Shown here: piece by piece, positions 1 through 64,000 of the stretch
Numbering within the stretch: the stretch's first letter is position 1
Layout of the letters: every line of letters starts with the position of its first letter
Assembly (NCBI GenBank): GCA_017441845.1
Contig: JAFRVB010000005.1
Location: 22,150-86,149 of the forward strand
Direction of reading: 5' to 3'
DNA: 64,000 nucleotides
DNA from: Bacilli bacterium
GTDB taxonomy: Bacteria; Bacillota_I; Bacilli_A; RF39; UBA660
The notes under the pieces: generated by a model
The model's database searches: none
What the model was told of the DNA's origin: nothing
Seen by the model: the letters and a program-made list of their open reading frames with translations, nothing else
Position numbers and translations under genes: made by a program

Positions 1-17
1 TCTTTTAGGAGGTTATT

Positions 18-1613
18 ATGATTTTTATAATAGTATTTCTTGTTTGTGGTTTCATATTATTAATATTTAAAAACAAAAAATATTTACATATGTTACAGCA
101 AAACCTTTATAATGAAAATAATCGTTATTTATCATGGTTAAGTAAAAACTTAAAATATTTTTTAGATGTTGATGTAATTATATTATTGTTGGCGATTATT
201 GCTTATTTTGCTGGGATATATTCTAGTGTTATTCTGTTGATTATGTCTTTGCTTGCTTTATATGGAGCATTTGTTTGGAATAGAAGAATTAAAAAAGATC
301 AAAATAAAAAACCATTAGTTGTTACTCCTAGAGTTAAAAGGTTAATTGTAACTACTAGTATTTTATTTTTAATAATTATTGTTATTATGTTTGTTACAAC
401 TTCTATTAAGACTAGATGGTTAATGATACTTATATTTACTATTATGATGTATTTAGATAGTATTTTGATTGTTATTAGTAATATTATTAATAGACCAGTA
501 GAAGGACTAGTAACCCTTCATTATAGAAGAATGGCTGTTAATAAACTTAGAAATATTAATGGCTTAAAAGTAATAGGTATTACTGGTAGTTATGGTAAGA
601 CTAGTAGTAAGAATATATTGGCTGATATATTAAATGTTAAATATAATACTTTTCCTAGCCCTAAAAATTTAAATACTCCTAAAGGATTGATGACAGCAAT
701 TAATAATCAGTTAGATAAATTTTGTGAAATATTCATTGCGGAAATGGGTGCTTATAAAAGAGGAGAAGTAAAAGAATTATGTGATTTTGTTCATCCTAAA
801 TATGGTATTTTAACTAGAATAGGTACTGCTCATTTGATGACATTTGGTTCACAAGAGAATATTCAAAAGGGTAAATTTGAACTTATTGAAAGTTTACCTA
901 GTGATGGATTTGGTGTGTTAAACGGAGATGATCCTTTACAAGTTAATTATAAACTTAAAAATAAAGTTAAAATTATCTGGATAGGTATTGATAATAAAGA
1001 TGTTGACGTTAGAGCAGAAAATATTAAATGTGATAATAAAGGTACTACTTTTGATTGTGTATTTAAAGGTGATGAAAAGAAATATAAATTTAATACCAAA
1101 CTATTAGGTAATCATAATGTATATAATATATTAGCTGGTATTGCTTTTGGTAGAGAGTTTGGTATTAGTATTGAAGATTTACAATCAGCAGTATCTTCAG
1201 TTAGAGCCGTTGAACATCGATTAGAACTTAAGAGACTTGGCAATTTTTATCAGATAGATGATGCTTATAATTCTAATCCTATAGGAGCCGAAAGTGCTTT
1301 AAAAGTACTTAATATGATGCCTGGAGTTAAAGTTGTTGTAACACCTGGTATGATTGAATTGGGGGACAAAGAAGATGAATATAATAAAGAGTTTGGAAAA
1401 CAAATTTCTAAAGTTGCTGATTATGTTGTTTTAGTTGGTGAAAAGAAAACCAAACCAATATATGAAGGGTTACTTGAGAAAGGGTTTGACAAAGATAAAA
1501 TAATGGTTTTAAATGATGTTAGAGAATCTTATAAATTTGTGTCTGATTTAGCAAATACTAATGAAGTTTATGCTTTATTTGAAAATGATTTACCAGATAC
1601 ATTTAATGAATAG
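18..1613 (+). CDS. murF: UDP-MurNAc-tripeptide--D-Ala-D-Ala ligase (MurF) with an extra ~170-aa N-terminal polytopic membrane domain
   Basis: Mur-ligase P-loop GITGSYGKTSS; MurF-type C-terminal motifs DAYNSNP and GMIELG; AGGAGG RBS at 6-11; ddl immediately downstream; the N-terminal 170 aa are strongly hydrophobic with about 4 TM helices. Confidence 0.7.
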   Translation: MIFIIVFLVCGFILLIFKNKKYLHMLQQNLYNENNRYLSWLSKNLKYFLDVDVIILLLAIIAYFAGIYSSVILLIMSLLALYGAFVWNRRIKKDQNKKPLVVTPRVKRLIVTTSILFLIIIVIMFVTTSIKTRWLMILIFTIMMYLDSILIVISNIINRPVEGLVTLHYRRMAVNKLRNINGLKVIGITGSYGKTSSKNILADILNVKYNTFPSPKNLNTPKGLMTAINNQLDKFCEIFIAEMGAYKRGEVKELCDFVHPKYGILTRIGTAHLMTFGSQENIQKGKFELIESLPSDGFGVLNGDDPLQVNYKLKNKVKIIWIGIDNKDVDVRAENIKCDNKGTTFDCVFKGDEKKYKFNTKLLGNHNVYNILAGIAFGREFGISIEDLQSAVSSVRAVEHRLELKRLGNFYQIDDAYNSNPIGAESALKVLNMMPGVKVVVTPGMIELGDKEDEYNKEFGKQISKVADYVVLVGEKKTKPIYEGLLEKGFDKDKIMVLNDVRESYKFVSDLANTNEVYALFENDLPDTFNE

Positions 1614-1633
1614 AAAATAGAGGTGTTTTATAA

Positions 1634-2884
1634 ATGGAAAAAATTAGAGTTGGGGTTATATTTGGTGGAAAAAGCGTAGAACATGAAGTTAGTATTATTT
1701 CAGCAATTACTGCTATGTATAAAATGGATCAAGAAAAGTATGACATTGTACCTATTTATATTACTAAAGAAGGTGAATGGTATACTGGGGAGTTTTTAAA
1801 GGATATTGAGTCTTTTAAAAATATGAATTTAATTAATACTTATGCTACTAACGTAGTATTAATGTTCTATAAAGGTAGATTTGTATTAAGAAAGAAAAAT
1901 GGATTTTTTAATAAAATTGTAGATGAAATAGATGTGGCATTTCCTATAGTACATGGTACTAATGTTGAAGATGGAGTTTTACAAGGTTATTTACAAACGG
2001 TTGGAATTCCTTATGCTGGACCAGATGTTTATGCTGGTGTTGTAGGTCAAGACAAAGTGCTTATGAAAGCTATCTTTAGTAAGGAAGATTTACCTATAAC
2101 TAAATATGAATGGTTTTATGATACTGAATTTAAGAAAGATCAAGAAAATGTGTTAAAGAAAGTGAAACGTTTAGAGTATCCTTTAATTGTTAAACCATCA
2201 TTAACTGGATCTTCTGTTGGTATTAGTACTGCTAGTAATGAAAAAGAACTAATTGATGCTATAAATGAAGCTATGCAATATGATAGTAAGATTATAGTTG
2301 AAGAAATGGTAGAAAATCTTAAAGAAGTTAATATTGCTGTTCTTGGTAATTATGAAAGTCAAAAGCTTAGTGAAATTGAAGAAGTACATGCTAAAGCCAA
2401 ATTTTTATCTTATCAAGATAAATATATTGGTGACGGAACTATTCAAGGTGGTGCTAAGAAATTTGGTGTTAAGAGTGGTGTAAAAGGAACAGTTAAAGGT
2501 GGAAAAACAGGAATGCCTTCTGCTTCTAAGATGCCTGCTGATTTAAAACCAGAAGTTAGAGCTAAAGTAGAAGAAGTTGCTAGAGGTGTATTTAGAGCTT
2601 TAGGATCTGCTGGTAATGCTAGAATAGATTTCTTAATTGATGATAAGAAGAATGAAGTATACGTTAATGAAATTAATTCAATTCCAGGAAGTTTAGCTTA
2701 CTATCTATGGGAAGGAAAAGGAATTGACTTTACTGAAGTACTTAATGATATGGTTAATATTGGAGTTAAAGATTTTAAGAAGAGAAATGGTAAAACTCAC
2801 TCATTTGATTCTAATATCTTAGCTGGATATACTTCTAATGGAGTAAAGGGAGTTAAAGGAACAAAAGGAAAACTAAGTAAATAG
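1634..2884 (+). CDS. ddl: D-alanine--D-alanine ligase carrying a Gly/Lys-rich omega-loop insertion and a K-rich C-terminal tail
   Basis: N-terminus RVGVIFGGKSVEHEVS and C-terminal EVYVNEINSIPG are typical ATP-grasp Ddl; the 416-aa length (versus about 350) comes from the insert GGAKKFGVKSGVKGTVKGGKTGMPSASKM. Confidence 0.8.
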   Translation: MEKIRVGVIFGGKSVEHEVSIISAITAMYKMDQEKYDIVPIYITKEGEWYTGEFLKDIESFKNMNLINTYATNVVLMFYKGRFVLRKKNGFFNKIVDEIDVAFPIVHGTNVEDGVLQGYLQTVGIPYAGPDVYAGVVGQDKVLMKAIFSKEDLPITKYEWFYDTEFKKDQENVLKKVKRLEYPLIVKPSLTGSSVGISTASNEKELIDAINEAMQYDSKIIVEEMVENLKEVNIAVLGNYESQKLSEIEEVHAKAKFLSYQDKYIGDGTIQGGAKKFGVKSGVKGTVKGGKTGMPSASKMPADLKPEVRAKVEEVARGVFRALGSAGNARIDFLIDDKKNEVYVNEINSIPGSLAYYLWEGKGIDFTEVLNDMVNIGVKDFKKRNGKTHSFDSNILAGYTSNGVKGVKGTKGKLSK

Positions 2885-2977
2885 TTTTCTTTTTTTTGTA
2901 AACAAAGTATACAAGTATGTAAATAAAGTGGTTTAACATATGAAATTATAATATAATAGTAGTATAAGGAAGGGTAT

Positions 2978-5128
2978 ATGAAATATAGTATGAAGAAAAA
3001 TTATAAATTTTATATAACAGTATTCCTTGTAATATTAATGATAATAACTACACTAATAAGTGTAGGTTTTGGTGCTTTAAATCAAAATTTAAATATAGCT
3101 GGTGATGTTGAATATACTGAAGATGTTAGTAATATGATTAAATCTTGGCCTTATAATAAGAATACAGAATTTCAAAATTCTACATACAGAAATAAAATCA
3201 AAACAGTAGATTTTTTAGATAATAAAACTATTCCTAGTAGTGCTGTTATTTCTTGGGATGTATCAGTAAATAGTGATGGAAAAGTAATGGCTTGGTTAAT
3301 GGATGATCCAAATAACGCTGGATTTTACAAATTGTACATTGGTGCAGATGGCGATGTAATTGCTAATACTAATTCAGAAAATTTGTTCAGTAATTTATTA
3401 GAAGTGGAAACGATTAATATTAATAATAATTTTGATACTTCAAAAGCAACTAATATGGATTCAATGTTTTCTGGATGTAAGAAAATAGTAAATATTGATT
3501 TAAGTGATTTTAATACATCAAGGGTTTCGTATATGAGATATATGTTTTCTGGATGTAGTAGTTTGACAAATATTGATTTAACGACTTTTGATATAAGTAG
3601 AGTATCATATATGACATATATGTTTTCTGATTGTTCAAGTTTGACAAATTTTAGTTTGACAAATTGTGATACCCCGTTTCTTATGAATATGGAAAATATG
3701 TTTAGAGGATGTAGTAGTCTAACTAGTATTAGCCTAACGAATTTTACTAATCCTATACTTCAAACTATGCATTGGATGTTTAATGATTGTACTAATCTAA
3801 CAACTATAAATCTAAGCGGTTTTAATACTTCGGATGTGTCAGATATGTCGTATGTATTTTATAATTGTAGCAGTTTGCAAAGTATAGACTTAACCGACTT
3901 TAATACAAGCAATGTAATAGATATGTCATTTATGTTTTGTAATTGCAGTAGTTTAACAAATTTAGATCTACGAAGTTTTAATACAAGTAGGGTAACAGAC
4001 ATGGATATGATGTTTGATGATTGTGGTAAATTAACAAGTCTTGATTTAACAAACTTTAATACAAGTAATGTAACAAATATGGGATGTATGTTTTCAAATT
4101 GTCAAAGACTAGTTAGTGTTGATTTAAGTACTTTTAATACCTCAAAAGTAATAGATATGACATGTATGTTCCTGGGATGTAATACTTTGACAAGTTTAGA
4201 TTTAAGTACGTTCAATACCTCAAAAGTTACAGATATGAGTAATATGTTTGATTCTTGTACAAATTTATCAAATTTAAATATAAGTAATTTTAATACTTCC
4301 AAAGTGACTAAAATGCAATATATGTTTTCATCTTGTGGTAATCTGACAAATCTCAATTTAAGTCACTTTGATACATCATCAGTAACTAATATGAGAAGTA
4401 TGTTTGATAAATGTTATGGTTTAACAAGTTTAGATGTAACAAACTTTAATACAGATAATGTAACAGATATGTATAGTATATTTTCTACTTGTACTAGGTT
4501 AACAAGTTTAGATGTTACAAGTTTTAGTACGACTAATGTAACAACTATGGAACGTATGTTTTATGGTTGTAGTAGTTTAACAAGCTTAGATGTAACCAAC
4601 TTTGATACATCCAAAGTAACAAATATGTATTGTATGTTTTATGGTTGTAGTAGTTTAACAAGCTTAGATGTATCACATTTTAATACAAGCAGTTCAACAA
4701 ATATGCAAAGTATGTTTTATGGTTGTAGTAGTTTAACAAGCTTAGATGTAACACACTTTAATACGAGTAATGTAACTACTATGGGAAGAATGTTTGCTGG
4801 ATGCAGTAGTATAAACTCATTATCTTTAAGTAATTTTAACACATCACAAGTAACTGATATGAGTTCTATGTTTTCAGGTTGTAATAGTATGGCAAGTATT
4901 AATTTATCAAGTTTTAATACATCTTCAGTTACAAATATGTCATATATGTTCAATGCATGTAGTTCATTAACTGAAATAAAAATCTCTTCTTTATGGGATG
5001 TGTCTAATGTAACTAGTAGTTCTTATATGTTTTCAAGTTGCACTAATTTACCCAATTATAATTCGAGTTATGTTGATAAAAGTATGGCTAAACCAACAAC
5101 TCAAGGAGGATATTTAACTTTAGTTTGA
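2978..5128 (+). CDS. BspA-type leucine-rich-repeat surface protein (DUF285 / mycoplasma-lipoprotein-type LRR) with an N-terminal signal-anchor
   Basis: About 20 tandem ~26-aa repeats of the form NFNTS.VT.M..MF..CSSLTSLDL; N-terminal hydrophobic segment; no C-terminal sorting signal. Confidence 0.75.
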   Translation: MKYSMKKNYKFYITVFLVILMIITTLISVGFGALNQNLNIAGDVEYTEDVSNMIKSWPYNKNTEFQNSTYRNKIKTVDFLDNKTIPSSAVISWDVSVNSDGKVMAWLMDDPNNAGFYKLYIGADGDVIANTNSENLFSNLLEVETININNNFDTSKATNMDSMFSGCKKIVNIDLSDFNTSRVSYMRYMFSGCSSLTNIDLTTFDISRVSYMTYMFSDCSSLTNFSLTNCDTPFLMNMENMFRGCSSLTSISLTNFTNPILQTMHWMFNDCTNLTTINLSGFNTSDVSDMSYVFYNCSSLQSIDLTDFNTSNVIDMSFMFCNCSSLTNLDLRSFNTSRVTDMDMMFDDCGKLTSLDLTNFNTSNVTNMGCMFSNCQRLVSVDLSTFNTSKVIDMTCMFLGCNTLTSLDLSTFNTSKVTDMSNMFDSCTNLSNLNISNFNTSKVTKMQYMFSSCGNLTNLNLSHFDTSSVTNMRSMFDKCYGLTSLDVTNFNTDNVTDMYSIFSTCTRLTSLDVTSFSTTNVTTMERMFYGCSSLTSLDVTNFDTSKVTNMYCMFYGCSSLTSLDVSHFNTSSSTNMQSMFYGCSSLTSLDVTHFNTSNVTTMGRMFAGCSSINSLSLSNFNTSQVTDMSSMFSGCNSMASINLSSFNTSSVTNMSYMFNACSSLTEIKISSLWDVSNVTSSSYMFSSCTNLPNYNSSYVDKSMAKPTTQGGYLTLV

Positions 5129-5137
5129 TAAATAAAA

Positions 5138-5160
5138 AAAGAAGCAAATGCTTCTTTTTA
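5138..5160 (+). terminator. Rho-independent terminator after the LRR gene
   Basis: Hairpin aagaagcaaatgcttctt followed by a T-run. Confidence 0.6.
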
Positions 5161-5168
5161 TTTTAAAA

Positions 5169-5244
5169 TGGTGTCCCCTCGGAGGCTCGAACTCCGGACC
5201 CACTGATTAAGAGTCAGTTGCTCTACCAACTGAGCTAAGGAGAC
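5169..5244 (-). tRNA. tRNA-Lys (anticodon CTT)
   Basis: Reverse complement folds as a cloverleaf: acceptor GTCTCCT/AGGGGAC, T-loop TTCGAGC, anticodon loop CUCUUAA, discriminator A plus CCA. Confidence 0.8.
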
Positions 5245-5355
5245 GTCTTTAATAACAATGATATTTTATAATATTTTTTGTATATTTACAAGACTTTTTA
5301 TTGTTTTTTAATAAATTTTATCTATTTTATGATATATTTTAATTGGTGAGATTAA

Positions 5356-7640
5356 TGGCTGTAAAAAGATACAACCCAGAATTAAACTTTGGTCTTAGTG
5401 ATAGTGAAGTAGCTGAAAGATATAAAGATCATTTAGTTAACTATGATACTAGTGTTAAGACTAAGTCTGTTAAGGATATAGTAATTACTAATGTATTTAC
5501 TATTTTTAACATGGTCAATTTATTTTTAGCTATTATGGTATTAACTACAGGTAGTTTTAAAAACTTGTTATTTATGGGTGGAATTATCTTAAATACATTA
5601 ATCGCTATAGTACAAGAGTTACGTAGTAAAGCTACTTTAGATAAATTACAAGTTATTAATGAAAGTAAAGTTAAAGTAATTAGAAGTGGTAAAGAAGAGC
5701 TTTTAGGACTAAGTAGTATTGTTTTAGATGATTTAGTTGATTTAGAAATGGGTAATCAAATAGTAGTAGATTCTATTATTATGGATGGTGAAGTAGAAGT
5801 TAATGAATCATTTATTACAGGAGAAGCTGATACTATATATAAAAAGAAAGGTGATATGTTATTATCTGGATCTTTTATAGTTAGTGGTAATTGTAGATGT
5901 AAAGTTGAACATATTGGTTTAGATAATTATACTGCGAAGATTAGTGCAGTTACTAAAAATATTAGAAATAATAGTAGTGAAATAATGAAAAATTTAAATA
6001 AAATTATTACTACTGTATCATTTGTAATAATTCCTTTAGGTATACTTTTATATTATAAACAATTAAGTATTCCTGGTAATACTAGTGATTCTGCTATACT
6101 TAATACAGTTGCTGCGTTAATAGGTATGATTCCAGAGGGATTAGTACTTTTAACAAGTACCGTATTAGCTGTTGGAGTAGTTAGATTAGCTGCTAGAAAA
6201 GTATTAGTTCAAGATATTTATTGTATAGAAGCTTTAGCTAGAGTAGATACTATTTGTTTAGATAAGACTGGTACTATTACTGAAGGTATTATGGAAGTTG
6301 AAGAAGTTATTGATTTAGAAGATATTAATACTGAAGAGATAATTGCGAATATTAATAGTACTTTGAATGAAAACAATCCTACTGGAATTGCTTTGAAAAA
6401 TAAATTTGGATTAAAAGAAAATTATAAAGTTATAGAAAAAATCCCTTTTAACAGTGCTAAAAAATATAGTGGTGTTGAATTTAAAGAAGGTAAGTATTTA
6501 ATTGGAGCACCTGAATTTATACTTGGTGATCATTTTAAAAAATATGAAAAAGAAATAAATAAGTATATTGAAAAGTATAGGGTTATTGGTTTGTGTAAAG
6601 ATAATAAATTATTATCCATATTATTATTACAAGATAAAGTAAGAAAAGAAGCTAAAGATACCTTGGATTATTTTAAAAAGCAAGATGTTAAAGTTAAAAT
6701 AATATCTGGAGATAATCCTAATACTGTTTACAATATAGCAGTTAAAGCTGGACTTGATCCTGAAACCAAATGGATTGATGCTAGAGAATTAGATACTGAT
6801 GAAAAGATATTTAATAATATCGATAAGTATGATGTTTTTGGAAGAGTTAGTCCAGAACAAAAGAGAAAATTTATTTTAGCGTTACAAAGGAAAGGGCACT
6901 CTGTAGCAATGACTGGTGATGGTGTTAATGATGTATTAGCTTTAAAAGAGGCAGATTGTTCTGTAGCTATGGCTAGTGGTACTGATGCTGCTAAAAATGT
7001 TTCTCAATTAGTATTATTAGATTCTAATTTTGCAAGTATGCCTCATATTGTAGGTGAGGGTAGAAGAAGTATTAATAATATTCAAAGAAGTGCATCACTA
7101 TTCTTAGTTAAGACTATCTATGCATCTGTTTTAGCATTCTTATTCTTGTTTATTAATGCAGCATATCCGTTCATACCTATTCAATTAACTTTAACTAGTG
7201 TTTTAACTATAGGTATACCTTCAGTTGTATTAGGTTTAGAACCTAATTATGATAGAGTTAGGGGTAAATTCATGGTAAATGTACTTTCTCGTGCAATACC
7301 AGCCGCAATAAGTGTAATAATATCAGTTTTAGTTGTATCTTTAGTAGGAAGTTTATTCAATATGACAACTACCCAGATTTCCACTTTAACAGCTATTATT
7401 ACGACATTTAATTTATTTGTATTATTATATAAAACATGTATTCTGTTTAATTTATTACATAAAGTACTATTTGGTACAATGTTGGCTGCCTTTATAGTTC
7501 TATTCTTTGCACTTAATAGTTTCTTTGGATTCAGTCATTTTAATTTATTAATGATAATTATATTAATATGTTGTGGAGTAATTAGTTATTATATATATAC
7601 TTTTATTGAAGATAAGATAAAAACTTTTGTTAAAATATAA
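5356..7640 (+). CDS. Cation-transporting P-type ATPase (type II, Ca2+/Mg2+-type)
   Basis: DKTGTIT phosphorylation site, PEGL TM4 motif and TGDGVNDVLALKEAD hinge; about 10 TM segments; start at the ATG after the ggtgag RBS (the ORF-track start is 13 codons upstream). Confidence 0.85.
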
Positions 7641-7736
7641 CTTGACTACTAGTAATATTTTAGTGTATTCTATTATTGCTTTGATTTTATACTTGATTTT
7701 TTTGCGATTTTAGTATAGAATTAAGTAGTCAGTTTT

Positions 7737-7813
<77 letters not shown>

Positions 7814-7818
7814 TATAT

Positions 7819-7895
7819 GCCTCAATAGCTCAGTTGGTTAGAGCACTTGACTGTTAATCAAGGGGTCCTAGGTTCAAGTCCTAGTTGGGGCGCCA
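7819..7895 (+). tRNA. tRNA-Asn (anticodon GTT)
   Basis: Acceptor GCCTCAA/TTGGGGC; anticodon loop CTGTTAA; CCA end. Confidence 0.85.
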
Positions 7896-7903
7896 TTTTA
7901 TTT

Positions 7904-7980
7904 GGCGAGTTGGTGAAGCGGCTTAACACACTGCCCTTTCACGGCAGCATTCACGGATTCGAATTCCGTACTCGTCACCA
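7904..7980 (+). tRNA. tRNA-Glu (anticodon TTC)
   Basis: Anticodon stem CTGCC/GGCAG with loop CTTTCAC; T-loop TTCGAAT; CCA end; resembles Bacillus tRNA-Glu. Confidence 0.8.
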
Positions 7981-7985
7981 TTTGT

Positions 7986-8004
7986 TTATTAATCCCGAGA
8001 AAGG
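7986..8004 (+). terminator. Hairpin followed by a T-run downstream of tRNA-Glu
   Basis: cccgagaaagggatttttt. Confidence 0.5.
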
Positions 8005-8055
8005 GATTTTTTATTGACATTTAAGAGCTTTTTATGTCATACTATATATGCAGTC

Positions 8056-8147
8056 GGAGCAGTACTCAAGAGGCTGAAGAGGACAGTTTGCTAAACTGTT
8101 AGATCGGGTATACTGGTGCGAGGGTTCGAATCCCTCCTGCTCCGCCA
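8056..8147 (+). tRNA. tRNA-Ser (anticodon GCT), class II with a long variable arm
   Basis: Acceptor GGAGCAG/CTGCTCC; anticodon loop TTGCTAA; long extra arm; CCA end; a TTGACA promoter-like box lies just upstream. Confidence 0.8.
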
Positions 8148-8152
8148 TTTAA

Positions 8153-8181
8153 AAATAACGTTGGAATAAACGTTTTTTTGT
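8153..8181 (+). terminator. Rho-independent terminator after the tRNA cluster
   Basis: aaacgttggaataaacgttttttt. Confidence 0.65.
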
Positions 8182-8256
8182 TGCGATAATTTATACTTTG
8201 TTATATAGTATATATTGTATTTATTTGAAATTTTTGTCGATTGAATTGAAAAAAAC

Positions 8257-8285
8257 TTGCTTTTTACACCATTTTGTGGTATAAT
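8257..8285 (+). promoter_or_regulatory. Sigma-A-type promoter with an extended -10 element
   Basis: TTGCTT, a 17-nt spacer and TGgTATAAT; this lies inside the N-terminal part of the ORF-track call 8274..9935, so the true start of that gene is 8313. Confidence 0.6.
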
Positions 8286-8312
8286 CTATTCGATTCGAGG
8301 GGGAGTGAAATT

Positions 8313-9935
8313 ATGAACAAGAATTGGAAAATAGTTTTAATGGTAGTTGTTATGTTATTCACAGCAATATTTACTATTACTGATGTTAACGCTACAAATA
8401 CTATTAAGTTAACTAGCAAGTCTTATATTAAGGCTGGTGGAAGAAATCATGCTTGGTTTAAAACAAATGCTGGTTATGCATATTGTATAACTCCAAAGAA
8501 GACAGGTCCTAGTGTTGGTACTAAGATGCATCTTGATAAAGAGATCACTGGTACTAGTGGAAATGTACTTTATTACATGTTAAAGAATGATAATCCAAGC
8601 AATAAAAACAACTATGTTTATACACAAGCTGCTATCTGGAGATATTATAATAATTATGTTCCTTATAAATCAGGATCAACTGTAATATCTAAGAGTAAAA
8701 CTATAGTTAGCAAAGCTAAAGCTTCTAAAGCTACACCAAAGAGAGTTGGTATTACTGTAGTTAATAAATCAGGTTCTATGTCTATTAGTAGTGATAATAA
8801 ATATTATCAATCTGGTAAGTTTACTATTAAAACTACAAGTGGTACAAAATATACTGCAAGTGTTAGTGGAAAAGCTTATATTGTAAACGTTAGTGGAAAC
8901 AAGCAAACAACATTTAATTCTGGAGATAGTTTCTATGTTAGAGTAAATGATGCTGACGTTACTAAAAGTCTTACATTTACTATAACTATTAAAACTTCAG
9001 GAACTAATGAATATGTTAGAGTTTACTCAACTGGAAAGAGCTCTTATCAAAAATTAGTATTATTAGATAGTGAGAGTAAATCTGCATCTAAACAACTTAG
9101 TGTTGCAGTTACTCCAGTTAAGAGAGTTTGTACTTATGTTAATGGTAAGTACTATGGTAAAAACGGTACAGTAGTTTCAGAGGCTACATATAAAGATGAA
9201 TGTATGCCAAAATGTGAAGAAAAAGATGGTAAATACTACGATGATAAAGGTAACACTGTTGATAAGGTTACTTATATAAAAATTTGTAAAAAACCAGTTT
9301 GTTCTAAAGTTGATGATATCTTCTTTGGAAAAGATGGTGAAGTAGTTACTGAAGATGTATTTAGGGATCAATGTATGCCAAAATGTGAAGAAAAAGATGG
9401 TAAATACTTTGACGACAAAGGTAACGAAATTGATAAAATCAACTATTACAAAATATGTATAAAACCAACTTGTGAAAAAATAGATGATACTTACTTTGGT
9501 AAAGACGGAAGTATAGTTACTGAAGAAGAATTTAGTAATCAATGTATTCCTAAATGTATAGAAAAAGATGGAAAATATTATGATGATAAAGGTAATGAAA
9601 CTGACAAAACTACATACATCAAAGTATGTAAAAAACCAATTTGTGAAAAAGTAGATGATACTTATTTCGGTAAAAATGGTGATGTAGTTAGCGAATCTGA
9701 ATACAAAAAACAATGTGTTCATGTTTGTGAAGTTTATAATAACCAATATTATGGTAAAGATGGTCTAGTAGTAAGTAAAGAAACTTACAAAGATGAATGT
9801 GAACATGTAGTTGTTCCTGTTCCAAATACTGGTACTAGCTTATTAGAATCATTATTATATATTGTTTTGGGTACAGGTATTGTACTTGGTGGTTTAGGAT
9901 TTGTTGGTTACCAAAATAAACTTTCTGTAAAGTAA
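8313..9935 (+). CDS. Thioester-domain (TQxA-type) cell-wall-anchored adhesin with Cys-rich tandem repeats
   Basis: Signal peptide MNKNWKIVLMVVVMLF after the gagggggag RBS; Cys in NAGYAYCITPKK and the TQxAIW motif YVYTQAAIWRY; about 3.5 repeats of 57 aa each with 4 Cys; C-terminal PVPNTG, then a hydrophobic stretch and a basic tail. Confidence 0.7.
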   Translation: MNKNWKIVLMVVVMLFTAIFTITDVNATNTIKLTSKSYIKAGGRNHAWFKTNAGYAYCITPKKTGPSVGTKMHLDKEITGTSGNVLYYMLKNDNPSNKNNYVYTQAAIWRYYNNYVPYKSGSTVISKSKTIVSKAKASKATPKRVGITVVNKSGSMSISSDNKYYQSGKFTIKTTSGTKYTASVSGKAYIVNVSGNKQTTFNSGDSFYVRVNDADVTKSLTFTITIKTSGTNEYVRVYSTGKSSYQKLVLLDSESKSASKQLSVAVTPVKRVCTYVNGKYYGKNGTVVSEATYKDECMPKCEEKDGKYYDDKGNTVDKVTYIKICKKPVCSKVDDIFFGKDGEVVTEDVFRDQCMPKCEEKDGKYFDDKGNEIDKINYYKICIKPTCEKIDDTYFGKDGSIVTEEEFSNQCIPKCIEKDGKYYDDKGNETDKTTYIKVCKKPICEKVDDTYFGKNGDVVSESEYKKQCVHVCEVYNNQYYGKDGLVVSKETYKDECEHVVVPVPNTGTSLLESLLYIVLGTGIVLGGLGFVGYQNKLSVK

Positions 9936-9944
9936 TATGAAAAG

Positions 9945-9970
9945 AATGAATTTATTCATTCTTTTTTTTG
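9945..9970 (+). terminator. Rho-independent terminator
   Basis: aagaatgaatttattcattctttttttt. Confidence 0.65.
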
Positions 9971-10027
9971 TTGCTATAGTAGAGAGAAACCGAAATTTAT
10001 GGTATACTAAAGTGAGGAGTGATATTT

Positions 10028-13000
10028 ATGGATATAATGAAGAGATTTAACCAAAATTATAATGAGATTGAAAACTATTATAATTTTTTAGTCCAAAAAA
10101 CAAAGAAGCATGAATTCGTTGGTGTAATTAATGAATGGTTAATTGATAACTTTTATTTATTAGTTGAACATAAGAATGGTTTTATGCATGAAAAGAAAAA
10201 CATTCGTAAACATAATAAATTATATAATCAATTATATCCACGTATTAATGATATTGTTGTATCTAAGAATTATAATATCACTTTTAAAATACTATGTGAT
10301 GAATTAAGGAATTATCAAAAAACTAATAAAATGTATTTTACTTATAAAGAATTAGATAGTTTAAAGATAGTATTATTATGTATTTATGTTAATAGATTAA
10401 GTGTTCTATGCAAAGAAGAGCATAAAAAATTAATGGATATTGAAGAAATCAATAGAGTTATTTCTGCTCATGAAAATAAAGAATTAGTTCTTAGTAATTT
10501 CTTTTCTACAAAGAAAATAGAAGAGAATTATCATTATATTTTTGAACTTAATAATAGGTTAAAAGAATTAGGATCTAAAACTAATAAAATATTTAAAGAA
10601 TTAAATACTTTATTAGAAGAAAATAATATTTCATTAAAAGAGATTATTAATGATGAATATCAAAATAAAATGGATAATGATATTTTAGTATCTAATATTT
10701 TTAATGACTTAAAAGAATTTACTGAGTTTGATTCAGAAGATTTATTTGAAAGAGTTTCTAATTGTGAAAAGTTATTCTTAAATGATGAAGTATATGATAA
10801 GATGACTATCGAATCTAAGAAACTATATAGAAAACAATTACTTAAGTTAGCTAAAAAGAATCATACAGATGAACTTAGTTATTTAGAAAGTATTATGGCT
10901 AAGGGTACAGGAGACAAATATCATATAGGTTTTCAGTTATTTAAACAAAAGAAGTATACTTTGAGAATTGTTTTATATTTATTATCTATATTGATATCTA
11001 CATGTTTAGTTGATTATTTTATATGTGGATTCTTCTTACCTAGCAAATATAAAATAATTAGTTTTATACTTTTGTTTATTCCAATATTTGAATTGTTTAT
11101 TCAAGTAATAAATGAGATTCTAATCAAAACAGTCAAACCTGTAGTAATACCAAAACTTGATTTCTCTAAAGGATTACCTGATGATCAAAAGACTATGGTA
11201 GTTATACCTACTATTGTTGGTAATGAGAAAAAGATTAAAGACATGTTTGATCAATTGGAAATGTATTACATCATGAACAATAAATCTAGCAATATGTATT
11301 TTACATTATTGGGTGATGTTAAGAGTAGTTCAAAAGAAGTAGAAGATTATGATGAAACTATCTCTACATATGGTGAAGAATATGCGACTAAATTAAATAA
11401 AAAATATGGGAAAGAATTATTCTATTTCATTTATCGTAAACGTAAATTTAATCCTAAAGAAGGAGAGTATTTAGGATTTGAAAGAAAGCGTGGAGCTTTA
11501 CTTCAATTTAACAAAGTATTGTTACATGAAATGGATAAAGTAACTTCAGGAGAATACTACAACGTAAATATGCTTCTTGATAAAGATTTGGATATTAAAT
11601 ATGTAATTACTTTAGATACTGATTCTAAATTCGTACTTAATACAGCCTTGAACTTAGTTGGAGCAATGGCTCATCCATTAAATAAACCTGTATTAAATAA
11701 AAATAAGACTAAAGTAGTACAAGGTTATGGTATTATGCAACCTAGAGTATCTATCGATATAGAAGATACTAACAAGAGTTTATATTCACAAATATTTGCT
11801 GGTATTGGTGGATTTGATACTTATACTGCGATCGTACCTAATGTATATCAAGATAACTTTGGAGAAGGTAGTTTCATTGGTAAGGGTATCTATGATTTAA
11901 AAGTTTTTGATACTGTTTTAAATGGAACTTTCCCAGATAATAAGATTTTATCTCACGATTTATTAGAAGGTAATTATATTAGATGTGCTTATATATCTGA
12001 TATTGAATTGATGGATGGTTTCCCTGCAAAGTTCTTACCTGATATGAGTAGACATCATAGATGGGCTAGAGGAGATGCTCAAATTATTGGTTGGATTTTT
12101 GGTAAAGTTAGAAATAGACGTGGAACTAAAGTTAAGAATCCAATTAATTTACTTGGTAGATATAAAATACTAGATAATATCATTAGAATGTTCTTACAAC
12201 CATCATTATTATTAGTAGTTATATTAGCTTTACTATTTAGTAAATATTATTTGTGGTGGTTAGCTTTTGTACTTCTAGAAGTCGCAATACCAATCTTCTT
12301 CTTCTTAAGAAGTAAAATGTATAAAGAAGATTCTGATAAAACAGTAATCTACTATAAGAATTTGTTCTATGGTGGAAAGAGTTTAGTACTTAGATGTTTT
12401 ATAGTGTTTATTACACTTCCTTATAACACTAAAATGTACATGGATGCTTTCTTTAGAACTATGTATAGATTATTAATTTCACATAAGAATTTACTTAATT
12501 GGATTACTGCTGATGAGGCAGAAAAAACAATTAAGGATACATTACCTAATTATTTAAGAAACTTTATATTTAACTTTATTGTAGCGATAGGATTATTTGT
12601 ATACTTTGGATATACTTTCCAAGTAGCTTCATTAGTAGTTGGAATATTATTTATGACAGCTCCATTTATCCTATATGCAATTAGTAGAGATATAGATGAA
12701 AATAAATTAGAACTTAATGAAAAAGAAATAGATAAAGTAAAAGATATTGCTTTTAGAAGTTTCTTATACTTTAAAGATAATGTTAGGGAAGAATTTAATT
12801 ATTTAGTACCTGATAATTATCAAGATAATAGAGAAGAAAAATTAGATTTTAGAACTTCACCTACAGCGATAGCATATTCGCTATTAAGTTATATTTGTGC
12901 AGAAAGATTAGATTTCATTAAGATAAGTGAAGCTATTGAAAACTTAAGAAATATACTAGAGAGTGTTAATGGTTTAAAGAAATGGCATGGTCATTTATAT

Positions 13001-16000
13001 AACTGGTATAACGTTAGAACTAAAGAAGTATTGATGCCTAACTTTGTATCTACAGTTGATTCTGGTAACTTTGTCGCAAGTTTAATTGTAGTTAGAGAAT
13101 ACTTAGAAGAAAATGGTGAAGATGACCTAGTTAAATTATGTGATAAATTAATTAAAAACACTAATTTCAAGAAATTATATACAAAGAAAAATGTCTTTAG
13201 TATAGGTTTTGATGAGAATGAAGGTAAACTTTCAGCATACAATTATAATAAGTTTGCATCTGAATCTCGTCTTACATCTTACTTAGCTATTGCTTTAGGG
13301 GAAATTCCTAATAAGCATTGGTTCTGTTTAGATAAGAGTTTAACAACTTATAGAGGTAGAAAAGGATTACTTTCTTGGAGTGGTACTGCTTTTGAATACT
13401 TTATGCCTTACTTATTTATGAAGAATTATCCTAATACTTTATTAGATGAGAGTTATCAATTCGCAAAATTCTGTAATAAAGAATATATTGAAAGTATCGA
13501 TAGAAACTTACCTTGGGGTATTAGTGAAAGTGCTTATAATGAGTTAGATAATTCACTAAACTACAAGTATTTAGCGTTCGCTACACCTCAATTAAAAGCT
13601 AAAGAGGATCAAGAAAACAGAATAGTTCTTTCACCATATTCATCATTAATGATTATGGATATGGCTCCTCAAGAAGTATATAGAAATATTCAAAAATTCA
13701 AAAAATTAGAGATGTTTTCTAAATACGGTTTCTATGAAGCATATGATTATGATAATAAAGGTATAGTTAAGAGTTACTTTGCTCATCACGTTGGTATGAG
13801 TTTAGTTGGTTTAGCTAATTACTTAAATTCTGATTGTATTAAAAATTATTTCCACAGTAATGTTAATATTAAAACTTACGATATATTATTAAAAGAAAAA
13901 GTACAAATTAAGACTTCTATAGATATGAAGATGGCTAAATATAAGAAATATGATTATCAAAAAGAAGAAGTTCAAAATGATATTAGATCTTTCAATTATA
14001 TTTCATTTATGCCTGAAGTATCAGTATTATCAAATAAGAAATATTGTTTACTTATGAATGATAGAGGAGATTCTTTCTCTAGATATAGAACTTTACAATT
14101 AAATAGATATCGTAAAGTTACTGAACAAGATTATGGTTTGTTCTTATATGTTAAAGATTTAGATAGTGGTTATGTTTTCAGTAATACATTCGCACCAATA
14201 AATAGAAAACCTGATAAATATGAAGTGGTATTTGCTTCAGATAAGATTAAATATCTTAGAAGGGATGGAGATATTTCTACTAAGACAGAAATTGTAGTTA
14301 CTAAGAATCATCATGCTGAAATTAGAAAAATTACTTTCAGAAATGATTCTGAAGAAACTAAACATTTAGAGTTAACTACTTATACTGAACCTATACTTAG
14401 TGAAGTTATGAATGATATTTCTCATAGAGTATTTAATAGTATGTTCTTATCTAGTAGTTTTGATGAAGAGACTAATTCTGTTATTGTTAAGAGAAAAACT
14501 AGAGATGAATCTAATATTAATAGTTATATGGTTAATAGATTAGTTATTCCTGGTAAGAATGATGGATATACTTATGATACTGAGAGAGTTCACTTTATAG
14601 GTAGAAATCACTTTACTAGTGATCCTATAGGTTTAAACCAAGAGTTAACTAACTATGTAGGAGATAATCTAGATCCAATTATTTCAATTAGGAACACTTT
14701 AGATTTAGAACCTAATAGTAGTACTGAAATATTTATATTATGTGGATTTGGTCGTAGTAGAGAACAAATTCATGATATTATTAACAATTATGATACTATT
14801 GATAAGATTGATAAAACATTTGAAGTTTCAACATTGATGAATTTAATTAATACTAAGAACATGCAACTTACTGGTAGTGAGATGAGAACATTTAATATTA
14901 TGTTAAATTACTTATATCAAACTACTAGAATTAGTGTTAATGAAGAAAGACAAGATTTATTAAGAAAGAATGCTTTAGGTCAATCTGGATTATGGAAATT
15001 TGGAGTTAGTGGAGATAGACCAATTATCTCTGTAGAAATTTCTGATATTTCTGATTTAGGATTTATTAATGAGATACTTAAGTGTTATGAGTATTATAAA
15101 AATAATTCTATCTTTGTAGATATTATCATTATTAATAATGAAAATTCTCAATATAAGAAAATTATTAAGAAAGAAGTAGAAGAAGAACTATATAGAATGT
15201 ATACAGTTAATAGTTTCTATCATACTCCAGGATCTGTGACTGTAATAGATAGTAATGATATTACTAGAGAAGATAAATCACTTCTTAATATGGTTCCTAG
15301 ACTTAGATTTGTTATTGAAGATCATAAATCTTTAAAAGAAACAGTTGATAAACTACAAAGAATAAATTCTGTTAGTGATTATGAAACTTATCGATTAGAA
15401 GATAATTTGAAATATGAAAATAAAGAAAAATTAGTCTTTGATAATGGATATGGTGGATTTACTAAGAACGGAACTGAGTATGTCGTTTATAAGATGGATA
15501 CACCTCAACCATGGAGTAACGTAATTGCGAATGAGAATTTTGGTACTGTAGTTACTAATAATGCTTGTGGATTTACTTATGCGATGAATTCTTCTGAATT
15601 TAAATTAACTTCATGGACAAATGATATGATTTGTAATGATAAGAGTGAAGGATTTAAATTTAATGGAAAAGTATTTGATCCTACTAAAGCAGTTCATGGA
15701 TTTGGATATTCTATCTTTACTAGTGAAACAGCTGAGTTAAAACATGAAGTTACAGAGTTTGTTCCTAGAGAAGATAGTATTAAAGTTTATATGATGAAAT
15801 TGGTTAATAAGACTGATAGTAAGAAAGATTTAGAAGTTGAGTATTACATAAATCCAGTACTTGGTAACTTTGAAGAAAAAACTACTCGTCATATATTATC
15901 TGAATTTATGGGTGATGATAATTTCTTAAAGATGAGAAATGTTTATAGTATCAATTATGGTGATATAAATGTATTTATGTCTAGTGACATTAAAATAGAT

Positions 16001-17683
16001 AATGCGGTTACTGAAAAGATGTTAGTTAAATCTATTAGTAGTAATATTAGTTTGGGTGCTCATGAAGAAATGGATTTAGTATATGTACTAGGTTGTGGAA
16101 TGAGTGATAAAGAGTGTATTAATCTTATCGAGAAATATACTAATTTAGCTAATTGTAAAAAAGCATTAAAAGATGTTAAAGATAATTGGAATAGAATACT
16201 AGGTACAGTTAAAGTTAAGAGTAAAGATCCAGCGTTTGACTATATGGTTAATGGTTGGTACTTATATCAAACTATGTCTAGTAGAATTATCGCTAAGACT
16301 GGATTCTATCAAGTCAGTGGTGCTTTTGGATATCGTGATCAGTTACAAGATGCGATGAATATTGCGATAGTAGCTCCTGACTTTACTAGAAATCAAATCT
16401 TAACTAATGCTGCTCATCAATTTAGTGAAGGAGATGTTCTTCACTGGTGGCATGAGAAAAATAAATTTGGATTAAGAAGTAGATTTAAAGATGATTATCT
16501 ATGGTTAATATATGCAACAATTTACTATTTAAGAATTACAGAAGATTTATCTATCTTAGAAGAAAAAGTGCCATTTATTGTTGGAGATAAACTAAGAGAG
16601 TATGAAAATGAAAAAGGAATAATATTCAATTATTCTAGAGAAGAAGTTACTCTTTTAGAGCACTTAGAAAGATCTTTAAATCTAGCTATGAATTCATTAG
16701 GTCGTCACAAATTACCTTTAATGGGTGGTGGAGACTGGAACGATGGTATGAATAAAGTTGGTATCAAAGGACGAGGTGAGTCTGTTTGGTTAGGATTCTT
16801 CTTGTATGAGATTATTGATGACTTTGTTAGAATGAGTAAGAAGTTTGGATTTGAAATTGATAGAGAAAAATATAGTGATTTCAATGATAAGTTAAAAGAA
16901 AACTTAAATAAGAAGGCTTGGGATAAAGAATGGTATTTAAGAGCTTTCTATGACAATGGTGATAAACTTGGTTCGGCTGAGAATACTGAGTGTAAAATTG
17001 ATTTAATTTCTCAAAGTTTCGCTATCCTTTCAAATGTTGCAGATCGTGAAAGAAGAGAAGAAGTTATAAGAGCTGTTGAAAGTAACTTGGTAGATGAGAA
17101 GAGTGGTATTATCAAATTACTTACTCCACCATTTGTTAAGAGCTTAAATAACCCTGGATATATCATGAATTATCCACAAGGTGTTAGAGAAAATGGTGGT
17201 CAATATACTCACAGTGTTGCTTGGTATTTGATGGCCTTAATCAAATCTGGTTATGGTGATAGAGCTTATCGTTATTATCAAATGATTAATCCAGCTACTC
17301 GTGCGATTGATCCAAAGACAGTTAAAAAATATAAAGTTGAACCTTATGTAATTTCTGCTGATATATATTCTGCTGATCATAGAGAAGGAAGAGGAGGTTG
17401 GACTTGGTATACAGGTTCAGCTGGATGGTTCTATAAAGTTGGTATCGTAGATATTCTAGGACTTGATAAGAGAGGCGATAAACTAAGAATTAAGCCTAGC
17501 CTTCCAGTTAAATGGGATAATTGTAAGATAACTTATAATTATATGGATACTGAGTATCATATTGAATATATTAAAGGTAAGAAAGAAGAACTTGTTTTAG
17601 ATGGCAAAGTTATCAATGGATATGAAATTGATCTTGTTAATGATAAAAAAGATCATGAAGTAACTTTATATATTAAGAAATAA
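10028..17683 (+). CDS. Giant membrane glycosyltransferase/glycoside-phosphorylase fusion (GT84-like domain plus C-terminal GH94), resembling cyclic beta-1,2-glucan synthase (Cgs/NdvB)
   Basis: ATG at 10028 after the gaggag RBS; TM clusters around aa 310-360 and 730-900; GT-A-like region with DxD (ITLDTDSKF); C-terminal GH94-type catalytic motif MGGGDWNDGM. Confidence 0.6.
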   Translation: MDIMKRFNQNYNEIENYYNFLVQKTKKHEFVGVINEWLIDNFYLLVEHKNGFMHEKKNIRKHNKLYNQLYPRINDIVVSKNYNITFKILCDELRNYQKTNKMYFTYKELDSLKIVLLCIYVNRLSVLCKEEHKKLMDIEEINRVISAHENKELVLSNFFSTKKIEENYHYIFELNNRLKELGSKTNKIFKELNTLLEENNISLKEIINDEYQNKMDNDILVSNIFNDLKEFTEFDSEDLFERVSNCEKLFLNDEVYDKMTIESKKLYRKQLLKLAKKNHTDELSYLESIMAKGTGDKYHIGFQLFKQKKYTLRIVLYLLSILISTCLVDYFICGFFLPSKYKIISFILLFIPIFELFIQVINEILIKTVKPVVIPKLDFSKGLPDDQKTMVVIPTIVGNEKKIKDMFDQLEMYYIMNNKSSNMYFTLLGDVKSSSKEVEDYDETISTYGEEYATKLNKKYGKELFYFIYRKRKFNPKEGEYLGFERKRGALLQFNKVLLHEMDKVTSGEYYNVNMLLDKDLDIKYVITLDTDSKFVLNTALNLVGAMAHPLNKPVLNKNKTKVVQGYGIMQPRVSIDIEDTNKSLYSQIFAGIGGFDTYTAIVPNVYQDNFGEGSFIGKGIYDLKVFDTVLNGTFPDNKILSHDLLEGNYIRCAYISDIELMDGFPAKFLPDMSRHHRWARGDAQIIGWIFGKVRNRRGTKVKNPINLLGRYKILDNIIRMFLQPSLLLVVILALLFSKYYLWWLAFVLLEVAIPIFFFLRSKMYKEDSDKTVIYYKNLFYGGKSLVLRCFIVFITLPYNTKMYMDAFFRTMYRLLISHKNLLNWITADEAEKTIKDTLPNYLRNFIFNFIVAIGLFVYFGYTFQVASLVVGILFMTAPFILYAISRDIDENKLELNEKEIDKVKDIAFRSFLYFKDNVREEFNYLVPDNYQDNREEKLDFRTSPTAIAYSLLSYICAERLDFIKISEAIENLRNILESVNGLKKWHGHLYNWYNVRTKEVLMPNFVSTVDSGNFVASLIVVREYLEENGEDDLVKLCDKLIKNTNFKKLYTKKNVFSIGFDENEGKLSAYNYNKFASESRLTSYLAIALGEIPNKHWFCLDKSLTTYRGRKGLLSWSGTAFEYFMPYLFMKNYPNTLLDESYQFAKFCNKEYIESIDRNLPWGISESAYNELDNSLNYKYLAFATPQLKAKEDQENRIVLSPYSSLMIMDMAPQEVYRNIQKFKKLEMFSKYGFYEAYDYDNKGIVKSYFAHHVGMSLVGLANYLNSDCIKNYFHSNVNIKTYDILLKEKVQIKTSIDMKMAKYKKYDYQKEEVQNDIRSFNYISFMPEVSVLSNKKYCLLMNDRGDSFSRYRTLQLNRYRKVTEQDYGLFLYVKDLDSGYVFSNTFAPINRKPDKYEVVFASDKIKYLRRDGDISTKTEIVVTKNHHAEIRKITFRNDSEETKHLELTTYTEPILSEVMNDISHRVFNSMFLSSSFDEETNSVIVKRKTRDESNINSYMVNRLVIPGKNDGYTYDTERVHFIGRNHFTSDPIGLNQELTNYVGDNLDPIISIRNTLDLEPNSSTEIFILCGFGRSREQIHDIINNYDTIDKIDKTFEVSTLMNLINTKNMQLTGSEMRTFNIMLNYLYQTTRISVNEERQDLLRKNALGQSGLWKFGVSGDRPIISVEISDISDLGFINEILKCYEYYKNNSIFVDIIIINNENSQYKKIIKKEVEEELYRMYTVNSFYHTPGSVTVIDSNDITREDKSLLNMVPRLRFVIEDHKSLKETVDKLQRINSVSDYETYRLEDNLKYENKEKLVFDNGYGGFTKNGTEYVVYKMDTPQPWSNVIANENFGTVVTNNACGFTYAMNSSEFKLTSWTNDMICNDKSEGFKFNGKVFDPTKAVHGFGYSIFTSETAELKHEVTEFVPREDSIKVYMMKLVNKTDSKKDLEVEYYINPVLGNFEEKTTRHILSEFMGDDNFLKMRNVYSINYGDINVFMSSDIKIDNAVTEKMLVKSISSNISLGAHEEMDLVYVLGCGMSDKECINLIEKYTNLANCKKALKDVKDNWNRILGTVKVKSKDPAFDYMVNGWYLYQTMSSRIIAKTGFYQVSGAFGYRDQLQDAMNIAIVAPDFTRNQILTNAAHQFSEGDVLHWWHEKNKFGLRSRFKDDYLWLIYATIYYLRITEDLSILEEKVPFIVGDKLREYENEKGIIFNYSREEVTLLEHLERSLNLAMNSLGRHKLPLMGGGDWNDGMNKVGIKGRGESVWLGFFLYEIIDDFVRMSKKFGFEIDREKYSDFNDKLKENLNKKAWDKEWYLRAFYDNGDKLGSAENTECKIDLISQSFAILSNVADRERREEVIRAVESNLVDEKSGIIKLLTPPFVKSLNNPGYIMNYPQGVRENGGQYTHSVAWYLMALIKSGYGDRAYRYYQMINPATRAIDPKTVKKYKVEPYVISADIYSADHREGRGGWTWYTGSAGWFYKVGIVDILGLDKRGDKLRIKPSLPVKWDNCKITYNYMDTEYHIEYIKGKKEELVLDGKVINGYEIDLVNDKKDHEVTLYIKK

Positions 17684-17712
17684 CCTATAAGAATATTCTT
17701 ATAGGTTTTTCT
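17684..17712 (+). terminator. Rho-independent terminator
   Basis: cctataagaatattcttataggttttt. Confidence 0.65.
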
Positions 17713-17750
17713 TTATATTAAATTATGGTAAAATATTAATAGGTGATAAT

Positions 17751-18869
17751 ATGATAAAATTTGATTTTATAAAGAATTATGATTTTGATTTTGATATGGA
17801 TGAATTATCAAAATATGAGATGACTGGATGGAGAAGAAATTTTACTGATGATTTAACTGATATTTATAAATTAAGAGATAAAGTTAAAACTAATTCAGAT
17901 GTTTTAGTAGTTATTGGTATAGGGGGATCATTTTTAGGTAGTAAATGTATTTATGATATGTTTTCTCCATACTTCAAGAAAGGTTTTGAAGTTATTTATG
18001 CAGGATACTCATTAAGTTCTGATTATTTAAATGATTTAGTTAACTATTTAAAAGATAAAGATTTCTCTATCAATGTTATAAGTAAAAGTGGATCTACTAT
18101 GGAGATTAAGATTACTTATGATGTTTTAAAAGATTTATTAATTGAAAAATATGGAGATAATATTCAAGATAGAGTTATTGTAACTACAGGTGATAAAGGA
18201 TTCTTAATGGATGAAGTAAACAATTATGGTTTTTACAAATTTCCATTTCCTGAAGATATAGGTGGAAGATACTCTATGTTTACTTATGCCCATCTATTTC
18301 CATTATCTTTTGCGATAGATATAGAAGAATTTATTAAAGGATTTAATGATGGAGATAATTTAATAAAAGAAGCATATTCTTATGCACTAAATAGATATAA
18401 TTTATTTAAAGAAGAAAAGGTAGTAGAAAACTTTGTTTGTTATGAAGAAAAATATTTAATGTTTATGGAATGGATTAAACAGTTATTTGGAGAAAGTGAA
18501 GGTAAGAGTGGTAATGGAGTATTTCCTGTTAGTACATTATTTACTAAAGACTTACATTCACTTGGTCAATTCATTCAAGATGGAAATAATATTATGTTTG
18601 AGACTATCTTAGTAGTAAGAGATAACAAAGAAATTAAAGATGTTAATAAAACAAACAACATAGTAATAGATTCAGTAAGAGAAGCTCATAGAAAAGGTGG
18701 GGTAGAATCTAATCTAATCGAAATCGATAAATTAAATTTATATGATATGGGATCACTTGTTAAATTCTTCTTCTATGCAGCAGCTTTTTCGGCAATAAAG
18801 TTTGGAGTTAATCCATTTGATCAACCTGGTGTAGAAGTATATAAAAGTGAAATAAAAAATAATTTATGA
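17751..18869 (+). CDS. pgi: Short glucose-6-phosphate isomerase-like SIS-domain protein (372 aa versus about 450 for a typical Firmicute Pgi)
   Basis: VVIGIGGSFLGSK SIS motif and C-terminal FGVNPFDQPGVEVYK resemble Bacillus Pgi; about 80 aa shorter in the middle. Confidence 0.55.
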   Translation: MIKFDFIKNYDFDFDMDELSKYEMTGWRRNFTDDLTDIYKLRDKVKTNSDVLVVIGIGGSFLGSKCIYDMFSPYFKKGFEVIYAGYSLSSDYLNDLVNYLKDKDFSINVISKSGSTMEIKITYDVLKDLLIEKYGDNIQDRVIVTTGDKGFLMDEVNNYGFYKFPFPEDIGGRYSMFTYAHLFPLSFAIDIEEFIKGFNDGDNLIKEAYSYALNRYNLFKEEKVVENFVCYEEKYLMFMEWIKQLFGESEGKSGNGVFPVSTLFTKDLHSLGQFIQDGNNIMFETILVVRDNKEIKDVNKTNNIVIDSVREAHRKGGVESNLIEIDKLNLYDMGSLVKFFFYAAAFSAIKFGVNPFDQPGVEVYKSEIKNNL

Positions 18870-18894
18870 TATAATTGAAAACCGAGGTGGCACT

Positions 18895-19659
18895 ATGTAT
18901 AAAATGATCGTTAGTGACTTCTATGATACTTTAATTAATAAAGAAGAATCTATAGACATCAATACAATGTTAGAAATAGACAGAGTTAGAAATAACAATG
19001 TCTTATTTGTAGTGGCTACTTCAAAACTATTTAGAACGATAATGGATTATAATAGTAGTTATGTCTTTTGTGATTATGTTATTAGTTATAATGGTTCTTA
19101 TATTTATGATTTAGATAAAGAAAAAGTTCTATATCAAAGAAAACTACCGGTTTCTTTATTAAAGAAATTAATCAAGTTAAAACAATTTGATTTAGCTTTT
19201 TTATCTCTAAATGAAACTTATTATACTAATAAAGATTATAAGTATGATTATGGTTATCAAATTAATGATTTAAATGAATTTATTGAATATAATGGTAAAG
19301 ATATATATGAAGTAATAGTTCATTATAAAAAGAAAGATTTAGATGAGATTATTAAATATATTAAGAATTTAGATGTTAATTATTTCTTTAGAAAAGATGG
19401 CAAAGATACTTATATAGAGATTGTTTATAATAATATAGATAAATTTGAAGCAGTAAAGAAAATAGTTGATAAATGTGATATCTCTAATAAAGAAATATTA
19501 AGTATTGGAGCTTCATCTAATGATTATGAGTTAATTAAAAATACTTTTGGTATTTGTGTAGCTAATGGTGAAAAAGAGATTAAAAAGATAAGTAAGAGTG
19601 TTACTAGTAATAAAGATACTCTAGGAGTAAAAGAAGTTATTAGTAAATACTTTGAATAG
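18895..19659 (+). CDS. HAD-superfamily (Cof-type, IIB) phosphatase
   Basis: N-terminal DFYDTLI aspartate motif; Cof-like size and a C-terminal GASSNDYELI segment. Confidence 0.6.
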   Translation: MYKMIVSDFYDTLINKEESIDINTMLEIDRVRNNNVLFVVATSKLFRTIMDYNSSYVFCDYVISYNGSYIYDLDKEKVLYQRKLPVSLLKKLIKLKQFDLAFLSLNETYYTNKDYKYDYGYQINDLNEFIEYNGKDIYEVIVHYKKKDLDEIIKYIKNLDVNYFFRKDGKDTYIEIVYNNIDKFEAVKKIVDKCDISNKEILSIGASSNDYELIKNTFGICVANGEKEIKKISKSVTSNKDTLGVKEVISKYFE

Positions 19660-20506
19660 AGGTTATATGGAAATTATTGTTAAAAAAGATGGAGAATTAT
19701 TAGATTATTTAGTTAATAATACTGATATATCTCGTAAAAACTTAAAGAAATATTTAACTCATGGATCAATATATGTTAATAATACTTCTACTACTAAATA
19801 TAATTATAAAGTAGTTACTGGTAATAAAATATTTATAGATACAAATAGTAAAAGTATAAAAAAATTACCATTTACTATTTTATTTGAAGATGATCACATT
19901 ATTGTAGTAGATAAACCTAGTGGTCTTCTTACTATGGCAACAGAAAAAGAAAAAACTCTATATCATATGATTAGAGAATACTTAGTAAGTAAAGATAAAA
20001 GAAATAAAGTATTTATAGTACATAGATTAGATAAAGACACTTCTGGAGTAGTAATATTTTCTAAAGATGAAAAGACTAAAAAGTTACTACAAAATAACTG
20101 GAATGAATTTGTAAAATTAAGAGAATATACTTTAGTATGTCATAATAAATTAAAAGAAGATGAAGGTAGAATAATTAACTATTTAAAAGAAACTAAAACT
20201 AAGTTAGTTTATACTACTAGTAAAGATAAAGGAATAGAAGCTATTACTAATTACAAAGTAATTAAGTCTAATGATAAATATTCTTTAGTATCAGTATTCT
20301 TAGAAACTGGTAGAAGAAATCAAATTAGAGTAGCGTTCTCTTCAATGGGTAATCCTATAGTAGGAGATAAAGTTTATGGTATCAAGGATAATGAAAATAG
20401 ACTTTATTTACATGCGAATAGATTAAAAATATATTATCCACATATAAAGAAAGAAATACTTTTTGAAAGTAAAAATCCAATAGAATTTAAAAAGATTATG
20501 AAGTAG
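19652..20506 (+). CDS. RluA-family pseudouridine synthase with an N-terminal S4-like domain
   Basis: HRLDKDTSGVV catalytic motif; S4-like N-terminus; the likely start is the internal ATG near 19667. Confidence 0.75.
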   Translation: MNRGYMEIIVKKDGELLDYLVNNTDISRKNLKKYLTHGSIYVNNTSTTKYNYKVVTGNKIFIDTNSKSIKKLPFTILFEDDHIIVVDKPSGLLTMATEKEKTLYHMIREYLVSKDKRNKVFIVHRLDKDTSGVVIFSKDEKTKKLLQNNWNEFVKLREYTLVCHNKLKEDEGRIINYLKETKTKLVYTTSKDKGIEAITNYKVIKSNDKYSLVSVFLETGRRNQIRVAFSSMGNPIVGDKVYGIKDNENRLYLHANRLKIYYPHIKKEILFESKNPIEFKKIMK

Positions 20507-20513
20507 GGGAAAT

Positions 20514-21302
20514 ATGTTATTACAAACTAAAACTGATATTGGAAAATTTAGAGAAAGAAATGAAGATTTTATCGCAGTATCTCGTCATCCTATGAGTGAA
20601 GATATAGTTTTTATGTGTTTAGCTGATGGTATGGGTGGAGGTATACATGGTGATGTTGCTTCTGAAACAGTAGTTAAAGCTCTATATAATTTATTTATGG
20701 AGTCAGATATTTCTATCTTTGATGATATTAACTTATTAAAGAAAAAAACTGATGAAGTAATCAACTCTTGTGATAAATTATTAATCTCTAAATTTGGAGA
20801 AAACTCTATTGGCACAACTCTATGTATGGGATACGTCTTAAGAGATAAAACTCTAATTATCAATATTGGTGATAGTAGATGCTACAAGTATGAAGATGAT
20901 AAATTAATCCAAGTTACTGAAGATGATAGTGAAGTATTTAGATTATATAAAAATGGTTCTGTTTCGAAAGATGATTTAAAATACTTTGGTATTAATAATA
21001 TTATTACTAAATGTATTGGTTTAAGAAGTGATTTATGTGATCCAACATATTATGAATTAAATAATTCTTATGATATGTTATTATTCTTTTCTGATGGAGT
21101 AACTGATCTGTTGAGTGATATAGAAATAGAAGATATTATTAAACATTCAGATAATAACTTAATACTAGAAAACATAATAGATAGGGCAGTTAATTCTACT
21201 GATAATTTCATAATTCCAAAATATTTAAAAGATAAATATGAATACTTAGTTGAACCTTTCTATGGAAAAGATAATGCGAGTGGAATTATTTTTATAAAAT
21301 AA
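20514..21302 (+). CDS. PP2C-family Ser/Thr protein phosphatase, orphan (no adjacent kinase)
   Basis: LADGMGGGIHG and GDSRCY motifs typical of PrpC/Stp-like PP2C. Confidence 0.75.
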   Translation: MLLQTKTDIGKFRERNEDFIAVSRHPMSEDIVFMCLADGMGGGIHGDVASETVVKALYNLFMESDISIFDDINLLKKKTDEVINSCDKLLISKFGENSIGTTLCMGYVLRDKTLIINIGDSRCYKYEDDKLIQVTEDDSEVFRLYKNGSVSKDDLKYFGINNIITKCIGLRSDLCDPTYYELNNSYDMLLFFSDGVTDLLSDIEIEDIIKHSDNNLILENIIDRAVNSTDNFIIPKYLKDKYEYLVEPFYGKDNASGIIFIK

Positions 21303-21330
21303 ACTCTTTATAAGAGTTTTTTTATTTACA
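21303..21330 (+). terminator. Rho-independent terminator after the PP2C gene
   Basis: aaactctttataagagttttttt. Confidence 0.6.
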
Positions 21331-21463
21331 ATAGTACAAGTAAGTAATTGTCATTTGTTGTATCAAAATATTTTTTATTTGTTAATATTTATTAAAATGT
21401 TAAGTTTTTGTAGAAATATATATTAAATTATTATATAATTTATATAGGATAGAAGGTGTGTGT

Positions 21464-23341
21464 ATGCTAGGAAGTATTAAAGAAATAATTGATAATAGCG
21501 TAATAATAAAATTAGATATAGACATCAGTAATCAACCTAACTTGGTTAATTTACATGTTGTTTTTGAAAATGAAGGTAAGCGTATTGTAGGAGAAATAGC
21601 TAATGTTAATCAAACTGAGATGTTAGCTAATATTGTTGGTGAAATAGAATCAGATACTTCTTTTATTCCTGGTGCAACACTTAAACCTTCATTCAAATCT
21701 CAAGTTAGATTAATTAAAATGGAAGAGTTAGCATTAATTTTAGGTGATCAAGAACTAAAACCAGGATATACTAATTTTGGTTCTAGTAATGTATATACTA
21801 ATTATAGAATTAATGTTCCAATAAATGATTTTTTTAGTAATCACTTTGCAGTGTTAGGAAACTCTGGTGCTGGTAAAAGTTCTACTGTAGCATCAATCAT
21901 TCAAAAATTATTTAGAGGAAATAAAACTCCAATTAATTCAACTATGTTTTTCTTCGATGCTTTTGGAGAATATACTCAAGCATTTACTTCATTACATGAA
22001 GAAAATAATAATATTAATTATAAATGTTATACAACTAATCCTGAAACACCTGATGGTGAATTATTAAGAATACCTGTATGGTTATTAGATTTAGATGATT
22101 TAGCATTGTTACTTGATGCGAATAATGCAGCTCAATTACCAGTTATTGAAAAAACTTTAAAATTAGTTCCAATTCTTACTGGTACTAGTGAATCTACTAT
22201 TAAGAGAAAAAATGATATTATTGCTAGAGCTGTTCAAGAGATCATGTTATCTGGAGGAGACTCTGTTAAAATACATGACCAAGTAGTAGCTGTACTTACT
22301 AAATTTAATACACCTACATTTAATCTACAAACTCAAATAGTTCAACCTGGTTATACTAGAACTTTAAAACAATGTTTATTTGTTGATAAAACTGGTAAGA
22401 TGCAAGAGATGGAGTTAGTTGTTGAATTTATTAGAGGATATATAATGGAAGATGTTTATGAAATTCCTGATGAGGAGTTAAATAAATTCTATTCTCTAAA
22501 AGATTTAGAACTAGCTTTAGAATTTGCTTTAATTGATGAAGGTGCATTAAATAGTGATCAAGTATTTGATTATGCTAATATTATTTCTGTTAGACTTCAT
22601 TCATTAGTTAATGGAGAAACTGCTAAATACTTTGAATATCCTAATTATGTTACTAAGGATCAATATATTGATAGTCTGCTTTTTGATAAAGCTAGTGGTG
22701 GTAAGAGTCAAATAGTTAACTTTAATATAAATTATGTTGATGATAGAATTGCTAAGGTTATGACTAAGATTATTTCTCGTATGATATTTATGAGAGGGGC
22801 TTTGACTAGACCTAGAGGTAGTAATGCTTATCATATTATTATTGAAGAAGCTCATAGATATGTTCAAAAAGATAAAGATGTTGAGTTATTGGGATACAAT
22901 ATCTTTGAACGTATATCTAAAGAAGGTCGTAAATATGGGGTGTTCTTAGCTTTTATTACACAAAGACCTTCAGAGTTATCTGATACATGTATTTCTCAAT
23001 GTAGTAATTTTGTTATTTTAAGATTATTGCATCCTAAAGATTTAAATTATGTAAAGGAAATGGTACCTAATATTACTAGTGAAATAGTACTTCAATTGAA
23101 GAACTTAAAACCTGGTAATGCGATAGCTTTCGGTACTGGATTTAAAGTACCAATAGCTTTAAAAATAGATAGACCAAATCCTGAACCATTATCTAGTAAT
23201 GTTAATCTAGAAGATGTTTGGTATAGACAACCTCAATTTGGTAATGTTCAAGCCATTCAAAATCAAGATTTAGGTGATCCTGTTATTGTTGATGATAATA
23301 CTTCATTTGTAGCGATGACTGAACAACCACCTCAACAATAG
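21464..23341 (+). CDS. HerA/FtsK-superfamily ATPase (HerA-like, DUF87-type)
   Basis: N-terminal HAS-barrel-like region; Walker A GNSGAGKSST; Walker B IIIEEAHRY; HerA-type motif GRKYGVFLAFITQRPSE. Confidence 0.65.
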   Translation: MLGSIKEIIDNSVIIKLDIDISNQPNLVNLHVVFENEGKRIVGEIANVNQTEMLANIVGEIESDTSFIPGATLKPSFKSQVRLIKMEELALILGDQELKPGYTNFGSSNVYTNYRINVPINDFFSNHFAVLGNSGAGKSSTVASIIQKLFRGNKTPINSTMFFFDAFGEYTQAFTSLHEENNNINYKCYTTNPETPDGELLRIPVWLLDLDDLALLLDANNAAQLPVIEKTLKLVPILTGTSESTIKRKNDIIARAVQEIMLSGGDSVKIHDQVVAVLTKFNTPTFNLQTQIVQPGYTRTLKQCLFVDKTGKMQEMELVVEFIRGYIMEDVYEIPDEELNKFYSLKDLELALEFALIDEGALNSDQVFDYANIISVRLHSLVNGETAKYFEYPNYVTKDQYIDSLLFDKASGGKSQIVNFNINYVDDRIAKVMTKIISRMIFMRGALTRPRGSNAYHIIIEEAHRYVQKDKDVELLGYNIFERISKEGRKYGVFLAFITQRPSELSDTCISQCSNFVILRLLHPKDLNYVKEMVPNITSEIVLQLKNLKPGNAIAFGTGFKVPIALKIDRPNPEPLSSNVNLEDVWYRQPQFGNVQAIQNQDLGDPVIVDDNTSFVAMTEQPPQQ

Positions 23342-23437
23342 AATATTAATTTCTAAGTGTAAACAAGGGTATAGATACTAGAAATGTTTAGTAAACTATG
23401 ATAAAATAAAATGTGTATAAAGATGGAGGGTAAAATT

Positions 23438-23884
23438 ATGGGTATTGAAAAACTTAAAAATTTTATTACTGGAGACTCTGGTGAAGAATTAGAAGAAAAA
23501 GTAGGAGACGATGGATACTATACAACTACTAAACAAGAAGTAGCAGCACAAACCACTTTATCTGGAAATAAAGTAATGTTATTAGAACCTCGTGCTTATA
23601 GTGAGTCACAACAAATAGCAGATTATTTAAAAAACAGAACACAAGTTATTGTTAATATGAAGAGAGTAACTCCTGATCAAGCAAAAAGAATAATTGACTT
23701 TTTATCAGGAACAATTTATGCTATAGGTGGTCATTTGGAGAAATTAGGTGGAGGAATTTTCCTTGCTACTCCTAATAATATTTCTATTGAGGGAACTTAT
23801 AGTGATGATTCTAAAACAGATAAAGTTCGTCCTAGTAGTAAAAAAACAAATGACGATGATGATAACGAAGATGATTTCTTTTAG
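23438..23884 (+). CDS. sepF: Cell-division protein SepF
   Basis: ATG after the ggaggg RBS; C-terminal SepF domain VIVNMKRVTPDQAKRIIDFLSGTIYAIGG; lies in a sepF-divIVA-ileS arrangement as in Bacillus. Confidence 0.8.
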   Translation: MGIEKLKNFITGDSGEELEEKVGDDGYYTTTKQEVAAQTTLSGNKVMLLEPRAYSESQQIADYLKNRTQVIVNMKRVTPDQAKRIIDFLSGTIYAIGGHLEKLGGGIFLATPNNISIEGTYSDDSKTDKVRPSSKKTNDDDDNEDDFF

Positions 23885-23912
23885 TAATTAGATTATCTTA
23901 GGGTGGGTTCGA

Positions 23913-24329
23913 ATGAAGAAGTTTAGTTATGAAGAAAAAGGTTATAATCGTAAAGAGGTTAATGCTTTTATTGATGAAGTAATTGCTAATTCAGAAGAAT
24001 TAATTAATAGATGCAAGAGTCAAGCTGAAGAGATTAAAGGTTTAACTGAAGAATTAGAACGATTAAAAAATACCGACAGTAAAGATATAGAAAATTCTAG
24101 TAAAATTAGGGCTAGTGCTCTTCGTGATGCCGAAGAGATAATTGCTAGTGCTAAGATGAATGCTAGTATGATATTAAATGATTCTTTACTTCGAGCTAGT
24201 GAATTAAATGATAGAGCTAATTTATATGAAAGAAAGATTAAATTATTTAAAAAGAAATTTAAAGTACTAATTGATGAGTATGAATTAATTAGTAAGGAGA
24301 TAGAAGAAATAGAGTTTGATAAAGAGTAG
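23913..24329 (+). CDS. divIVA: DivIVA-domain protein (short DivIVA/GpsB-like)
   Basis: N-terminal FSYEEKGYNRKEVNAFIDEV DivIVA motif followed by coiled coil. Confidence 0.7.
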   Translation: MKKFSYEEKGYNRKEVNAFIDEVIANSEELINRCKSQAEEIKGLTEELERLKNTDSKDIENSSKIRASALRDAEEIIASAKMNASMILNDSLLRASELNDRANLYERKIKLFKKKFKVLIDEYELISKEIEEIEFDKE

Positions 24330-24401
24330 TGATACTCTTTTTTGTTGATTTTAAAAAGGTGTTGTGCTATACTATCTCTTACTTTGAAAAGAGGGATTTT
24401 T

Positions 24402-24935
24402 ATGGGAATATATATCGAGAATATAAGTGAGAATGTTTGTGAGTTTGTTAATAATACTATTGATAATTATTTTGATAATTTTTATGATATTTTAGGAGTT
24501 AATATGAATCTAGAAAATGATCTAAGTGCTAGACATATTTATTCTAGATTAAAATATAAAAATGATGGTAATAATTTATTAAGTTTTAATTATAGTAATC
24601 ATTATGATCTTAATGGAGTTTTAATAGGATATCATTTTAATGTTAAAGATGATTGGGCTTCATTTACTTATAGTAAGAGTTTACCTGATAATACAGTTAA
24701 AGAAACAGCAATTGATCTTAATATAAATAATAATAAAGTAGTTATGTATACTTTAAATACTACTAGAAATAATGTTGATAGAGGGAAGACATTAACTTTT
24801 GATGATATGGAATTATTACCTAGTATATGTGATGATTATAGTATAGATGTTTTTGATTTTATGGTTAATAATGATTCTCTATTAACTGGAATTAGTAAAG
24901 TTAACAAAAAAAGTAAAACAAAAGTAAAAAAATAA
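24402..24935 (+). CDS. Hypothetical protein
   Basis: ORF with a gagggat RBS and no recognised motifs; the ORF-track start 24342 is probably too far upstream. Confidence 0.4.
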   Translation: MGIYIENISENVCEFVNNTIDNYFDNFYDILGVNMNLENDLSARHIYSRLKYKNDGNNLLSFNYSNHYDLNGVLIGYHFNVKDDWASFTYSKSLPDNTVKETAIDLNINNNKVVMYTLNTTRNNVDRGKTLTFDDMELLPSICDDYSIDVFDFMVNNDSLLTGISKVNKKSKTKVKK

Positions 24936-24964
24936 TTTGAAAAGATTATTTTTTTATGATAACA

Positions 24965-25180
24965 TTTAGTAGTGAAAGCAAGTGCGAAAGACGGAGATAA
25001 TTGAAGTGTATTAGAGAGTTCTTGGTTGGTGAAAAAGAATTACTAGTAGATTATTTCAGATCACTTTCAAGTGTTGTTTATGGATAAGATAAATGCGGTT
25101 ACGACGTTATAGTATTTAAGAAGTAATTAAGGTGGTACCACGGGTATTTACTCGTCCTTTGGTATCATCTTTTTTTTATT
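24965..25180 (+). promoter_or_regulatory. T-box riboswitch leader upstream of ileS
   Basis: AGAGA box (ttagagag), T-box sequence AATTAAGGTGGTACCACGGG, then a terminator T-run 25171-25180 immediately before the ileS RBS. Confidence 0.75.
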
Positions 25181-25196
25181 TTAAGGAGGGAGACAT

Positions 25197-28100
25197 ATGA
25201 GTTTTGATAAATTAAATAATAAGAGTATTAATCTATGTGAAAAGGAAATTAATGATTATTGGGATAAGATTAATATTTTAGATAAAAGTATAGATAAAGG
25301 TAATGATAAAGATCTTTGGGTTTTTTATGATGGACCAGCTACTGCGAACGGTAATCCTGGACTTCATCATATGTTAGCAAAATTTTTAAAAGACACTTTC
25401 TGTAAATATGAAACTATGATTGGTAAAAAAGTTTATAGAAAGGTAGGATGGGATACTCATGGACTACCAGTAGAAGTACAAGTTGAAAAAGAACTTGGTT
25501 TTAATGGTAAAGAAGATATTGAGAAGTATGGAATTGAAGCTTTCAATAAAAAGTGTAGAGAGTCTGTTTGGGCTAATGAAAAACATTTTGCCTCTTTAAC
25601 TCGCGAGATGGGTCAATTCATAGACTTGGAAAATCCATATGTCACTTATGATAATAATTATATTGAAACTGAATGGTATATCTTAAAGAAATTCTTTGAA
25701 GAAGATATGTTTTATGAAGGTGTAAAGATTCTTCCTTATTGTCCTAGATGTGGAACTGGACTTTCTTCTCATGAAGTTGCTCAAGGATATAAAGAGATAC
25801 CTGTTAATACAGTTTACCTTCCTTTTAAGATGAAAGATGAAGATACTTACTTCTTAGTATGGACTACAACTCCTTGGACATTAATGGCTAACTTAGCTCT
25901 ATGTGTTAATCCAAAAGAGAAGTATGTTAAAGTCAATTCTAAAGGATATAATTTTATTCTTGCTAAAGATTTAGCTAAATCTATATTAGGTGACGATATA
26001 GAGATAGTTGAAGAGTATAAAGGAAAAGATTTAGAAGGAATTGAGTATGAACAATTAATGCCTTTTGTAGATTCTAATATTAAAAATGCTTTTAAAGTAT
26101 TATGTGATGAATATGTTACTATGAGTGATGGTACAGGAGTTGTTCATATTGCACCTGCTTATGGAGAAGATGATGCTAAAGTTTGTAAAAAATATAAAGT
26201 TGGTTATGTTAATCCAGTAGGTGATGATGGTTGTTATACAGAAGGTCCTTGGAAGGGAAGATTAGTAACTGATACTGACTTAGAATTAGAAATAATTGAT
26301 TGGTTAAAATCAAATGATAAATTATTTAAAAAACAAAAAATGACTCATAATTATCCACATTGTTGGAGATGTCATTCACCATTAGTTTATTACTCTAAAC
26401 CATCTTTCTATTTAGAAGTAACTAAGATTCAAGATAAAATTATGAAAGCTAATAAAGAAGTGAGATGGGTTCCTTCTTATGTTGGTGAAAAGAGATTTGG
26501 TAACTGGTTAGAAAATATGAATGACTGGGCAATCTCAAGAAGTAGATATTGGGGATGTCCACTACCTCTTTGGAGATGTGAATGTGGTCATGATGAAATG
26601 ATAGGATCAAGAGAAGAATTAGCAGAAAAAGCAGTTGAAAAAGTAGATCCAAAAACTATCGATTTACATAGACCATATGTAGATGATATTCACATTAAAT
26701 GTCCAAAGTGTGGAAAAGAAATGACAAGAGTTAAAGATGTTATTGACTGTTGGTTTGATAGTGGAGCTATGCCTTTTGCACAATATCATTATCCATTTGA
26801 AAATGTAGATTTCTTTGAAAAACAATTCCCAGCAGATTTTATCTGTGAAGGAATTGATCAAACTAGAGGATGGTTCTATTCATTAATAGTAATCTCTGTA
26901 TTCTTAAAAGGAGTTAGTCCTTATAAGAGTGTACTTGTTAATGACTTATTATTAGATAAGAATGGTCAAAAGATGCATAAGTCTAAAGGTAATGCGATTG
27001 AACCATTTACTATGTTAGAAAAGTATGGTGCTGATACTATTAGATATTATTTGGCGTATGCTTCTCCTGTATGGACTCCATTAAAATTTGATGAAGATGG
27101 AGTAAAAGAAATTTATTCTAAGTATACAGCTACTCTTAAGAATTTATATTCATTCTTTGAGATGTATGCGAATGCTGATCATATTGATCCAAGAGAATTT
27201 GATATTCCTGTGGAGAAGAGAGAGTTAATAGATAAATGGTTACTTTCTAAATTAAATAAATTAGTTAAAGAAGTAACTATAGCTTATGAAGAATATGATC
27301 TTAATAAAGTTACTAGAGCAGTTATTCCATTCTTAAATGATGATTTCTCTAACTGGTATATTAGATCTACTAGAAGAAGATTCTGGGATTCAGAATTAAC
27401 TGAAAGTAAAAAAGCAGTTTATTTAACTACTTATGAAGTATTATTAACTTTAGTTAAATTAATGGCTCCAATCACTCCATTCTTAACTGAAGAAATTTAT
27501 ATGAAGTTAACTGGAGAAGAATCAGTTCATCTAGCAGACTTCCCTAAATATGATAAAGATTTATTAAATAAAAAAGCAGAAGAGAGAATGGATTTAGTAA
27601 GAGAAGTTTGTTCTTTGGGAAGAAATGCTAGAGAAGGAGTTAATATTAAAGTTAGACAACCTATTCAAACATTAATACTTCCTAAGAAGGATGAAAAAGT
27701 AATAGGAGATTTACTTCCAATTATTCAAGAAGAATTGAATGTAAAAGAAGTTCATTTTGAAAGGAATATGGATGAGTATTTAGAATATACTGTTAAACCT
27801 AACTTTAAAGAAGTTGGTAAAGTTTTAGGTAATAGAGTAAAACTATTACAAGAAGCACTAGAGAATATTACTACTGAACAAATCAATAAGATTAAAGATG
27901 GTGGATTAGTAATGAGTCTTGGAGGAGATGATTATACTATTACTGAAGATATGGTCATCATTACTCTAAAACAAAAAACTGGTTATGCTACTGTAGCTTC
28001 TAATATAACTTGTGTAGTATTGGATACTAATCTAACCAGAGATTTAATCTTAGAAGGTTTAGCTAGAGAGTTTGTACGTAATGTTCAAAACTTAAGAAAA

Positions 28101-28295
28101 GAAGCAGACTTTGTTATAACTGATCATATTAATGTTTATTATAATGGTGGAGAAGATATAGAAGAAATGTTTAAAAAATATAAAGACTATATCATGAGAG
28201 AAGTTTTAGGAGAAAAACTAATTAAAGATGAAAAATTAGATAAAGAATATGATCTTAATGATGTTAAATGTTACATTAAGGTGGAAAAAGTATAA
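25197..28295 (+). CDS. ileS: Isoleucyl-tRNA synthetase (long, type-2-like)
   Basis: 1,032 aa; KMHKSKGN (KMSKS); GWDTHGLP; zinc-finger CPKCG; T-box upstream; the HIGH region reads PGLHHML (non-canonical). Confidence 0.85.
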   Translation: MSFDKLNNKSINLCEKEINDYWDKINILDKSIDKGNDKDLWVFYDGPATANGNPGLHHMLAKFLKDTFCKYETMIGKKVYRKVGWDTHGLPVEVQVEKELGFNGKEDIEKYGIEAFNKKCRESVWANEKHFASLTREMGQFIDLENPYVTYDNNYIETEWYILKKFFEEDMFYEGVKILPYCPRCGTGLSSHEVAQGYKEIPVNTVYLPFKMKDEDTYFLVWTTTPWTLMANLALCVNPKEKYVKVNSKGYNFILAKDLAKSILGDDIEIVEEYKGKDLEGIEYEQLMPFVDSNIKNAFKVLCDEYVTMSDGTGVVHIAPAYGEDDAKVCKKYKVGYVNPVGDDGCYTEGPWKGRLVTDTDLELEIIDWLKSNDKLFKKQKMTHNYPHCWRCHSPLVYYSKPSFYLEVTKIQDKIMKANKEVRWVPSYVGEKRFGNWLENMNDWAISRSRYWGCPLPLWRCECGHDEMIGSREELAEKAVEKVDPKTIDLHRPYVDDIHIKCPKCGKEMTRVKDVIDCWFDSGAMPFAQYHYPFENVDFFEKQFPADFICEGIDQTRGWFYSLIVISVFLKGVSPYKSVLVNDLLLDKNGQKMHKSKGNAIEPFTMLEKYGADTIRYYLAYASPVWTPLKFDEDGVKEIYSKYTATLKNLYSFFEMYANADHIDPREFDIPVEKRELIDKWLLSKLNKLVKEVTIAYEEYDLNKVTRAVIPFLNDDFSNWYIRSTRRRFWDSELTESKKAVYLTTYEVLLTLVKLMAPITPFLTEEIYMKLTGEESVHLADFPKYDKDLLNKKAEERMDLVREVCSLGRNAREGVNIKVRQPIQTLILPKKDEKVIGDLLPIIQEELNVKEVHFERNMDEYLEYTVKPNFKEVGKVLGNRVKLLQEALENITTEQINKIKDGGLVMSLGGDDYTITEDMVIITLKQKTGYATVASNITCVVLDTNLTRDLILEGLAREFVRNVQNLRKEADFVITDHINVYYNGGEDIEEMFKKYKDYIMREVLGEKLIKDEKLDKEYDLNDVKCYIKVEKV

Positions 28296-28768
28296 TGAAT
28301 AAGTTAATTGTTATTTCACCTGAAGGAGATGCATATAATAAGGAAATAGCTGAGAATTATGAACATGTTGATGCCTTAAAAGATTATTTAAATGAAAATA
28401 ATATTTCTTATAATGAAGAAATAAATAACGGTCATAAATTGTGTTTAGATTTATCTAGAAAAGGTTATTGGATCTTTAGAGTTGGTGGGGCTAGTATTAT
28501 GTATATTGGCAAACAAACCACTAATGAACAATTTGATTGGTATTCACATAATACTGATTTAATTGATCAAATGAATATTATTTCAGTAGCATCTTGGTAT
28601 GATACAGATTACGATAGAGGATATGATATTATTGAACAAGGTGGTATTGGATTTAATACTTTTGAACAAAGAAGAGATAGAATAAATGACCTTATAATTG
28701 AAAAAAATAAAGATTTTGAAAAGAATGGTAAAAAATCAAAATTTGGATTCTTTAGAAGAGCAAAATAA
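28295..28768 (+). CDS. Hypothetical protein translationally coupled to ileS
   Basis: Its ATG overlaps the ileS stop (TAATG); 157 aa with no recognised motif. Confidence 0.5.
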   Translation: MNKLIVISPEGDAYNKEIAENYEHVDALKDYLNENNISYNEEINNGHKLCLDLSRKGYWIFRVGGASIMYIGKQTTNEQFDWYSHNTDLIDQMNIISVASWYDTDYDRGYDIIEQGGIGFNTFEQRRDRINDLIIEKNKDFEKNGKKSKFGFFRRAK

Positions 28769-28792
28769 AGTTTTGCTCTTTTTTTATTAATA
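28768..28792 (+). terminator. Rho-independent terminator
   Basis: agagcaaaataaagttttgctcttttttt. Confidence 0.65.
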
Positions 28793-28808
28793 AAAATAAC
28801 TTTTTTTG

Positions 28809-28848
28809 TTGACAATTTATTTAGTTTAACTTATTATAGTGTGCTAAA
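28809..28848 (+). promoter_or_regulatory. Promoter module TTGACA-N17-TATTAT followed by a conserved AGTGTGCTAA box (copy 1)
   Basis: Exact -35 and -10 hexamers with a 17-nt spacer; a near-identical module sits at 34864-34903. Confidence 0.65.
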
Positions 28849-28896
28849 TGAGGGATACTATGCGTATCCAAAAAAATTTTCATAGGGGGAAAGGTT

Positions 28897-31800
28897 ATGA
28901 AAAAGAAAAAGGGCATTTTAAAAAGTAAGAAAAAACTTACTGGTGTCATAGTTACAAGTTTGCTTGTGCTTGTAGCTGCACTTGGTTTTTTGATGCCAAA
29001 CAATTTTAAAAGTATTCTAACAAATGTTAGAAATGTTTTTGCTGCTGGTGATGAACCTGTAATCAACAAAGCAAGAACAAATAACGGTGATGGAACTTAT
29101 AAGCTTTCATTATCTGTGAAAGGGGATGCAGAAAAGAAACCTCAAAAGGCAAATGTTATTGTTGTTTTTGATACTTCTAGTAGTATGAATAGAAGTACTG
29201 GTCAAACAGAGACTACTTATACACCAACTTCATCTACTGGAACAGGGTTATATGGTTTAGTTGATGGTGAGTATGTTCCATTAACTCGTACTTCTGAACA
29301 AACAGGACCATGGTGGAATCCACAAACAACATATCACTTTTGGTATGATGGTGTTGAATATACTGGACAACGTTATAATAGACAAGAAGCAAATCAGTCA
29401 AGATTACAAGCTGCTCAAGCTGCAACAAATAGTTTAGCTAACTCTTTACTTTCAAATAATGGAAGAGATGGTAATCCAGATGATACTATTGAGATTGCTT
29501 TAGTAGATTTTGCTAATACTGCTGTAATTGCACAAGCACCAACAACAGATTACGATTCATTTGCTGCTGTAGTTAATAGTCGTGATGCAGGTAATAATAA
29601 CAGAGGTACTAACTGGGAAGCTGGATTTAGAACTGCATTGAATGTGAATTTCAATGATAATGATCCTACATATGTGATTTTTGTATCTGATGGAAATCCA
29701 ACATATTATTTACAAGATCCACAAAATACTCAACGTGGTGGAACTGGAGGAGAGACTACAGATAATATAAATACTTCATATAATCAAGCTGTTCCTGCTG
29801 CACAAGGAGTTGTTAATGCTGGTTATAATCTATATACAATCGGTATTTATGGTAGTGTTGATAGAATGGAAGACATTACTACTGATGCAGGTGCTCCAGC
29901 TGATCATTATTATTCTGCTGCTGATACAGCTGCATTACAAGAGGCATTTGCTGAAATCTTAGCTAAGATAGAAATGTCTGGAATTGGTAGTGCTGTAATT
30001 AATGATGGAACTACTAATCAAGTTTCTACTTCTACTGGTATAGTTGAACTATTAGAAGTTGATGAAAATAGTTATAAGTATTATAAAAATGGAGAAGAAT
30101 GGACTGATCCAGAAAATGATGATGAGATTGCTGCTCATTTAGTTAATGGTGTAGTTAAATGGGATTTATCTAAACTAGGTGTTTTAGAAAATGATGTTAC
30201 TTATGAAGTTACATTTGATGTTTATCCTTCCCAAACTACATATGACTATATTGCTGATTTAGAAAATGGTGTAATTGAATATAGTGATTTACCAACAGAA
30301 GTACAAAAATATTTACATCAAAGTGGTACTGCATTAGAAGGAGAAGGATATAGTTATTCATTAGATACTAATACAGAAGATGTAACATTAACATATGATG
30401 ATACAAGAGATGAAGAAGGACCTCAAACTATTGATTTCAATAAATTGAATTCTGTTGCAACTACTTCTGATACTATCTCAATTTCTAAAGAATGGGATAA
30501 CTCAATTGATAGTAGAACAAAAAGACCAGTTTCTGTTAGAATCTTAAAAACAAATGATGATGGAGAATTCCAAAATTATTGCTTTACTGATAGTTGTACT
30601 GCAGAATTAAATCAAAGTAATAACTGGTCATTAAGTGATATTCATATTGCTACTGGTTTAGCAAGATTATCAGGAAACACATTAACAGTTTTAGATACTG
30701 GTCATGATTATAAATTTGATGAGTTAGGATCTGAAGCTTATAACTGGGAATTAGAAACAGAGACTGTTCACCCTATGTTAATAAATGGTGTTTTAACAAA
30801 ACTAATCCTAGTTGAAGAAGATGCTCCTGATATGGGATCAGATAGTTATAAAACTATTGATGGTAAAGAATACTATAAATTAGATAATGGAAAAGTTTAT
30901 GTTAAATCTAATGATGGAGCTAACATTAAAGCTGAGAATCATCGTAGAAGTAATTTAAATATTAAGAAAAATGTTACTGGAGAAAATGCAAATCCAAATG
31001 ATAAATTTGAATTTACTATTAAAGTAACTCAATTAGATGAAAATGGAGATGCTATTGCTGATGACACAACAACAATCAATGATGATATTTGGTTCTCAAT
31101 TTGTGATACATCAATTGATTCAACTTGTGTAAGTCCAGATAGCTTAGTTAAAGATGATAGTCTTGTTACTGGAGCTCAAAAAGAAATAAGAGATGGAGCT
31201 TGGACAGGATACTATTACACAACAAATGATAGTGAAGTAAAAGTAAACTTAAAAGATAAATATAATATAAGATTTACTAATTTAATTTCAAATACTGACT
31301 TTAGTGTAGTTGAATCTAATAAAGCTAATTATGAATTAGATAAGATTGAGACTACTAGTGGATTTGAATCTGAAAATGATAGTAAAACTATAGATAAAAA
31401 TGCTAAGAAGATTACTGGTCATATTGGTGAAAATAATACTTCTTATCAAGTAGAATATACTAATAAGAATACTGTACCTGAAACTGTTGAAGCAACAGTT
31501 AAGAAAGTATGGGATGACGCTGATAACCAAGATGGTAAGAGACCAACAAGTTTAGAAGTTACATTAAGTAATGGAGATAGTGTTACATTAAATGAAGGTA
31601 ATAACTGGACAGCTACAGTTACAGGATTACCAAAATATATAAATGGTGAAGAAGCTACATATACATGGACTGAAGGAACTTTACCTGAAGGTTATTCAAT
31701 GACTTCAAATACAACTTCAGGAACTATTACTACAATAACTAATAGTCATACTCCAGAAGTAACTGAAGTAAGTGGTACAAAAACTTGGGATGATAAAGAT

Positions 31801-34800
31801 AATATTGATGGTGAGAGACCAGAATTTATCACTGTTAGATTATTAGCTAATGGAGATGAAATTGATTCTCAAACAGTTAGAGCTAAAGAAGATGGAACTT
31901 GGAGTTATTCATTCCCTAACTTACCTAAGTATGAAAATGGAGAAGAAATTAATTATACAGTTACTGAAGATGTAGTTAAATACTATACAACTGAAGTAGA
32001 TGGTTATAATATAACTAATACTCATACATTATTTACTACTGATGTTACAGTTAATAAAACTTGGGATGACGCTAATAACCAAGATGGTAAGAGACCAGGT
32101 TCTGTTACTGTAGTATTAAAAGCTGATGGAGTAGCTATCGAAGATACTGCTACATTAAGTGATAGTAATAATTGGAGTCATACTTGGGAAGATTTAGATA
32201 GAATGAATCTTTCTACTAAACAAAAAATTGTTTATACTGTTGAAGAATTACAAGTTACTGATTATACAAGTGATATTTCAGATCCTGTTATTATAGAACA
32301 AGAAACTGAAACAGACTTTGTATCTACATGGAGTTTTGATGTAACAAACTCTCATACACCAGAAGAAACAGAAGCTACTGTTAAGAAAGTATGGGATGAT
32401 GCTAATAACCAAGATGGTAAGAGACCAGCAAGTTTAGATGTTACATTAAATACTGGAAAAACAGTTACATTAAATGAAGGTAATAGTTGGACAGCAACTG
32501 TTACAGGATTACCTAAATATGCTAATGGACAAGAAATTAAATATTCATGGACTGAAGGAAGTTTACCTGAAGGTTATACAATGACTTCAAATACAACTTC
32601 AGGAACTATTACTACAATAACTAATAGTTATACTCCTGAAGAAACATCTGCTACTGTTAAGAAAGTATGGGATGATGCTAATAACCAAGATGGTAAGAGA
32701 CCAGCAAGCTTAGAAGTTGCATTAAGTAATGGTACTAAAGTAACATTAAGTGATAGTAATAACTGGACAGATACTGTTACAGGATTACCTAAATATGCTA
32801 ATGGACAAGAAATTAAATATTCATGGACTGAAGGAAGTTTACCTCAAGGTTATACAATGACTTCTAATACAACTCAAGGAACTATTACTACAATAACTAA
32901 TAGTCATACTCCAGAAGAAACAGAAGCAACAGTTAAGAAAGTATGGACAGATGCAAATAACCAAGATGGTATTAGACCAGGAAGCTTAGAAGTAACATTA
33001 AGTAACGGAGATAGTGTTACATTAAATGCAAGTAATGGTTGGACACAAACTGTTACAGGACTTCCTAAATATGCTAATGGACAAGAAATTACATATACTT
33101 GGAACGAAGAATCTGTTCCAACTGGATACGAATTAGTTTCTAATAAAACTGAAGGAACTGTTACTACAATTACTAATAAACATACTCCAGAAGTTAGAGA
33201 TGTAAATGTTAAGAAAGAGTGGATTGATGATGGTAATTCTCAAAATACTAGACCAACTTCTGTTACAGTTACATTAAAAGCTAATGGAGAAACTGCAGAT
33301 GTTGATGTTCCAACAGTTACATTAAACGAAAGTAATGGATGGCATTATACATGGACAGGTGTAGATAAGAAAGCAAATGGAGAAGATATTGAATATACTG
33401 TAGTAGAAAATCCAGTTGCTAATTATGATACAGATTATGATGAAACTGATGATGGTATAGTTGTTATTAATACTATTCAAGATCTATCAAAAGATATTCC
33501 TGTTGAAAAAGTATGGGATGATGATAATGATAGAGATGGATTAAGACCTGGAACATTAAAAGTAACTATTACTGGTAGAGTTGGAGATACTATTATTAAA
33601 GGAGCGTCTCAAACAGTTACTCTATCTAATAGTACAAGTTGGAAAGGTACATTTACTAACTTACCTGTATTCAATAAGGGAAAATTAATTAGTTATACTA
33701 TTGAAGAAGAAGATGTTTCTGGATATTCAGTAGTTGAAGAATCTACTAATACTTCTAATGAAGCTGCTGGATTCAAGATAACTAATAAACATGATCCTGT
33801 TAAGATTAAAATTTCAGGTGTTAAAAAATGGGATGATGATGAAAACAGAGATGATGCTAGACCTGGAAGCATTACAGTTAATTTATTAAAGAATGGACAA
33901 TCATTTAAGTCTCAAACTGTAACAGCAGGTGATGATGGTAATTGGTCATTCGAATTTGATGATTTATATAAATGTGAAGGTGGACAAGATATTGTTTATA
34001 CATTAACTGAAGAAACAGTTGATGGATATACAGCTGTAATTGGACAAGTAACTGAAGATACTGAAAATCTTAATAATTACACAGTTACAGTTACTAATAC
34101 TCATACACCTGAAACTATTACATATAAAATTACTAAGTCTTGGGATGATTTAGATAATAATGATGGTGTAAGACCAGCAAGTGTTACTGTTAGATTAAAA
34201 GCTGATGGAGTTGAAATTGCTTCACAAGTATTAAATGAAAGTAATGGATGGACTTATACATTCACTAATTTACCTAAATATAAACAAGGTTCAGTAGGAG
34301 TATTAATTCAATATACAATTGTTGAAGATGAAGTTGAAGGCTATGATGCTAGTTTCACTGATATAGTTAGTGATAAGACTACTACAGCAATTGAAAATAC
34401 AATTACTAATAAACATACTCCAGAATTACATGAAGATATCAAAGTTACTAAGACTTGGGTAGATGAAAATAATAAATATGGTGTAAGACCTGAAAAGATT
34501 ACTGTTAGACTATATGCTAATGGTGAAGAAGTTGATGTTTGTACATTAACTGCTGCTAATGGATGGACTTATACTTGGACAGGTCTACTTAAATATAAAG
34601 ATGGAGTAGAAATAATTTATACAATTTCTGAAGATGCTGTAAGAAATTATAGTACTAAGATAGATGGCTATAATATAACTAATACTTATAATGGTCCACA
34701 TGGAGAAATAGTACCTCCAAATACAATGGTTAGTGGAAGTGCTCTAGGTACTGCAACTAATACAAGTAATGGAGGAAACTTCAGTGTACTATTCCTATTA

Positions 34801-34848
34801 ATCTTAGGAATTGTAGGATTAATGTTCAGAAAAGAAGCAAATAATTAA
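28897..34848 (+). CDS. Giant surface adhesin with an N-terminal VWA domain and about 13 CnaB-type repeat domains
   Basis: Signal peptide; MIDAS motif VIVVFDTSSSM; repeats carrying the WDDANNQDGKRP signature; C-terminal VPPNTM, then a hydrophobic segment and RKEANN (atypical sorting signal). Confidence 0.8.
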   Translation: MKKKKGILKSKKKLTGVIVTSLLVLVAALGFLMPNNFKSILTNVRNVFAAGDEPVINKARTNNGDGTYKLSLSVKGDAEKKPQKANVIVVFDTSSSMNRSTGQTETTYTPTSSTGTGLYGLVDGEYVPLTRTSEQTGPWWNPQTTYHFWYDGVEYTGQRYNRQEANQSRLQAAQAATNSLANSLLSNNGRDGNPDDTIEIALVDFANTAVIAQAPTTDYDSFAAVVNSRDAGNNNRGTNWEAGFRTALNVNFNDNDPTYVIFVSDGNPTYYLQDPQNTQRGGTGGETTDNINTSYNQAVPAAQGVVNAGYNLYTIGIYGSVDRMEDITTDAGAPADHYYSAADTAALQEAFAEILAKIEMSGIGSAVINDGTTNQVSTSTGIVELLEVDENSYKYYKNGEEWTDPENDDEIAAHLVNGVVKWDLSKLGVLENDVTYEVTFDVYPSQTTYDYIADLENGVIEYSDLPTEVQKYLHQSGTALEGEGYSYSLDTNTEDVTLTYDDTRDEEGPQTIDFNKLNSVATTSDTISISKEWDNSIDSRTKRPVSVRILKTNDDGEFQNYCFTDSCTAELNQSNNWSLSDIHIATGLARLSGNTLTVLDTGHDYKFDELGSEAYNWELETETVHPMLINGVLTKLILVEEDAPDMGSDSYKTIDGKEYYKLDNGKVYVKSNDGANIKAENHRRSNLNIKKNVTGENANPNDKFEFTIKVTQLDENGDAIADDTTTINDDIWFSICDTSIDSTCVSPDSLVKDDSLVTGAQKEIRDGAWTGYYYTTNDSEVKVNLKDKYNIRFTNLISNTDFSVVESNKANYELDKIETTSGFESENDSKTIDKNAKKITGHIGENNTSYQVEYTNKNTVPETVEATVKKVWDDADNQDGKRPTSLEVTLSNGDSVTLNEGNNWTATVTGLPKYINGEEATYTWTEGTLPEGYSMTSNTTSGTITTITNSHTPEVTEVSGTKTWDDKDNIDGERPEFITVRLLANGDEIDSQTVRAKEDGTWSYSFPNLPKYENGEEINYTVTEDVVKYYTTEVDGYNITNTHTLFTTDVTVNKTWDDANNQDGKRPGSVTVVLKADGVAIEDTATLSDSNNWSHTWEDLDRMNLSTKQKIVYTVEELQVTDYTSDISDPVIIEQETETDFVSTWSFDVTNSHTPEETEATVKKVWDDANNQDGKRPASLDVTLNTGKTVTLNEGNSWTATVTGLPKYANGQEIKYSWTEGSLPEGYTMTSNTTSGTITTITNSYTPEETSATVKKVWDDANNQDGKRPASLEVALSNGTKVTLSDSNNWTDTVTGLPKYANGQEIKYSWTEGSLPQGYTMTSNTTQGTITTITNSHTPEETEATVKKVWTDANNQDGIRPGSLEVTLSNGDSVTLNASNGWTQTVTGLPKYANGQEITYTWNEESVPTGYELVSNKTEGTVTTITNKHTPEVRDVNVKKEWIDDGNSQNTRPTSVTVTLKANGETADVDVPTVTLNESNGWHYTWTGVDKKANGEDIEYTVVENPVANYDTDYDETDDGIVVINTIQDLSKDIPVEKVWDDDNDRDGLRPGTLKVTITGRVGDTIIKGASQTVTLSNSTSWKGTFTNLPVFNKGKLISYTIEEEDVSGYSVVEESTNTSNEAAGFKITNKHDPVKIKISGVKKWDDDENRDDARPGSITVNLLKNGQSFKSQTVTAGDDGNWSFEFDDLYKCEGGQDIVYTLTEETVDGYTAVIGQVTEDTENLNNYTVTVTNTHTPETITYKITKSWDDLDNNDGVRPASVTVRLKADGVEIASQVLNESNGWTYTFTNLPKYKQGSVGVLIQYTIVEDEVEGYDASFTDIVSDKTTTAIENTITNKHTPELHEDIKVTKTWVDENNKYGVRPEKITVRLYANGEEVDVCTLTAANGWTYTWTGLLKYKDGVEIIYTISEDAVRNYSTKIDGYNITNTYNGPHGEIVPPNTMVSGSALGTATNTSNGGNFSVLFLLILGIVGLMFRKEANN

Positions 34849-34870
34849 TATTTGCTTTTTTTGTTGACAA
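34848..34870 (+). terminator. Rho-independent terminator
   Basis: aagcaaataattaatatttgcttttttt. Confidence 0.6.
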
Positions 34871-34903
34871 ATAAGGTTAAAACCTTTATTATAGTGTGCT
34901 AAT
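34864..34903 (+). promoter_or_regulatory. Promoter module TTGACA-N17-TATTAT followed by the AGTGTGCTAA box (copy 2)
   Basis: Identical -35, spacer length, -10 and downstream box as at 28809-28848. Confidence 0.65.
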
Positions 34904-34946
34904 TAGACACATTGTTGTTTAAAATAGATTGATAGGAGGGTTACGG

Positions 34947-36398
34947 TTGAAAAGAATTATAAGTATTATAATTTTGTTTGTTGCGTTCATTTTTATGTTT
35001 AGTTCTTTTAATGTTAATGCCGAAGAATTAACTACTGATGTAGTCAGTGAAGAACAAGTAGCTAATGCTGAAAATGAGCAAGTTGAAGAAACTTCTACTG
35101 TAAATGTAACAGAGGAAACTCCTAATGATGTGGAATCTAATCCTACTCAAAGTGTTACTACAGAAGTACATAAAGTATCTGTAATTATCAATAAGACCGA
35201 TGAAGAGGGTAATCCATTAAGTGGAGCTACTCTACAAATTATAGATGCTGATGGTAATGTAGTTGAGGAATGGGTTTCTGATGGTACTGCTCATGAAGTT
35301 TTATTACCAGAAGGTAATTATACTTTACATGAAGTTTCAGCGTCTGAAGGCTATATAAAAGCCTCTGATAAGACATTTACTGTTAAAGTAGAAGTTGTTG
35401 ATTTAGATGCTGGTGTTGATTGGTCTGAAACTCCTTGTAATCATTATGGTGGAACTCCACTATATTACGTAGACTTTAATGGTCATAAAGAAGAAGTTTA
35501 TTGTATTAATCAAGACTGGGAAACACCTGATGAAAACTCTAATTATGATGGGGCAGTTTTAACTCCAACTGATATTAGAGACTATACACAACAAACTGTA
35601 GATGTTGATGCTAAAGGTAATAAAGAAAAGAAAGATATATCTGATCAAAGTTTAACTTCTCAAGAGTTATATAATAAGATTTTAGATATTATTTATCATC
35701 GTCAATTAGCGACTGATTTGTTTCCAGATTTAACCGAAGCAGAAATAAGATATATTACTGAAAATGCTCTTAAAAACTATACAAATGCTGGTTTAACGAG
35801 AGTACAAGGTGGAATTAGAAATTTAAATAATTTACCAGAAGGAGTTACTGATTATTGGTATAATGAAGATAAGGGTTATTATCAATACTTGTATACTCAT
35901 TTTAGAAGTTTTGTATATCTACCAGATGCACCACTAGGAAAAGATATTTTTACTACTAGTGTAGGCAATGGAGATGCTTTTGGTACCTTAGCTAGACATT
36001 GGAGTTCAGCACATGGTGCTAAAAATAGTCAAGCAGTAAGAGATAAAATTGCTAGATATTATGAATTATATCAATATCTAATTAGTGATACTGATCATCA
36101 TCCAAGTGATATGCATTTATACATTTTCTCAACAAATGATAAGGCATTAGATTGGTCTCAATATGACTTTGATGAAGGTACTTATCAAAACTTATTAGGA
36201 GTTAGATGGTATAATCCATATGATGAAGATAATCAAGTAGAATTAACATTAGTTAATTATAAAAAAGATACTGGTAAGACTGAAATAGTTCCACCAGTAA
36301 CTGGAATTAGTTCTAATAATACTTCTAATAGTTATCTATTAATTGTATTATTAAGTGTACTTGGATTTAGTCTAAGTTTAAAGAGAAGATTTAATTAA
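34947..36398 (+). CDS. Secreted or wall-anchored protein with an N-terminal CnaB-like domain and a C-terminal PPVTG sorting signal (possible pilin or adhesin partner)
   Basis: Probable TTG start after the taggaggg RBS; signal peptide; CnaB-like segment; C-terminal VPPVTGISS, then a hydrophobic stretch and KRRFN. Confidence 0.6.
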   Translation: MKRIISIIILFVAFIFMFSSFNVNAEELTTDVVSEEQVANAENEQVEETSTVNVTEETPNDVESNPTQSVTTEVHKVSVIINKTDEEGNPLSGATLQIIDADGNVVEEWVSDGTAHEVLLPEGNYTLHEVSASEGYIKASDKTFTVKVEVVDLDAGVDWSETPCNHYGGTPLYYVDFNGHKEEVYCINQDWETPDENSNYDGAVLTPTDIRDYTQQTVDVDAKGNKEKKDISDQSLTSQELYNKILDIIYHRQLATDLFPDLTEAEIRYITENALKNYTNAGLTRVQGGIRNLNNLPEGVTDYWYNEDKGYYQYLYTHFRSFVYLPDAPLGKDIFTTSVGNGDAFGTLARHWSSAHGAKNSQAVRDKIARYYELYQYLISDTDHHPSDMHLYIFSTNDKALDWSQYDFDEGTYQNLLGVRWYNPYDEDNQVELTLVNYKKDTGKTEIVPPVTGISSNNTSNSYLLIVLLSVLGFSLSLKRRFN

Positions 36399-36452
36399 TC
36401 TTTTCTTTTTTTATGATCTGTGGTATAATATACGGCAATCGGAGGGGTTATT

Positions 36453-37151
36453 ATGAGAAATAGATTATGGAAGATAATTAATCTATTAGTAATAATATTA
36501 GTTGTATTTACTTTTTATTTTAATCGTACTGTTGAAGTTAAATCTATTGATAATAATAAAACTGTTATTATAGATAAAATAGATAATAAGAGTAAAGATA
36601 TTAATATTAAAGAATTAAGAAAACAGTATCATAATAATGATATTATGGCTTATATTGAGATACCTGGTGTAACTAAGAGTATGGTTCTTCAAAGTAGTAA
36701 TAATGATTATTATTTAAATCATGATGTTAATAAAAAAGAAGATATTAAAGGTACTGTTGTTTTAGATTTTAGAAATAAAATAAATGATAAAAAACTATTA
36801 TTATATGGACATAGTGGTAAAGAGAAAGATTTACCTTTCTTGAAACTTAATAATTATGTAAAAAAAGATTATTGGGAAAAACATAATACAATTAACTTAT
36901 ATACATTAGATGGTAAAAAAGAATATAAGATATTTTCATCTTATATAGAGACTAATGATTATGATTATGTTAACTTAAAGAGTTTTAATGGGCTTAGTTG
37001 GTATGAACATATTAATAAATTAAAAAATAAATCTTATTATAATACAGATGTTAAATTAGATAAGAATGATAAAATAATTATTTTACAGACATGTAGTATT
37101 AATAATCAGGGTTATCAAAAATATCATTTAGTAATTGGTAAAGAAGTATAA
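36453..37151 (+). CDS. srtB: Class B sortase (SrtB-like)
   Basis: N-terminal TM; LYGHSG (His); IILQTCS (TLxTC catalytic Cys); 232-aa size; a TGtGGTATAAT promoter-like element lies upstream. Confidence 0.75.
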   Translation: MRNRLWKIINLLVIILVVFTFYFNRTVEVKSIDNNKTVIIDKIDNKSKDINIKELRKQYHNNDIMAYIEIPGVTKSMVLQSSNNDYYLNHDVNKKEDIKGTVVLDFRNKINDKKLLLYGHSGKEKDLPFLKLNNYVKKDYWEKHNTINLYTLDGKKEYKIFSSYIETNDYDYVNLKSFNGLSWYEHINKLKNKSYYNTDVKLDKNDKIIILQTCSINNQGYQKYHLVIGKEV

Positions 37152-37204
37152 TTTTATACTTCTTTTATTGTGAATTTATGATATTATTATAATAGAGGTG
37201 GATT

Positions 37205-37954
37205 ATGAAGGGTAATGTTATAATGAAGAAAAATATTATAATTATGGCTTTATTTATAGTTATATTTATTTTATGTATTGTGTTAGCTATAAGTATGAAT
37301 AAAAAGTGTGATGTTAGTACTCCGTTTAATGATAATGAAGTAAAGACAGAAAACTTAGAGACTACTAATGAAGAAGTACAAAATTTATTAACTAATATTA
37401 CTACAGGTATAGGTGAACCTTGTGGTTTAAGTAGTTATTATTTTACTAATAATAAAGTTAGTATTTCTGATTTAGGTGGAGATGTTTTATTTAAAATAGC
37501 TGTTAAACAGATAGTTGGAGATGATTATAGAGTTAATTTCTCTTTAGATAGTGTTACAGCTAAACTTAAAAATACTTTTGGTAAAAAAATACAATTTAAA
37601 GCTCAAACATATAATATTATTCCTATATACAATTATAACTATGATACATCAACATATGAGTATCAAAATGATACAGGTATGGTAAAAGTATGTACAGGAG
37701 ATAAAAATCTTGTTAGAGTGGTTAAAGCAGAAAAAAAAGATAATAAATTAGAAGTACAAGTTAGAGTAATATTTAATAAGAGCGGTAATTATTATTCTGA
37801 TCCTACTTTTAGTAATCAATTAACTAATTTAGAAAAAATAGGAAATACTATTAGTATGAGTGATACTAATATGAGACAAGGATCTTTATATAAAATAATC
37901 TTTAATAAAGAAAATAATCATTATATCTTTATTTCATCTGATTTAGTTAGATAG
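37205..37954 (+). CDS. Hypothetical membrane-anchored protein
   Basis: N-terminal TM; no recognised motifs. Confidence 0.4.
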   Translation: MKGNVIMKKNIIIMALFIVIFILCIVLAISMNKKCDVSTPFNDNEVKTENLETTNEEVQNLLTNITTGIGEPCGLSSYYFTNNKVSISDLGGDVLFKIAVKQIVGDDYRVNFSLDSVTAKLKNTFGKKIQFKAQTYNIIPIYNYNYDTSTYEYQNDTGMVKVCTGDKNLVRVVKAEKKDNKLEVQVRVIFNKSGNYYSDPTFSNQLTNLEKIGNTISMSDTNMRQGSLYKIIFNKENNHYIFISSDLVR

Positions 37955-37963
37955 AGGTGATTT

Positions 37964-38383
37964 ATGAGAGATCCTGAGTTTATTTCTTTAAGGAATAAAG
38001 TATTAATTGGGCTAGGAATATTTATTGTATTTATTACTTTGATAATAATGATAATGTATAGATTCCTAGGTAATTATAGTGGTAAAGTATATGAAGATGT
38101 AGTAGCTGATAAAACTTTTGTGTTCTTACAAGTTAGTGATAACTGTAAGATGTGTGATAGTGTTATTAATGTTTTAGATGAAAGAGATATTAAATATGAG
38201 ATACTTACTATGTCTTTAAAAGATAGACATGAAGATGTTTATAAAGTGTTAAAAGTTGATAGTAGAAATATTAAAGCACCTGGTTTGTTTTATATAAATA
38301 AGGGTGAAGTTGTTTCTTATTTGAGTGATATAGAAAAAGAAGATGAACTTAATGATTTTATAGATAATTATTTAGGAGGTTAG
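37964..38383 (+). CDS. Membrane-anchored glutaredoxin/thioredoxin-like CxxC protein
   Basis: N-terminal TM; CKMC motif in a Grx-like context (FVFLQVSDNCKMCDSV). Confidence 0.45.
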   Translation: MRDPEFISLRNKVLIGLGIFIVFITLIIMIMYRFLGNYSGKVYEDVVADKTFVFLQVSDNCKMCDSVINVLDERDIKYEILTMSLKDRHEDVYKVLKVDSRNIKAPGLFYINKGEVVSYLSDIEKEDELNDFIDNYLGG

Positions 38384-38385
38384 AT

Positions 38386-39117
38386 ATGGTAGTATTAGTT
38401 ACTGGATCTAGTAGAGGTATAGGTAGAAGTATTATTCTTGAATATGCGAGAAGAGGCCTTGATGTAGTTATTAATTATCATAAGAATGATGAAGCAGCTA
38501 AAAAATTAGAAAAAGAAATTAAAGATAAATATGATGTTAGAGTATTAACTATAAAATGTGATGTTTCTAAAGAAGATGAAGTAGAAGCAATGTTTAATCA
38601 AATAATTGATGAATTTGGTAAATTAGATATTTTAGTTAATAATGCTGGAGTATCAAGAGACACGATGTTTATGGATATTAGGGTTAAAGATTTTAAAAGA
38701 ATCTTAGATGTAAATTTAATAGGTGCTTATCTATGTAGTAAGTATGCACTTAAAGAAATGCTTAATAATAAGAAGGGTAATATAGTAAATATTTCATCTA
38801 CTAATGCGATAGATACTTATTATCCAGAAAGTGCTTGTTATGATGCATCTAAAGCTGGTATAATATCTTTGACACATAATTTAGCGTTAGAAGGAGCTCC
38901 ATTTGTTAGAGTAAATGCTATTTGTCCTGGATGGGTTAATACTGATATGAATAAAAATCTTAGTATTGAACAGATTGAAGAGGAAAAAAAGAATATTTTA
39001 CTTAATAAGTTTGGTGATCCTAAAGAAATCGCTAAAGTAGTTGTTTTTGTAAGTAGTAGTGATGCTAGTTACATTAATGATAGTATCATCAGAGTTGATG
39101 GTGGAAAATATAATTAA
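38386..39117 (+). CDS. Short-chain dehydrogenase/reductase (FabG-like 3-oxoacyl-ACP reductase)
   Basis: VTGSSRGIGRSI Rossmann motif; NNAG; catalytic YDASKAG. Confidence 0.75.
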   Translation: MVVLVTGSSRGIGRSIILEYARRGLDVVINYHKNDEAAKKLEKEIKDKYDVRVLTIKCDVSKEDEVEAMFNQIIDEFGKLDILVNNAGVSRDTMFMDIRVKDFKRILDVNLIGAYLCSKYALKEMLNNKKGNIVNISSTNAIDTYYPESACYDASKAGIISLTHNLALEGAPFVRVNAICPGWVNTDMNKNLSIEQIEEEKKNILLNKFGDPKEIAKVVVFVSSSDASYINDSIIRVDGGKYN

Positions 39118-39131
39118 AAAGGAGGAGTTTT

Positions 39132-39791
39132 ATGTATAATACGTATAATTATGGGAACGATTATAATGAATTATTTAATAACATGATGAGTAGTTCAGAT
39201 GGAGCAGCAATCATAGGAGGAATAGTTGTAGTAATTTTAATAATTGCTTTAATTGCTTTAATTATAGGAATCCTAACAATAATCATCAATTGGAAATTAC
39301 TTAAGAAAATGGGTAATGAAGGATGGAAAGCACTTATCCCAGTATATAATACTTGGTCACTTTGTGAAGGAATAGGTCTATGTCCTCACTGGGCATGGAT
39401 TGTTGTAGTTGCTGGTGCAGTTTTAAGCCCAATTCCTGGATTAGGAGGTTTAGCTGCGACAGTTATTACTATGTATTTTGCAATAATTTATTGTATCTCT
39501 TTAGCTAGAACATTTGGTAAGAGTGATGGGTTTGCAGCACTATTATTTTTCTTCTTTCCAATTGCAGGTTTCTTCTTATTAAGTGGTGAATATGATGGAC
39601 CTAAAGCATGTCATGATATTGTTTTCGATGATTGGATTAAAACTAACAAAAAAGAAGAAAATAAGGTTTCTGAAGCTAAAGTAGTTGAAGAAGAGAAAAA
39701 ACCTGAAGAAGACGTTAAATATTGTCCTGCATGTGGGACAAAAGTTGATAAAGATACTAAGTATTGTCCATCTTGCGGGAAAGAATTATAA
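39132..39791 (+). CDS. Membrane protein with a C-terminal double zinc ribbon
   Basis: Four hydrophobic segments; C-terminal YCPACGTK...YCPSCGK. Confidence 0.45.
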   Translation: MYNTYNYGNDYNELFNNMMSSSDGAAIIGGIVVVILIIALIALIIGILTIIINWKLLKKMGNEGWKALIPVYNTWSLCEGIGLCPHWAWIVVVAGAVLSPIPGLGGLAATVITMYFAIIYCISLARTFGKSDGFAALLFFFFPIAGFFLLSGEYDGPKACHDIVFDDWIKTNKKEENKVSEAKVVEEEKKPEEDVKYCPACGTKVDKDTKYCPSCGKEL

Positions 39792-39792
39792 T

Positions 39793-39830
39793 AGTAAAAA
39801 GTACTTGAAAAATAAGTACTTTTTTGTTAT
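39793..39830 (+). terminator. Rho-independent terminator
   Basis: aaaagtacttgaaaaataagtactttttt. Confidence 0.6.
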
Positions 39831-39852
39831 AATCTTATTTGTCAAGTGAGAT

Positions 39853-39929
39853 GTCTGCGTAGCTCAGCTGGATAGAGCAATCGCCTTCTAAGCGATCGGT
39901 CAGGCGTTCGAATCGCCTCGCGGACACCA
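39853..39929 (+). tRNA. tRNA-Arg (anticodon TCT)
   Basis: Acceptor GTCTGCG/CGCGGAC; anticodon loop CTTCTAA; T-loop TTCGAAT; CCA end. Confidence 0.8.
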
Positions 39930-39939
39930 TTTTGTCTAA

Positions 39940-39970
39940 AGAGTTGTACTTTATAGTACAACTTTTTTAT
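39940..39970 (+). terminator. Rho-independent terminator after tRNA-Arg
   Basis: agttgtactttatagtacaactttttt. Confidence 0.6.
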
Positions 39971-40038
39971 TTTGGAAATTAATTCGAACGCTAGTAGTAT
40001 ACTTAGTATTTTTAGATAATATTATTAATGGGGATATT

Positions 40039-42093
40039 ATGAAGATAGTTTTACAAGATGGTTATAAAGATTGTGGAGTTAGTTCACTTCTTTCAATCAT
40101 TAGATATTATGGAGGAGATATCTCTAAAGAAGTATTAAGGGAGATGACTAATACTAATAAAGATGGTGTTAATGCTTTAAATTTAATTAATTCAGCTAAA
40201 GAGTTAGGTTTTGATGCTTATGGTGTTAATGGTGAGATAGGGTCTCTTACTAAAGAAGATTTACCTTGTATAGCTCATACTATTATCAATAAGAGTTTAA
40301 AACATTTTATAGTAATTTATTCAATAGATGAGTCTAAAGATAAAATAACTATTATGAATCCAGAATATGGTAAAAAAGTAATAAGTTTTTCTGAATTTAA
40401 CTTGATAAGTACCCATAACTATATAATCTTAAAACCTATTAAGAAGATACCTGTATTTAAAATTAATACTTTTATTATTGATAATATTATTTCTTTTATT
40501 AAAAAGAATGTTTTAATAGTACTATTAATACTTCTATTAACTATAATCTATTTTATATTAAATATTTTAGTAGCTTTTCATTTTAAATATTTAATTAATT
40601 ATTCTATTAATTTTAATATTAGTGAAAATCTATTTATAATTAGTTATTTTATATTAATATTATTCTTATTTAGAGAAGTATATTTTCTCTTTAGAAACAT
40701 ATTATCTATTAAATTATTCTCTATATTTGATTATTCTATTACTAATAAAGTATTTGAACAGATACTTTTCTTACCATTTAATTATTATAAGAATAGATCT
40801 TCAGGAGAAATAATAAATATTATTAAAGACTTAGGTATTATAAGAGATTATTATTCTAATTTTATTATTTATTTTATTACTGATTTTATATCTATTATTA
40901 TCTTTGGTATTTTTATGTTTAATATTAGTAATAAAATAACTTTATTTGTGTTTATATATTTTATTATGATGATTATTTTGTTTATAGTAAGTAAAAAGTA
41001 TTTTGAAAATAAAATAATCAAATTAAAGAAAATAGAAGATAGAGTAAATACTAAGTTAGTTGAAGGTATAAGTAATTCTCTTACTTTAAAGAACACTCAT
41101 TCTGAGAAAAGATTTGTTGATGAATTTTCTTCTAAATATAATTATTATTTAAATTATAGTTATAAATATCTTAGAAGTAATTTTATTTATAATAGTCTTA
41201 AATCTATTGTGAATAATATATTAATTGTACTTATATTTTTAATAGGTAGTTATTATGTTATTAAGGGAGATTTATTATTAATAGATTTATTTTTGTATGA
41301 GATATTTTTTAATTATTTTAATACTAGTAGTAATCGTATTATTAATTTTATAGGTAATTATAATGATTATAATATCTCTAAAAGAAGAGTAGATGATCTA
41401 TTTAATATAAAAAGAGAATACTTCTCTAATTCATATTATTATTTACCTCATAATATGATGGGTAATATTAAGATTAATAATTTATATTATAAGATTGGGA
41501 ATAATACTTTATTTAATAGTTGTAGTTTAAAGATTAATCAAGGAGAAAAGATATTAATAATAGGTAAAAGTGGTAGTGGGAAATCTACTTTAATGAAGAT
41601 ATTGATGAGATATGTATTAATTCCTTATGGAATGGTTAGTATTAATGATATAGATATTAATCATTATCATTTAGATTCTATCCGAAGTAATATATGTTAT
41701 GTAAGTAATAATGAATATTTATTCTTTGATAATATTTATAATAATATATGTTTATATAAAGATTATTCTAAAGAAGAATATGATCAAGTTAAAAATATTT
41801 GTTTAATAGATTTTTGTACTGATAAAGATATCTGTGAAGAAGGAGGAATTAATTTTAGTAGTGGGGAAAGACAAAGAATAATTTTAGCTCGTAGTATTAT
41901 TAAAAATAGTAATATTTATATCTTTGATGAAGCTCTTAATCAGATAGATATTAATAAAGAGAAAAAGATACTTGATAATATATTTAATTTATATAAAGAT
42001 AAAACAATTATAGTAATTAGTCATCGTAATAATAATAAAAAATTATTTGATAGATGTATTGAATTAAAGAATGGGGGTTTTTATGAGAGATAG
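40039..42093 (+). CDS. Bacteriocin/competence-peptide-type ABC transporter with an N-terminal C39 peptidase domain (LagD/ComA family)
   Basis: C39 motif QDGYKDCGVSSLLSIIRYYG; TM core; Walker A GKSGSGKST; degenerate signature FSSGERQR; Walker B IYIFDEA; extremely Ile/Asn/Tyr-rich. Confidence 0.7.
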   Translation: MKIVLQDGYKDCGVSSLLSIIRYYGGDISKEVLREMTNTNKDGVNALNLINSAKELGFDAYGVNGEIGSLTKEDLPCIAHTIINKSLKHFIVIYSIDESKDKITIMNPEYGKKVISFSEFNLISTHNYIILKPIKKIPVFKINTFIIDNIISFIKKNVLIVLLILLLTIIYFILNILVAFHFKYLINYSINFNISENLFIISYFILILFLFREVYFLFRNILSIKLFSIFDYSITNKVFEQILFLPFNYYKNRSSGEIINIIKDLGIIRDYYSNFIIYFITDFISIIIFGIFMFNISNKITLFVFIYFIMMIILFIVSKKYFENKIIKLKKIEDRVNTKLVEGISNSLTLKNTHSEKRFVDEFSSKYNYYLNYSYKYLRSNFIYNSLKSIVNNILIVLIFLIGSYYVIKGDLLLIDLFLYEIFFNYFNTSSNRIINFIGNYNDYNISKRRVDDLFNIKREYFSNSYYYLPHNMMGNIKINNLYYKIGNNTLFNSCSLKINQGEKILIIGKSGSGKSTLMKILMRYVLIPYGMVSINDIDINHYHLDSIRSNICYVSNNEYLFFDNIYNNICLYKDYSKEEYDQVKNICLIDFCTDKDICEEGGINFSSGERQRIILARSIIKNSNIYIFDEALNQIDINKEKKILDNIFNLYKDKTIIVISHRNNNKKLFDRCIELKNGGFYER

Positions 42094-42469
42094 ATTTTAT
42101 ATTAATTTTGGTATATTTATATTAATTATATTAACTAGTATTTTGGTAGTATTTAGTTATACTTATAAGATTAAATATTATCATTCTATTAATATGATAT
42201 ATATGTCTGATAATAAATATGATTTATTAGTAGATAATAAAGAATTAAAATTAATTAGAAATAATAAAAGTATTTATACTGATGATAATAGGTATGATTA
42301 TAAGATTATTAAGTATAATAAAAATATTATTCATAGAGATAAATATTATCATGAATTAGTTATTGAAATTAATAAGAAAAATAAATATAAAACTAATGAT
42401 ATAATTACTGGAAGTATTATTAGTAAAAGAATTAGACTTATAAATATCTTTAGAAGTGTTTATAGTTGA
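42083..42469 (+). CDS. Small membrane-anchored protein (possible truncated accessory protein)
   Basis: Overlaps the end of the ABC gene; one TM; very AT-rich. Confidence 0.35.
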   Translation: MRDRFYINFGIFILIILTSILVVFSYTYKIKYYHSINMIYMSDNKYDLLVDNKELKLIRNNKSIYTDDNRYDYKIIKYNKNIIHRDKYYHELVIEINKKNKYKTNDIITGSIISKRIRLINIFRSVYS

Positions 42470-43194
42470 AAATTAATAAGAAAAATGGTATTATAAGACT
42501 ACTTTTTGGAGTGATGAATATGTTTAATATTAAAGATTATTTATTAGAAAAAACATTTAAACAACAACAATATGATAATGAACTATGTTTTATAGTTAGT
42601 TATTGGTTTGATGATTTATTAGTCGATGAAAGATGTTTAGAGAATAATGAAGATAGATATAATGCGATGTATAACGGAAAAGAATATTATATTTATTTTA
42701 GTGATAATAAATTTGGATTTACTTTGATACCTCAAAGTGAAGATATCTTTAATGGAGATTTTGATGATGTGATTACTTTTAGTAAAGATAATAAATCAAT
42801 TAATTTAGAAATTAAAAATAAAAAGAATAATATTTATACTGATACTAATTATAATTTTACTCTAGAAGAATTTAACAATACTGTGAAAGGTTTTTGTAAT
42901 TACAGAGAATTTAAAGATGAAGATAACAGTATTTATGATTTTTATATTAAGAGTGATAAAGAACCATATTATTTCATTAACCATTATTTAATTAATGGAG
43001 ATGGATATTGGTATAGATCTGTTATTAAGAGAAGTGAAACTCAAGAAAATATAAAAGTATTTGATAGTAATAATAGAAATAGAAGTGAAAAGATTAATTA
43101 TTTAGAGAAAGCTAATGATATTAATATTCCAATGATTAGTGAAATGACTTATGATTTGAGTAAGAGAACTGCTCATAAGAAATTATCATTGTAA
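42466..43194 (+). CDS. Hypothetical protein
   Basis: ORF with no recognised motifs; very AT-rich. Confidence 0.35.
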   Translation: MKINKKNGIIRLLFGVMNMFNIKDYLLEKTFKQQQYDNELCFIVSYWFDDLLVDERCLENNEDRYNAMYNGKEYYIYFSDNKFGFTLIPQSEDIFNGDFDDVITFSKDNKSINLEIKNKKNNIYTDTNYNFTLEEFNNTVKGFCNYREFKDEDNSIYDFYIKSDKEPYYFINHYLINGDGYWYRSVIKRSETQENIKVFDSNNRNRSEKINYLEKANDINIPMISEMTYDLSKRTAHKKLSL

Positions 43195-43227
43195 TTATTT
43201 AAATATTTTTGAGAGGATGGTGATATT

Positions 43228-44172
43228 ATGTTAAAGATTTATAAGACAACAGCTGTTGAAAAGAAAATTAAAAAAGCTAAACGTATTAGTGTTGATTGTT
43301 GGATTGATATGGTATCACCAACATCAGAAGAAATAGATAGAGTAATTAAAGTTACTGAGATAGATAAAGATCTTATATTAAAGATGTTAGATGAAGAAGA
43401 AACTCCGAGAATTGAAGAAGATGATAATGCGATTTTAGTAGTAGTAGATACTCCTTATCTAGAAGAAGATGATGGTCATTTTACTTATAATACTAGACCA
43501 TTAGGTATTATTATTACTAATAATAATTATGTAATTACTGTTTCACCTTCAGGTACTAATGTTTTAAATGATTTTAAAAAGAATAGAGTTAAGAACTTTA
43601 GAACAGCGAAGAAAACTAGATTTTTAATACAAATATTATTATATACATCTTCTAGTTATCAAAGAGCTTTAAAGATAGTAAATAGAAAAATTGAAATTAA
43701 AGAAGAAACTTTAGTTAAATCTACTTCTAATAAAGATTTGATAGATATGTTAGATTTAGAAAAAACATTAGTATATTTTATTACTTCTTTAAAAGCTAAT
43801 GATTTGGTTTTAAAGAAACTTAGTAAAGGAATTGTATTACCTTTATATGATGAAGATGAAGATTTATTACAAGATGCGATTATTGAGAATAAACAAGCTA
43901 TAGAACAATCAGAAATCTATAGAAACATCTTGGGTAGTATTACAGATACTTATGCGACAATAGTATCTAATAATTTAAATCAAGTGATGAAATTCTTGGC
44001 TGGAGCAACAATCATTCTTTCTATACCTACAATGATATATTCATTTATGGGTATGAATGTTAAATTAGGGGCACTAGCTACTCATCCTTATGCAGCATTA
44101 GGTATTTTCTTAGGAAGTTTAGTAATTGCGATTATTGCGGTTATTTGGTTACTGAGAAGAAATATGTTATAG
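43228..44172 (+). CDS. corA: CorA-family divalent-cation transporter
   Basis: C-terminal 2 TM with FMGMN (GMN) motif. Confidence 0.75.
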   Translation: MLKIYKTTAVEKKIKKAKRISVDCWIDMVSPTSEEIDRVIKVTEIDKDLILKMLDEEETPRIEEDDNAILVVVDTPYLEEDDGHFTYNTRPLGIIITNNNYVITVSPSGTNVLNDFKKNRVKNFRTAKKTRFLIQILLYTSSSYQRALKIVNRKIEIKEETLVKSTSNKDLIDMLDLEKTLVYFITSLKANDLVLKKLSKGIVLPLYDEDEDLLQDAIIENKQAIEQSEIYRNILGSITDTYATIVSNNLNQVMKFLAGATIILSIPTMIYSFMGMNVKLGALATHPYAALGIFLGSLVIAIIAVIWLLRRNML

Positions 44173-44191
44173 TAATTATTGAGGTGGTTCG

Positions 44192-45028
44192 ATGCATGTA
44201 TTAGAGTTTACAAATATTTGGAGAGATTATTATAATTCTATTATAGGAGAATTTAATGATTTCTTATTTAAATATACTAATAAAAAAGAAGGATATTCTA
44301 TACTTCAATTTCAAACAGCTCAAGAGAATTATCTTTTAGGAGTATATTTTGATTTTCTAGCTAAATTAAATGAAAAAGATTCTTCATTAATAGATCAAGA
44401 AGAAGTAAAAGATTTACTTGCTTATGATTTTTGTAGAATAGATGATGAAGAATTAACTACAGATAAATATATTGAATTTAGTGAATTTTATTTATATAGA
44501 CCTATTAATTCTTATACAGAAGATAGATATAATTTATTTAAAAAAGATTGCAATTATCTACTTATGAATAAAGAAGGTTATTGTAATAGAGTTAGTTATT
44601 TATTAAATAATAATAATGCTTTAGCTAATGCTTATACTAATTATTTATTTGATGATGTAGAAAAACAAAAATACTTATATAAAAGAACTACTAAAAGATT
44701 AAATGATATTTCTAATGGAGATATTATTAAAGATGAAGATTATCAATTACTTATAGAGAATTATAAAAGATTATATCTAAAGAAAAGAGTATATGAAGAT
44801 ATTGTTTCATTACGTAGTTCTGATATAGATTTAGATTTGTTAGGTTATAATTTCAATTATTTAAATGATGTTATTAATAATAGTTTTTCTCCATATCATG
44901 GAGAAATAGAATGTAGGGAAGAATATATTCCTATAGCGATATTAGAAGATTATTTGGAATTAAGTGATAAACTTGATAATGAATATAAAATGATTTCTAC
45001 TAAAAAGAATAAAGTATTAAAAAAATAA
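44192..45028 (+). CDS. Hypothetical protein
   Basis: ORF with a gaggtgg RBS; no recognised motifs. Confidence 0.4.
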   Translation: MHVLEFTNIWRDYYNSIIGEFNDFLFKYTNKKEGYSILQFQTAQENYLLGVYFDFLAKLNEKDSSLIDQEEVKDLLAYDFCRIDDEELTTDKYIEFSEFYLYRPINSYTEDRYNLFKKDCNYLLMNKEGYCNRVSYLLNNNNALANAYTNYLFDDVEKQKYLYKRTTKRLNDISNGDIIKDEDYQLLIENYKRLYLKKRVYEDIVSLRSSDIDLDLLGYNFNYLNDVINNSFSPYHGEIECREEYIPIAILEDYLELSDKLDNEYKMISTKKNKVLKK

Positions 45029-45078
45029 GACTCATAAGAGTCTTTTTATATGATATAATCATTCTAGAAGGTGATTAA

Positions 45079-45777
45079 ATGTACAAGATTGGTATGTTTG
45101 ATTCTGGAATAGGTGGATTAAACGTCTTAGAAGAAATAAAGAAATTAATACCTAATGAAAATATTATTTATTATCAAGATTCTTCAAATAATCCTTATGG
45201 TGAAAAGACTGATGAAGAGTTATGGACTATTGTTTCAAATATAGTTGAATATTTAATAGATAAAGGTGTTAAAGAGATAATAGTAGCTTGTAATACTGCG
45301 ACTACTAGATGTATTAAAAGATTAAGAGAAGAGTATCCTGAAATAATATTTATTGGTACTGAACCTGCTATAAAAGTAGCTACTGATAATAATTATAAAA
45401 ATATTATTCTTTTAGGTACTCCAGGTACTATTAATAGTGATAGATTACATGAATTAGTTAATTGTAATCAAAGTGATGAAAATATCTATTTGATTGAATG
45501 TAGTGGTTTGGCTAATGCTATAGAGAATCATGATAATGATACAATTAATAGTTTATTACATAATTATTTAGATGAATATAAAGATAAAAATATAGATTCA
45601 GTAGTACTAGGATGTACTCATTATGGATATATAAAAGATCAAATATTAAATATCCTTGGAAATATAAAACTTATAGATGGTAATCTCGGAGTAGCGAAAC
45701 AAGCTAAACGCATGTTGGAAGAGAATAATTTACTGGATGGTACTGAAGAGGGGAAAATAGAAATAGTAGAAAGATAA
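45079..45777 (+). CDS. murI: Glutamate racemase
   Basis: DSGIGGL, ACNTAT and GCTHY motifs. Confidence 0.8.
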   Translation: MYKIGMFDSGIGGLNVLEEIKKLIPNENIIYYQDSSNNPYGEKTDEELWTIVSNIVEYLIDKGVKEIIVACNTATTRCIKRLREEYPEIIFIGTEPAIKVATDNNYKNIILLGTPGTINSDRLHELVNCNQSDENIYLIECSGLANAIENHDNDTINSLLHNYLDEYKDKNIDSVVLGCTHYGYIKDQILNILGNIKLIDGNLGVAKQAKRMLEENNLLDGTEEGKIEIVER

Positions 45778-45795
45778 GATACTGGGAGGTATATT

Positions 45796-47895
45796 ATGAG
45801 CAAATTTTTTAGAAATACTATTAATTATTTGTTAATAATGTTTTTAGTAATAATATTTATATATTGCTTATTTCAAAATCAAGATCTTAACTTTTTGGGT
45901 AATTCTTCGTATGTTGTATTTTTTCTTACTATTATAATTTCTTTTTTGCTTTTCTTTTTTATTCATCTTTTGTTTAAGAGAATTGATAAGAGTAAGCATT
46001 TAAAATTAATTAGAATTATAGCTATGTTATTTATTATAGTTATACAGGTAGTTATGATTTCTATTTTTGATGTTCAACAGGTTACTGATAGTTATTCTGT
46101 TGAAGATCATGCTTATCCTATAGCAGTTGGTCTTGCGAATAAAGTTGATCATTCTCTTGATGATTATTTTGTTGTTCACTCTAATAATAATTTTGATTTA
46201 GTATTAAACATTATTTTAATAAAGATTATTAAGTTTATTAAAATATTAAAAGTAAATGTAGGATTAGAAATATTTGCTTTGTTATGTATAGATATTTCTT
46301 TAATACTTCTTTATAAATTAGCAAGAGAGTTTTTAGATGAGAAAACTTCTACTAAAATATTAGTTTTAAATATACTTAATCCTTTAAATTATTTTATGGT
46401 TTTTTGGACATATACATGTGCTTATTCTGTTCCTTTTGTGATAGGTATTTTGTATTTAGCAGTAAAGCTCAAGAAATCAGATAAAAATATTAAAACTGTT
46501 ATTTATTCTTGTTTGTTTGCTTTGGTTGCGATAATATGTTTTTATTTAAGACCTGTTATTGTGATACCTTTAATAGCAATATTAATATGTTTCTTTATGT
46601 TTAAAGAAAAAGGACATTGGAAGAAATATTTGATGTCATTTAGTATTATATTGATTGTTTGTTTAGGAGTAGGAGCTTTAATCAATAATAGTTTTAATCG
46701 TTTAATACCTCAAGATAAAAATGATTGTTTTCCAGTTACTCATTACTTAATGATGGGATTACATAATAGAGGTGGTTGGAATTCAAGAGATGTTATTTAT
46801 ACTCAATCTCGTGCGACTACTAAGGAAAAGAAAGCAGCTAATATTAAAGAGATAAAGAGAACATTAAAAGAATATAAAGTATCTGGTCTTTTGGCTCATG
46901 AAATTGATAAATTACCAGTTACTTGGGCAAATGGTAGTTCTAGATATTATAACTTTCTTTCTCAAGATAGAAATACTAATAATTCACTAAATAAATGGGT
47001 GATAGGTGATAAGAAAGATTTAGTGGCTATATCTTGTAATGCATATAGATTACTTATTGTTTTATTTGCAATCTTTGGTACTTTTGTAATTATTAGAAAT
47101 AAAAAATATGATAAGTTATTTCTTGTTACCTTAACTCTTTTTGGAGCAATGTTATTTTATCTATTATGGGAATCAAAAGATGTTTATAGTTATCCATTCT
47201 TATCTTTATTAGGATTTATTAGTTGTTTAGGTTTATGTGATAAATTGAAAGATACTACTAAATTAGATAAGAGTGTTTATGTTTTAACAGCTATTTTGAT
47301 ATGTACTATTTTGTTTGCTTTAAAATATAATTTAACTATGGCTAATAGTAATATGAAAGATTATAGATTAAATGTATCACCAGCTTCAAATTATGGTAAT
47401 GTGGACAATCTGTTATTAAAAGATACTAAGATTACACAAAGTTTTGATATTGAAGGTAAATTTAATATAGTAGCTATATATGCTAATAAGATAAAAGAAA
47501 ATGATAATTTCTATAAGATTAAGTTATATAAAAATAATAAATTTGTTACAGAATATATAAAATCTTATAAAGATATCTATGAAAATTATATAATGTTAAA
47601 ATTACCTTCTGGTGTAGGTACTACGGGTAAATATAAATTAGAGATATCATCTGCTGATAATAATAGAAATAGAGTAGATAATCTTCGTTGGAAGTTTGTA
47701 ACTTCTCATGGATTAGATAATTATAAAGGAAAACTTAATATAGATAATAAGAGTAATTTAGGAGATTTATCAATTAAAGTATATAATAAATCTATTACTA
47801 GATATATGAGTTCTAAATTGTTCTTCTTACTATATATAGTAGTAATAGTATTACTATGTTTAGAATATAGAAATTTATATAAAAAAGAAAAATAA
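45796..47895 (+). CDS. Large polytopic membrane protein (possible membrane glycosyltransferase or polymerase)
   Basis: About 12 TM segments in the N-terminal half and a large C-terminal extracytoplasmic domain; no secure motif. Confidence 0.4.
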   Translation: MSKFFRNTINYLLIMFLVIIFIYCLFQNQDLNFLGNSSYVVFFLTIIISFLLFFFIHLLFKRIDKSKHLKLIRIIAMLFIIVIQVVMISIFDVQQVTDSYSVEDHAYPIAVGLANKVDHSLDDYFVVHSNNNFDLVLNIILIKIIKFIKILKVNVGLEIFALLCIDISLILLYKLAREFLDEKTSTKILVLNILNPLNYFMVFWTYTCAYSVPFVIGILYLAVKLKKSDKNIKTVIYSCLFALVAIICFYLRPVIVIPLIAILICFFMFKEKGHWKKYLMSFSIILIVCLGVGALINNSFNRLIPQDKNDCFPVTHYLMMGLHNRGGWNSRDVIYTQSRATTKEKKAANIKEIKRTLKEYKVSGLLAHEIDKLPVTWANGSSRYYNFLSQDRNTNNSLNKWVIGDKKDLVAISCNAYRLLIVLFAIFGTFVIIRNKKYDKLFLVTLTLFGAMLFYLLWESKDVYSYPFLSLLGFISCLGLCDKLKDTTKLDKSVYVLTAILICTILFALKYNLTMANSNMKDYRLNVSPASNYGNVDNLLLKDTKITQSFDIEGKFNIVAIYANKIKENDNFYKIKLYKNNKFVTEYIKSYKDIYENYIMLKLPSGVGTTGKYKLEISSADNNRNRVDNLRWKFVTSHGLDNYKGKLNIDNKSNLGDLSIKVYNKSITRYMSSKLFFLLYIVVIVLLCLEYRNLYKKEK

Positions 47896-47949
47896 AAATT
47901 CTTTTAATTGCTATAAAAATGTTTTATAATTTTATTATAGGAGGAAGAT

Positions 47950-49113
47950 ATGAAGAATAAAAATAGTGCTGGTTCCATATTATTATTTCCTATTCTTTTA
48001 ATTGCCGGTATAGGATTATTATGGTGGAATGAAGGAAATTATGTTAAAACAGCAAGTGCTATTAAAGAAGCACAAAGTGATTATTTAGAAATTAAAGATG
48101 CTAAATATGATGCTAAAAATGACAAGAAAGTTGTTGTTGTCAGTGGTCCAATAGTGGTTTCATCTGAAGCAGTTGATCAACAGTTTAAAATAAAGGATAT
48201 GACTGCTATATTAGAAAGAACTGTAGAAATGTATCAATGGGAAGAAGATTGTGATGAGGATAATCATTGTACTTATGAAAAGAAATGGTCTGAAAGTGAG
48301 ATAAGTTCTGCAGGATTTAAATCTGGACATAGTAATCCAAGTATGCCTTATAAGAGCGAAACTTTCTATTCTGATAATGTTACTTTAGGAGATTATAGTT
48401 TATCTAGAAATAATTTAGAGTATTTGAACGCTGATAGTCCATATCAATTAAATCAACAAGATGCTACTAATAATGGTATGACATTATTACAAGATAATAG
48501 ATTGTATAAAGGAAAAGATTTTACTCAACCTGAAATAGGAGATTTATTAGTTTCATTTAGTAAATTCACTTCTGATAAAGTTACAGTATTAGGAGTACAA
48601 AATGGTACTACTGTTACTAAGTTTGTAGGTAAGAGTGGAAAGAAAGTAATGTATACTATGGAAGGTATTCATACTGGAGATGAAATGTTCCAAAAACTTA
48701 TTGACAATAATAAAATGATGACTTGGTTATTAAGATTAGTAGGATGTATTTGTTTAATATGTGCAATTGCTTCTATCTTTGCACCATTAAGATTCTTAAC
48801 TGATCGTATACCTATCTTGGGTGGAATTGTTGGAGGATTAACTGGATTCTTTGCTTTACTTGTAGGATTAGCTCTATCAATTATAGTTATTGCTCTAGCA
48901 TGGTTTGCTTATAGACCTTTAGCAAGTATTATTGCTATAGTAGTAATGGCTGGATTGGTTATCTTATATATTAAGATGAAGGGTAAAAAAGCTATGGATA
49001 ATAAACAAGAGGCTGTAACTACTCAACAAACAGAAACACCACAACAACCAGTAACACCAACTCAAGAGGTACAACCAACAGAAAATGTAGAACAAAAAAA
49101 AGATGAACAATAG
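47950..49113 (+). CDS. Membrane protein (N-terminal TM, a large soluble domain, a C-terminal TM bundle, and a Q/T/P-rich tail)
   Basis: Hydrophobicity pattern only. Confidence 0.4.
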   Translation: MKNKNSAGSILLFPILLIAGIGLLWWNEGNYVKTASAIKEAQSDYLEIKDAKYDAKNDKKVVVVSGPIVVSSEAVDQQFKIKDMTAILERTVEMYQWEEDCDEDNHCTYEKKWSESEISSAGFKSGHSNPSMPYKSETFYSDNVTLGDYSLSRNNLEYLNADSPYQLNQQDATNNGMTLLQDNRLYKGKDFTQPEIGDLLVSFSKFTSDKVTVLGVQNGTTVTKFVGKSGKKVMYTMEGIHTGDEMFQKLIDNNKMMTWLLRLVGCICLICAIASIFAPLRFLTDRIPILGGIVGGLTGFFALLVGLALSIIVIALAWFAYRPLASIIAIVVMAGLVILYIKMKGKKAMDNKQEAVTTQQTETPQQPVTPTQEVQPTENVEQKKDEQ

Positions 49114-49132
49114 TTCATCTTTTTTATATTAA
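49100..49132. terminator. Bidirectional rho-independent terminator between convergent genes
   Basis: agatgaacaatagttcatct flanked by T- and A-runs. Confidence 0.55.
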
Positions 49133-50398
49133 ACTTTTTAATTTTTGACCGGTATTAGTCAGTCTTATTTTTTTGTAAGCTTTTGATTCGATTTGTCTAA
49201 TTCTTTCACGAGTAACACCTCTGTCATTAGCGATTTCTTGTAAAGTATGAGGTATCATATCATAAAAACCATTTCTTTTTAGAATAACTTCTTTTTCATG
49301 ATCTTTTAACACTTCACTTTCATTTATTATCCTAATAATATCATTGAAAGCAACTTTAGATAATATACTATTTTCAGTGTTTTCTTCATCAGGTATTAAT
49401 TCTAAGACAGTTGTTTCACGTGCTTCACCTATAGGGATATCTAGTGAAGTTGAACTAGTCATATAACTAACTTTTTTTAACTCTTGTATTTTTTCAATAT
49501 CTTCATTAAGTTGATTCTTATATAATAATTTAATAATTTCTTTTTGAATATTATTTTTATCGATATTTGGATTTTCTTTTTCTATTGCTTTTATATATGA
49601 GTTCAATTCTTTTTCGTCTAATTCAGCAATCTTTTTATTAAAATCAACCTTATCTGTATATATATATTTAGCAATTTCTTCAATAGAAGGATACTCTCCA
49701 AAGTGATTATAAGAGTATTCTTTTTCAAAGACTTCCATTTTATTAATATGCTCGATTGTATGAATTGGAACTCTAATTGTTTTGGCTGTATCACCAACAC
49801 ATCTACTAACAGCTTGTCTAATCCACCAAGTTGCATATGTAGAGAACTTAAAACCTAATGTTGGATCAAATTTTTCAACAGCTTTCATAAGTCCCACGTT
49901 TCCTTCTTGAATTAAATCTAAGAAATCAACACCTCTTTTATTATATTTTTTAGCAATAGAAATAACTAATCTTAAGTTAGATTCAATTAGTTTATCACGT
50001 GCTTCTTTATCGTTTTCATTTTGATACTTTAAGGCAAGACGTATTTCTTCTTCTGGACTTAATAATTTATTCTTTGTTACTTCACCAAAATATAACGTTA
50101 TAGCGGCATTATTTGTACTAAAAACGTCACTTGTGTCGATATTTTTTGCACTCGCTAATTCACTTTGATCAATTTCTTCAATCTCTTCTAATTCATCTTT
50201 AGTTACATCTATATCTTCATCATCAAAACAAATATCTTCTTTATTTATGCTATTATCATTAAAAATTAAGAATTCATTTATTTCTTCTATTTCTGAATCA
50301 TTAAGATTATATTTAGAAATTAAATCTTCTAACTCTTTTACAGAAATTGTTTCTCTATCACTAAGTATACTTTTAAGTTTTTCTAGTGATTCTTTCAT
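49124..50398 (-). CDS. rpoD: RNA polymerase primary sigma factor (sigma-70/SigA)
   Basis: Region 2 [33 protein letters not shown] and regions 3-4 are recognisable; acidic N-terminal region. Confidence 0.9.
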
Positions 50399-50618
50399 TT
50401 CTTATACCCCCAATAAGTGGACATATTATACCATAAAATCGTTAAAAAGTCAAAGAATTCTTACTATTAAAACTATTTTTTTAGAGTATTATTCTTATGA
50501 AAAACATCTTTTTTAATATAAAAATTTAATATTTAATAACAAGTTTTTTTGAATTATCTTTTTTGGTGATTTGTATTATTTTTGGTATTAATCTAAGATG
50601 ATGATGAAAGGAGGTAAA

Positions 50619-50780
50619 ATGATAAAATTAAATGAAAATGATTTAAGTAATATTAAAGGAGGGATGACAGTTACTGGAGGTATTGGAATAGGTATTGTAG
50701 TTACTGCGGTTATAACATTTTTATCTGGTATTATCAGAGGGTATACTAATCCGGAGGTGTGCAATGTTAAAGGAAATTAA
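50619..50780 (+). CDS. Double-glycine-leader peptide A (candidate class IIb bacteriocin subunit)
   Basis: aaggaggt RBS; leader MIKLNENDLSNIKGG; mature 38 aa, hydrophobic and G-rich (GIGIG) with one Cys. Confidence 0.6.
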   Translation: MIKLNENDLSNIKGGMTVTGGIGIGIVVTAVITFLSGIIRGYTNPEVCNVKGN

Positions 50781-50940
50781 TGATAAAGAATTAGAATCCA
50801 TTGTAGGAGGAAGCGGTTCTATTTCTTCATCAGTAATAAACGCAATAACTAATATCATTAAATTCTTGTATGATACAGGTAGTGGCGTGGGATCTGCGAT
50901 TAGAAGAATTCATGATAAAAATCTATGCCCAACAAAATAG
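50764..50940 (+). CDS. Double-glycine-leader peptide B (candidate second bacteriocin subunit); not in the ORF track because it is under 60 aa
   Basis: ggaggtg RBS; leader MLKEINDKELESIVGG; mature 42 aa with SGSIS/GSGVGS motifs and one Cys; overlaps peptide A by 17 nt; terminator hairpin at about 50943-50965. Confidence 0.6.
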   Translation: MLKEINDKELESIVGGSGSISSSVINAITNIIKFLYDTGSGVGSAIRRIHDKNLCPTK

Positions 50941-51052
50941 GAAGTATTTTACTTCCTTTTTTGTTTTGTCTTTAAAATTAAAGAAAAAAGTTGAATTTTA
51001 AATAAATATTTGCTATACTTTAACTTAGTTAGTGACGAAGGGAGGGATAAAT

Positions 51053-51256
51053 GTGGCTACTAAAGTTGTAGTAAGAGGAAATCTTGATCAAGCTTTGAAG
51101 AAATTTAAGGCAAAAGTTAATAAAGATGGCATCCCTCAAGAGTCTAAAAAACGTGAAGGTTATGATAAACCAGGAGTAAGACGTAGAGCAGCAGAAAAAG
51201 AGGGTAAGAAAAATGCTGCTAGAAGAAATAGAGCAAATAATAGAGATAGAGATTAA
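51053..51256 (+). CDS. rpsU: 30S ribosomal protein S21
   Basis: GTG start after the gaagggaggg RBS; KVVVRGNLDQALKKFK...EGYDKPGVRRR...KKNAARRNR is S21-like. Confidence 0.8.
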   Translation: MATKVVVRGNLDQALKKFKAKVNKDGIPQESKKREGYDKPGVRRRAAEKEGKKNAARRNRANNRDRD

Positions 51257-51328
51257 TTCTTTATCTTTTTTTAATTTATGGTTTTATTTTTTTGAAAAAT
51301 ATTATATACTTATAATAGAGGTGGCATA

Positions 51329-52357
51329 ATGAAGTGTGATAGTTGTGGTAAAACAATTGAAGATGCTAATGCTTTGACATGTCCTTTTTGTAATGCTGAA
51401 TTAAAGTCACCAGAAGAAATAGAAGTTTTGGATGACGAACCAAAAGAAGAATCTGTTCCTGAAGAAACTACTGAAAAAGTAGAGGAATCTACTGAAGAAG
51501 TAGAAGAAGCAAAGGAAGAAAAGGTTGAAGAAGAAGTAGAAGTGAAAGAAGAACCAAAAGTAGAAGAAACTATAGAACCTTCTATTATTTCTAGTGAAGA
51601 AATTTCTATTGACAGTATAGGCGTAGAAAAACCTAAAAAGAAAAAGAATAAAAAGAAAAAAGATAAAGATGCTTCTGAAGAAGAGGAAAATAAAGAGGAA
51701 CCAAAAGAAGAAGTAAAAGAAGAACAAACAGAAGAAAAACCTCAAGAAGAAGAAAAGGTAGAGGAAACTCCTCAAAATGAAGAAAAAGTTCAAGAAGAAC
51801 AAGCAGAAGAAAAATCTAAAGAAGAAGAAAAGGTAGAGGAAATTCCTCAAGAGGAAGTTAAAGAAGAACAAACAGAAGAAAAACCAGCTGAAGAAGAAAA
51901 AACTGATGAAGTTTATGAACCATTTGTTGAAGCAGAAAATGTTGTACCTTTACCACCTAAGAAAACATTAGGTTATAGAATTAAAGATTTCTATCGTAGT
52001 ATGTTTGAAGGTTATGAAAAATTACCTGAAATTAAAGTTGATGATAGAGAGACAAGATTAACTTTAGATAAGATATATGAAAAGACTAGCAAAGAAGCAG
52101 AAGATAAGAAAATTAGTGGTAATGATGTTGCGATAGTATGGTTAGCTTGCTTTGTATTTGCTTTTATAGCGTTCTTTGTACTTACTGCGATATCATTCAT
52201 TATTGACATAATTGTAGGAGATAAGAATAATACATCAATATTGACAGTTATTATTCCTGTATTCCAAATAGGAGTACCTATATTCTTCCTAGCATTTGGA
52301 TGGTTGATAGGTATTGTATACTCTTATATAAAAAGAAATAAAAAAAGAAATAGATAG
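51329..52357 (+). CDS. Zinc-ribbon, acidic-repeat, C-terminal TM protein (hypothetical)
   Basis: N-terminal CxxC...CxxC; about 170 aa of E/K/V-rich repeats (EEKVEE); 2 C-terminal TM segments. Confidence 0.5.
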   Translation: MKCDSCGKTIEDANALTCPFCNAELKSPEEIEVLDDEPKEESVPEETTEKVEESTEEVEEAKEEKVEEEVEVKEEPKVEETIEPSIISSEEISIDSIGVEKPKKKKNKKKKDKDASEEEENKEEPKEEVKEEQTEEKPQEEEKVEETPQNEEKVQEEQAEEKSKEEEKVEEIPQEEVKEEQTEEKPAEEEKTDEVYEPFVEAENVVPLPPKKTLGYRIKDFYRSMFEGYEKLPEIKVDDRETRLTLDKIYEKTSKEAEDKKISGNDVAIVWLACFVFAFIAFFVLTAISFIIDIIVGDKNNTSILTVIIPVFQIGVPIFFLAFGWLIGIVYSYIKRNKKRNR

Positions 52358-52406
52358 TTGAAGAATTATCTATTTTTTTATATAATAAGTTCATGGAGAT
52401 GATAAT

Positions 52407-52850
52407 ATGGTAGAAAAATTAAATAAAGATATGATTGAAGCTATGAAAAACAAAGACAAAGAAAAACTAGCTGTTATTAGAGCTGTTAAAGCTTCAATGG
52501 ATAAAGAAAGAATTGATAAGAAAAGAGAAATTAATGATGATCTATTATTAGACGTTGTAAATAGAGAAGTTAAAATGAGAAAAGAATCTATTGAAGAATT
52601 CAAAAAAGGTAATAGAGAAGATTTAATTAAAGCAACTGAAGCTGAATTAGAAATATTAAAAGGATACTTACCTGAACAATTGGATATGGCTGAAGTAGAA
52701 AAAATAATTGATGAAATATTTGCTGAAGTTAAACCAACTGGTCAAAAAGATATGGGATTAGTTATGAAAGAAGCTACTGCCAAACTAAAAGGTAAGACTG
52801 ATATGAAAGAAGTAAGTAATATTATAAGAACTAAGTTATCTGAACTTTAG
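52407..52850 (+). CDS. yqeY: GatB/YqeY-domain protein
   Basis: Similar to Bacillus YqeY; rpsU-yqeY linkage is conserved. Confidence 0.75.
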   Translation: MVEKLNKDMIEAMKNKDKEKLAVIRAVKASMDKERIDKKREINDDLLLDVVNREVKMRKESIEEFKKGNREDLIKATEAELEILKGYLPEQLDMAEVEKIIDEIFAEVKPTGQKDMGLVMKEATAKLKGKTDMKEVSNIIRTKLSEL

Positions 52851-52914
52851 TTCTTTTTCTTTGATTGAAAATATCTTACTTTTAGAGTAAAATATAAGTG
52901 GTAGGAGAAAATAT

Positions 52915-53526
52915 ATGAATCAATATTTTACTAATACAGTTCATGATATAATCAACAGTACTTTACCTATGGTAATTGTTACTGTTATTGTGCTGGTTAC
53001 AATTAGATTAATATATTTATTAAAGAATAAAGAACATATTACATGGTATAAAGAGATATTTATGTTAACTTTTGTAGTTTATATATTATGTTTGTTCCAA
53101 ATAGTTACTGTTCAAGATACAGTTTCTTGGTCTACTAATAACTTTGTACCATTTAAAGAAATACTGAGATATGATATAGGATCTGCACTATTCTTTAAGA
53201 ATATTATTGGAAATATATTATTATTTTTACCTTTTGGTTTCTTTGTAGGTTATATAATTAAAAGTAAAGATATAATATTACCATTAATTATTTGTATTGT
53301 ATGTAGTATTAGTGTTGAAACTGTACAATTATATATTGGAAGAGTATTTGATGTGGATGATATTATTTTAAATGTAATAGGTGGTCTTGCCGGATACTTT
53401 GTTTATAGAATAGTACATAGTTTTGCTGCTAAGTTACCTAAAGCATTTAGAAGTGAAATATTCTTAAATATTATTACAATTGCTTTGTTTATAGGAATTA
53501 CATATTTATTAATTGTTTTATTGTAG
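52915..53526 (+). CDS. VanZ-like family membrane protein
   Basis: 4-5 TM segments; VFDVDDIILNVIGGLAGY motif. Confidence 0.55.
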   Translation: MNQYFTNTVHDIINSTLPMVIVTVIVLVTIRLIYLLKNKEHITWYKEIFMLTFVVYILCLFQIVTVQDTVSWSTNNFVPFKEILRYDIGSALFFKNIIGNILLFLPFGFFVGYIIKSKDIILPLIICIVCSISVETVQLYIGRVFDVDDIILNVIGGLAGYFVYRIVHSFAAKLPKAFRSEIFLNIITIALFIGITYLLIVLL

Positions 53527-53533
53527 GAGGATT

Positions 53534-53980
53534 ATGAATAAGATTGAAGTTTTTAATGAAACTAAGGAATCCATTGACGTAGATGATATCATTGCCGTAC
53601 TTGAGATGGGTTGTAATGAAGAGAATCTTGTGGATGTTAGTTTTAATGTTATTATTGTTGATAATGAGTATATTCATAAGATAAATAAAGAATATAGAAA
53701 TATAGATAAAGAAACTGATGTTATTACTTTTGCATTAGAAGATGAAGATAGTGTAGTATTACCAGGAGATGAGAGAATACTTGGTGATATTTATATATCT
53801 ATAGATAAAGTTAAGTCACAAGCAAAAGAATATGGTCATAGTGAAAAAAGAGAATTATTGTTTTTAGTGATACATGGTTTTTATCATTTATTAGGTTATG
53901 ATCATAATACTGAAGAAGAAGAAAGAATAATGTTTGATAAACAAGAAAAGGTGTTGAGTGAGTATGGGATTAATAGATAA
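53534..53980 (+). CDS. ybeY: Endoribonuclease YbeY
   Basis: HGFYHLLGYDH metal-binding motif; ATG after the aggagg RBS. Confidence 0.85.
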   Translation: MNKIEVFNETKESIDVDDIIAVLEMGCNEENLVDVSFNVIIVDNEYIHKINKEYRNIDKETDVITFALEDEDSVVLPGDERILGDIYISIDKVKSQAKEYGHSEKRELLFLVIHGFYHLLGYDHNTEEEERIMFDKQEKVLSEYGINR

Positions 53981-54389
53981 AATATTTAATAAAAAAGTTA
54001 AAAGAAATAAAGATTCAGGCACAGTATTAGAAAGATATTGGAAGAGTTTTAAACATGCTTTATCTGGTATTTGGTATGGTATTAGATTTGAGCATAATAT
54101 GATTATTATAATTATTTGTACTATTATTGCAGTGATTTTAGGATTTGATTTAAAAATCAATTCTGGAGAATGGTTATTCATAGTATTTATTTGTGGAGCA
54201 ATAGCTGCTTGTGAAATGATTAATTCTTCTATAGAAGCTATAGTAGATTTAATCACTACTGAGTATCATGAATTAGCAAAAATAGCTAAAGATACTGCTT
54301 CAGCAGCATCTCTAATACTTTGTATAGTTGCGTTAATAGGTGGATTAATAATCTTTCTACCTAAGATATTGATGATGCTAGGAGGTTAA
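53958..54389 (+). CDS. dgkA: Diacylglycerol/undecaprenol kinase (DgkA family)
   Basis: 3 TM segments; sequence and size typical of DagK. Confidence 0.75.
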   Translation: MSMGLIDKIFNKKVKRNKDSGTVLERYWKSFKHALSGIWYGIRFEHNMIIIIICTIIAVILGFDLKINSGEWLFIVFICGAIAACEMINSSIEAIVDLITTEYHELAKIAKDTASAASLILCIVALIGGLIIFLPKILMMLGG

Positions 54390-54390
54390 G

Positions 54391-54774
54391 ATGAAGGATA
54401 AATTATTAGAATTACATAAGAATAGTTATAGTCCATATTTTCATTATCCTGTTAGTGCAATAGTTGTGATGAAAGATGGAAGTGAGTTCTCTGGAGTAAA
54501 TGTAGAAAACGCTAATGGTACTTCTATTTGTGCTGAAAGAAATGCTATTCATAATGCTATAGCTTCAGGATATAAAAAAGGTGATTTTAAAGAAATAAAT
54601 GTAATGACTAGAGATGAGTTACCTTCAACTCCATGTTTTGCATGTCGTCAAGTTATGTTAGAGTTTTTTGATAAAAATGATATTGTAAGATGTTATGGTA
54701 CTAGTGGAGAATATAGAGAATTTACTATTGACGAGTTGTGTCCATATCCTTTTAGTGAGGATGATTTACAATGA
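54391..54774 (+). CDS. cdd: Cytidine deaminase
   Basis: CAERNAI and PCFACRQ zinc-binding motifs. Confidence 0.85.
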   Translation: MKDKLLELHKNSYSPYFHYPVSAIVVMKDGSEFSGVNVENANGTSICAERNAIHNAIASGYKKGDFKEINVMTRDELPSTPCFACRQVMLEFFDKNDIVRCYGTSGEYREFTIDELCPYPFSEDDLQ

Positions 54775-55661
54775 AATGTGGATATGTAAGTATAATTGGT
54801 AGACCAAACGTAGGAAAGTCTACTTTATTGAATGATTTAATAGGAGAGAAGTTAGCTATTACTTCTGATGTTTCTGGTACCACTAGAAATATTATTAATG
54901 GTATTTATAATGATGAAGAAGCTCAAATAGTATTTATAGATACTCCTGGAGTCCATAAACCACATAATCAACTAGAAAAGATCATGAATAGAAAAAGTTA
55001 TAATAACTTTGATGATGTTGATGTAATACTATTTATGATTGATGCGAAGAGTGGTTTTGGTAGAGGAGATATCTTTATATTAGAACGTATTAAAGATAAA
55101 GGTATTCCTATAATTGCTTTATTAAATAAAATAGATTTAATTAAAGATAAAGAAAAATTATTAAAAACAATAGACTCTGTAAAAGATGAATATAATTTTG
55201 AAGAGATTATACCTATAAGTGCAGGTAAAAATAATTTGTATGATTTAGTTAAAAGTATTAAGAAGTATTTACCTGAAAGTGAAAAGATATTTAGTGATGA
55301 TGAGATGACTAATGTATCTTTAAAATTTATGATGGCTGAATATGTAAGAGAAAAGATACTTTTACTTACTCATGATGAAATACCTCATACAGTATCTTGT
55401 TATTGTGAAGAATATGATGATAATGGTAAAAGTGTAGATATTAAAGTTTTAATAGTAGTAGAACGTGATAATTTGAAAAAGATTATTATTGGTAAGAATG
55501 GATCTATGTTAAAAGAGATAGGTATTGAAGCTAGACAAGATATGGAGAAATTCTTAAATAAAAAAGTATATTTAGAAACTTATGTTAAAACTTTAAAAAA
55601 TTGGAGAGATGAGACTAAATATTTAAAAGAATTAGGACTTGATTTAGATGAAAATAATTGA
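54771..55661 (+). CDS. era: GTPase Era
   Basis: GRPNVGKSTLLN G1 motif, DTPG, NKID, and a C-terminal KH domain. Confidence 0.9.
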   Translation: MKCGYVSIIGRPNVGKSTLLNDLIGEKLAITSDVSGTTRNIINGIYNDEEAQIVFIDTPGVHKPHNQLEKIMNRKSYNNFDDVDVILFMIDAKSGFGRGDIFILERIKDKGIPIIALLNKIDLIKDKEKLLKTIDSVKDEYNFEEIIPISAGKNNLYDLVKSIKKYLPESEKIFSDDEMTNVSLKFMMAEYVREKILLLTHDEIPHTVSCYCEEYDDNGKSVDIKVLIVVERDNLKKIIIGKNGSMLKEIGIEARQDMEKFLNKKVYLETYVKTLKNWRDETKYLKELGLDLDENN

Positions 55662-56385
55662 TATTGATGGAATAGTATTAACTGAAACTAATTATTCTGA
55701 AAGCTCTAAGATATTAAATGTATTAACTAAAGATTTAGGATTAATTGGTGTTATGAGTAAAGGTTCTCGTAATATGAAAAGTAAATTACGTGGAGTTAGT
55801 CGTAAGATGATTTATGGTACTTTTCATATTTATTATAAAGAAAATGGTCTATCTACTTTAATAGGAGTAGATGTTAAAAATACTTATAATAATATATTAT
55901 CTGATTTATCTAAAATTTCTTATGCAACATACTTATTAGATTTAACTAAACAAGTATTAAGAGAAACTGAGGATACAAGTATCTATGATTTATTAATTAG
56001 TACTCTTAATAAGATTGAAGAAGATTTTGATCCTACAGTGTTAACTAATATATTAGAATTAAAATATTTAGATTTTTTAGGAGTTAGTCCTAATCTAGAT
56101 AGATGTAGTTTCTGTGGTAGTAGTGATGATATAGTTACTTTATCTAGTTCTAGTGGAGGATTAGTTTGTGGTTCTTGTTTAACTGATGAAAGATTAGTTA
56201 ATAAAAAGATTATTCAAATGATTAGAATGTACTATTATGTAGATATTGATAGAATTACTAAATTAGATGTTTCTGATGATGTAAAAAAAGAAATAAATAT
56301 CTTTTTAGATGATTATTATGATAGGTATACAGGACTTTACTTAAAGACTAGAGAATTTATGAAAAAAGTAAATATACTAACTTGA
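55648..56385 (+). CDS. recO: DNA repair protein RecO
   Basis: Size; zinc motif CSFCGS...CGSC; position after era as in Bacillus. Confidence 0.75.
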   Translation: MKIIDIDGIVLTETNYSESSKILNVLTKDLGLIGVMSKGSRNMKSKLRGVSRKMIYGTFHIYYKENGLSTLIGVDVKNTYNNILSDLSKISYATYLLDLTKQVLRETEDTSIYDLLISTLNKIEEDFDPTVLTNILELKYLDFLGVSPNLDRCSFCGSSDDIVTLSSSSGGLVCGSCLTDERLVNKKIIQMIRMYYYVDIDRITKLDVSDDVKKEINIFLDDYYDRYTGLYLKTREFMKKVNILT

Positions 56386-56414
56386 TAAAAAAATATATAA
56401 ATGATAAAATATGC

Positions 56415-56540
56415 TTATAAATGTGATGACGAAAAGTGGCGTTTTCCGAGCAATATACTAATTAAGGGATTCAATAGAATAAGTAAGGTGGAACCGCGGG
56501 AATACTCGTCCTTACGCTTGTCTTTTGAGTTCTTTTTTTT
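56415..56540 (+). promoter_or_regulatory. T-box riboswitch leader (probably Gly-specific) upstream of the LOG / serine hydrolase / glyQS genes
   Basis: T-box sequence AAGTAAGGTGGAACCGCGGGAA; GA motif gtgatgacg; T-run 56532-56540. Confidence 0.65.
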
Positions 56541-56549
56541 GGAGGTCTT

Positions 56550-57065
56550 ATGAAAATATTTGTTGGATGTACTTCAAGTGAAAATATAAAGGATAGTTAT
56601 AAAGAAGAAGTAAAGAAAATAGCATCATTTTTAGCTAAAAATTATGATTTAATAATTGGTGGTGTTAATAATGATGGAGTTTTTGGCATACTTATAGATG
56701 AATTTAAAGATAAAAATATTGATTTAATAACTTTACCTATATATAAAGAAGATTATGATAAAAATATTAATTGTACTTATGTAGATACTACTTTTGATAG
56801 AACTAAAACTTGTTATAAAATGGCTGATAAAGTATTAATATTACCTGGAGGTACTGGTACTATCTGTGAAATATTTTCTATTTTAGAAGAGTCTCGTACT
56901 TTTGATGGTAAAGAGATAATTATCTTTAATTTAGATAATTATTATGCTAATACTTTAGAGATGATAGTAGATGCAGTTAAACATAAATTTAATGATATGA
57001 GTATTTTAGATAGAATTAAAGTATTTAATACTAGTGATGATTTAATTAAATATTTAGGGGGATAA
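56550..57065 (+). CDS. LOG-family (TIGR00730, YvdD-like) nucleotide-binding protein
   Basis: LPGGTGTICEIF (PGGxGTxxE) motif. Confidence 0.65.
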   Translation: MKIFVGCTSSENIKDSYKEEVKKIASFLAKNYDLIIGGVNNDGVFGILIDEFKDKNIDLITLPIYKEDYDKNINCTYVDTTFDRTKTCYKMADKVLILPGGTGTICEIFSILEESRTFDGKEIIIFNLDNYYANTLEMIVDAVKHKFNDMSILDRIKVFNTSDDLIKYLGG

Positions 57066-57067
57066 AT

Positions 57068-58405
57068 ATGAATTATATAAAGTTAATGGATAACTTTTTA
57101 GATGATGTTAAAGAAGATTATCCATATATTAACAGTAGTTATATAAGAGAAGTTTGTAGTAAGATAATTCCTATTATTTATGTAAATAAAGATGCAGATG
57201 AATATGAAATAATAGATAGAATTATTCAAGATGATTTAGATTATGTTAATGAAATTTTTTCTAAAAATATAGTTCCTGGATATACTATCGGTATTAATGA
57301 AGGTAATATTAATATTAAGTATTTTGGTGGTAAGATAGATTCAAATAACTTGATGACAGAGAACACTTTATTTGATATAGCTTCTATGTCTAAGATGTAT
57401 ACTCAAGTTATTTTATATAATTTAATTAAAGATGGTTATTTTGATTTAGATGATAATATTTATGATTTAGATAATAGATTTGTTAATTTAAAGGATGTTA
57501 CTGTTCGTGAATTAATGAGTTTTAGTATAGATTTATTTACACCTGGTAATATGACTTTAATGGAGAATGTTGATGATGCTAAAGAAGCACTATTTAATAT
57601 AGGAGTTAAGTCTCGAGGGAAATATGTTTATAGTGATTTTGGATTAATGATCATGAAAGAAGTGGCTGAAAAAGTTACTGGTAAAACTTATAAAGAGTTA
57701 TTGAAAGAATTAGGATTAAAAGAAACAGTTGTTGATGAATTGGATAAATATACTATTACTGGTAGTGCTAATCAAGATAAATTAGCAGTTAATGATCCTA
57801 AGGCTATTTCAGTAGGTGGATATTCTGGTCATGCTGGTATATTTGCTAGTAGTGATGGAATAATAGATTTTTATAAGAAAACACAAGATGGAATATTACT
57901 TGATAAAGAAGGACTTAGTTGGGCAACAGAGGCTAATGAGTTAGTTGATAATAGAGGTAAGTTATTTGGAAATACTTTTGTTATTGTTAAAGAAGGATTA
58001 AAAAATTCATTTGTTGATAACTTATCACCTAGAGGCAGTTATGCTACTCAAGGTAGTACAAGAACTCAAGGAGTTGCTACTCCTACGGGAGCTAGTACAG
58101 TTCTAACTAATCCAGCTAGTATTTCTTTAGAAGAGGCAATAGAGTTTGAAAATAGATTTAATGAAAAATTAATTAAACAAGGTAAAAATCCTCAAACTTT
58201 TGTTAAAAATCTTAAGTTTAATAGAGATGGTATAGAAGAGATTTATCATATGATAGATGCTAGACGAATGATTGATTTAGATAATATTACTCATATGAAT
58301 GCTATTACTAGTTTAAGATTAAGATTTTTAAATAATTATTTTAAAGTAATGGATAGTAATAGAGAAATAGATATCGTTAAAAATATGAATAGGAGGACTA
58401 AATAA
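57068..58405 (+). CDS. Beta-lactamase/transpeptidase-fold serine hydrolase (class C-like esterase or PBP-like)
   Basis: SMSK (SxxK), YSD and HAG motifs. Confidence 0.6.
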   Translation: MNYIKLMDNFLDDVKEDYPYINSSYIREVCSKIIPIIYVNKDADEYEIIDRIIQDDLDYVNEIFSKNIVPGYTIGINEGNINIKYFGGKIDSNNLMTENTLFDIASMSKMYTQVILYNLIKDGYFDLDDNIYDLDNRFVNLKDVTVRELMSFSIDLFTPGNMTLMENVDDAKEALFNIGVKSRGKYVYSDFGLMIMKEVAEKVTGKTYKELLKELGLKETVVDELDKYTITGSANQDKLAVNDPKAISVGGYSGHAGIFASSDGIIDFYKKTQDGILLDKEGLSWATEANELVDNRGKLFGNTFVIVKEGLKNSFVDNLSPRGSYATQGSTRTQGVATPTGASTVLTNPASISLEEAIEFENRFNEKLIKQGKNPQTFVKNLKFNRDGIEEIYHMIDARRMIDLDNITHMNAITSLRLRFLNNYFKVMDSNREIDIVKNMNRRTK

Positions 58406-59784
58406 TGAAAGATTTAACTATGGAGAAAATAGTAAATTATTGTAAGCAATATGGTTTTATATTCCAAGGAAGTGAAATATATGGAGGACTTGCTAATAGT
58501 TGGGATTATGGACCATTAGGAAAAGAAATAAAAGAAAATATTAAGAAAGCTTGGTGGACTAAATTTATTCAAGAAGAAAAGAATAGTTTTGGTCTAGATG
58601 CTGCTATCATTATGAATCCAGAAGTATGGGTAGCATCAGGTCATGTAGCGTCTTTTGCTGATCCATTAATTGATTGTAAAGCTTGTAAGGCTAGACATAG
58701 AGCAGATCAATTAATAGAAGAGTTTACTAAAGGAAAAGAAACTGGTGATGGATGGTCTAATGATAAATTAGAGAAATTTATTGCTGATAATAAGATTGCT
58801 TGTCCTAAATGTGGTAAAAGTGATTTTACTGAGATTAGAAAATTCAATTTACTTTTTGAAACTCATATAGGTGTTACTGAAGATTCTCAATCTAAAGTAT
58901 ATTTAAGAGGAGAAACTGCTCAAGGTATATTTGTTAATTTTAATAATGTTTTGAGAACTCAAAGAGCTAAAATACCTTTTGGTATAGGTCAAATTGGTAA
59001 AGCTTTTAGAAATGAAATTACTCCTGGTAACTTTATTTTCAGAACTCGTGAGTTTGAACAAATGGAGTATGAGTTCTTCTGTAAACCTGATACTGATTTA
59101 GAATGGCATGCTTACTGGAAGAAAAAATGTTTAGACTTTTTAGAACAATTAGGTTTAAAAGATGAGAATTTAAGATATAGAGATCATCAAAAAGAAGAAT
59201 TATCTTTCTATAGTAAAGCTACTACAGATATTGAATATAATTATCCTATGGGATGGGGAGAATTATGGGGTATTGCTGATAGAACTGATTATGATTTATC
59301 AGTACACGAAAAACACTCTGGTGTTGATCAAAAATACTTAGATCCTGAAACTAGCGAAAAATATGTTCCTTATGTAGTAGAACCTAGTGTAGGAGTAGAT
59401 AGATTATTCTTAGCAGTACTTTGTGATGCATATGATGTTGAAGATTTAGGTGATGGAGATTCTAGAGAAATACTTAGAATATTACCTAGTTTAGCTCCTT
59501 ATAAAGTATCTGTTTTACCTTTAGCTAAGAAATATCATAGTGATAAAGCAGATGAGATTTATCAAATGTTAAATAAACATTTCATGGTTAGTTATGATGA
59601 TACTGGATCTATTGGTAAAAGATATAGGAGAGCTGATGCGATTGGTACACCTTGGTGTATTACAATCGATGATGAAACTATTAATAATGGTACAGTAACT
59701 GTTAGAGATAGAGATACAATGGAACAAGTAACAATCAAAGTAGATGAGATTATTGATTATATAAAAGAAAGAATTAAATTTTAA
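58405..59784 (+). CDS. glyQS: Glycyl-tRNA synthetase (alpha2 dimeric GlyQS form)
   Basis: Class II GlyRS N-terminus YGFIFQGSEIYGGLANSWDYGPLG; anticodon-binding C-terminus. Confidence 0.85.
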   Translation: MKDLTMEKIVNYCKQYGFIFQGSEIYGGLANSWDYGPLGKEIKENIKKAWWTKFIQEEKNSFGLDAAIIMNPEVWVASGHVASFADPLIDCKACKARHRADQLIEEFTKGKETGDGWSNDKLEKFIADNKIACPKCGKSDFTEIRKFNLLFETHIGVTEDSQSKVYLRGETAQGIFVNFNNVLRTQRAKIPFGIGQIGKAFRNEITPGNFIFRTREFEQMEYEFFCKPDTDLEWHAYWKKKCLDFLEQLGLKDENLRYRDHQKEELSFYSKATTDIEYNYPMGWGELWGIADRTDYDLSVHEKHSGVDQKYLDPETSEKYVPYVVEPSVGVDRLFLAVLCDAYDVEDLGDGDSREILRILPSLAPYKVSVLPLAKKYHSDKADEIYQMLNKHFMVSYDDTGSIGKRYRRADAIGTPWCITIDDETINNGTVTVRDRDTMEQVTIKVDEIIDYIKERIKF

Positions 59785-59828
59785 TTCTTCTTTTTTTATG
59801 GTATAATATTTCTGCTTACAGAGAAAGG

Positions 59829-60275
59829 ATGAGTAAAATGAAAAAATGTAATTATCCAGTAAAATATGCTTTACTTCCAATAAAAGAAATGAGACCTGAT
59901 AGAGTAGGTAAAGAACATTTAACTTTTGTCTGTTATATAGTTGCTAAAGCATATGTATTAGAAGAATATAAAAGATACAATAATGAAGGTAATATTACTA
60001 TGTCTTATAAAGTATGTTTTCCATACGTAGTTTTATCTGATACAGTTAATACTTTTAGAAAAGATCCAGATTCTCCTTTAGCGAGAGATAATGAAAAAGT
60101 AGTATCTAGATTATTTGATAATTATGAAGATGCCGTAGCTGATAAAGAAAGAAGAAATGTTTTTATATCACAAGAAGTACTTGATAAATATAAATTATTT
60201 GAAGATCAAATATTACGTTTAACTTCTGATTTAAATGTTAAAGGTGAAAGTAAGACAAAAACACTTGAAAAATAA
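59829..60275 (+). CDS. Hypothetical protein
   Basis: ORF with RBS; the start may instead be the ATG at 59838. Confidence 0.4.
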   Translation: MSKMKKCNYPVKYALLPIKEMRPDRVGKEHLTFVCYIVAKAYVLEEYKRYNNEGNITMSYKVCFPYVVLSDTVNTFRKDPDSPLARDNEKVVSRLFDNYEDAVADKERRNVFISQEVLDKYKLFEDQILRLTSDLNVKGESKTKTLEK

Positions 60276-60333
60276 GAAAATGCAATTGTTTTCTTATTTT
60301 TTTATGTTATAATAATTTTCGGAGGGTTTTTAT

Positions 60334-60861
60334 ATGGCGAGAAAGTTTATGGATATTACAAAAGCAGGATGTGCAATTAAAATATTGGTCTCTAATATAG
60401 AAGGAAAAGAATATGCTTTTACTCATGTACCTGTTAATATTAAAACAAGTTCAGGACTAGATTCTTATGAAATATTACTACTTTATCCAAAAGATAAAGA
60501 AGAAGAGATGTTAGCTGAGGTTAATAAAAAGTTTGAGAAGCATGATGTTGGAGGTTTACTAGAACCAAGTGAAAACTATGTACAATTAGCTTTCTTTGAA
60601 GCTGATGAATTACCTTTTTATAAACGTAAAATTACTTTTTCTACAGAATTTGAACCTATCAAAAAAGGGGAAATGGTTTCTTGTATAGTAGATTCTAAAT
60701 TTAATTATATTGATGAAGTTATGAATAGATGGTTTGCTTTTGATGAAAAACTTGAAGTTCATAAAGATGATGATATCTATCAATATATAGATTGTATATC
60801 TAAAAAAAGAGAGAAGAAAGAGAAATTTGTAAAGAGATTATTTAAGTCTAAAAAAGACTAG
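60334..60861 (+). CDS. Hypothetical protein
   Basis: ORF with a ggagggt RBS. Confidence 0.4.
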   Translation: MARKFMDITKAGCAIKILVSNIEGKEYAFTHVPVNIKTSSGLDSYEILLLYPKDKEEEMLAEVNKKFEKHDVGGLLEPSENYVQLAFFEADELPFYKRKITFSTEFEPIKKGEMVSCIVDSKFNYIDEVMNRWFAFDEKLEVHKDDDIYQYIDCISKKREKKEKFVKRLFKSKKD

Positions 60862-60867
60862 TATTTG

Positions 60868-61030
60868 TTGACAATTAAAAGAATATATGATTAAATATTA
60901 CTTGTCGAGAAATGGAAAGAGATTTATATCCACCTGAGGTTAGATTAGACCTAGGTTAAAAGCCAATTAGAGTAATTATACTTTTTAATTTGTTTTTAAG
61001 TGGATATGAATAATATCTGCTTTTTTTGTC
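60868..61030 (+). promoter_or_regulatory. infC operon promoter and leader (L20-autoregulation-type leader with an attenuator-like hairpin and T-run)
   Basis: TTGACA-N17-TTAAAT at about 60868-60896; structured leader ending in ggatatgaataatatctgc followed by a T-run before infC. Confidence 0.5.
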
Positions 61031-61048
61031 GATATGGAGGTGTTACTT

Positions 61049-61579
61049 ATAGCAAAGAATAATGATAACATGTTGATTAATGAACAAATAAAGGTTCCAG
61101 AAGTATTAGTTATTGGACCTAATGGAGAACAAGTTGGTATTAAGAATATCGAAGATGCTTTAACTTTGTCTAAATATGCATCATTAGATTTAGTACTAAT
61201 TAGCCCTAATGGTAATCCACCTGTAGTTAAGGTTATGGATTATAATAAGTTTCGTTATGAAAAACGTAAAAAAGAAAAAGAAAATTTAAGAAAACAAAAA
61301 GCTAATAAGTCTGAACTTAAAGAGTATCGTTTATCACCTGTTATTGATGTAGGGGATTTTGAGACTAAATTACGTAATGCGACTAAGTATTTAGAAAAAG
61401 GAGACAGAATTAAATTAACTATTAGATTTAAAGGACGTCAAATGGCTCATACTGAATTAGGTAATGAAGTTTTAGAAAGATTTGCATCACGTGTTGAGGA
61501 AATTGCAGATATTGAACAAAAACCAAAATTAGATGGAAGAGTAATGACTATGTTACTTGTTCCTAAGAAAGACAAATAG
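61049..61579 (+). CDS. infC: Translation initiation factor IF-3, probably initiating at a non-canonical ATA codon
   Basis: GGAGG at 61036-61040 lies 8 nt upstream of ATA 61049; the N-terminus IAKNNDNMLINEQIKVPEV aligns with the start of Bacillus IF3; non-AUG starts are established for infC; an in-frame ATG at 61034 overlaps the SD. Confidence 0.7.
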   Translation: MAKNNDNMLINEQIKVPEVLVIGPNGEQVGIKNIEDALTLSKYASLDLVLISPNGNPPVVKVMDYNKFRYEKRKKEKENLRKQKANKSELKEYRLSPVIDVGDFETKLRNATKYLEKGDRIKLTIRFKGRQMAHTELGNEVLERFASRVEEIADIEQKPKLDGRVMTMLLVPKKDK

Positions 61580-61590
61580 GAGGAGAATGT

Positions 61591-61785
61591 ATGGCAAAGA
61601 ATAAGATTAAAACTCGTAAGAGTCTTGCGAAAGTTTTAAATAAACGTAAGAATGATTATAAGATTGGACCACATGGATTCCGTCATAATACTGGTTCTAA
61701 GAGTGGTAAATTCAATAGACAATCTAGAAAGGGATCTACTTTATCTAAGGCAGATCAAAAAAGATTTAAAAACGCTTTAAATTAA
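61591..61785 (+). CDS. rpmI: 50S ribosomal protein L35
   Basis: Basic 64-aa protein with KFNRQSRKGSTLSKADQKRFKNAL, between infC and rplT. Confidence 0.8.
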   Translation: MAKNKIKTRKSLAKVLNKRKNDYKIGPHGFRHNTGSKSGKFNRQSRKGSTLSKADQKRFKNALN

Positions 61786-61803
61786 TAAAAGGAGGAGAAA
61801 CAG

Positions 61804-62439
61804 ATGGCAAGAGTTAAGAATGGAGCAGTTACTAAAGCTCGTCATAAGAAAGTTTTAAAAGCTGCTAAAGGATATACTGGAAGTAAGCATAGATTATATA
61901 AGACAGCTAAAGAACAATTAATGAAGTCTGGTAAATATGCTTATAGAGATAGAAAGAATAGAAAAAGAGATTTCAGAAAATTATGGATTACAAGAATTAA
62001 TGCTGCTTGTAGATTAAATGATATTAGTTATTCTAAATTTATTAATGGTTTAAATAAAGCTGGAGTAGAAGTTAATAGAAAGATGTTATCTGAATTGGCT
62101 ATTAACGATGAAAAAGCATTTAAAGCATTAGTAGATATTAGTAAAAAAGGATTAGATGGAAAAGTTAAAGCTACTGAAGTAGAAGCTACTAATGAAGTAA
62201 CTATTGGTGGTAAGAAAACTACTACTAAGAAAGAAACAGTAAAAAAAGAAATAAAAGAGAAAAAAGAAACTGTTAAGAAAGAAGTAAAAGAAAAGAAAGC
62301 AGAAGTTAAAGCGAAAGTTGAAGAAAAAATTGACTATGCAAAAATGACAGTTGCTGAGTTAAAAGAGGTTGCTAAAAAGAAAAAAATCAGTGTTACTGGT
62401 TTAAAGAAAGCAGAAATAATTGCTGCATTAAAAAAATAA
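61804..62439 (+). CDS. rplT: 50S ribosomal protein L20 with a ~90-aa K/E-rich C-terminal extension
   Basis: L20 core [23 protein letters not shown]...[21 protein letters not shown]; extension ending [31 protein letters not shown]. Confidence 0.85.
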
Positions 62440-62526
62440 TCATATTAGTGAATTGACTAGTCTAGTGCCTTTAAGGTGATTGGTTTTAGAAACTAATAGA
62501 AGTAAAAACGAAAAGGAGAAAAAAAT

Positions 62527-63630
62527 ATGAGTATTGTATCAATGAATTATTTATTAGAAGCTGGTGTTCACTTCGGACATCAAAAGAGAAGATGGAATCC
62601 TAAGATGAAAGAGTATATTTATACTTCTAGGGATGATATCTATATTATCGATTTACAAAAAGCAGTTAAATGTTTAGAGACTGCTTATGATGCTATGAAA
62701 GAAATAGCTAGTAATGGAGGAAAAGTACTTTTTGTAGGTACTAAGAAACAAGCAGGAGAAGCTGCTAAAGAATGTGCTGAAAGAGTTGGAATGTTCTATG
62801 TTAATACTAGATGGTTAGGTGGAACTTTAACTAACTTCAGAACAATCAGAACAAGAGTTAATAGAATGACTCAAATCGAAAAACAAGAAGAGGACGGAAC
62901 TTTCGCTGCTCTTCCTAAAAAAGAAGTTATTAAAATTAAAAAGGAATATGAAAAATTAGAAAGAAACTTAAGTGGTATCCGTAATATGGAAAAATTACCT
63001 CAAGCTTTAGTTATAGTAGATCCTAAGAAGGAAGAAAATGCTATTAAAGAAGCAAGAGCTTTAGGTATTCCTGTATTTGGTGTAGTAGACACTAACTGTG
63101 ATCCTGATATGGTTGATTATGTTATTCCTGGAAATGATGATGCTGTAAGATCAGTTAAGTTATTATTAGGTGTTTTAACTAATGCAATTGCTGAAGTTAA
63201 TGGTAATGAAGTAATTGAATATGTTAATGAAGAAGATAAAGGTAAAGATACTTCTGAAGACTTTGTAGAAAAAATGGAAGAAGCTAAAGAGAAAGCAGAA
63301 GAAGTAAAAGAAAAAGTTAAGAAAACAGCAAAAAAGGTAAAAGAAAAAGTTGAAGAAGTAAAAGAAAAACCTGAAGTTAAAGAAAAAGTAGCTAAAGCTA
63401 AAGAGAAAGCAGAAGAAGTAAAAGAAAAAGCTACTAAAAAAGCAAAAGAAGTAAAAGAAAAGGTTGAAGAAAAAGTAGAGGAAAAGAAAACAACTAAAAA
63501 AGCAACTAAGAAAGAAGAGAACTTAGCAGATTTAACATTAACTGAACTAAAAGCAAAAGCTAAAGAAGCTGGACTTAAAGGTTATTCAACATTAAAGAAA
63601 GCAGACTTAGTAAAAGCATTAAGTAAATAG
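62527..63630 (+). CDS. rpsB: 30S ribosomal protein S2 with a ~110-aa K/E-rich C-terminal extension
   Basis: S2 core [19 protein letters not shown]...; extension ending [32 protein letters not shown]. Confidence 0.85.
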
Positions 63631-63693
63631 GAAGTTAAATCTTCCTTTTATTTTAAAAGTAATATATAATAAAATTGTAAAAGGAGAATGAAA

Positions 63694-64000
63694 ATGATTA
63701 GTGCGAGTGATGTAAAAGAATTAAGAGAAAAAACTGGTGCAGGAATGATGGACTGCAAGAAAGCTTTAACAGAAGTTAATGGTGATATGGAAAAAGCTAT
63801 TGACTGGTTAAGAGAAAAAGGTATTGCTAAAGCTGAAAAGAAAGCATCAAGAATTGCTGCTGAAGGTTTAGCTCAAGTTAAAATAGATGGAGATAAAGCT
63901 GTTATTTTAGAAGTTAACTGTGAAACTGATTTTGTTTCTAAAAATGAAAACTTTATTGATTTCATTGATGAGTTAGCAGATGCTTTATTAAAAGAAAATC
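63694..64000 (+). CDS. tsf: Elongation factor Ts (5' portion; continues past the window end)
   Basis: [28 protein letters not shown]-like N-terminus; rpsB-tsf linkage. Confidence 0.85.

Follow-up and report, generated by a model that had tools for sequence, protein, structure and literature searches.

The window analysed here, a stretch of 64,000 nucleotides from an uncultured Bacilli bacterium with low-GC DNA (27%), carries on its forward strand a complete gene for a surface protein of 540 amino acids. The product of the open reading frame is identical in sequence to MBQ6538878.1 (P0001), which bears the name "Cys-Gln thioester bond-forming surface protein" at NCBI. We refer to it as the adhesin. 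The features of the gene, and a sortase gene further along the window, are as follows.

8257-8262, forward strand: weak −35 element (TTGCTT), tentatively paired with the possible extended −10 element TGGTATAAT; direct reading.
8277-8285, forward strand: candidate extended −10 element of a promoter, TGGTATAAT; assigned tentatively by direct reading.
8297-8305, forward strand: ribosome-binding site GAGGGGGAG, 7 nt 5' of the ATG; direct reading.
8313-9935, forward strand: complete gene of the 540-aa surface protein; open reading frame and identity with MBQ6538878.1.
8313-8393, forward strand: signal peptide of the Sec type, MNKNWKIVLMVVVMLFTAIFTITDVNA (aa 1-27); read from its basic N-terminal end, its hydrophobic core and VNA, with a presumed cleavage site.
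8394-9110, forward strand: predicted class II thioester domain, aa 28-266, with beta-barrel, three-helix bundle, inserted beta-sandwich and long P/Q hairpin; Pfam TED, AlphaFold2, Foldseek and a family profile.
8484-8486, forward strand: codon of Cys58, the predicted thioester cysteine, in YCIT ([YFL]CΦζ motif; YAYCITPKK); aligned with Cys71 of BaTIE and conserved among relatives.
8622-8639, forward strand: TQAAIW motif, aa 104-109 (YVYTQAAIW), on predicted helix alpha2, flanking the bond and not its partner; conservation, model and PMC6194298.
8751-8948, forward strand: beta-sandwich insert, about aa 147-212, which defines class II; DSSP of the model.
9048-9050, forward strand: codon of Gln246, the predicted thioester glutamine, in YQKLV (ΦQζΦΦ motif); conservation among relatives and model.
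9129-9800, forward strand: stalk, aa 273-496, of eight C-x23-C units with linkers of 3-4 aa and a 171-bp (57-aa) super-repeat; TRF, sequence reading, unit alignment and AlphaFold2.
9819-9932, forward strand: cell-wall sorting signal, with VPNTG at 9819-9833, a hydrophobic stretch at 9834-9911 and the tail QNKLSVK; direct reading.
36453-37151, forward strand: sortase gene, candidate anchoring enzyme (Pfam Sortase, 32.3 bits against a cut-off of 26.6); its pairing with the adhesin is presumptive.

The possible promoter is absent from the list of the consensus scanner because its −35 element matches only 3 of 6 bases. The terminator scan gave no terminator 3' of the adhesin gene, and the Rfam scan of the window returned tRNAs only. 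An antisense open reading frame at 9177-9746 reflects the repeat and was discarded. When species-representative genomes were searched with the single protein, one locus only was found, in a Firmicutes MAG. The sample labels point to an animal gut origin.

The two ends of the protein are those of a wall-anchored surface protein. The signal peptide would direct export by the Sec pathway. At the C-terminus, VPNTG (aa 503-507) is followed by a hydrophobic stretch of 26 residues and by the tail. The earlier note had described this end as VPNTG, a hydrophobic stretch and a basic tail; the first two elements stand, while the tail, with 2 Lys, is only weakly basic. The order of C-terminal motif, hydrophobic segment and charged tail is that of sortase-anchored proteins, with VPNTG as a variant motif, and VPxT[GAS] is the usual sorting motif among the members of the family. 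The Pfam model Gram_pos_anchor (PF00746) did not match the adhesin at E<=1 but matches 16 of 88 relatives, for example P0036 with 21.9 bits against a cut-off of 20. As read from the sequence, sortase-type anchoring of the adhesin is supported. A sortase would cut VPNTG and thereby join the protein to peptidoglycan; genes for a Mur ligase and for Ddl (D-Ala-D-Ala ligase) lie at 18-2884 of the same window. The candidate sortase gene adjoins a pilus cluster, and therefore its product may not be the enzyme that is used for the adhesin. The gene neighbourhoods of the relatives contain no conserved sortase or thiol oxidoreductase, and only a GH94 neighbour recurs, once.

The head had been proposed to be a thioester domain of the adhesin type, and our data bear this out. 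Pfam TED (PF08341) matches with 25.6 bits in the whole protein and 28.8 bits in the N-terminal fragment, above the gathering cut-off of 22, and it matches 50 of the 88 relatives at E<=1e-3. In the NCBIfam scan, the TQXA model alone appeared, below its cut-off (14.3 bits vs 30.4). The structure prediction of this domain, which the earlier note had called for, gave an AlphaFold2 model with a pLDDT of 95.7. Foldseek matched this model to the solved domains 6FWV (BaTIE; E 2e-14, TM 0.62) and 6FWY (EfmTIE86; E 1.4e-13, TM 0.65 over 287 columns), while the match to the class I domain 5A0G was weak (E 1.5e-3, TM about 0.3). A search of the PDB with the single protein returned nothing relevant, so that a family profile was needed; the profile retrieved BaTIE 6FWV (E 7.7e-20) and SaTIE-TED (E 4e-7). 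Class II domains are characterised by a beta-sandwich of ~75 residues between alpha3 and strand P, and by a P/Q hairpin that returns to the barrel (Miller et al. 2018, PMC6194298). The model shows the same layout: three helices come first, aa 147-212 then form strands, and aa 220-266 make up a long hairpin. Judged from its predicted structure, the head belongs to class II of the thioester domains. It is a further adhesin of that class, in line with the name it already carries, and in itself adds little to what is known.

The residues that form the bond need more attention. The earlier note regarded Cys58 and the TQxA(I/V)W motif as the hallmark pair, which names the wrong glutamine. In thioester domains the glutamine of the TQxxΦW motif does not take part in the bond; the bonding residue belongs to another motif, ΦQζΦΦ, carried by strand Q (PMC6194298). 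Both Cys58 and Gln246 are present without exception in the 88 relatives. Gln105, the glutamine of TQAAIW, is kept in 83 of the 88, and the five proteins that have replaced it retain both Cys58 and Gln246; Ala107 and Trp109 of the motif are invariant. In the model, the long hairpin carries Gln246 at its tip, where the second strand begins. Two aligners put the bonding Gln266 of BaTIE one residue before Gln246, and this offset makes the register of Gln246 provisional. The spacing from Cys to Gln is 188 residues here, compared with 195 in BaTIE, 204 in EfmTIE86 and 171 in SaTIE. The pairing that is predicted from conservation and model is thus Cys58-Gln246, and this correction bears on any mutagenesis or mass-spectrometry test of the bond.

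If the pairing is right, the internal thioester would form on its own, with TQAAIW packed against it. For the class I protein SfbI it has been shown that a lysine of fibrinogen attacks the Cys-Gln thioester, resulting in covalent adhesion (PMC4450167). By homology with SfbI and other thioester domains, a nucleophilic amine of the ligand would attack the bond and tie the bacterium covalently to its target. One could also imagine that the head is a degenerate relic that has lost the bond, so that adhesion is non-covalent only or the domain has another role. The modest Pfam score, the sub-threshold TQXA match and the loss of the TQ glutamine in some relatives would fit such a relic. However, Cys58 and Gln246 are invariant among relatives whose identity is no more than about 30-40%, and the very confidently predicted fold matches domains with experimentally shown thioesters. 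We consider a relic very improbable.

Between head and sorting signal, the protein consists of eight units of 25 residues, each beginning and ending with Cys (aa 273-297, 301-325, 330-354, 358-382, 387-411, 415-439, 444-468 and 472-496). The linkers between them are MPK, KKPV, MPK, IKPT, IPK, KKPI and VHV. Two types of unit alternate, which gives rise to the super-repeat of 57 aa. At the DNA level, TRF reports a period of 171 bp with 2.9 copies, 78% matches and a score of 597, a repeat far beyond chance. The stalk had been described previously as about 3.5 repeats of 57 aa with four Cys each; this is better replaced by a unit of 25 aa with two Cys, present eight times and arranged in four super-repeats. 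The stalk is unusually rich in Cys for a Firmicute, and the note had likewise called this rare for Gram-positive wall proteins; Cys makes up 7.1% of the stalk (16 residues across the eight units) compared with a mean of 1.2% in the other open reading frames of the window. Exclusion of cysteine from exported proteins has been documented for Firmicutes (PMC2823432). The repeats were modelled as well, again as proposed earlier, with a pLDDT of 89.6, and all eight units adopt one strand-strand-strand-helix pattern, in which a beta-hairpin is followed by one more short strand and by a helix. Cna_B, SpaA and ester domains gave no match on the adhesin at E<=1, and the Cys units fill aa 273-496. The stalk thus lacks the isopeptide (CnaB/CnaA/SpaA) or ester domains of the TIE type.

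The unit itself appears to be undescribed, as nothing in Pfam, NCBIfam or the PDB covers the C-x23-C sequence. It is also rare, with 332 hits among 1.84 billion cluster representatives in an exhaustive search. In the databases it always adjoins a sorting signal and occurs in surface proteins of uncultured Bacilli. A search for named or cultured examples, starting from an NPxTG-anchored repeat protein, gave 86 relatives, none of them named. Many different heads precede the arrays among the relatives, and the number of units varies freely from 3 to 13, always between the variable head and the sorting signal. Such placement together with the free copy number is the behaviour of a spacer. Length variation can also be followed among close relatives, which are 483, 540, 568 and 597 aa long; P0004 equals the adhesin minus exactly one block of 57 aa. 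Recombination between the 171-bp DNA repeats evidently changes the length of the stalk in steps of 57 aa, or two units.

Could the repeats instead be a second binding region? A lectin-like or cell-wall-binding array, comparable to choline-binding or CROP repeats, would use the conserved aromatic residues (Tyr8, Phe/Tyr9 and Tyr21) to hold glycans, teichoic acids or a plant or host polysaccharide. The core G-K-Y-[YF]-G-K-[DN]-G is similar to the hairpin found in cell-wall-binding repeats, and the sole fold matches in the PDB, all of them weak, are choline-binding and CROP repeat proteins. Sub-threshold or isolated Pfam matches to Choline_bind_3, MORN_2 and DUF2963 were found in single relatives. 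None of these fold matches is significant, however (Foldseek best E 0.024, TM about 0.1), and no repeat family exceeds its cut-off on this adhesin. Only one of the 88 relatives reaches DUF2963, and the unit does not fall within the choline- or cell-wall-binding repeats, MORN_2 or DUF2963. In addition, the units carry an extra helix and two Cys that choline-binding and CROP repeats do not have, and an array of freely varying length between a variable head and the sorting signal argues for a spacer. A binding function of the stalk is therefore unlikely in our view. The protein combines an adhesin head of a known kind with a stalk module that has not been described before.

The function of the module depends on the state of its cysteines. 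Across 1447 units that align over their full length, Cys is the only residue found at either of the two cysteine positions. Units without one or both Cys, sought as cases of co-loss, did not occur among these, and the partial alignments turned out to be truncations. The first unit starts and the last unit ends with Cys. Since the outermost residues of the stalk are cysteines, only pairing within the units leaves no orphan Cys; inter-unit disulfides (Cys25 to the next Cys1) were rejected, as Cys273 and Cys496 would stay unpaired. Of 1618 units, 8 contain additional cysteines, all of them in just two related proteins; each time there is a pair, at positions 3 and 8, and a single extra Cys does not occur. 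These positions are cross-strand neighbours in the predicted hairpin, and occurrence solely as such a pair is what one expects of disulfides. We therefore regard disulfides between Cys1 and Cys25 of each unit as the best reading of the stalk cysteines and as a plausible one. The apparent gut origin would mean a reducing habitat, in which disulfides at the surface may not persist.

In such a habitat the stalk cysteines might instead stay as thiols and bind a metal, e.g. Zn2+, that closes or bridges the modules. Head and anchor would be unchanged, and the stalk would be a chain of knuckles stabilised by metal, with a rigidity that varies with metal and redox state. The beta-beta-alpha layout of the unit recalls small zinc-finger folds. 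In the relatives, His is frequent in the linkers (C-x-K-H-T-C), a hint of metal binding, and the commonest linkers KTHT, EKHT and NKHT create C-x2-H-x-C over each junction. The anaerobic origin that the sample labels suggest fits this possibility too, as does the finding that no thiol-oxidoreductase gene (Dsb-, VKOR- or thioredoxin-like) is present among the Pfam-annotated genes of the window. In the adhesin itself, by contrast, only one of seven linkers contains His (VHV), and two Cys per unit are insufficient for a four-ligand site unless ligands are shared between sites. The extra cysteines that come solely as a cross-strand pair also speak against it. Metal binding appears quite unlikely to us.

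Taken with disulfides within the units, the protein can be pictured as a head carried by eight beta-beta-alpha mini-modules of 25 residues, in each of which a disulfide most likely joins the two ends. If the modules are stapled in this way, a pulling force would pass via linkers and disulfides and bypass the fold. The stalk would then be a short spacer, resistant to proteases and force, in the role that isopeptide (CnaB) or ester domains have in classical TIE proteins. The account as a whole, a sortase-anchored covalent adhesin with a class II thioester head and a disulfide-stapled modular stalk, seems to us reasonably probable. A wider proposal is that the C-x23-C unit represents an undescribed family of disulfide-stapled mini-domains, used as the general wall-proximal stalk in an uncultured gut lineage of Bacilli. 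There, in place of isopeptide and ester domains, it would serve as the inextensible spacer under thioester adhesins and many other sortase substrates, in a phylum thought to exclude exported cysteine and possibly in a reducing habitat. We put this proposal forward tentatively, and its chances are a little short of even.

In our opinion the stalk is the useful part of this protein, a Cys-bracketed module of 25 residues with a confident predicted fold and no recorded family or structure. Its occurrence is limited to some hundreds of proteins, all from uncultured Bacilli, in which it is reused beneath many different surface heads. Should the staple be real, it would be a third covalent route to force-proof stalks in Firmicutes, besides isopeptide and ester bonds, and the resulting stalk would be highly compact, with a length that can be tuned. 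One would then have to ask how 16 extracellular cysteines become oxidised in a lineage that is apparently anaerobic and avoids cysteine, and the module could offer a small building block for protein engineering.

Among known systems, BaTIE from Bacillus anthracis (BasC/BA5258, 6FWV) is the closest, being the best match of the head by both fold and profile, although the sequence identity is only about 19%. Both proteins are sortase-anchored with an N-terminal class II domain, and they share YC(L/I)TP, the TQxA(V/I)W helix, the beta-sandwich inserted behind alpha3 and, where strand Q begins, the bonding Gln (a predicted one in the adhesin). They differ below the head. The stalk of BaTIE consists of three CnaB isopeptide domains (PMC6194298), whereas the adhesin has its eight Cys-bracketed modules, no CnaB, SpaA or ester domain, and VPNTG as sorting motif. 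The class II fold is likewise common to EfmTIE86-TED of Enterococcus faecium (6FWY) and SaTIE-TED of Staphylococcus aureus (6FX6), which unlike the adhesin have isopeptide-domain stalks, with ester domains in addition in SaTIE, and belong to cultured pathogens. The class I domains of SfbI, Cpa and CpTIE (5A0L, 5A0G) use the same chemistry and provide the mechanistic precedent, but they are without the beta-sandwich insert and match the fold of the head weakly.

For the stalk the likenesses are more distant. CW_binding_1, Choline_bind_3, the CROPs of clostridial toxins, MORN_2 and DUF2963 also consist of short tandem beta-hairpin units of ~20-30 aa with an aromatic-aromatic-x-x-x-Gly core, but they lack the flanking Cys and the C-terminal helix and gave no significant match. 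The isopeptide domains CnaB and SpaA are comparable in the proposed role, a covalent cross-link within the domain against force and proteases. The units are not members of these families and have an unrelated fold, with 25 instead of about 90 aa and a proposed disulfide instead of a Lys-Asn isopeptide bond. Both types of stalk domain can occur together, as the relative P0126 combines a thioester domain, SpaA-like domains and Cys units in one protein.

The adhesin, which is identical to the public protein MBQ6538878.1 and is present on 16-17 metagenomic contigs, is a known kind of adhesin carrying an undescribed stalk module. The genes around it (Mur ligase, Ddl, a DUF285/BspA leucine-rich-repeat protein and a P-type ATPase, with a 2554-aa GH94 protein and PGI downstream) are housekeeping or unrelated, and the G+C content of the window is 27%. 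The features concerned are:

2978-5128, + strand: DUF285/BspA-type leucine-rich-repeat surface protein, 716 aa with 26 Cys (Pfam DUF285, E 6e-142)
7737-8147, + strand: cluster of four tRNAs (Ile-GAT, Asn-GTT, Glu-TTC, Ser-GCT) that directly precedes the adhesin ORF
8313-9935, + strand: adhesin ORF, ATG at 8313 with GAGGGGGAG before it, product of 540 aa
9177-9746, - strand: antisense ORF of 189 aa inside the repeat region, Phe/Thr/Ile-rich
10019-17683, + strand: 2554-aa protein with Glycoamylase and GH94, cyclic beta-1,2-glucan synthase-like, directly downstream of the adhesin gene
28897-37151, + strand: pilus-type cluster with a 1983-aa VWA + 11 Cna_B protein, a 489-aa SpaA-type pilin and a 232-aa sortase

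A small ORF at 7847-8017 is merely a translation of the tRNA cluster, and the antisense ORF is most likely not a gene, being a by-product of the repeat codon pattern.

Since Mur ligase and Ddl are encoded, the organism makes peptidoglycan. Beside the pilus-type cluster, 26 kb downstream of the adhesin, is a sortase gene; the C-terminal motifs of the cluster are VPPNTM and VPPVTG and not LPXTG. The adhesin itself carries VPNTG (aa 503-507), behind which come 26 hydrophobic residues and the tail QNKLSVK; this sorting signal is a VPxT[GAS] variant common to the family. The Pfam anchor model matched 16 of 88 relatives and left the signal of the adhesin unmatched. The GH94 gene also adjoins P0008 (locus L010), a homologue only 38% identical to the adhesin, which hints at conserved synteny. 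At another locus (L011, 8001-12414), a glycosyltransferase-like gene separates the relative P0106 from another TED-domain protein two genes away, so that some genomes hold paralogous TED adhesins side by side.

That the head is a thioester domain is not new, as the public annotation already says so. The motifs pointed out in the earlier note, YAYCITPKK (Cys58), YVYTQAAIW (TQAAIW, aa 104-109) and VPNTG, are all present, and the Pfam TED model covers aa 55-133 with 25.6 bits in the whole protein and 28.8 bits in the fragment (gathering cut-off 22). Structure prediction, for which the same note had asked, was done with AlphaFold2 on aa 28-300, using an alignment with 87 relatives that are 28-81% identical, and gave a mean pLDDT of 95.7. 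In Foldseek searches of the PDB, the model matched the class II domains of BaTIE (6FWV, E 2e-14, TM 0.62) and EfmTIE86-TED (6FWY, E 1.4e-13, TM 0.65), while the class I TED of C. perfringens (5A0G) ranked far lower (E 1.5e-3). The profile of the alignment likewise found BaTIE (E 7.7e-20) and SaTIE-TED (E 4e-7). According to Miller et al. (PMC6194298), class II TEDs have two hallmarks: a beta-sandwich of about 75 residues, which follows helix alpha3 as an insertion, and a long P/Q hairpin, which runs back to the barrel and bears the bonding Gln. The order in the model is exactly this one: barrel strands, three helices with TQAAIW in the second, strands at aa 147-212 and a long hairpin at aa 220-266. 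Sequence and predicted fold thus agree in placing the head in class II of the TED family.

The pairing of the Cys with the TQ glutamine, as first proposed, does not hold. The bonding residues of TEDs reside in [YFL]CΦζ and ΦQζΦΦ, and only this Cys and Gln are universally conserved (PMC6194298). Cys58 (YCIT) and Gln246 (YQKLV) are invariant (88/88 relatives), whereas five family members have Arg, Gly or Thr in place of Gln105 and all retain the other two residues. Cys58 aligns with Cys71 of BaTIE; the bonding Gln266 of BaTIE is placed one residue before Gln246 by HMMER and MAFFT alike, which leaves the register ambiguous at the tip of the hairpin, where Gln246 is the sole conserved Gln. In class II TEDs the bonding Cys and Gln are 171-204 residues apart, and the 188 found here lie in that range. 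Cys58 and Gln246 are therefore the predicted thioester partners.

The stalk consists of eight C-x23-C units (Cys 273/297, 301/325, 330/354, 358/382, 387/411, 415/439, 444/468 and 472/496), joined by mostly proline-containing linkers of 3-4 residues. Two unit types, CEEKDGKYYDDKGN...C followed by KKPx and CxKxDDxYFGKDG...QC followed by xPK, alternate and so produce the 171-bp period detected by TRF (2.9 copies, score 597). The Cys-rich tandem repeat described earlier is real, with the difference that its 57 aa are a super-repeat of two units and not the repeat unit. Over 830 units from 120 relatives, the consensus is C-E-K-V-[GDN]-[GDN]-K-Y-[FY]-G-K-[DN]-G-x-E-V-[DTS]-E-x-x-Y-x-x-Q-C. Prediction of the repeats, also suggested in that note (AlphaFold2, aa 265-503 with 53 relatives, pLDDT 89.6), folded all eight units alike, with strands at 2-4 and 7-9, a short strand at 15-16 and a helix at 18-25 ending at Cys25. 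Judging by the pTM of 0.51, the modelled units seem to have no fixed orientation to one another.

The unit is covered by no family or structure. No Pfam or NCBIfam model scored above cut-off on it in the adhesin, the 88 relatives gave only isolated Pfam matches (DUF2963 and Choline_bind_3, once each), and the stalk model had no significant fold match in the PDB (best E 0.024, TM about 0.1; the insignificant matches were all choline-binding or CROP hairpin repeats). It is also rare: a profile of the four super-repeats of the adhesin found 332 proteins among 1.84 billion cluster representatives (exhaustive HMMER, E<=1e-3). These are diverse surface proteins, including other TED proteins, membrane-anchored proteins of the 'MYTEEYE' type and a single protein that combines TED, SpaA-like domains and Cys units; many are NPxTG-anchored with unrelated heads, and in the sortase substrates the units stand directly before the sorting signal. 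The only source names are those of three 'Bacilli bacterium' MAG entries.

Five relatives (P0069, P0077, P0109, P0113 and P0127) represent a second architecture, with an N-terminal membrane anchor (MYTEEYE...) and without a sortase signal; Pro/Thr-rich linkers separate their unit pairs, and the C-terminal domain is large, unrelated and Cys-containing.

The length of the stalk is plastic. The relative P0004 differs from the adhesin only in lacking one whole 57-aa block; lengths of 483, 540, 568 and 597 aa occur among close relatives, and in the wider family the unit number ranges over 3-13. The DUF285/BspA protein is likewise polymorphic in repeat number, with 664 or 716 aa on otherwise identical contigs.

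The Cys columns show no substitution in 1447 aligned units. As the array begins and ends with Cys, pairing Cys1 with Cys25 inside each unit is the only scheme leaving no orphan, and the predicted hairpin-plus-helix topology would bring the unit termini to the same end, consistent with this pairing. Some units of P0133 and P0173 have four Cys (positions 1, 3, 8 and 25). The extra ones occur together and never alone (8/1618 units, all in these two proteins), at positions that are cross-strand neighbours in the predicted hairpin, as disulfide partners would be, and look like a second disulfide within it. Alternatively, the stalk Cys may bind metal, as many relatives have His-containing linkers (C-x-K-H-T-C), whose conserved His could mark metal binding in those proteins; the adhesin, however, has only one such linker. 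Linkers of the form x-K-H-T are very frequent in relatives (e.g. P0036, P0058), giving C-x-K-H-T-C-E at junctions. With unsubstituted Cys, orphan-free pairing, fitting topology and paired extra Cys, we favour one predicted Cys1-Cys25 disulfide per unit, stapling its ends. Caveats to this reading are that sample labels suggest an animal gut, a reducing habitat, as the source, and that no thiol oxidoreductase genes were seen within the window.

Isopeptide bonds make CnaB stalks inextensible; in the adhesin, the proposed disulfide staple would have the same effect, tension being carried by the linkers and S-S bonds. Classical TIE proteins possess isopeptide or ester domains, whereas none were found on the adhesin, which has Cys units instead and is therefore not a classical TIE protein. 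The stalk contains 7.1% Cys, compared with 1.2% in the other ORFs of the window, and the earlier remark that this is unusual for a wall protein agrees with the general exclusion of cysteine from exported proteins of Firmicutes (PMC2823432). Since reports of disulfides in the stalks of adhesins come mainly from Actinomycetota (PMC12617251), a stalk with 16 Cys is unusual on a surface protein of Bacilli.

Follow-up and report, generated by a model that had tools for sequence, protein, structure and literature searches.

Work on cyclic beta-1,2-glucans has, to our knowledge, dealt almost exclusively with Proteobacteria, in which these molecules are studied as osmoprotectants of the periplasm and as factors in host interaction, and the locus described here raises the question of whether a bacterium without a periplasm encodes a synthase for the same kind of molecule. 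Cgs/ChvB of Agrobacterium tumefaciens belongs to the same family as Cgs of Brucella abortus and NdvB of Sinorhizobium, and the proteobacterial cyclic-glucan system combines such a synthase with a ChvA/NdvA/Cgt exporter to the periplasm and, in some cases, with Cgm. The gene considered here, hereafter cgs, lies in a 64-kb stretch of DNA that we refer to as the window, which has a GC content of 19-32% and carries nearly all of its ORFs on the plus strand. The window also encodes MurE, Ddl, SepF, DivIVA, a sortase and a Cna_B/VWA adhesin, a gene content that points to a walled monoderm as the host and that agrees with the low-GC Gram-positive host named in the initial annotation, here a low-GC Bacillota organism.

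The cgs reading frame and its expression signals

The ORF scan returned a longest form at 10019..17683 on the plus strand, which begins at a GTG codon and would encode 2,554 aa. The ATG at 10028 is the better start, and its credibility rests on three observations: a ribosome-binding site precedes it at a distance of 9 nt, an independent gene call of the identical gene on a metagenomic contig also gives 2,551 aa, and the orthologues within the clade start at the same position. The same observations, together with the ORF scan, confirm the single 2,551-aa frame that had been read from the sequence at the outset. An unbroken frame of 7.6 kb in DNA of 27% GC makes a chance origin of the ORF impossible.

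An AT-rich hairpin with a T-run at about 9941-9970 closes the upstream gene, and a promoter-like site, located by a consensus scan only, follows it ahead of cgs (Table 1). The GC content of cgs is in line with that of its surroundings. Horizontal acquisition of the gene was considered and rejected on this basis, and also because the gene lies inside a conserved housekeeping synteny block.

Table 1. Features of the cgs locus, with their coordinates in the window (aa, residues of the cgs product)
Feature	Position	Strand	Details
Promoter-like site upstream of cgs	9980..10008	+	TAGAGA, 17 nt, TATACT; TG precedes the -10 (extended -10)
RBS GAGGAG	10013..10018	+	9 nt before the cgs ATG
cgs ORF	10028..17683	+	2,551 aa; ATG at 10028, stop ends at 17683
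N-terminal cytoplasmic domain (NTD)	10028..10942	+	aa 1-305; profile match to 8rf0
TM helices 1-2	10943..11137	+	aa ~306-370; hydropathy peaks 314-332 and 343-361; aligns to 8rf9 TM1-2
GT84 glycosyltransferase domain	11138..12157	+	aa ~371-710; alignment to 8rf9
TM helices 3-6 with ~84-aa TM4-5 loop	12158..12697	+	aa ~711-890; hydropathy
Cyclase/transglycosylase domain (CY, GH189, GH144-like)	12698..13957	+	aa ~891-1310; PF10091, 8wy1, 8rf0
GH94 supersandwich subdomains GP1 and GP2 with Rossmann-fold-like insert	13958..16147	+	PF06165; approximate boundaries
GH94 phosphorylase catalytic (alpha/alpha)6 domain and C-terminal beta-sandwich	16148..17680	+	aa ~2041-2551; PF17167
Terminator-like hairpin	17682..17707	+	11-bp stem and T-run, directly 3' of the cgs stop
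pgi, probable compact glucose-6-phosphate isomerase	17751..18869	+	372 aa; PRK14097 and PDB matches; probably outside the cgs system
Cof-type HAD-IIB phosphatase	18895..19659	+	254 aa; syntenic after pgi in most relatives

Domain architecture and functional residues

A phmmer search of the PDB matched the cgs product to A. tumefaciens Cgs (8rf0/8rf9) with E=0 and 1274 bits, in three colinear stretches that cover query residues 3-2501; the reference structures of that enzyme (8rf0, 8rf9 and 8rfe) were determined by cryo-EM (Sedzicki et al. 2024, PMC10901819). The cyclase domain of Thermoanaerobacter italicus (8wy1) was matched as well, with E values from ~1e-83 to 9e-93. In Pfam searches we found the GH144-like 'Glycoamylase' domain PF10091 at residues 1077-1278, the GH94 supersandwich PF06165 in two stretches, and the GH94 catalytic domain PF17167 at residues 2054-2478 (E=2.4e-111). 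No Pfam or NCBIfam model matched the N-terminal 900 residues, Pfam gave no match when the NTD and the GT84 region were searched as separate pieces, and no NCBIfam model matched the protein as a whole. Since Pfam is silent on the NTD and on GT84, both were assigned by alignment to the solved Cgs. The profile-HMM annotation proposed with the initial reading thus recovers the GH94 and GH144-like domains and leaves the GT84 region undetected by Pfam and NCBIfam, and the Cgs/NdvB-type architecture put forward there, a membrane GT84 joined to GH94 with a GH144-like middle, holds on the end-to-end match to the Agrobacterium enzyme.

The resulting domain order, namely an NTD, two TM segments, GT84, four TM segments, the GH189 cyclase and a GH94 module with an inserted Rossmann-like subdomain, is that of A. 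tumefaciens Cgs/ChvB (NTD, TM1-2, GT84, TM3-6, CY, GP1, RFL, GP2, GP3). The motifs recorded earlier are all present, including GGGDWNDGM (2233-2241), a DxD within LDTDSK (529-534) and hydrophobic clusters at ~314-361 and ~714-887. Hydropathy peaks at 718-736, 742-760, 846-864 and 867-885 define TM3-6, with an additional weak segment at 779-797, and the TM4-5 loop measures 66-88 aa across family representatives. The arrangement read from hydropathy, with two TM segments ahead of the GT domain and four behind it, corresponds in number and position to the approximately six of the Agrobacterium enzyme. The Rossmann-fold-like subdomain is inserted between GP1 and GP2 at about residues 1610-1780, in a supersandwich region that is colinear with 8rf9 residues 1245-2235, and the ~200-aa segment between the supersandwich subdomains is present in all aligned representatives. 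The GH94 catalytic domain could also be aligned to 8rf0 and to cellobiose phosphorylases. Compared with A. tumefaciens Cgs, the protein is ~280 aa shorter, and it shares only some 30-35% identity with the long-form members of the family.

The N-terminal region had been described as a ~300-aa extension that proteobacterial Cgs proteins lack, a claim that the profile comparison refutes. A single-sequence search of the PDB with the NTD gave no match, and only a profile built from 12 sequences, comprising clade members and near relatives, recovered the Agrobacterium domain: profile positions 4-295 align with residues 59-358 of A. tumefaciens Cgs (8rf0) at E=4.7e-19. An NTD of 224-462 aa is found in all 72 aligned family representatives, with W37, D40, N41, Y267 and R268 at least 90% conserved across the family; at 305 aa, the domain is shorter here than the ~360-400 aa of A. 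tumefaciens Cgs. Judged by this alignment, the region is the known NTD scaffold, already described for the Agrobacterium enzyme (PMC10901819), and carries no novelty.

Residue roles were taken from PMC10901819, PMC10834661 and PMC11842490 and transferred by alignment, and all catalytic and functional residues that could be mapped from this literature are conserved, the catalytic and primer residues of A. tumefaciens Cgs among them. In the GT84 domain, which is GT2-like, D530 and D532 of the DxD motif align with RrCGS D624 and D626, the catalytic base D644 with D739, and R678 of the RW motif (R678/W679) with R773, while D430 aligns with the first UDP-binding Asp (numbering accurate within one residue). 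The primer tyrosine Y599, within FDTYTAIV, aligns with RrCGS Y694 in the IF1-homology loop; no clade member deviates at this position, and conservation across the family is at least 90%. In the cyclase domain, the acid/base E1079 aligns with RrCGS E1300 and TiCGS E1356, and the nucleophile E1167 with RrCGS E1386 and TiCGS E1442. The supporting residues E1123, H1253, H1254, W993 and Y1181 correspond to TiCGS E1400, H1536, H1537, W1109 and Y1456. In the GH94 domain, D2104 aligns with RrCGS D2393, and the catalytic acid D2239, within GGGDWNDGM, with D2528. Ten key residues that were scored are invariant across 27 clade members, and 70 of 71 other aligned family representatives keep all ten.

Taken from sequence comparison, the cgs product is likely a Cgs-type synthase that makes, trims and cyclises beta-1,2-glucan as the Agrobacterium, Brucella and Thermoanaerobacter enzymes do. 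In the mechanism that we propose, six TM helices would anchor the synthase in the cytoplasmic membrane, and every catalytic domain would lie on the cytoplasmic side. GT84 would glucosylate Tyr599 to create a protein-linked primer, on which it would then build a linear beta-1,2-glucan from UDP-glucose. Phosphorolysis by the GH94 module would trim the non-reducing end, yielding glucose-1-phosphate and setting the chain length, and the GH189 domain, with E1167 as nucleophile and E1079 as acid/base, would cleave the chain and join its ends by intramolecular transglycosylation, so that a cyclic glucan is released. Known cyclic beta-1,2-glucan products typically have a DP of ~17-25. The analysis itself establishes the homology, the order of the domains, the conserved functional residues, the purifying selection and the wide retention of the gene in the clade; the activity of the enzyme, the size of its rings and the destination of the glucan in a walled bacterium without an outer membrane are inferred.

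The compact cyclase domain

The only structural difference that we found concerns the cyclase domain, which does not contain the helical insert of ~130-150 aa that the two enzymes of known structure have in common. Y994 and E1079 are 86 aa apart in this protein, the corresponding span in those two enzymes is ~210-240 aa, and the absent residues number ~147 in RrCGS (1117-1264) and ~158 in 8wy1 (chain 148-306). An AF2 model of the short domain, of moderate confidence (mean pLDDT 65, pTM 0.76) and used for fold assignment only, has its best structural match in 8wy1 (TMq 0.75), followed by 8rf0 and then by GH144 glucanases of similar size. We know of no short-form Cgs enzyme that has been characterised.

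TiCGSCy/Tg (GH189; 8wy1; Tanaka et al. 2024, PMC10834661), which like the present protein comes from a Firmicute, shares the nucleophile, the acid/base and the supporting residues with it. The endo-beta-1,2-glucanases of families GH144 and GH162, such as SGL of Chitinophaga pinensis (5gzh/5gzk), resemble the CY domain in their (alpha/alpha)6 fold and in size (TMt ~0.70); PF10091 matches as well, and their sequence identity to the CY domain is 15-19%. Unlike these glucanases, the CY domain possesses the retaining nucleophile Glu of GH189 as defined for TiCGS (PMC10834661).

The main alternative to a cyclising enzyme accepts that beta-1,2-glucan is made and holds that the products are linear, or of another size, owing to the missing helical insert. 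In its favour are the shortened Y994-E1079 span, the description of the additional helices as unique to CGSs by the authors of the TiCGS structure (PMC10834661), and the size of the domain, which roughly equals that of a free-standing GH144 endoglucanase (5gzk, TMt 0.70). Against it, the minimal domain retains both catalytic Glu residues and all five supporting residues, and the length of the insert varies across the family: among 72 representatives, the Y994-E1079 span ranges continuously from 86 to 303 aa, equivalent to 0 to ~215 extra residues, and about 30 of them (~40%) fall in the minimal class (99 aa or less). Continuous variation, together with the frequency of the minimal form, suggests that the insert is an optional, variable addition and that catalysis does not require it, and we regard linear or differently sized products as unlikely. 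The same distribution led us to reject the idea that the minimal cyclase is a new variant specific to this clade; in sequence terms, it is a compact yet common form within the family and not a new architecture. The minimal form also includes a representative (P0125) from a cluster with members named as Bacteroidales MAGs.

With the synthase reading retained, the compact Cgs with its minimal cyclase could offer a simpler scaffold for recombinant production of cyclic glucans and for structural work.

Neighbouring genes, distribution and biological meaning

The gene downstream of cgs had been noted as a shortened Pgi-like gene suggestive of a glucan pathway. Its product matches NCBIfam PRK14097 with E=1.3e-103 and 347 bits, under the 443-bit cut-off, and the Bacillus and Staphylococcus PGI structures 3ifs, 3ff1 and 1b0z at E~1e-70 (E=5e-72 for B. 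anthracis PGI, 3ifs). It is shorter by ~28 N-terminal residues and several loops, and its clade orthologues measure 372-397 aa. In the comparison with 3ifs, GIGGS, SKSG, DIGGRYS, GESEGK, HSLGQ and FDQPGVEVYK, which we take to be the catalytic motifs of PGI, are all intact. By these motifs and matches, the gene probably encodes a compact glucose-6-phosphate isomerase of the Firmicute type.

A dedicated, co-regulated glucan pathway composed of cgs, pgi and the HAD phosphatase gene would be compatible with part of the genomic evidence. In most of 41 related loci with sufficient contig, pgi lies downstream of cgs, usually with the HAD gene next, and a biochemical connection is conceivable, with PGI feeding glucose-6-phosphate towards UDP-glucose and GH94 phosphorolysis giving glucose-1-phosphate. 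Several observations oppose it. The terminator-like hairpin stands directly after the cgs stop, and a separate TG-extended -10-like element, TAAAAT, precedes pgi. The conserved order murE-ddl-...-cgs-pgi-HAD-rluA belongs to a block that also includes genes for PP2C, sepF, divIVA and ileS, pointing to general chromosomal synteny. Other genes or gaps separate cgs from pgi in several species, as two small ORFs in L004 and as gaps of 2-4 kb in L002, L013 and L029. Finally, the isomerase, with its motifs intact, resembles an ordinary glycolytic enzyme. The hairpin, the housekeeping synteny and the interposed genes make pgi weak evidence for a dedicated pathway; across the cgs locus and the flanks of its 41 relatives we found no good evidence of a dedicated operon, and we consider such a pathway improbable.

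No exporter of the ChvA/NdvA/Cgt type was evident in the 64-kb window, whose only ABC exporter (40039-42093) contains a C39 peptidase domain. Among the 41 relatives, too, no plain ABC exporter adjoins cgs within the ±6-kb flanks. The setting differs from that of A. tumefaciens Cgs, in which the host is a periplasm-bearing proteobacterium, whereas here it is a monoderm gut Bacillota organism with neither a periplasm nor an adjacent chvA-like exporter.

A mainly catabolic role, in which the GH94 and GH189 domains would phosphorolyse or rearrange imported beta-1,2-glucans instead of synthesising them, also needs to be weighed. GH94 phosphorylases are reversible, and stand-alone beta-1,2-oligoglucan phosphorylases are known in Gram-positives, as in Listeria innocua (PMC3960220). 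The C-terminal ~520 aa of the cgs product align, along the entire catalytic domain, with GH94 1,2-beta-oligoglucan and cellobiose phosphorylases (such as 8ho9, 3qde and L. innocua SOGP), with which they share the GDWND motif and its catalytic Asp. Those enzymes, however, are soluble, stand-alone, catabolic proteins of ~800-1100 aa, whereas the cgs product joins this module to a cyclase and a membrane GT84 in one chain. Clade members show no change in the active site of GT84 or in the primer Tyr, the whole synthase architecture is kept, TM helices included, and no sugar importer or beta-glucosidase lies beside cgs, all of which makes a catabolic role very unlikely.

Orthologues of cgs occur in 41 species-level genomes with 57-88% identity and are nearly all full length where the contig allows. 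All 41 are uncultured gut or rumen MAGs of RF39-like Bacilli, labelled Bacilli, Tenericutes, 'Mycoplasma sp. CAG:877', Candidatus Faecimonas and similar; Ca. Faecimonas corresponds to GTDB genus CAG-877 in RF39, an order-level group, and its type genome measures 1.4 Mb at 28% GC (PMC8035907). Metagenomes contain more than 120 clusters at 63% identity or higher to the cgs product. The dN/dS ratio is 0.11 in the comparison with the nearest orthologue and 0.22-0.25 in comparisons with more remote orthologues, and within-clade identity is 37-72% in every domain, with no domain decaying; cgs is under purifying selection in this clade. The idea of a decaying relic without function, which the reduced genomes of the host clade (about 1.4 Mb, PMC8035907) might suggest, is effectively refuted by the intact 7.6-kb frame, the dN/dS of 0.11-0.25, the retention in 41 species-level genomes and the conservation of every catalytic residue.

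Beyond the clade, a library clustered at 50% identity contains 2,834 representatives of the wider family at E<=1e-30, and relatives are already publicly named 'cyclic beta-1,2-glucan synthetase' (JGI) or 'glucoamylase family protein' (NCBI). The isolated cyclase domain of the T. italicus CGS, though not the whole enzyme, has been characterised biochemically (PMC10834661). CAZy tables published for rumen metatranscriptomes and for clostridial MAGs also list GT84, and such table entries were the only mentions of cyclic beta-1,2-glucan or GT84 that we found in the Firmicutes and RF39 literature. The enzyme from T. italicus and the CAZy entries mean that the Firmicute context is not new, and the characterised cyclase, the number of representatives and the existing names make it less of a surprise to find a synthase here than the initial annotation had suggested. 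In searchable full text we found no account of a Firmicute producing cyclic beta-1,2-glucan in vivo, nor of the glucan or a role for it in any monoderm.

Knowledge of the Cgs enzyme family itself is unchanged by this gene, and its mild interest lies in the organism, in that genome-reduced gut Bacilli retain a giant Cgs enzyme under selection. A 7.6-kb synthase gene is kept in at least 41 gut species, at least one of them with a genome of only ~1.4 Mb, and purifying selection on this scale implies that the enzyme does something important for cells lacking a periplasm. It is possible, if doubtful, that RF39-like gut and rumen Bacilli use a minimal Cgs, and no ChvA-type exporter, to produce cyclic beta-1,2-glucan, and that the glucan either serves as a cytoplasmic compatible solute or is released. 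Apparent consumers of beta-1,2-glucans in the gut include Bacteroides, with GH144-like proteins, and Firmicutes, with beta-1,2-oligoglucan phosphorylase loci; if synthesis by RF39-like Bacilli is real, these organisms could be an unrecognised source of beta-1,2-glucan for both groups.

Strand organisation and base composition

The features annotated around cgs, the gene for the protein resembling synthases of cyclic beta-1,2-glucan, are listed in the table below. Across the whole window (1-64000), the + strand carries the ORFs with only a few exceptions, and the GC skew is positive throughout, ranging from +0.08 to +0.46. This near-uniform orientation, together with the sign of the skew, is consistent with the window being part of one replichore with a very strong leading-strand gene bias.

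GC content reaches its minimum, 19-24%, between positions 40000 and 48000, a stretch in which several ORFs, including one of 699 aa, had no Pfam match. We consider that this segment may be an accessory island. Elsewhere, the HerA/DUF87-type ATPase scored far under the curated cut-offs of the HerA models. Two ribosomal proteins, L20 and S2, carry C-terminal extensions, which is unusual; that of L20 terminates in a SAP/Rho_N-like domain.

Features annotated in the window
Feature	Position (nt)	Length (aa)	Details
PARCEL-repeat surface protein	2978-5128	716	17 repeats (NCBIfam TIGR02167)
tRNA cluster	7737-8147		Ile, Asn, Glu, Ser
Thioester (TED) domain protein	8274-9935	553	directly upstream of cgs
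HerA/DUF87-type ATPase	21458-23341	627	flanked by PP2C phosphatase and sepF/divIVA
Pilus-like locus	28897-37151		adhesin, SpaA-fold pilin, sortase
Bacteriocin-type ABC exporter	40039-42093		C39-peptidase; inside low-GC stretch
TMEM43-like protein	within 40000-48000		
ORF without Pfam match	45796-47895	699	
Ribosomal protein L20	61804-62439	211	~100-aa C-terminal extension
Ribosomal protein S2	62527-63630	367	C-terminal Rho_N-like domain

Surface proteins and host type

Homologues of the TED-domain protein, with 32-68% identity, occupy the equivalent position in six related cgs-carrying loci (L002, L003, L012, L019, L028 and L031). Its TED domain is of the kind found in covalent adhesins.

The PARCEL-repeat protein was compared with its counterpart on L001, a contig whose cgs is identical to that of the window. 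The gene called there encodes 664 aa, and the top match reaches only 87% identity, which suggests that PARCEL repeat copy number differs between otherwise identical strains.

In the pilus-like locus, the adhesin comprises 1,983 aa and carries a VWA domain together with 11 Cna_B repeats. Sortases have been reported absent from two related orders, RFN20 and ML615J-28 (PMC10868615); the window encodes a sortase, which fits an RF39-like, walled host.

Key residues of the family representative P0136

Among the 71 other representatives aligned with the window's protein, P0136 (2,446 aa) is the only one in which most of the ten key residues are replaced, reading DNSNKSI-ED compared with DDYDRWEEDD. 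Of these residues, it retains just the leading Asp of DxD and the two GH94 Asp residues. P0136 may be a Cgs-derived protein whose synthase function has been altered or lost.

Follow-up and report, generated by a model that had tools for sequence, protein, structure and literature searches.

We asked how the adhesins encoded at this locus are attached to the cell, and whether the adjoining sortase, whose active site departs from the canonical one, could attach them. The locus belongs to an uncultured, low-GC gut Bacilli bacterium and would serve a cell-surface function. In the window, the whole 64-kb stretch of DNA analysed, three adjoining, co-oriented open reading frames span positions 28897-37151 of the plus strand, on which all features with coordinates below lie. 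A giant adhesin of 1,983 aa (28897-34848; MBQ6538890.1, ‘Cna B-type domain-containing protein’) is followed by a 483-aa Cpa-like adhesin (34947-36398; the ORF opens at 34929) and a 232-aa sortase (36453-37151; MBQ6538892.1, ‘class B sortase’); the genes thus already carry generic NCBI annotation. A terminator-like hairpin (28754-28782; a 13-pair stem, then a T-run) ends the upstream ileS-g157 unit. It sits directly before a promoter-like site of the form TTGACA-17-TATTAT (28809-28837), which matches the consensus at 11 of 12 positions, as does a second site upstream of the 483-aa gene (34864-34892). These consensus matches were the two best in an 11-kb scan, which found no terminator-like site between the giant adhesin gene and the sortase gene.

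The giant adhesin consists of a signal peptide, a VWA domain with a MIDAS motif, DUF7604, DUF7601, 11 CnaB repeats and a sorting signal. The VWA architecture and the CnaB repeats had been recognised in the initial annotation, and Pfam and a motif scan agree: VWA_2 scored 36.1 bits (cut-off 27) and Cna_B 733 bits over 11 stretches, DUF7604 and DUF7601 were also matched, and the MIDAS-type DTSSS (aa 92-96; 29170-29184) is followed by Thr238 and Asp265. The repeats are real, but their number was put at about 13, whereas we count 11 and, near aa 535, a single degenerate CnaB-like unit. The array covers aa 866-1935 (31492-34701), its units carrying K.W.D..N.DG.RP; the K-x-W-x-D-x-x-N-...-R-P signature occurs in 11 copies between aa 870 and 1852, three of them with the exact WDDANNQDGKRP. 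Repeats 4-6 form a tandem DNA repeat (276 bp x 3.1, 84% matches, 32352-33193). Since the protein recurs with identical length and C-terminus on at least five independent contigs, neither the repeat number nor the PPNTM motif of the sorting signal is an assembly artefact. The N-terminal 868 aa had no detectable sequence match among solved structures; homologues of this part were present in 24 related loci and directly adjoin a sortase in many. Adhesins of the pilus-tip and MSCRAMM types (RrgA, GBS104, SpaC; Cna) likewise combine a VWA domain with a DxSxS MIDAS, a CnaB stalk and a C-terminal sorting signal. The stalk here is much longer, however, the signal is PPNTM rather than LPXTG, and a class C sortase is absent.

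Counting from its first TTG, the ORF of the second protein has 489 codons. A perfect AGGAGG (34934-34939) stands 7 nt before the TTG at 34947, and we therefore place the start there, giving 483 aa; database homologues have 481-483 aa. It had been described as a 484-aa secreted protein with a CnaB-like domain, of which the domain stands and the length is corrected; its larger domain had been missed. A signal peptide and an acidic disordered linker precede a CnaB2/SpaA domain (35172-35393), a module with a predicted thioester-domain fold (35406-36272) and PPVTG (36291-36305), followed by a hydrophobic segment and KRRFN. Pfam and PDB sequence matches assign the Ig-like domain to the SpaA/CnaB2 (SpyCatcher) type: residues 82-155 (489-codon numbering) match SpyCatcher/CnaB2 of S. 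pyogenes FbaB with E 5e-13, and SpyCatcher superposes on the model at 0.7 Å rmsd with 38% identity. The Lys (K89) and Glu (E135) of a SpyCatcher-type isopeptide triad are invariant. The putative Asp is D158, whose VEVVD strand, read at the sequence level, resembles SpyTag IVMVD; homologues have D, E or N at this position. SpyCatcher is split, whereas the predicted CnaB2 domain here is intact. The top Foldseek match of the model was S. pyogenes Cpa (E 6.5e-12), and the C. perfringens TED also matched (E 1.7e-5). This Cpa-like fold, in which CnaB2 is combined with a thioester-domain fold that has Glu where the thioester Gln would stand, is a new point.

A third candidate substrate lies 19 kb upstream. 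This thioester-domain ORF (8274-9935; probable start ATG 8313, 540 aa) scored 25.6 bits against Pfam TED (cut-off 22), has Cys71/Gln118 (TQAAIW) and a Cys-rich repeat stalk, and ends VVPVPNTG...-QNKLSVK, with VPNTG at 9819-9833. The class B sortase probably serves this adhesin as well.

The sortase has an N-terminal membrane anchor and contains ...IIILQTCS...; the initial annotation quoted LQTCS and overlooked the absence of the catalytic Arg. That annotation had called the enzyme class-B-like and not class C, and HMM, PDB search and predicted fold now all place it in class B, neither A nor C. TIGR03064 was the sole NCBIfam hit, at 116 bits, below the curated cut-off of 153.75. The AF2 model (pLDDT 84) has the class B helix in the beta6/beta7 loop, and class B sortases fill its first 19 Foldseek ranks (E 2e-17 to 2.5e-11), with enzymes of classes A and C following only from 7e-8. 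The best PDB sequence match, also among the top fold matches, was C. difficile sortase B (CD2718; substrates e.g. CD2831 and CD0386), with E 3.5e-25 for the single sequence and 1e-35 for the family profile. The sortase is thus of class B and closest to C. difficile SrtB.

The two enzymes are similar in size and membrane anchor, and both systems have PPxTG-type signals on CnaB-repeat adhesins. A DYDY loop, absent from B. anthracis SrtB, is common to the family and C. difficile SrtB (NDYDYV here, SDYDYL there). It contains Tyr172 (36966-36968), which is invariant in the family and equivalent to Tyr167 of C. difficile SrtB, the residue that contacts the P4 Pro (PMC5118464). In contrast, identity is only ~31-32%, P1' is Gly in the C. 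difficile signals but variable in this lineage, and a c-di-GMP riboswitch was not detected here. An excerpt of PMC4155245 describes a single sortase in C. difficile, whereas related genomes here can have several paralogues.

The active site differs further. C. difficile SrtB has LSTC and Arg217, the window sortase LQTC and Tyr224. No Arg occurs in residues 215-232. An L-INS-i alignment with B. anthracis SrtB, one canonical neighbour and C. difficile SrtB, in which the R217A entry 6kyd fixes the Arg position, sets the canonical Arg opposite Tyr224 (37122-37124). The model agrees, in that beta8, at whose start the canonical Arg lies, begins at residue 224. Across 187 unique family members this column holds Y in 155, F in 21 and R in one, while His120 (36810-36812), Thr213 and Cys214 (37092-37094) are invariant. 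Position 212 (37086-37088), two residues before the Cys, is Gln instead of Ser in 186 of the 187. Among the best 150 representatives of 50%-identity clusters, Arg was absent from 136 of 138 QTC enzymes and kept in all five STC enzymes.

The comparison of sorting signals covered 80 related loci of uncultured Bacilli from the gut. PPxT-x ends 34 large sortase-adjacent proteins, nearly always as PPxTG (PPQTG 12, PPNTG 10, PPVTG 3, PPKTG 3, PPHTG 2, plus others), and none of the large sortase-adjacent proteins in these loci ends in LPXTG. Together with the conserved P4-Pro loop, this bears out the earlier assignment of the signals to the C. difficile (S/P)PxTG type. The second protein ends EIVPPVTG...SYLLIVLLSVLGFSLSL-KRRFN and the giant adhesin EIVPPNTMVSG...FSVLFLLILGIVGLMF-RKEANN. 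The signal of the latter (34714-34845) comprises PPNTM (34714-34728), an 18-residue spacer, a hydrophobic segment and the RKEANN tail, which is identical across six cluster members. The spacer had rightly been noted as unusually long: 46 comparable signals have a median distance of 9 residues from Thr to the hydrophobic segment and, apart from the L002 orthologue, which shares both the 18 residues and PPNTM, the others span 2-14. Given Met at P1' and this spacer, processing of the giant adhesin might differ. PPNTM is nevertheless a real, conserved variant signal.

The explanation that we favour, with a probability of about 0.65, is that the LQTC class B sortase anchors adhesins with PPxT signals as monomers. 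Two secreted adhesins would be made with PPxT-x, a hydrophobic segment and a basic tail, the stalk of the giant one bearing at its tip a VWA domain for metal-dependent binding. The membrane-anchored sortase would recognise the signal mainly by the P4 and P3 prolines, through the DYDY beta6/beta7 loop. Cys214, aided by His120, would cut after the Thr, and each adhesin would be passed as a monomer to peptidoglycan; we infer, that is, an active enzyme and a wall-linked end product. The residue after Thr would not be restricted to Gly in the lineage, so that PPNTM would be a working signal.

A doubtful alternative is that anchoring by the sortase is limited to the PPVTG and VPNTG proteins, and that the giant adhesin, a non-substrate, is held by its C-terminal membrane segment. 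Membrane retention had been offered beside a variant substrate from the outset, and Met where the family mostly has Gly, as well as the longest spacer of all signals compared, would fit it; an excerpt of PMC5569036 also describes putative C. difficile substrates that differ in subcellular location. Against this, PPNT is intact in every orthologue of the giant adhesin while G, M, F, K and S all occur at the next position, as would be expected under continued selection for cleavage after Thr. Of 120 homologues of the 483-aa adhesin, about one in four likewise has a residue other than Gly at P1'. At L081 both substrates are of this kind (PPNTF on the giant adhesin, PPVTM on the 483-aa homologue), and a sortase requiring Gly would have no adjacent substrate there. 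Moreover, class B sortases accept other P1' residues, as in NPQT-N of S. aureus and NPKS-S of Listeria (PMC11987632). PPNTM is therefore probably a variant substrate and not a dead signal. That the LQTC enzymes are dead or repurposed (as chaperones, hydrolases or release factors), with anchoring by another sortase or none, is distinctly doubtful. The literature calls the Arg essential or strictly conserved (PMC4371152, PMC3019223), so an enzyme lacking it could be impaired or act otherwise; the HMM score is below its cut-off, and a canonical class B sortase with the Arg is also encoded on at least one related contig (L075, minus strand). Anchoring may in fact be the work of other sortases, which may be encoded beyond the 64 kb examined. 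Yet the invariant His120, Thr213 and Cys214, with the near-invariant Gln212, argue for a selected active site, and these enzymes are repeatedly and tightly coupled to proteins with complete tripartite signals. The Arg could also be replaced, since recent work gives it a part in positioning the substrate and attributes the oxyanion hole to the Thr before Cys and to backbone amides (PMC11987632).

The layout had initially been read as pilus-like, and proteins with VWA and CnaB domains are typically tip adhesins of pili. If the locus built a short FCT-type pilus like that of S. pyogenes, its class B sortase would link one of the two adhesins, the 483-aa or the giant protein, to a lysine of the other before attachment to the wall. 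The three genes adjoin in one orientation, and the closest structural match of the 483-aa protein, Cpa (Spy0125), is the tip adhesin of a pilus built by the class B sortase Spy0129, which takes Pro/Val-rich VPPTG/EVPTG-type signals (PMC3019223). There, as here, a class B sortase adjoins a Cpa-like protein that combines a thioester-domain fold with Ig-like domains of the isopeptide type, and the sorting motifs are Pro-rich and non-LPXTG. The register differs, however (VPPTG/EVPTG there, PPxTG here), the thioester Gln of the Cpa-type protein is Glu here, and Arg229 of Spy0129 has no equivalent. No candidate for a major pilin, no basal pilin and no SipA-like signal peptidase was found at the locus, the two genes downstream of the sortase having no Pfam hit, and none of the three proteins has a YPK-type pilin motif. 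The 483-aa protein occurs only in the closest relatives; in the family at large, only the pairing of one giant adhesin with one sortase is conserved. The 11-repeat stalk would give length without polymerisation. With major pilin, pilin motif and SipA all absent, a pilus at this locus is unlikely, and the FCT-type version faces long odds.

Monomeric anchoring by the LQTC enzyme thus remains our preferred reading. Several sortase paralogues are possible per genome, each beside its own giant adhesin (L001 and L080, one MAG). Judging from sequence position and by analogy with the groove that holds the substrate in other sortases, we suggest that Gln212, with Tyr224 and/or Lys223, may replace the substrate-positioning hydrogen bonds of the Arg. 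A sortase subfamily with LQTC for LSTC and Tyr at the catalytic Arg position is a new point: by its sequence, the enzyme belongs to a large, distinct and hitherto undescribed LQTC subfamily without the canonical Arg.

The three adjacent genes described in the initial annotation were recovered as plus-strand ORFs: the giant adhesin (28897-34848, 1,983 aa), a second ORF adjoining it (34929-36398) and the sortase (36453-37151, 232 aa), in a window of ~27% G+C in which nearly all genes lie on the plus strand. Exact matches in NCBI, from a 'Bacilli bacterium' MAG, are MBQ6538890.1 for the giant protein ('Cna B-type domain-containing protein') and MBQ6538892.1 for the sortase ('class B sortase'). 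The upstream ileS unit ends in a terminator-like hairpin (28754-28782). Promoter-like sites with identical hexamers and spacing (TTGACA-17-TATTAT; a match to the consensus only), the best two of an 11-kb scan, precede the giant gene (28809-28837) and the second adhesin gene (34864-34892), and no terminator-like site was found between the adhesin genes and the sortase. Riboswitch regulation, as in the c-di-GMP control of the C. difficile substrates, was considered and dropped, as Rfam at gathering thresholds returned only tRNAs in the window. The six tRNA genes lie at 7737-8144, 5172-5244 (minus strand) and 39853-39926; four of them form a cluster immediately before a thioester adhesin gene.

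The sortase was assigned to class B, and not class C, in agreement with the initial annotation. HMM classification, which had been called for there, returned TIGR03064 as the only NCBIfam match (116.2 bits, E 1.4e-33), though below its curated cut-off of 153.75, and Pfam Sortase matched at 32.3 (cut-off 26.6). The best sequence matches in the PDB were entries for C. difficile SrtB (Cd-SrtB; E 3.5e-25 with the single sequence, ~1e-35 with a 32-sequence profile), followed by SrtB of B. anthracis, Listeria and S. aureus. An AF2 model (pLDDT 84.2) consisted of an N-terminal membrane helix and a barrel, with helices 52-59 and 183-192, one in the beta6/beta7 loop. When this model was searched with Foldseek, ranks 1-19 were all class B (E 2e-17 to 2.5e-11), and class A and C structures appeared only from 7e-8. 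Placement in class A or C, which the initial annotation had named as a refuting outcome, was therefore not what was observed. The catalytic His120 (in YGHS) and Cys214 (in ILQTC) were invariant, both in 32 and in 187 sequences.

The conserved beta8 arginine, however, is missing. The sortase active site has been described as strictly conserved Cys-His-Arg (PMC3019223), and the arginine, at the start of beta8, has been called essential or strictly conserved (PMC4371152, PMC3019223, PMC5118464); its role is still debated (PMC11987632). The window enzyme ends in ...IIILQTC-SINNQGYQK-YHLVIGKEV, with zero Arg in residues 215-232. Canonical sequences for comparison were taken from the PDB search output (C. 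difficile ...LSTCTYEFDDARMVIHGRL and B. anthracis ...LSTCDYALDPEAGRLVVHAKLV) and from a canonical sortase on L075, a contig with a related locus. Because automatic MAFFT with a single canonical sequence misplaces the Arg region, L-INS-i with all three was used; it set Arg217 of Cd-SrtB opposite Tyr224, with the next Gly/Ala-Lys/Arg pair in register. The identity of Arg217 is pinned by the R217A entry 6kyd; Kang et al. 2020 reportedly described the S207A and R217A mutants of Cd-SrtB (PDB 6kyc and 6kyd). Beta8 of the AF2 model begins at 224. In a HMMER pairwise alignment with Listeria SrtB the Arg fell opposite His225, one residue off, and neither register has an Arg in the window enzyme.

The loss is shared by a large family. 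When 1.84 billion representative proteins were searched with a profile, 271 clusters were returned at E <= 1e-30. Among 187 unique family sequences, position 224 was Tyr in 155, Phe in 21, Asn in nine and Arg in one; position 223 was Lys in 147 and Arg in 14, and position 225 was Gln in 87, Leu in 43 and His in 13. Thr213 and Cys214 were invariant, and position 212 was Gln in 186/187. The top representatives with an xTC motif (n=143, not phylogenetically independent) comprised 138 with QTC, 136 of them without Arg in the canonical context, and five with STC, all of which keep the Arg. By these counts the LQTC subfamily is set apart by a pair of coupled substitutions, Gln for Ser at two residues before the Cys and Tyr/Phe for Arg. 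The lineage spans >130 clusters at 50% identity. On L075 a canonical class B sortase (LSTC, GRKVIHA; 1468-2454, minus strand) occurs alongside an LQTC-type paralogue (9839-10606, plus strand), so the two types coexist in at least some genomes. A literature search found no relevant description of Arg-less or LQTC sortases.

How such an enzyme might work is suggested by the part played by the arginine in canonical sortases. Recent work has argued that it mainly positions the substrate via the carbonyls of P4 and P3 (P4 to P1 being the signal residues up to Thr, and P1' the residue after it), and that the oxyanion hole is formed by the Thr before the Cys and by backbone amides (PMC11987632). Since that role is one of positioning and the oxyanion hole is retained, Gln212, possibly with Tyr224 or Lys223, would take over the hydrogen bonds of the Arg. 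Gln212 should face the same side as the Cys because it lies on beta7 at i-2 from it.

We then considered what these enzymes are likely to recognise. One genome per species was scanned with the sortase alignment, which yielded 80 loci. Nearly all of them belong to MAGs of uncultured gut bacteria that are labelled Bacilli, Erysipelotrichaceae, Tenericutes or Mycoplasma and come, among other sources, from goat, sheep, rumen, rabbit and chicken as well as from Hadza and Nepali human gut. The signals in the window are PPVTG, PPNTM and VPNTG, none of them LPXTG. Across the 80 loci, 34 large sortase-adjacent proteins end in PPxT-x: PPQTG (12), PPNTG (10), PPVTG (3), PPKTG (3), PPHTG (2), and PPDTG, PPNTK, PPNTS and PPHTD (1 each). 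A few others carry VPNTG, IPDTG, IPNTG or NPNTG, and LPXTG was not found on any large protein adjacent to a sortase homologue in these loci. The presumed recognition loop is also kept. In the beta6/beta7 loop of Cd-SrtB (ESDYDY), Tyr167 and Ser163 contact PPKTG, and Tyr167 stacks on the P4 Pro (PMC5118464). The corresponding loop of the window enzyme is ETNDYDY, with NDYDYV aligned to SDYDYL of Cd-SrtB and Tyr172 invariant, whereas the NPKTG-recognising SrtB of B. anthracis has TTDFYY. The proposal that the signals are of the (S/P)PxTG type used in C. difficile was thus upheld, and extends to the family. The sorting-signal regex also returned, as false positives, FtsW/RodA-type genes (...GLIPVTGVTLPFISYGGSSLL...) and a MraY-like gene, which lie near the sortase in several of the loci (L014, L015, L018, L028, L029, L042, L053 and others); these genes fit a peptidoglycan wall in MAGs labelled 'Tenericutes/Mycoplasma'.

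The position after the Thr behaves differently. The Met of PPNTM in the giant adhesin is kept in all six members of its cluster, on several contigs, and in the orthologue at L002, one of the nearest related loci; the identical tail rules out an assembly or frameshift product. At L081, a syntenic locus with a 64% identical sortase, the signals are PPNTF on the giant orthologue and PPVTM on the homologue of the second adhesin; other giant-adhesin orthologues have PPNTG, PPNTK or PPNTS. Among 120 homologues of the second adhesin the signals were NPxTG (38), PPxTG (29), SPxTG (15) and LPxTG (1), and in about a quarter the Thr is followed by S, A, I, N, M, L, Y, V or D. From this pattern we infer that PPxT is under selection and the P1' residue is not. 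Class B sortases have been found to accept NPQT-N and NPKS-S (PMC11987632).

The initial annotation had left two readings of PPNTM side by side, a variant substrate or a protein retained in the membrane. Retention might be expected from the spacer before the hydrophobic anchor, which is indeed unusually long (18 residues; the other signals have 2-14, and the median is 9). The conservation of the variant and the variability of P1' among orthologues argue for the other reading. Most likely, then, the giant protein serves as a variant substrate, and its retention in the membrane is improbable. Taken together, these observations lead us to propose, at a probability of about 0.45, that the LQTC class B sortases of uncultured gut Bacilli form a catalytically rewired, fully active lineage without the Arg, in which the invariant Gln, with Tyr224 and/or Lys223, would position the substrate, and PPxT would be read with P1' almost unconstrained. 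Judged by its residues, the subfamily keeps the Cys, the His and the preceding Thr while Arg becomes Tyr/Phe and Ser becomes Gln, and it is still tightly tied to complete PPxT signals.

The giant adhesin itself has the expected architecture. Pfam VWA_2 matched at 36.1 bits (cut-off 27), with a MIDAS DxSxS motif (DTSSS, aa 92-96), which confirms the VWA MIDAS motif noted previously; Thr238 and Asp265 are candidates for the rest of the metal site, assigned by motif position only. DUF7604 and DUF7601 also match. Pfam Cna_B matched with 733 bits over 11 stretches, and the signature K.W.D..N.DG.RP occurs 11 times (aa 870-1852), so the earlier figure of about 13 CnaB repeats was a slight overcount. 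Three copies of the signature read exactly WDDANNQDGKRP, and three repeats correspond at the DNA level to a tandem repeat of 276-bp units (84% matches). Several independent contigs assembled the protein with the same length and the same tail. A sequence search of the PDB with the N-terminal 868 aa found no relative among solved structures. The VWA-containing N-terminal part has homologues in 24 loci, many of them immediate neighbours of the sortase on its upstream or downstream side, and several genomes have two such sortase loci.

The second adhesin, annotated initially as a 484-aa protein with a CnaB-like domain, is 483 aa long when read from TTG 34947, which a perfect Shine-Dalgarno sequence (AGGAGG, 34934-34939) precedes by 7 nt; its homologues measure 481-483 aa. 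Residue numbers here follow the 489-codon ORF. The CnaB-like part of the description held: residues 82-155 match the SpyCatcher domain, which is CnaB2 of S. pyogenes FbaB (E 5e-13), and also Pfam SpaA. The rest was characterised by modelling. An AF2 model built with 36 homologues (pLDDT 80, and >90 over most of residues 200-400) gave S. pyogenes Cpa/Spy0125 as the best Foldseek match (E 6.5e-12), with SpyCatcher at an rmsd of 0.7 A and thioester domains (TEDs) from C. perfringens (5a0d, E 1.7e-5, target TM 0.75) and from the Cpa N-terminus (4c0z, E ~1e-5). On these matches the protein is Cpa-like in its predicted fold, with an isopeptide-type Ig domain and a thioester-domain-fold module (aa 160-448; 35406-36272).

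The residues for thioester formation are only partly kept. The TED Cys (C192, in VYCINQ) is invariant in the family, but the TQxA[IV]W of canonical TEDs is replaced by an invariant T-E-x-A-L-K-N, as seen when ITENALKNY is set against YTQAAIWRY of the window's other TED protein; with Glu in place of Gln, a Cys-Gln thioester is impossible at this site as written. Pfam TED scored 13.5 bits on this protein, below its cut-off of 22, and its family profile found no TED by sequence in the PDB, so that only the fold search links the two. Other invariant residues of the module are H172, H257, H357, H362, H391 and a second Cys, C170.

The third candidate substrate (8274-9935, probable start ATG 8313, preceded by GGGGGAG) is a Pfam TED protein with Cys71 and with Gln118 in TQAAIW. 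Its stalk consists of ~8 Cys-rich units of ~28 residues each (...C.P.C..KDGKYYDDKGN...) that are not Ig-like, and its C-terminal signal is VPNTG. Between this gene and the housekeeping genes sits a 2,554-aa ORF (10019-17683) with GH94 catalytic, GH94 supersandwich and glucoamylase-like domains, which resembles a cyclic beta-1,2-glucan synthase or phosphorylase. A 716-aa protein (2978-5128) is nearly all DUF285/BspA-type leucine-rich repeats (Pfam DUF285, 465 bits). It has an anchor at the N-terminus but lacks a C-terminal sorting signal, and is likely a further surface protein, anchored in another way.

The layout had been called pilus-like, and there is a likeness to the S. pyogenes FCT pilus in the Cpa-like fold, in the class B assignment of the sortase and in the tip-type VWA adhesin. 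A major pilin and polymerising machinery are nonetheless lacking: no [YFW]PK/YPK-type pilin motif occurs in any of the three proteins, and there is no class C sortase at the locus and no SipA-like or signal-peptidase-like gene. The two ORFs downstream of the sortase, encoding two membrane-anchored proteins, one of 249 aa with its anchor at the N-terminus (37205-37954) and one of 139 aa (37964-38383), gave no Pfam or NCBIfam match. Both were dropped as core parts of the locus. Together with the second adhesin gene they are syntenic in the nearest relatives only (L001 and L002 from the genome scan, L081 and L082 from a homologue look-up), with homologues of the 249-aa protein directly after the sortase, and of the 139-aa protein two genes past it, in L002, L081 and L082. 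What is conserved as a module therefore comes down to a single giant VWA-CnaB adhesin with a single sortase. Monomeric wall anchoring is for these reasons much more likely than a sortase-assembled pilus. The 139-aa protein has a CxxC motif (CKMC) and a faint Glutaredoxin Pfam signal in its homologues, and could be an extracytoplasmic thiol-disulfide oxidoreductase for the Cys-dependent sortase or the Cys-rich adhesin.

Overall, the initial observation holds after minor corrections, and its interpretation is supported except for the likeness to a pilus. The genes of this locus are ordinary in kind and already carry generic NCBI annotation. What is added here is a family-wide PPxT signal with a seemingly free P1', a large subfamily of Arg-less LQTC class B sortases, and a Cpa-like protein in which the thioester Gln is replaced by Glu. 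Because the Arg-less subfamily is linked to PPxT signals, the question of the Arg can be put directly to a natural enzyme, using defined cognate peptides. If the proposal is true, the Arg would be dispensable in a natural sortase lineage, and LQTC enzymes would be a new PPxT-specific ligase scaffold, permissive at P1'; a PPxT-specific sortase that accepts Gly, Met, Phe, Lys or Ser at P1' would work orthogonally to SrtA. For the organisms, the (S/P)PxTG-type sorting known from C. difficile predominates beside such sortases in a broad group of uncultured ruminant and human gut Bacilli, and the locus points to giant VWA-CnaB and Cpa-like proteins as the main candidate host- or matrix-binding adhesins of these bacteria.

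Follow-up and report, generated by a model that had tools for sequence, protein, structure and literature searches.

Why does a seemingly complete exporter of double-glycine (GG) leader peptides lie in a very AT-rich stretch, directly behind a tRNA gene and with no substrate gene beside it? An earlier note on the DNA analysed here, a stretch of 64,000 nt (the window), had read positions 40039-43194 as a bacteriocin-export island that was either acquired horizontally or in decay. Our analysis suggests that this part of the window is probably the first half of an old operon of four genes, passed on vertically and broken up in this lineage. The features of the locus are collected in Table 1.

Table 1. 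Features of the exporter locus and its surroundings, in window positions
Feature	Position	Strand	Basis or remark
Promoter-like site of tRNA-Arg	39805-39833		promoter scan
tRNA-Arg(TCT)	39853-39929	+	ARAGORN and Rfam
Terminator-like hairpin at tRNA-Arg	39938-39967		terminator scan
PCAT-type exporter, 684 aa	40039-42093	+	Pfam, PCAT1 alignment, motif counts
C39 residues Q6, C12, H89, N107	C12 at nt 40072-40074; H89 at nt 40303-40305
ATPase motifs	Walker A aa 509-517; Walker B D630/E631; H-loop H662
Exporter signature FSSGERQ	aa 606-612; nt 41854-41874
Accessory protein, 128 aa	42083-42469	+	conserved ORF, AF2 model; alternative start 42071 gives 132 aa
Block between accessory and peptide genes	42470-50618
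224-aa protein without assigned function	42520-43194	+	gene-caller start; ORF opens at 42466 (242 aa)
CorA	43228-44172	+	ORF, Pfam
278-aa ORF without assigned function	44192-45028	+	ORF
Glutamate racemase (murI)	45079-45777	+	ORF, Pfam
699-aa membrane protein	45796-47895	+	ORF
TMEM43-like protein	47950-49113	+	ORF, Pfam
Sigma-70 factor	49124-50398	-	ORF, Pfam
RBS of peptide A, GGAGG	about 50610
GG-leader peptide A, 53 aa	50619-50780	+	sequence, orthologues
GG-leader peptide B, 58 aa	50764-50940	+	sequence, orthologues
Terminator-like hairpin after peptide B	50939-50957
Promoter-like site of rpsU	50991-51019
rpsU (ribosomal protein S21)	51053-51256	+	likely GTG start at 51053; ORF opens at 51032

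The exporter is by sequence an intact peptidase-containing ABC transporter (PCAT). Pfam placed a Peptidase_C39 domain (PF03412) at aa 2-133 (E 5e-26), ABC_membrane (PF00664) at aa 162-430 (E 4e-27) and ABC_tran (PF00005) at aa 493-634 (E 9e-23), the ATPase region covering aa 493-684. Together with the alignment to PCAT1, this agrees with the earlier description of a catalytic Cys/His pair, a transmembrane core and an ATPase. Q6, C12 and H89 align with the oxyanion Gln and the catalytic Cys and His of PCAT1. The search found 820 homologues of the exporter. H89 was kept in 203/203 homologues, and Q6 and C12 in all 193 covering those columns; the third catalytic residue is Asn107 here vs Asp in 191/203. 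The Gly and Lys of the Walker A motif GxSGxGKS(T) and the Asp-Glu of Walker B were conserved in the 203 homologues, as was the H-loop His in 202 of them. The signature had been called degenerate, but FSSGERQ is the conserved form of the family, xS[N/S/G]GE[R/K]Q, with S607, G609, E610 and Q612 invariant in the 203 sequences, and the functional PCAT1 likewise departs from LSGGQ (LSEGQKQ). The canonical Q-loop Gln is absent: position 557 is Asn (VSNN) and aligns with the Gln of PCAT1 VSQD, and across the 203 homologues Ser occurs here 118 times, Asn 58 times and Gln just 15 times. Given Ser or Asn in about 176/203 homologues, the window included, the ATPase coupling of this exporter may be atypical. 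Its dN/dS was 0.19-0.24, compared with 0.14-0.20 for murI and CorA; a full-length gene with these values and conserved motifs is not decaying. Against TIGR01193, the NCBIfam model for peptide cleavage/export ABC transporters, the protein scored 294.3 bits over its full length (E 2e-87), below the curated cut-off of 523.85, and by that threshold it is a divergent relative, not a member. Recorded contigs with the identical protein number 7; the three places listed are from three different samples and agree in their neighbouring genes as far as the contigs reach.

The small membrane ORF at the 3' end of the exporter gene overlaps the exporter stop by 11 nt from the start at 42083 or by 23 nt from that at 42071. 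Of 84 related loci, each from a different species, 80 contain this ORF overlapping the end of the ABC gene, by 10-31 nt in most. Its family comprised 161 representatives, nearly all of 125-145 aa. The AF2 model (pLDDT 93) consists of a TM helix at the N-terminus, six strands and a pair of short helices; the six-strand beta-domain (~100 aa) is predicted to follow the helix, and the flanking charges favour an N-in topology. NCBIfam MAG1140_fam (NF045999) was matched with E 2e-6 and 27.7-27.9 bits, below its cut-off of 35, and aa 5-123 span model positions 7-124 of 126, i.e. end to end; 40 of 141 family members matched the same model (E ≤ 0.01). Judged by these matches, the protein is homologous to the MAG1140 family yet outside it, and represents a stand-alone family of ~130 aa with a distant resemblance to MAG1140. 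Its mean pairwise identity was 0.30 vs 0.51 for the exporter, and its dN/dS was 0.35-0.41.

The same ORF had been proposed as a remnant of an HlyD-type accessory protein. Its reality as a conserved partner of the exporter is borne out by the related loci; its descent from HlyD is not. No Pfam match to HlyD was found among 141 family members, no PDB sequence matched the window protein, and neither a coiled-coil hairpin nor a lipoyl domain is present in the AF2 model. All Foldseek matches had E ≥ 0.17 and none was significant; the barrel-containing MFPs 5XU0, 4KKT, 6TA5, 2F1M, 3LNN and 8ZAL gave E 0.6-1.5 and TM-scores ≤ 0.40, and the N-terminal barrel of HerA and riboflavin kinase matched equally well. 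A truncated HlyD was rejected, since the whole family has this length and lacks a sequence link to HlyD.

Candidate substrates lie further downstream. In the whole 64 kb, the only GG-leader ORFs are those of peptides A and B, ~8-8.5 kb downstream of the exporter-accessory pair; the absence of adjacent substrates had thus been read correctly, and this pair had already been named as candidate cargo. The two genes overlap by 17 nt and encode leaders of 15-16 aa ending in GG. Peptide A has the leader MIKLNENDLSNIKGG and a hydrophobic mature part of 38 aa, which has a GxxxG motif (GIIRG) and whose only Cys lies close to the C-terminus. Peptide B has the leader MLKEINDKELESIVGG and an amphipathic mature part of 42 aa with GxxxG (GSGVG) and the tail ...IRRIHDKNLCPTK. 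Orthologues of each were present in 79/84 loci. GxxxG was found in 78 of 79 mature A peptides and 74 of 75 mature B peptides, and a single Cys in 69 of 77 A peptides; 70 of 74 B peptides have a Cys precisely 3 residues before the C-terminus. With mean pairwise identities of 0.47 and 0.52, conservation of the peptides matches that of the exporter (0.51), and their dN/dS was 0.16-0.26. Peptide A matched the NCBIfam model for lactococcin G-beta/enterocin 1071B with E 5e-5 and 23.3 bits, below the cut-off of 37, and peptide B exceeded the cut-off of TIGR01847 (bacteriocin double-glycine signal; 19.5 vs 15.7 bits). Both peptides resemble two-peptide (class IIb) bacteriocins and may have an antimicrobial role, yet their near-universal conservation is unusual for a bacteriocin, and the cassette contains no immunity gene.

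Comparison of the related loci connected the two parts. In 75 of the 84, the gene order is compact: PCAT exporter, ~130-aa accessory, peptide A, peptide B and rpsU. In these loci peptide A abuts the accessory gene (-47 to +12 nt) and the step from peptide A to B is mostly -4 nt; the compact cassette is translationally coupled, and no further gene is placed between the exporter-accessory pair, the peptides and rpsU. Since the orthologous pair directly follows the exporter-accessory genes in these 75 loci, the pair in the window is likely the cognate cargo. rpsU followed peptide B in 76/84 loci, with a gap of 42-258 nt in every measured locus but one (n = 64), and is a conserved downstream anchor of the cassette. 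All of the 84 loci that were compared had the exporter locus in a syntenic setting. Compact and split forms share the upstream Trx-like protein, SDR, DUF5684 protein and tRNA-Arg as well as the downstream rpsU, and relatives with as little as 42% identity still show this synteny, the tRNA included. Species representatives with the cassette numbered 173; exporter and accessory are vertically inherited across at least 80 species of uncultured gut Bacilli, probably about 170. In one relative (L002), the peptide pair was not found within 10 kb. A membrane-anchored CxxC protein was observed a few kb upstream in 20 loci.

An insertion of 2.5-9 kb between accessory and peptides was seen only in the clade of the window. 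In an NJ tree rooted at its midpoint, the split loci group in a single clade of their own, and compact loci occur on either side of the root. This insertion makes the exporter look "orphan". The block is missing from the 75 compact loci and its gene content varies among the split ones. Its first gene here encodes the 224-aa protein, for which six homologues (42-62% identity, 225-232 aa) were found in the closest relatives only, and among the examined loci in L009 alone. No match to it was found in Pfam, PADLOC or PHROGs, and NCBIfam gave one weak match to MazE/PemI (E 0.008, 16 bits vs a cut-off of 50); its dN/dS was 0.44. The separation of the peptides from the exporter means that in this genome they need a promoter of their own; a consensus scan of the + strand upstream of 50619 found none. 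The window and other split loci also have a sequence block upstream of the peptides in common.

The base composition of the exporter stretch is extreme, as had been noted. Its 3156 nt (40039-43194) are the lowest-GC stretch in the window, with 19.0% vs 27.0±2.5% (z = -3.3); GC is 19.1% in the ABC gene, 15.8% in the 132-aa ORF and 21.3% in the 242-aa ORF, against 27.1% for the window. F, Y, M, I, N and K make up 53-59% of its proteins vs 31-44% in most neighbours. The exporter has a GC3 of 0.111 vs a neighbour median of 0.12, and the AT excess is confined to codon positions 1 and 2. The same holds in 75/75 related species: exporter GC was below the neighbour median in every locus, and the mean difference from the neighbours was +0.005 for GC3 and -0.064 for GC1+2. 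The extreme AT-richness is therefore a property of the exporter's protein family and not a mark of foreign origin. Of the two findings that, taken together, the earlier note had said would refute its reading, a uniform composition and conservation of the locus at this site, the second holds in relatives; the anomaly in local composition is real.

The tRNA-Arg gene ends 109 nt before the exporter ORF, and its position directly in front of the locus was verified. The same tRNA was also located upstream of the exporter in the related loci L001-L003 and in 35 of the 59 loci whose upstream sequence exceeds 3 kb. A check for target-site duplications around this tRNA had been proposed; no second copy of its 3' end was found anywhere in the window with up to 3 mismatches allowed, and a repeat search likewise gave none. 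Integrase or other mobile-element families were absent from the domain matches of the ORFs tested at 39.1-49.1 kb. The tRNA is a conserved upstream neighbour and not an integration site.

These results allow the possible explanations to be weighed. An island acquired horizontally or decaying beside tRNA-Arg, now without substrates, seems extremely unlikely. It would account for the GC minimum behind a tRNA gene, for two ORFs without assigned function after the exporter, for a signature different from LSGGQ and for a 224-aa third ORF truly limited to close relatives. However, exporter GC3 equals that of the flanks, the AT excess at positions 1 and 2 recurs in 75/75 orthologous loci, synteny with the tRNA extends across species, and no tRNA repeat or mobile-element match was found. 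In addition, the exporter evolves with a dN/dS of about 0.2, its active site shows invariant residues and the signature variant is conserved family-wide. We also regard it as very improbable that the exporter serves another substrate or function, as has been proposed for the orphan C39-ABC gene of the minimal mycoplasma cell, with the nearby GG peptides a coincidence. The overlapping, co-oriented genes in 75/84 species, leaders that fit the GG consensus cut by C39 domains and the invariant catalytic Q, C and H argue against it; in its favour are the non-canonical Q-loop and the mycoplasma C39-ABC genes, which have been reported without GG peptides and for which import of lipoyl-peptides has been suggested speculatively (PMC6609329).

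The role of the peptides and of the ~130-aa protein leaves more room for other readings. It is possible, though we consider it unlikely, that exporter and cargo are as described and the peptides are no bacteriocin but a secreted or membrane-inserted heterodimer with a role in, for instance, signalling or the envelope, possibly joined by a disulfide through the single C-terminal Cys of each. The presence of the cassette in 173 species representatives, peptides as conserved as the exporter and with low dN/dS (0.16-0.26), one conserved Cys in each, the CxxC protein upstream in 20 loci and the lack of an immunity gene between peptide B and rpsU would all suit such a heterodimer. Adjacent GG-leader genes, GxxxG in both products and the combination of a hydrophobic with an amphipathic peptide are nevertheless the hallmark of class IIb, and the compact loci have neither a histidine kinase nor a response regulator linked to them. 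Immunity could also be intrinsic or come from a gene at another place, and the CxxC protein may be linked by synteny alone. A rather improbable alternative makes the ~130-aa protein the immunity protein of the pair and not a transport accessory. In the window's clade this protein stays coupled to the exporter by overlapping frames while the peptides lie kilobases away. Its distant homologues (MAG1140) are mycoplasmal, where the consecutive numbers NF045998 and NF045999 led us to assume pairing with a peptidase-ABC, and the mycoplasma C39-ABC genes lack recognised GG peptides. The predicted six-strand beta-domain is also weakly similar to the membrane-proximal barrel of transporter adaptors. 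On the other side, the protein is small and membrane-anchored, the cassette holds no other candidate immunity gene, and evolution faster than that of the exporter is often seen in immunity proteins.

We therefore return to the split operon as the preferred reading. The ancestral order would have been PCAT exporter, ~130-aa single-pass accessory, GG-peptide A and GG-peptide B, directly upstream of rpsU. Ordinary chromosomal genes, 2.5-9 kb in all, would then have been inserted in the clade of the window, here the 224-aa gene, CorA, murI, the sigma factor and others, and the amino-acid composition of this protein family would have drifted under the AT pressure of the genome to its present share of F, Y, M, I, N and K. 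By analogy, both precursors would be bound by the N-terminal C39 domain (Q6, C12, H89, N107) and cleaved behind GG, the cargo would be held in the membrane cavity of the homodimer, and ATP binding at the nucleotide-binding domains would drive its outward release. This transport cycle is modelled on the PCAT family, i.e. on work with PCAT1 and ComA (PMC6959990, PMC8794836). The accessory, translationally coupled to the exporter, is probably anchored N-in with its beta-domain outside, and would most likely be a stoichiometric partner of the exporter. The mature products would be a hydrophobic (~31-38 aa) and an amphipathic (~42 aa) peptide, both with GxxxG and class IIb-like.

Among known systems, the best solved relative of the exporter is PCAT1 of Clostridium thermocellum (PDB 4RY2, 6V9Z, 7T54-57; E 1.4e-78 over aa 6-682), and ComA of Streptococcus (8HF4-7) was matched with E 5e-67. 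Both share its full-length architecture of C39 peptidase, six-helix ABC exporter domain and ATPase, at ~25-30% identity, as well as the oxyanion Gln, the catalytic Cys and His, Walker A/B, D-loop and H-loop. The exporter differs from them in its Q-loop Asn/Ser, in Glu and not Gln at signature position 5, in the third catalytic residue (Asn in the window's clade) and in its extremely AT-driven composition. It is also paired with a ~130-aa accessory. PCAT1 is not known to have an accessory protein, and ComA works with the ~450-aa ComB. HlyD/ComB/LcnD-type proteins have in common with the accessory an N-terminal membrane anchor, an exporter-adjacent gene and a likely external domain, but they are 350-480 aa long; Foldseek matches to the beta-barrel domains of Spr0693, BesA, MexA, AcrA, ZneB, EmrA and MacA were weak, with TM-scores of 0.34-0.40 when normalised to the full query and an rmsd of 3.4-4.6 Å for some 80 columns. 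Mycoplasmas likewise have a peptidase-ABC exporter, NF045998 (Mbov_0121 family), and a protein of ~126 aa, NF045999 (MAG1140 family), with no published function for either family. The exporter scored 265.1 bits against NF045998, below its cut-off of 500 and below the TIGR01193 score, and GG peptides are evident at the window's cassette, unlike at the mycoplasma C39-ABC genes. The cassette is like the class IIb systems lactococcin G and enterocin 1071, with their LagD-type exporters, in its adjacent overlapping double-glycine genes, in GxxxG in both mature peptides and in a dedicated C39-ABC exporter in the operon. It differs from them in having no adjacent immunity gene and one conserved C-terminal Cys per peptide, and it is chromosomal, conserved and fixed beside rpsU in 76/76 rpsU-bearing loci, whereas class IIb systems are strain-variable.

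The AT-rich stretch at 40039-43194 corresponds to the front half of a functional-looking, split operon of a C39-peptidase ABC exporter (PCAT), and the likely cargo of this exporter is a pair of GG-leader peptides (A and B) encoded at about 50.6 kb. The ORF map, Pfam searches and GC windows reproduced all reading frames, domains, the tRNA, the signature letters and the low GC content described in the earlier note.

Features of the exporter region and the peptide locus (window coordinates; occurrence among 84 compared loci, window included)
Feature	Position	Description	Loci
Sortase gene	36453-37151
CxxC membrane protein gene	37964-38383	139 aa
tRNA-Arg(TCT)	39853-39929	promoter-like site 39805-39833; terminator-like hairpin 39938-39967
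Exporter ORF	40039-42093	684 aa; Pfam Peptidase_C39 aa 2-133, ABC_membrane 162-430, ABC_tran 493-634
Exporter Asn107	40357-40359	third C39 catalytic residue
Exporter N557	41707-41709	Q-loop
Accessory ORF	42071-42469	132 aa (gene callers: ATG 42083, 128 aa); overlaps exporter 3' end	80/84
Third ORF	42466-43194	242 aa; called from 42520 = 224 aa
Inserted block	42470 to about 50618
CorA gene	starts 43228	next after third ORF
278-aa gene	44192-45028
Shared upstream block	50540-50618	L001 16397-16536; L009 9954-10093; reads …TGATTTGT…TAAT…GAAAGGAGG
Peptide A	50619-50780	reads MIKLNENDLSNIKGG / MTVTGGIGIGIVVTAVITFLSGIIRGYTNPEVCNVKGN	79/84
Peptide B (neighbour of A)	50764-50940	reads MLKEINDKELESIVGG / SGSISSSVINAITNIIKFLYDTGSGVGSAIRRIHDKNLCPTK	79/84
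Terminator-like hairpin	50939-50957	after the peptide pair
rpsU	51032-51256	mechanical ORF from GTG 51032; indicated true start GTG 51053	76/84
342-aa gene	51329-52357
154-aa ORF	51407-51871	opposite strand; rejected

Architecture and catalytic residues make the exporter a PCAT, with scores that fall short of the curated cut-offs of TIGR01193 (294 vs 524 bits) and the mycoplasma model NF045998 (265 vs 500 bits). Homologues numbered 820 at E ≤ 1e-10, and the best 120 of these were nearly all full length, 48-82% identical and from uncultured “Bacilli bacterium” assemblies. The identical protein is recorded on seven contigs; the three places shown derive from three samples, and their neighbouring genes agree over the length that each contig covers. 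The best solved relative is PCAT1 (E 1.4e-78, aa 6-682). Within the exporter family, H89 is present in 203/203 members, and the oxyanion residue Gln6 and Cys12 in all 193 that cover those columns, while the third catalytic residue is Asp in 191/203 and Asn in the clade of the window (12/203). All members share the Walker A Gly/Lys residues (GxSGxGKS/T) and D630/E631 of Walker B, and 202/203 have His662 of the H-loop. The signature motif FSSGERQ (aa 606-612) had been called degenerate. Since S607, G609, E610 and Q612 are invariant in the 203-member alignment, it is instead the conserved form of this family, xS[N/S/G]GE[R/K]Q, and the functional PCAT1 itself carries LSEGQKQ. The Q-loop Gln is replaced in about 176 of the 203 members (118 with Ser, 58 with Asn) and retained in 15; N557 aligns with the Gln in the VSQD motif of PCAT1, and an invariant acidic residue, E559, lies two positions further on. 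Such a non-canonical Q-loop, unusual for an ABC exporter, may alter the coupling of ATP hydrolysis to transport.

The stretch had been proposed to be a horizontally acquired or decaying bacteriocin-export island placed after tRNA-Arg. Its composition is extreme: at 19.0% GC it is the lowest of all 3156-nt windows (27.0±2.5%, z = -3.3), with 19.1% for the exporter, 15.8% for the accessory ORF and 21.3% for the 242-aa ORF vs a window mean of 27.1%, and F/Y/M/I/N/K account for 53% of residues in the exporter and 59% in the small accessory protein vs 31-44% in most neighbours. The exporter GC3 of 0.111 matches that of the flanking housekeeping genes (0.10-0.14), however, and the deficit is carried by codon positions 1 and 2 (0.231 vs about 0.33 in the flanks). 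The same pattern was observed in 75/75 loci from different species, in which the exporter GC was below the median of the neighbouring long ORFs, with mean differences of -0.064 (positions 1+2) and +0.005 (position 3). Hence the AT-richness is inherited with the protein family: it reflects amino-acid composition under AT mutational pressure and carries no foreign nucleotide signature. For annotation, this means that an 8-point GC drop beside a tRNA can be purely an effect of protein composition under such pressure.

Hallmarks of an island were likewise sought. No second copy of the tRNA-Arg 3' end was found anywhere in the window, even when allowing three mismatches; repeats flanking 39.6-45.2 kb were solely low-complexity AT-rich chance matches; no integrase was seen among the domain matches of the ORFs tested, and PADLOC and PHROGs returned nothing for the unknown ORFs. 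Rfam detected tRNAs alone in the whole window; around the exporter, CorA and the peptides it revealed neither a riboswitch nor a leader RNA. The same tRNA-Arg(TCT) is located upstream of the exporter in the related loci L001-L003 and in 35/59 loci with enough upstream sequence, in 19/35 within 540 nt, and a sortase, the CxxC membrane protein, a short-chain dehydrogenase and a DUF5684/zinc-ribbon protein are syntenic upstream genes. Against the two closest relatives, dN/dS was 0.19 and 0.24 for the exporter and 0.41 and 0.35 for the accessory gene, as compared with 0.14-0.20 for murI and 0.14 for CorA. Acquisition is thus contradicted by the flank-like GC3, the synteny and the single tRNA 3' end, and decay by a dN/dS of about 0.2, the conserved active-site residues and the full-length ORF. 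The island reading is not supported, and the anomaly in composition is explained.

The sortase gene lies ~3 kb upstream of the exporter. For its orthologues in L001 and L002 this distance is 3.5-3.8 kb, and in L001 (1-6437) genes with pilin-type domains (SpaA, Cna_B, VWA) come before it. The CxxC protein has an N-terminal TM helix and a CKMC motif and is weakly glutaredoxin-like (E 0.024); its L003 orthologue gave a faint PedC-like match. In 20 loci this protein and the adjacent dehydrogenase precede the exporter by a few kb. The CxxC protein could oxidize the single cysteines of the exported peptides, or its position could be mere synteny.

Gene order across species reveals how the exporter and its cargo became separated. 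An alignment of the exporter family was scanned against one genome per species, which located relatives in 173 stretches. Eighty loci were fetched and, together with three from protein look-ups and the window, gave 84 loci, whose six-frame ORFs were compared with the window proteins. All scanned loci are from uncultured Bacilli of gut or rumen, under labels such as Erysipelotrichaceae, Tenericutes and Bacilli. In 75 loci both peptides begin at most 700 nt past the exporter stop, next to the exporter and accessory genes, which bears out the suggestion in the earlier note that the pair at 50.6 kb is the cargo candidate. Exporter, accessory, A, B and rpsU are contiguous in this compact layout: the exporter and accessory genes overlap by 10-31 nt in most loci, the accessory-to-A gap is -47 to +12 nt, the A-to-B gap is mostly -4 nt, and rpsU follows after 42-258 nt. 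With these overlaps and short gaps, the four genes of the compact locus form an operon with translational coupling.

Peptides 2.8-9.6 kb past the exporter stop were found solely in the window and in L001, L003-L006 and L009 (57-82% identity); L002 lacks the pair in the 10 kb covered. A neighbour-joining tree with midpoint rooting, from which L009 was excluded because its exporter sequence is partial, groups the split taxa and L002 in one exclusive clade (7 among 83 tips) and has compact loci on both sides of the root, so the compact form is ancestral. The insert common to the window and L009 comprises the 224-aa gene, CorA, the 278-aa gene, murI and further genes up to a TMEM43-like gene. Inserts elsewhere have no CorA (L001), a 439-aa gene and CorA (L004), or a histidine kinase and others (L003), and these differences indicate that the junction was hit repeatedly. 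No mobile element was visible there in the window, L001, L003, L004 or L009. The case also shows that comparative synteny can reunite an “orphan” exporter with its cargo.

Within the clade, the accessory-peptide junction appears as a local rearrangement hotspot (CorA, murI, sigma factor, histidine kinase, unknown genes). The 224-aa gene is a real gene that is part of the insertion and outside the export module; it has six homologues (225-232 aa, 42-62% identity), all in close relatives, and its protein gave only one weak, sub-threshold family match, to a MazE/PemI antitoxin model (E 0.008). The 278-aa protein has no family match and is present in the closest relatives alone (L001, L009); its gene evolves fast (dN/dS 0.54-0.62) and has 20% GC and a GC3 of 0.06. 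For rpsU, the later GTG is indicated as the true start by the family consensus MATKV... and by GGGAGGG at 51040-51046. The next gene, kept after rpsU in L001 and L009, encodes a protein of 342 aa in which a zinc ribbon at the N-terminus is followed by a long repetitive region rich in Glu and Lys and by a membrane segment at the C-terminus; the 154-aa ORF opposite is an artefact of the repeat.

Peptides A and B are the sole GG-leader ORFs in the 64 kb, and each is preceded by a GGAGG ribosome-binding site. Across species the leaders typically have 15 residues. Mature A is hydrophobic, with 30-34 aa and the consensus ...FlsGvieGitnP..C.., and mature B is amphipathic, with 41-43 aa and the consensus ...iina.vn.Ik.l.dAG...GS.iRRi.e.nlCPL. 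(38 and 42 aa, respectively, in the window). GxxxG occurs in 78/79 A and 74/75 B peptides, and a single Cys in 69/77 A and 70/74 B peptides, in B exactly three residues from the end. Mean pairwise identities of mature A (0.47) and B (0.52) are close to that of the exporter (0.51), and peptide dN/dS is 0.16-0.26. Peptide A has a match to the lactococcin G-beta/enterocin 1071B model that stays under the cut-off (E 5e-5), and peptide B exceeds the cut-off of the double-glycine signal model TIGR01847; these database matches are weak but agree in direction. Upstream of peptide A the split loci have a sequence block in common, which may be a promoter gained after the peptides parted from the exporter. 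It went uncalled in the consensus promoter scan, which detected nothing sigma-70-like on the + strand ahead of 50619.

The accessory protein had been thought a possible remnant of an HlyD-type protein. A profile search of 1.84 billion representatives recovered 161 relatives, nearly all of 125-145 aa, indicating a stand-alone small family and not a truncated larger protein, and Pfam searches with all 141 aligned members and a profile search of PDB sequences yielded noise, with no link to HlyD or any solved protein. Pfam has no entry for the family, and no function has been described for it. Its sole recurrent match is NCBIfam MAG1140_fam, a distantly related mycoplasma family (40/141 members, best 1.7e-7), to which the window protein aligns end to end with 27.9 bits (cut-off 35). 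AlphaFold confidence rose from pLDDT 51 with a 10-sequence alignment to 93 (pTM 0.71) with 141 sequences, and the model consists of a TM helix (residues 2-27) and six strands, plus two further helices, one short (52-60) and one C-terminal (119-127). Charges flanking the TM helix are +2.8 before vs +1.5 after, and we favour an N-terminus inside and a β-domain outside. Foldseek against the PDB gave nothing at E ≤ 0.001 (best E 0.17); the weak recurring matches were six-stranded barrels, namely the HerA N-terminal barrel, riboflavin kinase and barrel-containing membrane-fusion proteins (Spr0693, BesA, MexA, AcrA, ZneB, EmrA, MacA). The predicted resemblance to a pared-down adaptor barrel is accordingly only a lead, and we read the protein as a minimal exporter partner.

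By analogy with PCAT1 and ComA (PMC6959990, PMC8794836), the C39 domain would dock the leader and cut after GG, the cargo would occupy the cavity of the exporter homodimer, and ATP binding would release it outside. The accessory protein would assist the exporter, and the two peptides might act jointly on a target membrane in the manner of class IIb bacteriocins. The bacteriocin label is weakened by the lack of an immunity gene in the cassette and its near-universal position next to rpsU, and by one conserved Cys per peptide, which would allow an inter-chain disulfide; even so, we regard a non-bacteriocin role as rather unlikely. Still more doubtful is a joint reading in which this would be no conventional bacteriocin locus but a core secretion module across a Mollicutes-related lineage of reduced-genome Bacilli, exporting a conserved heterodimer of the two peptides joined via single C-terminal cysteines and a minimal, previously undescribed TM-plus-β-barrel adaptor, and which would explain the mycoplasma orphans too. 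If true, small unannotated GG-peptide genes downstream would account for the mycoplasma C39-ABC/MAG1140 pairs that look “orphan” and perhaps also, assuming family membership, for the C39-ABC gene kept in the minimal cell JCVI-syn3A.

The substrates of mycoplasma C39-ABC proteins are a noted puzzle. Breuer et al. 2019 (PMC6609329) reported no candidate GG peptide for JCVI-syn3A gene 0401, noted with reference to Dirix et al. 2004 that other mycoplasmas show the same gap, and tentatively gave the gene a different role. Our literature search returned no functional study of MAG1140 or Mbov_0121 (the latter merely listed in two papers), and nothing on C39 peptidases in mycoplasmas or bacteriocins in RF39/RFN20. 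As the loci described here are distant relatives with obvious peptides, their peptide profiles provide a concrete way to re-examine the mycoplasma orphans and seek the missing substrates. The analysis defines a PCAT, mini-accessory and two-peptide operon of uncultured gut and rumen Bacilli, with 173 species representatives in the scan and unusually conserved peptides. Its distinguishing features are the undescribed mini-accessory family, the lineage-wide two-peptide cargo without an immunity gene, and the non-canonical Q-loop.
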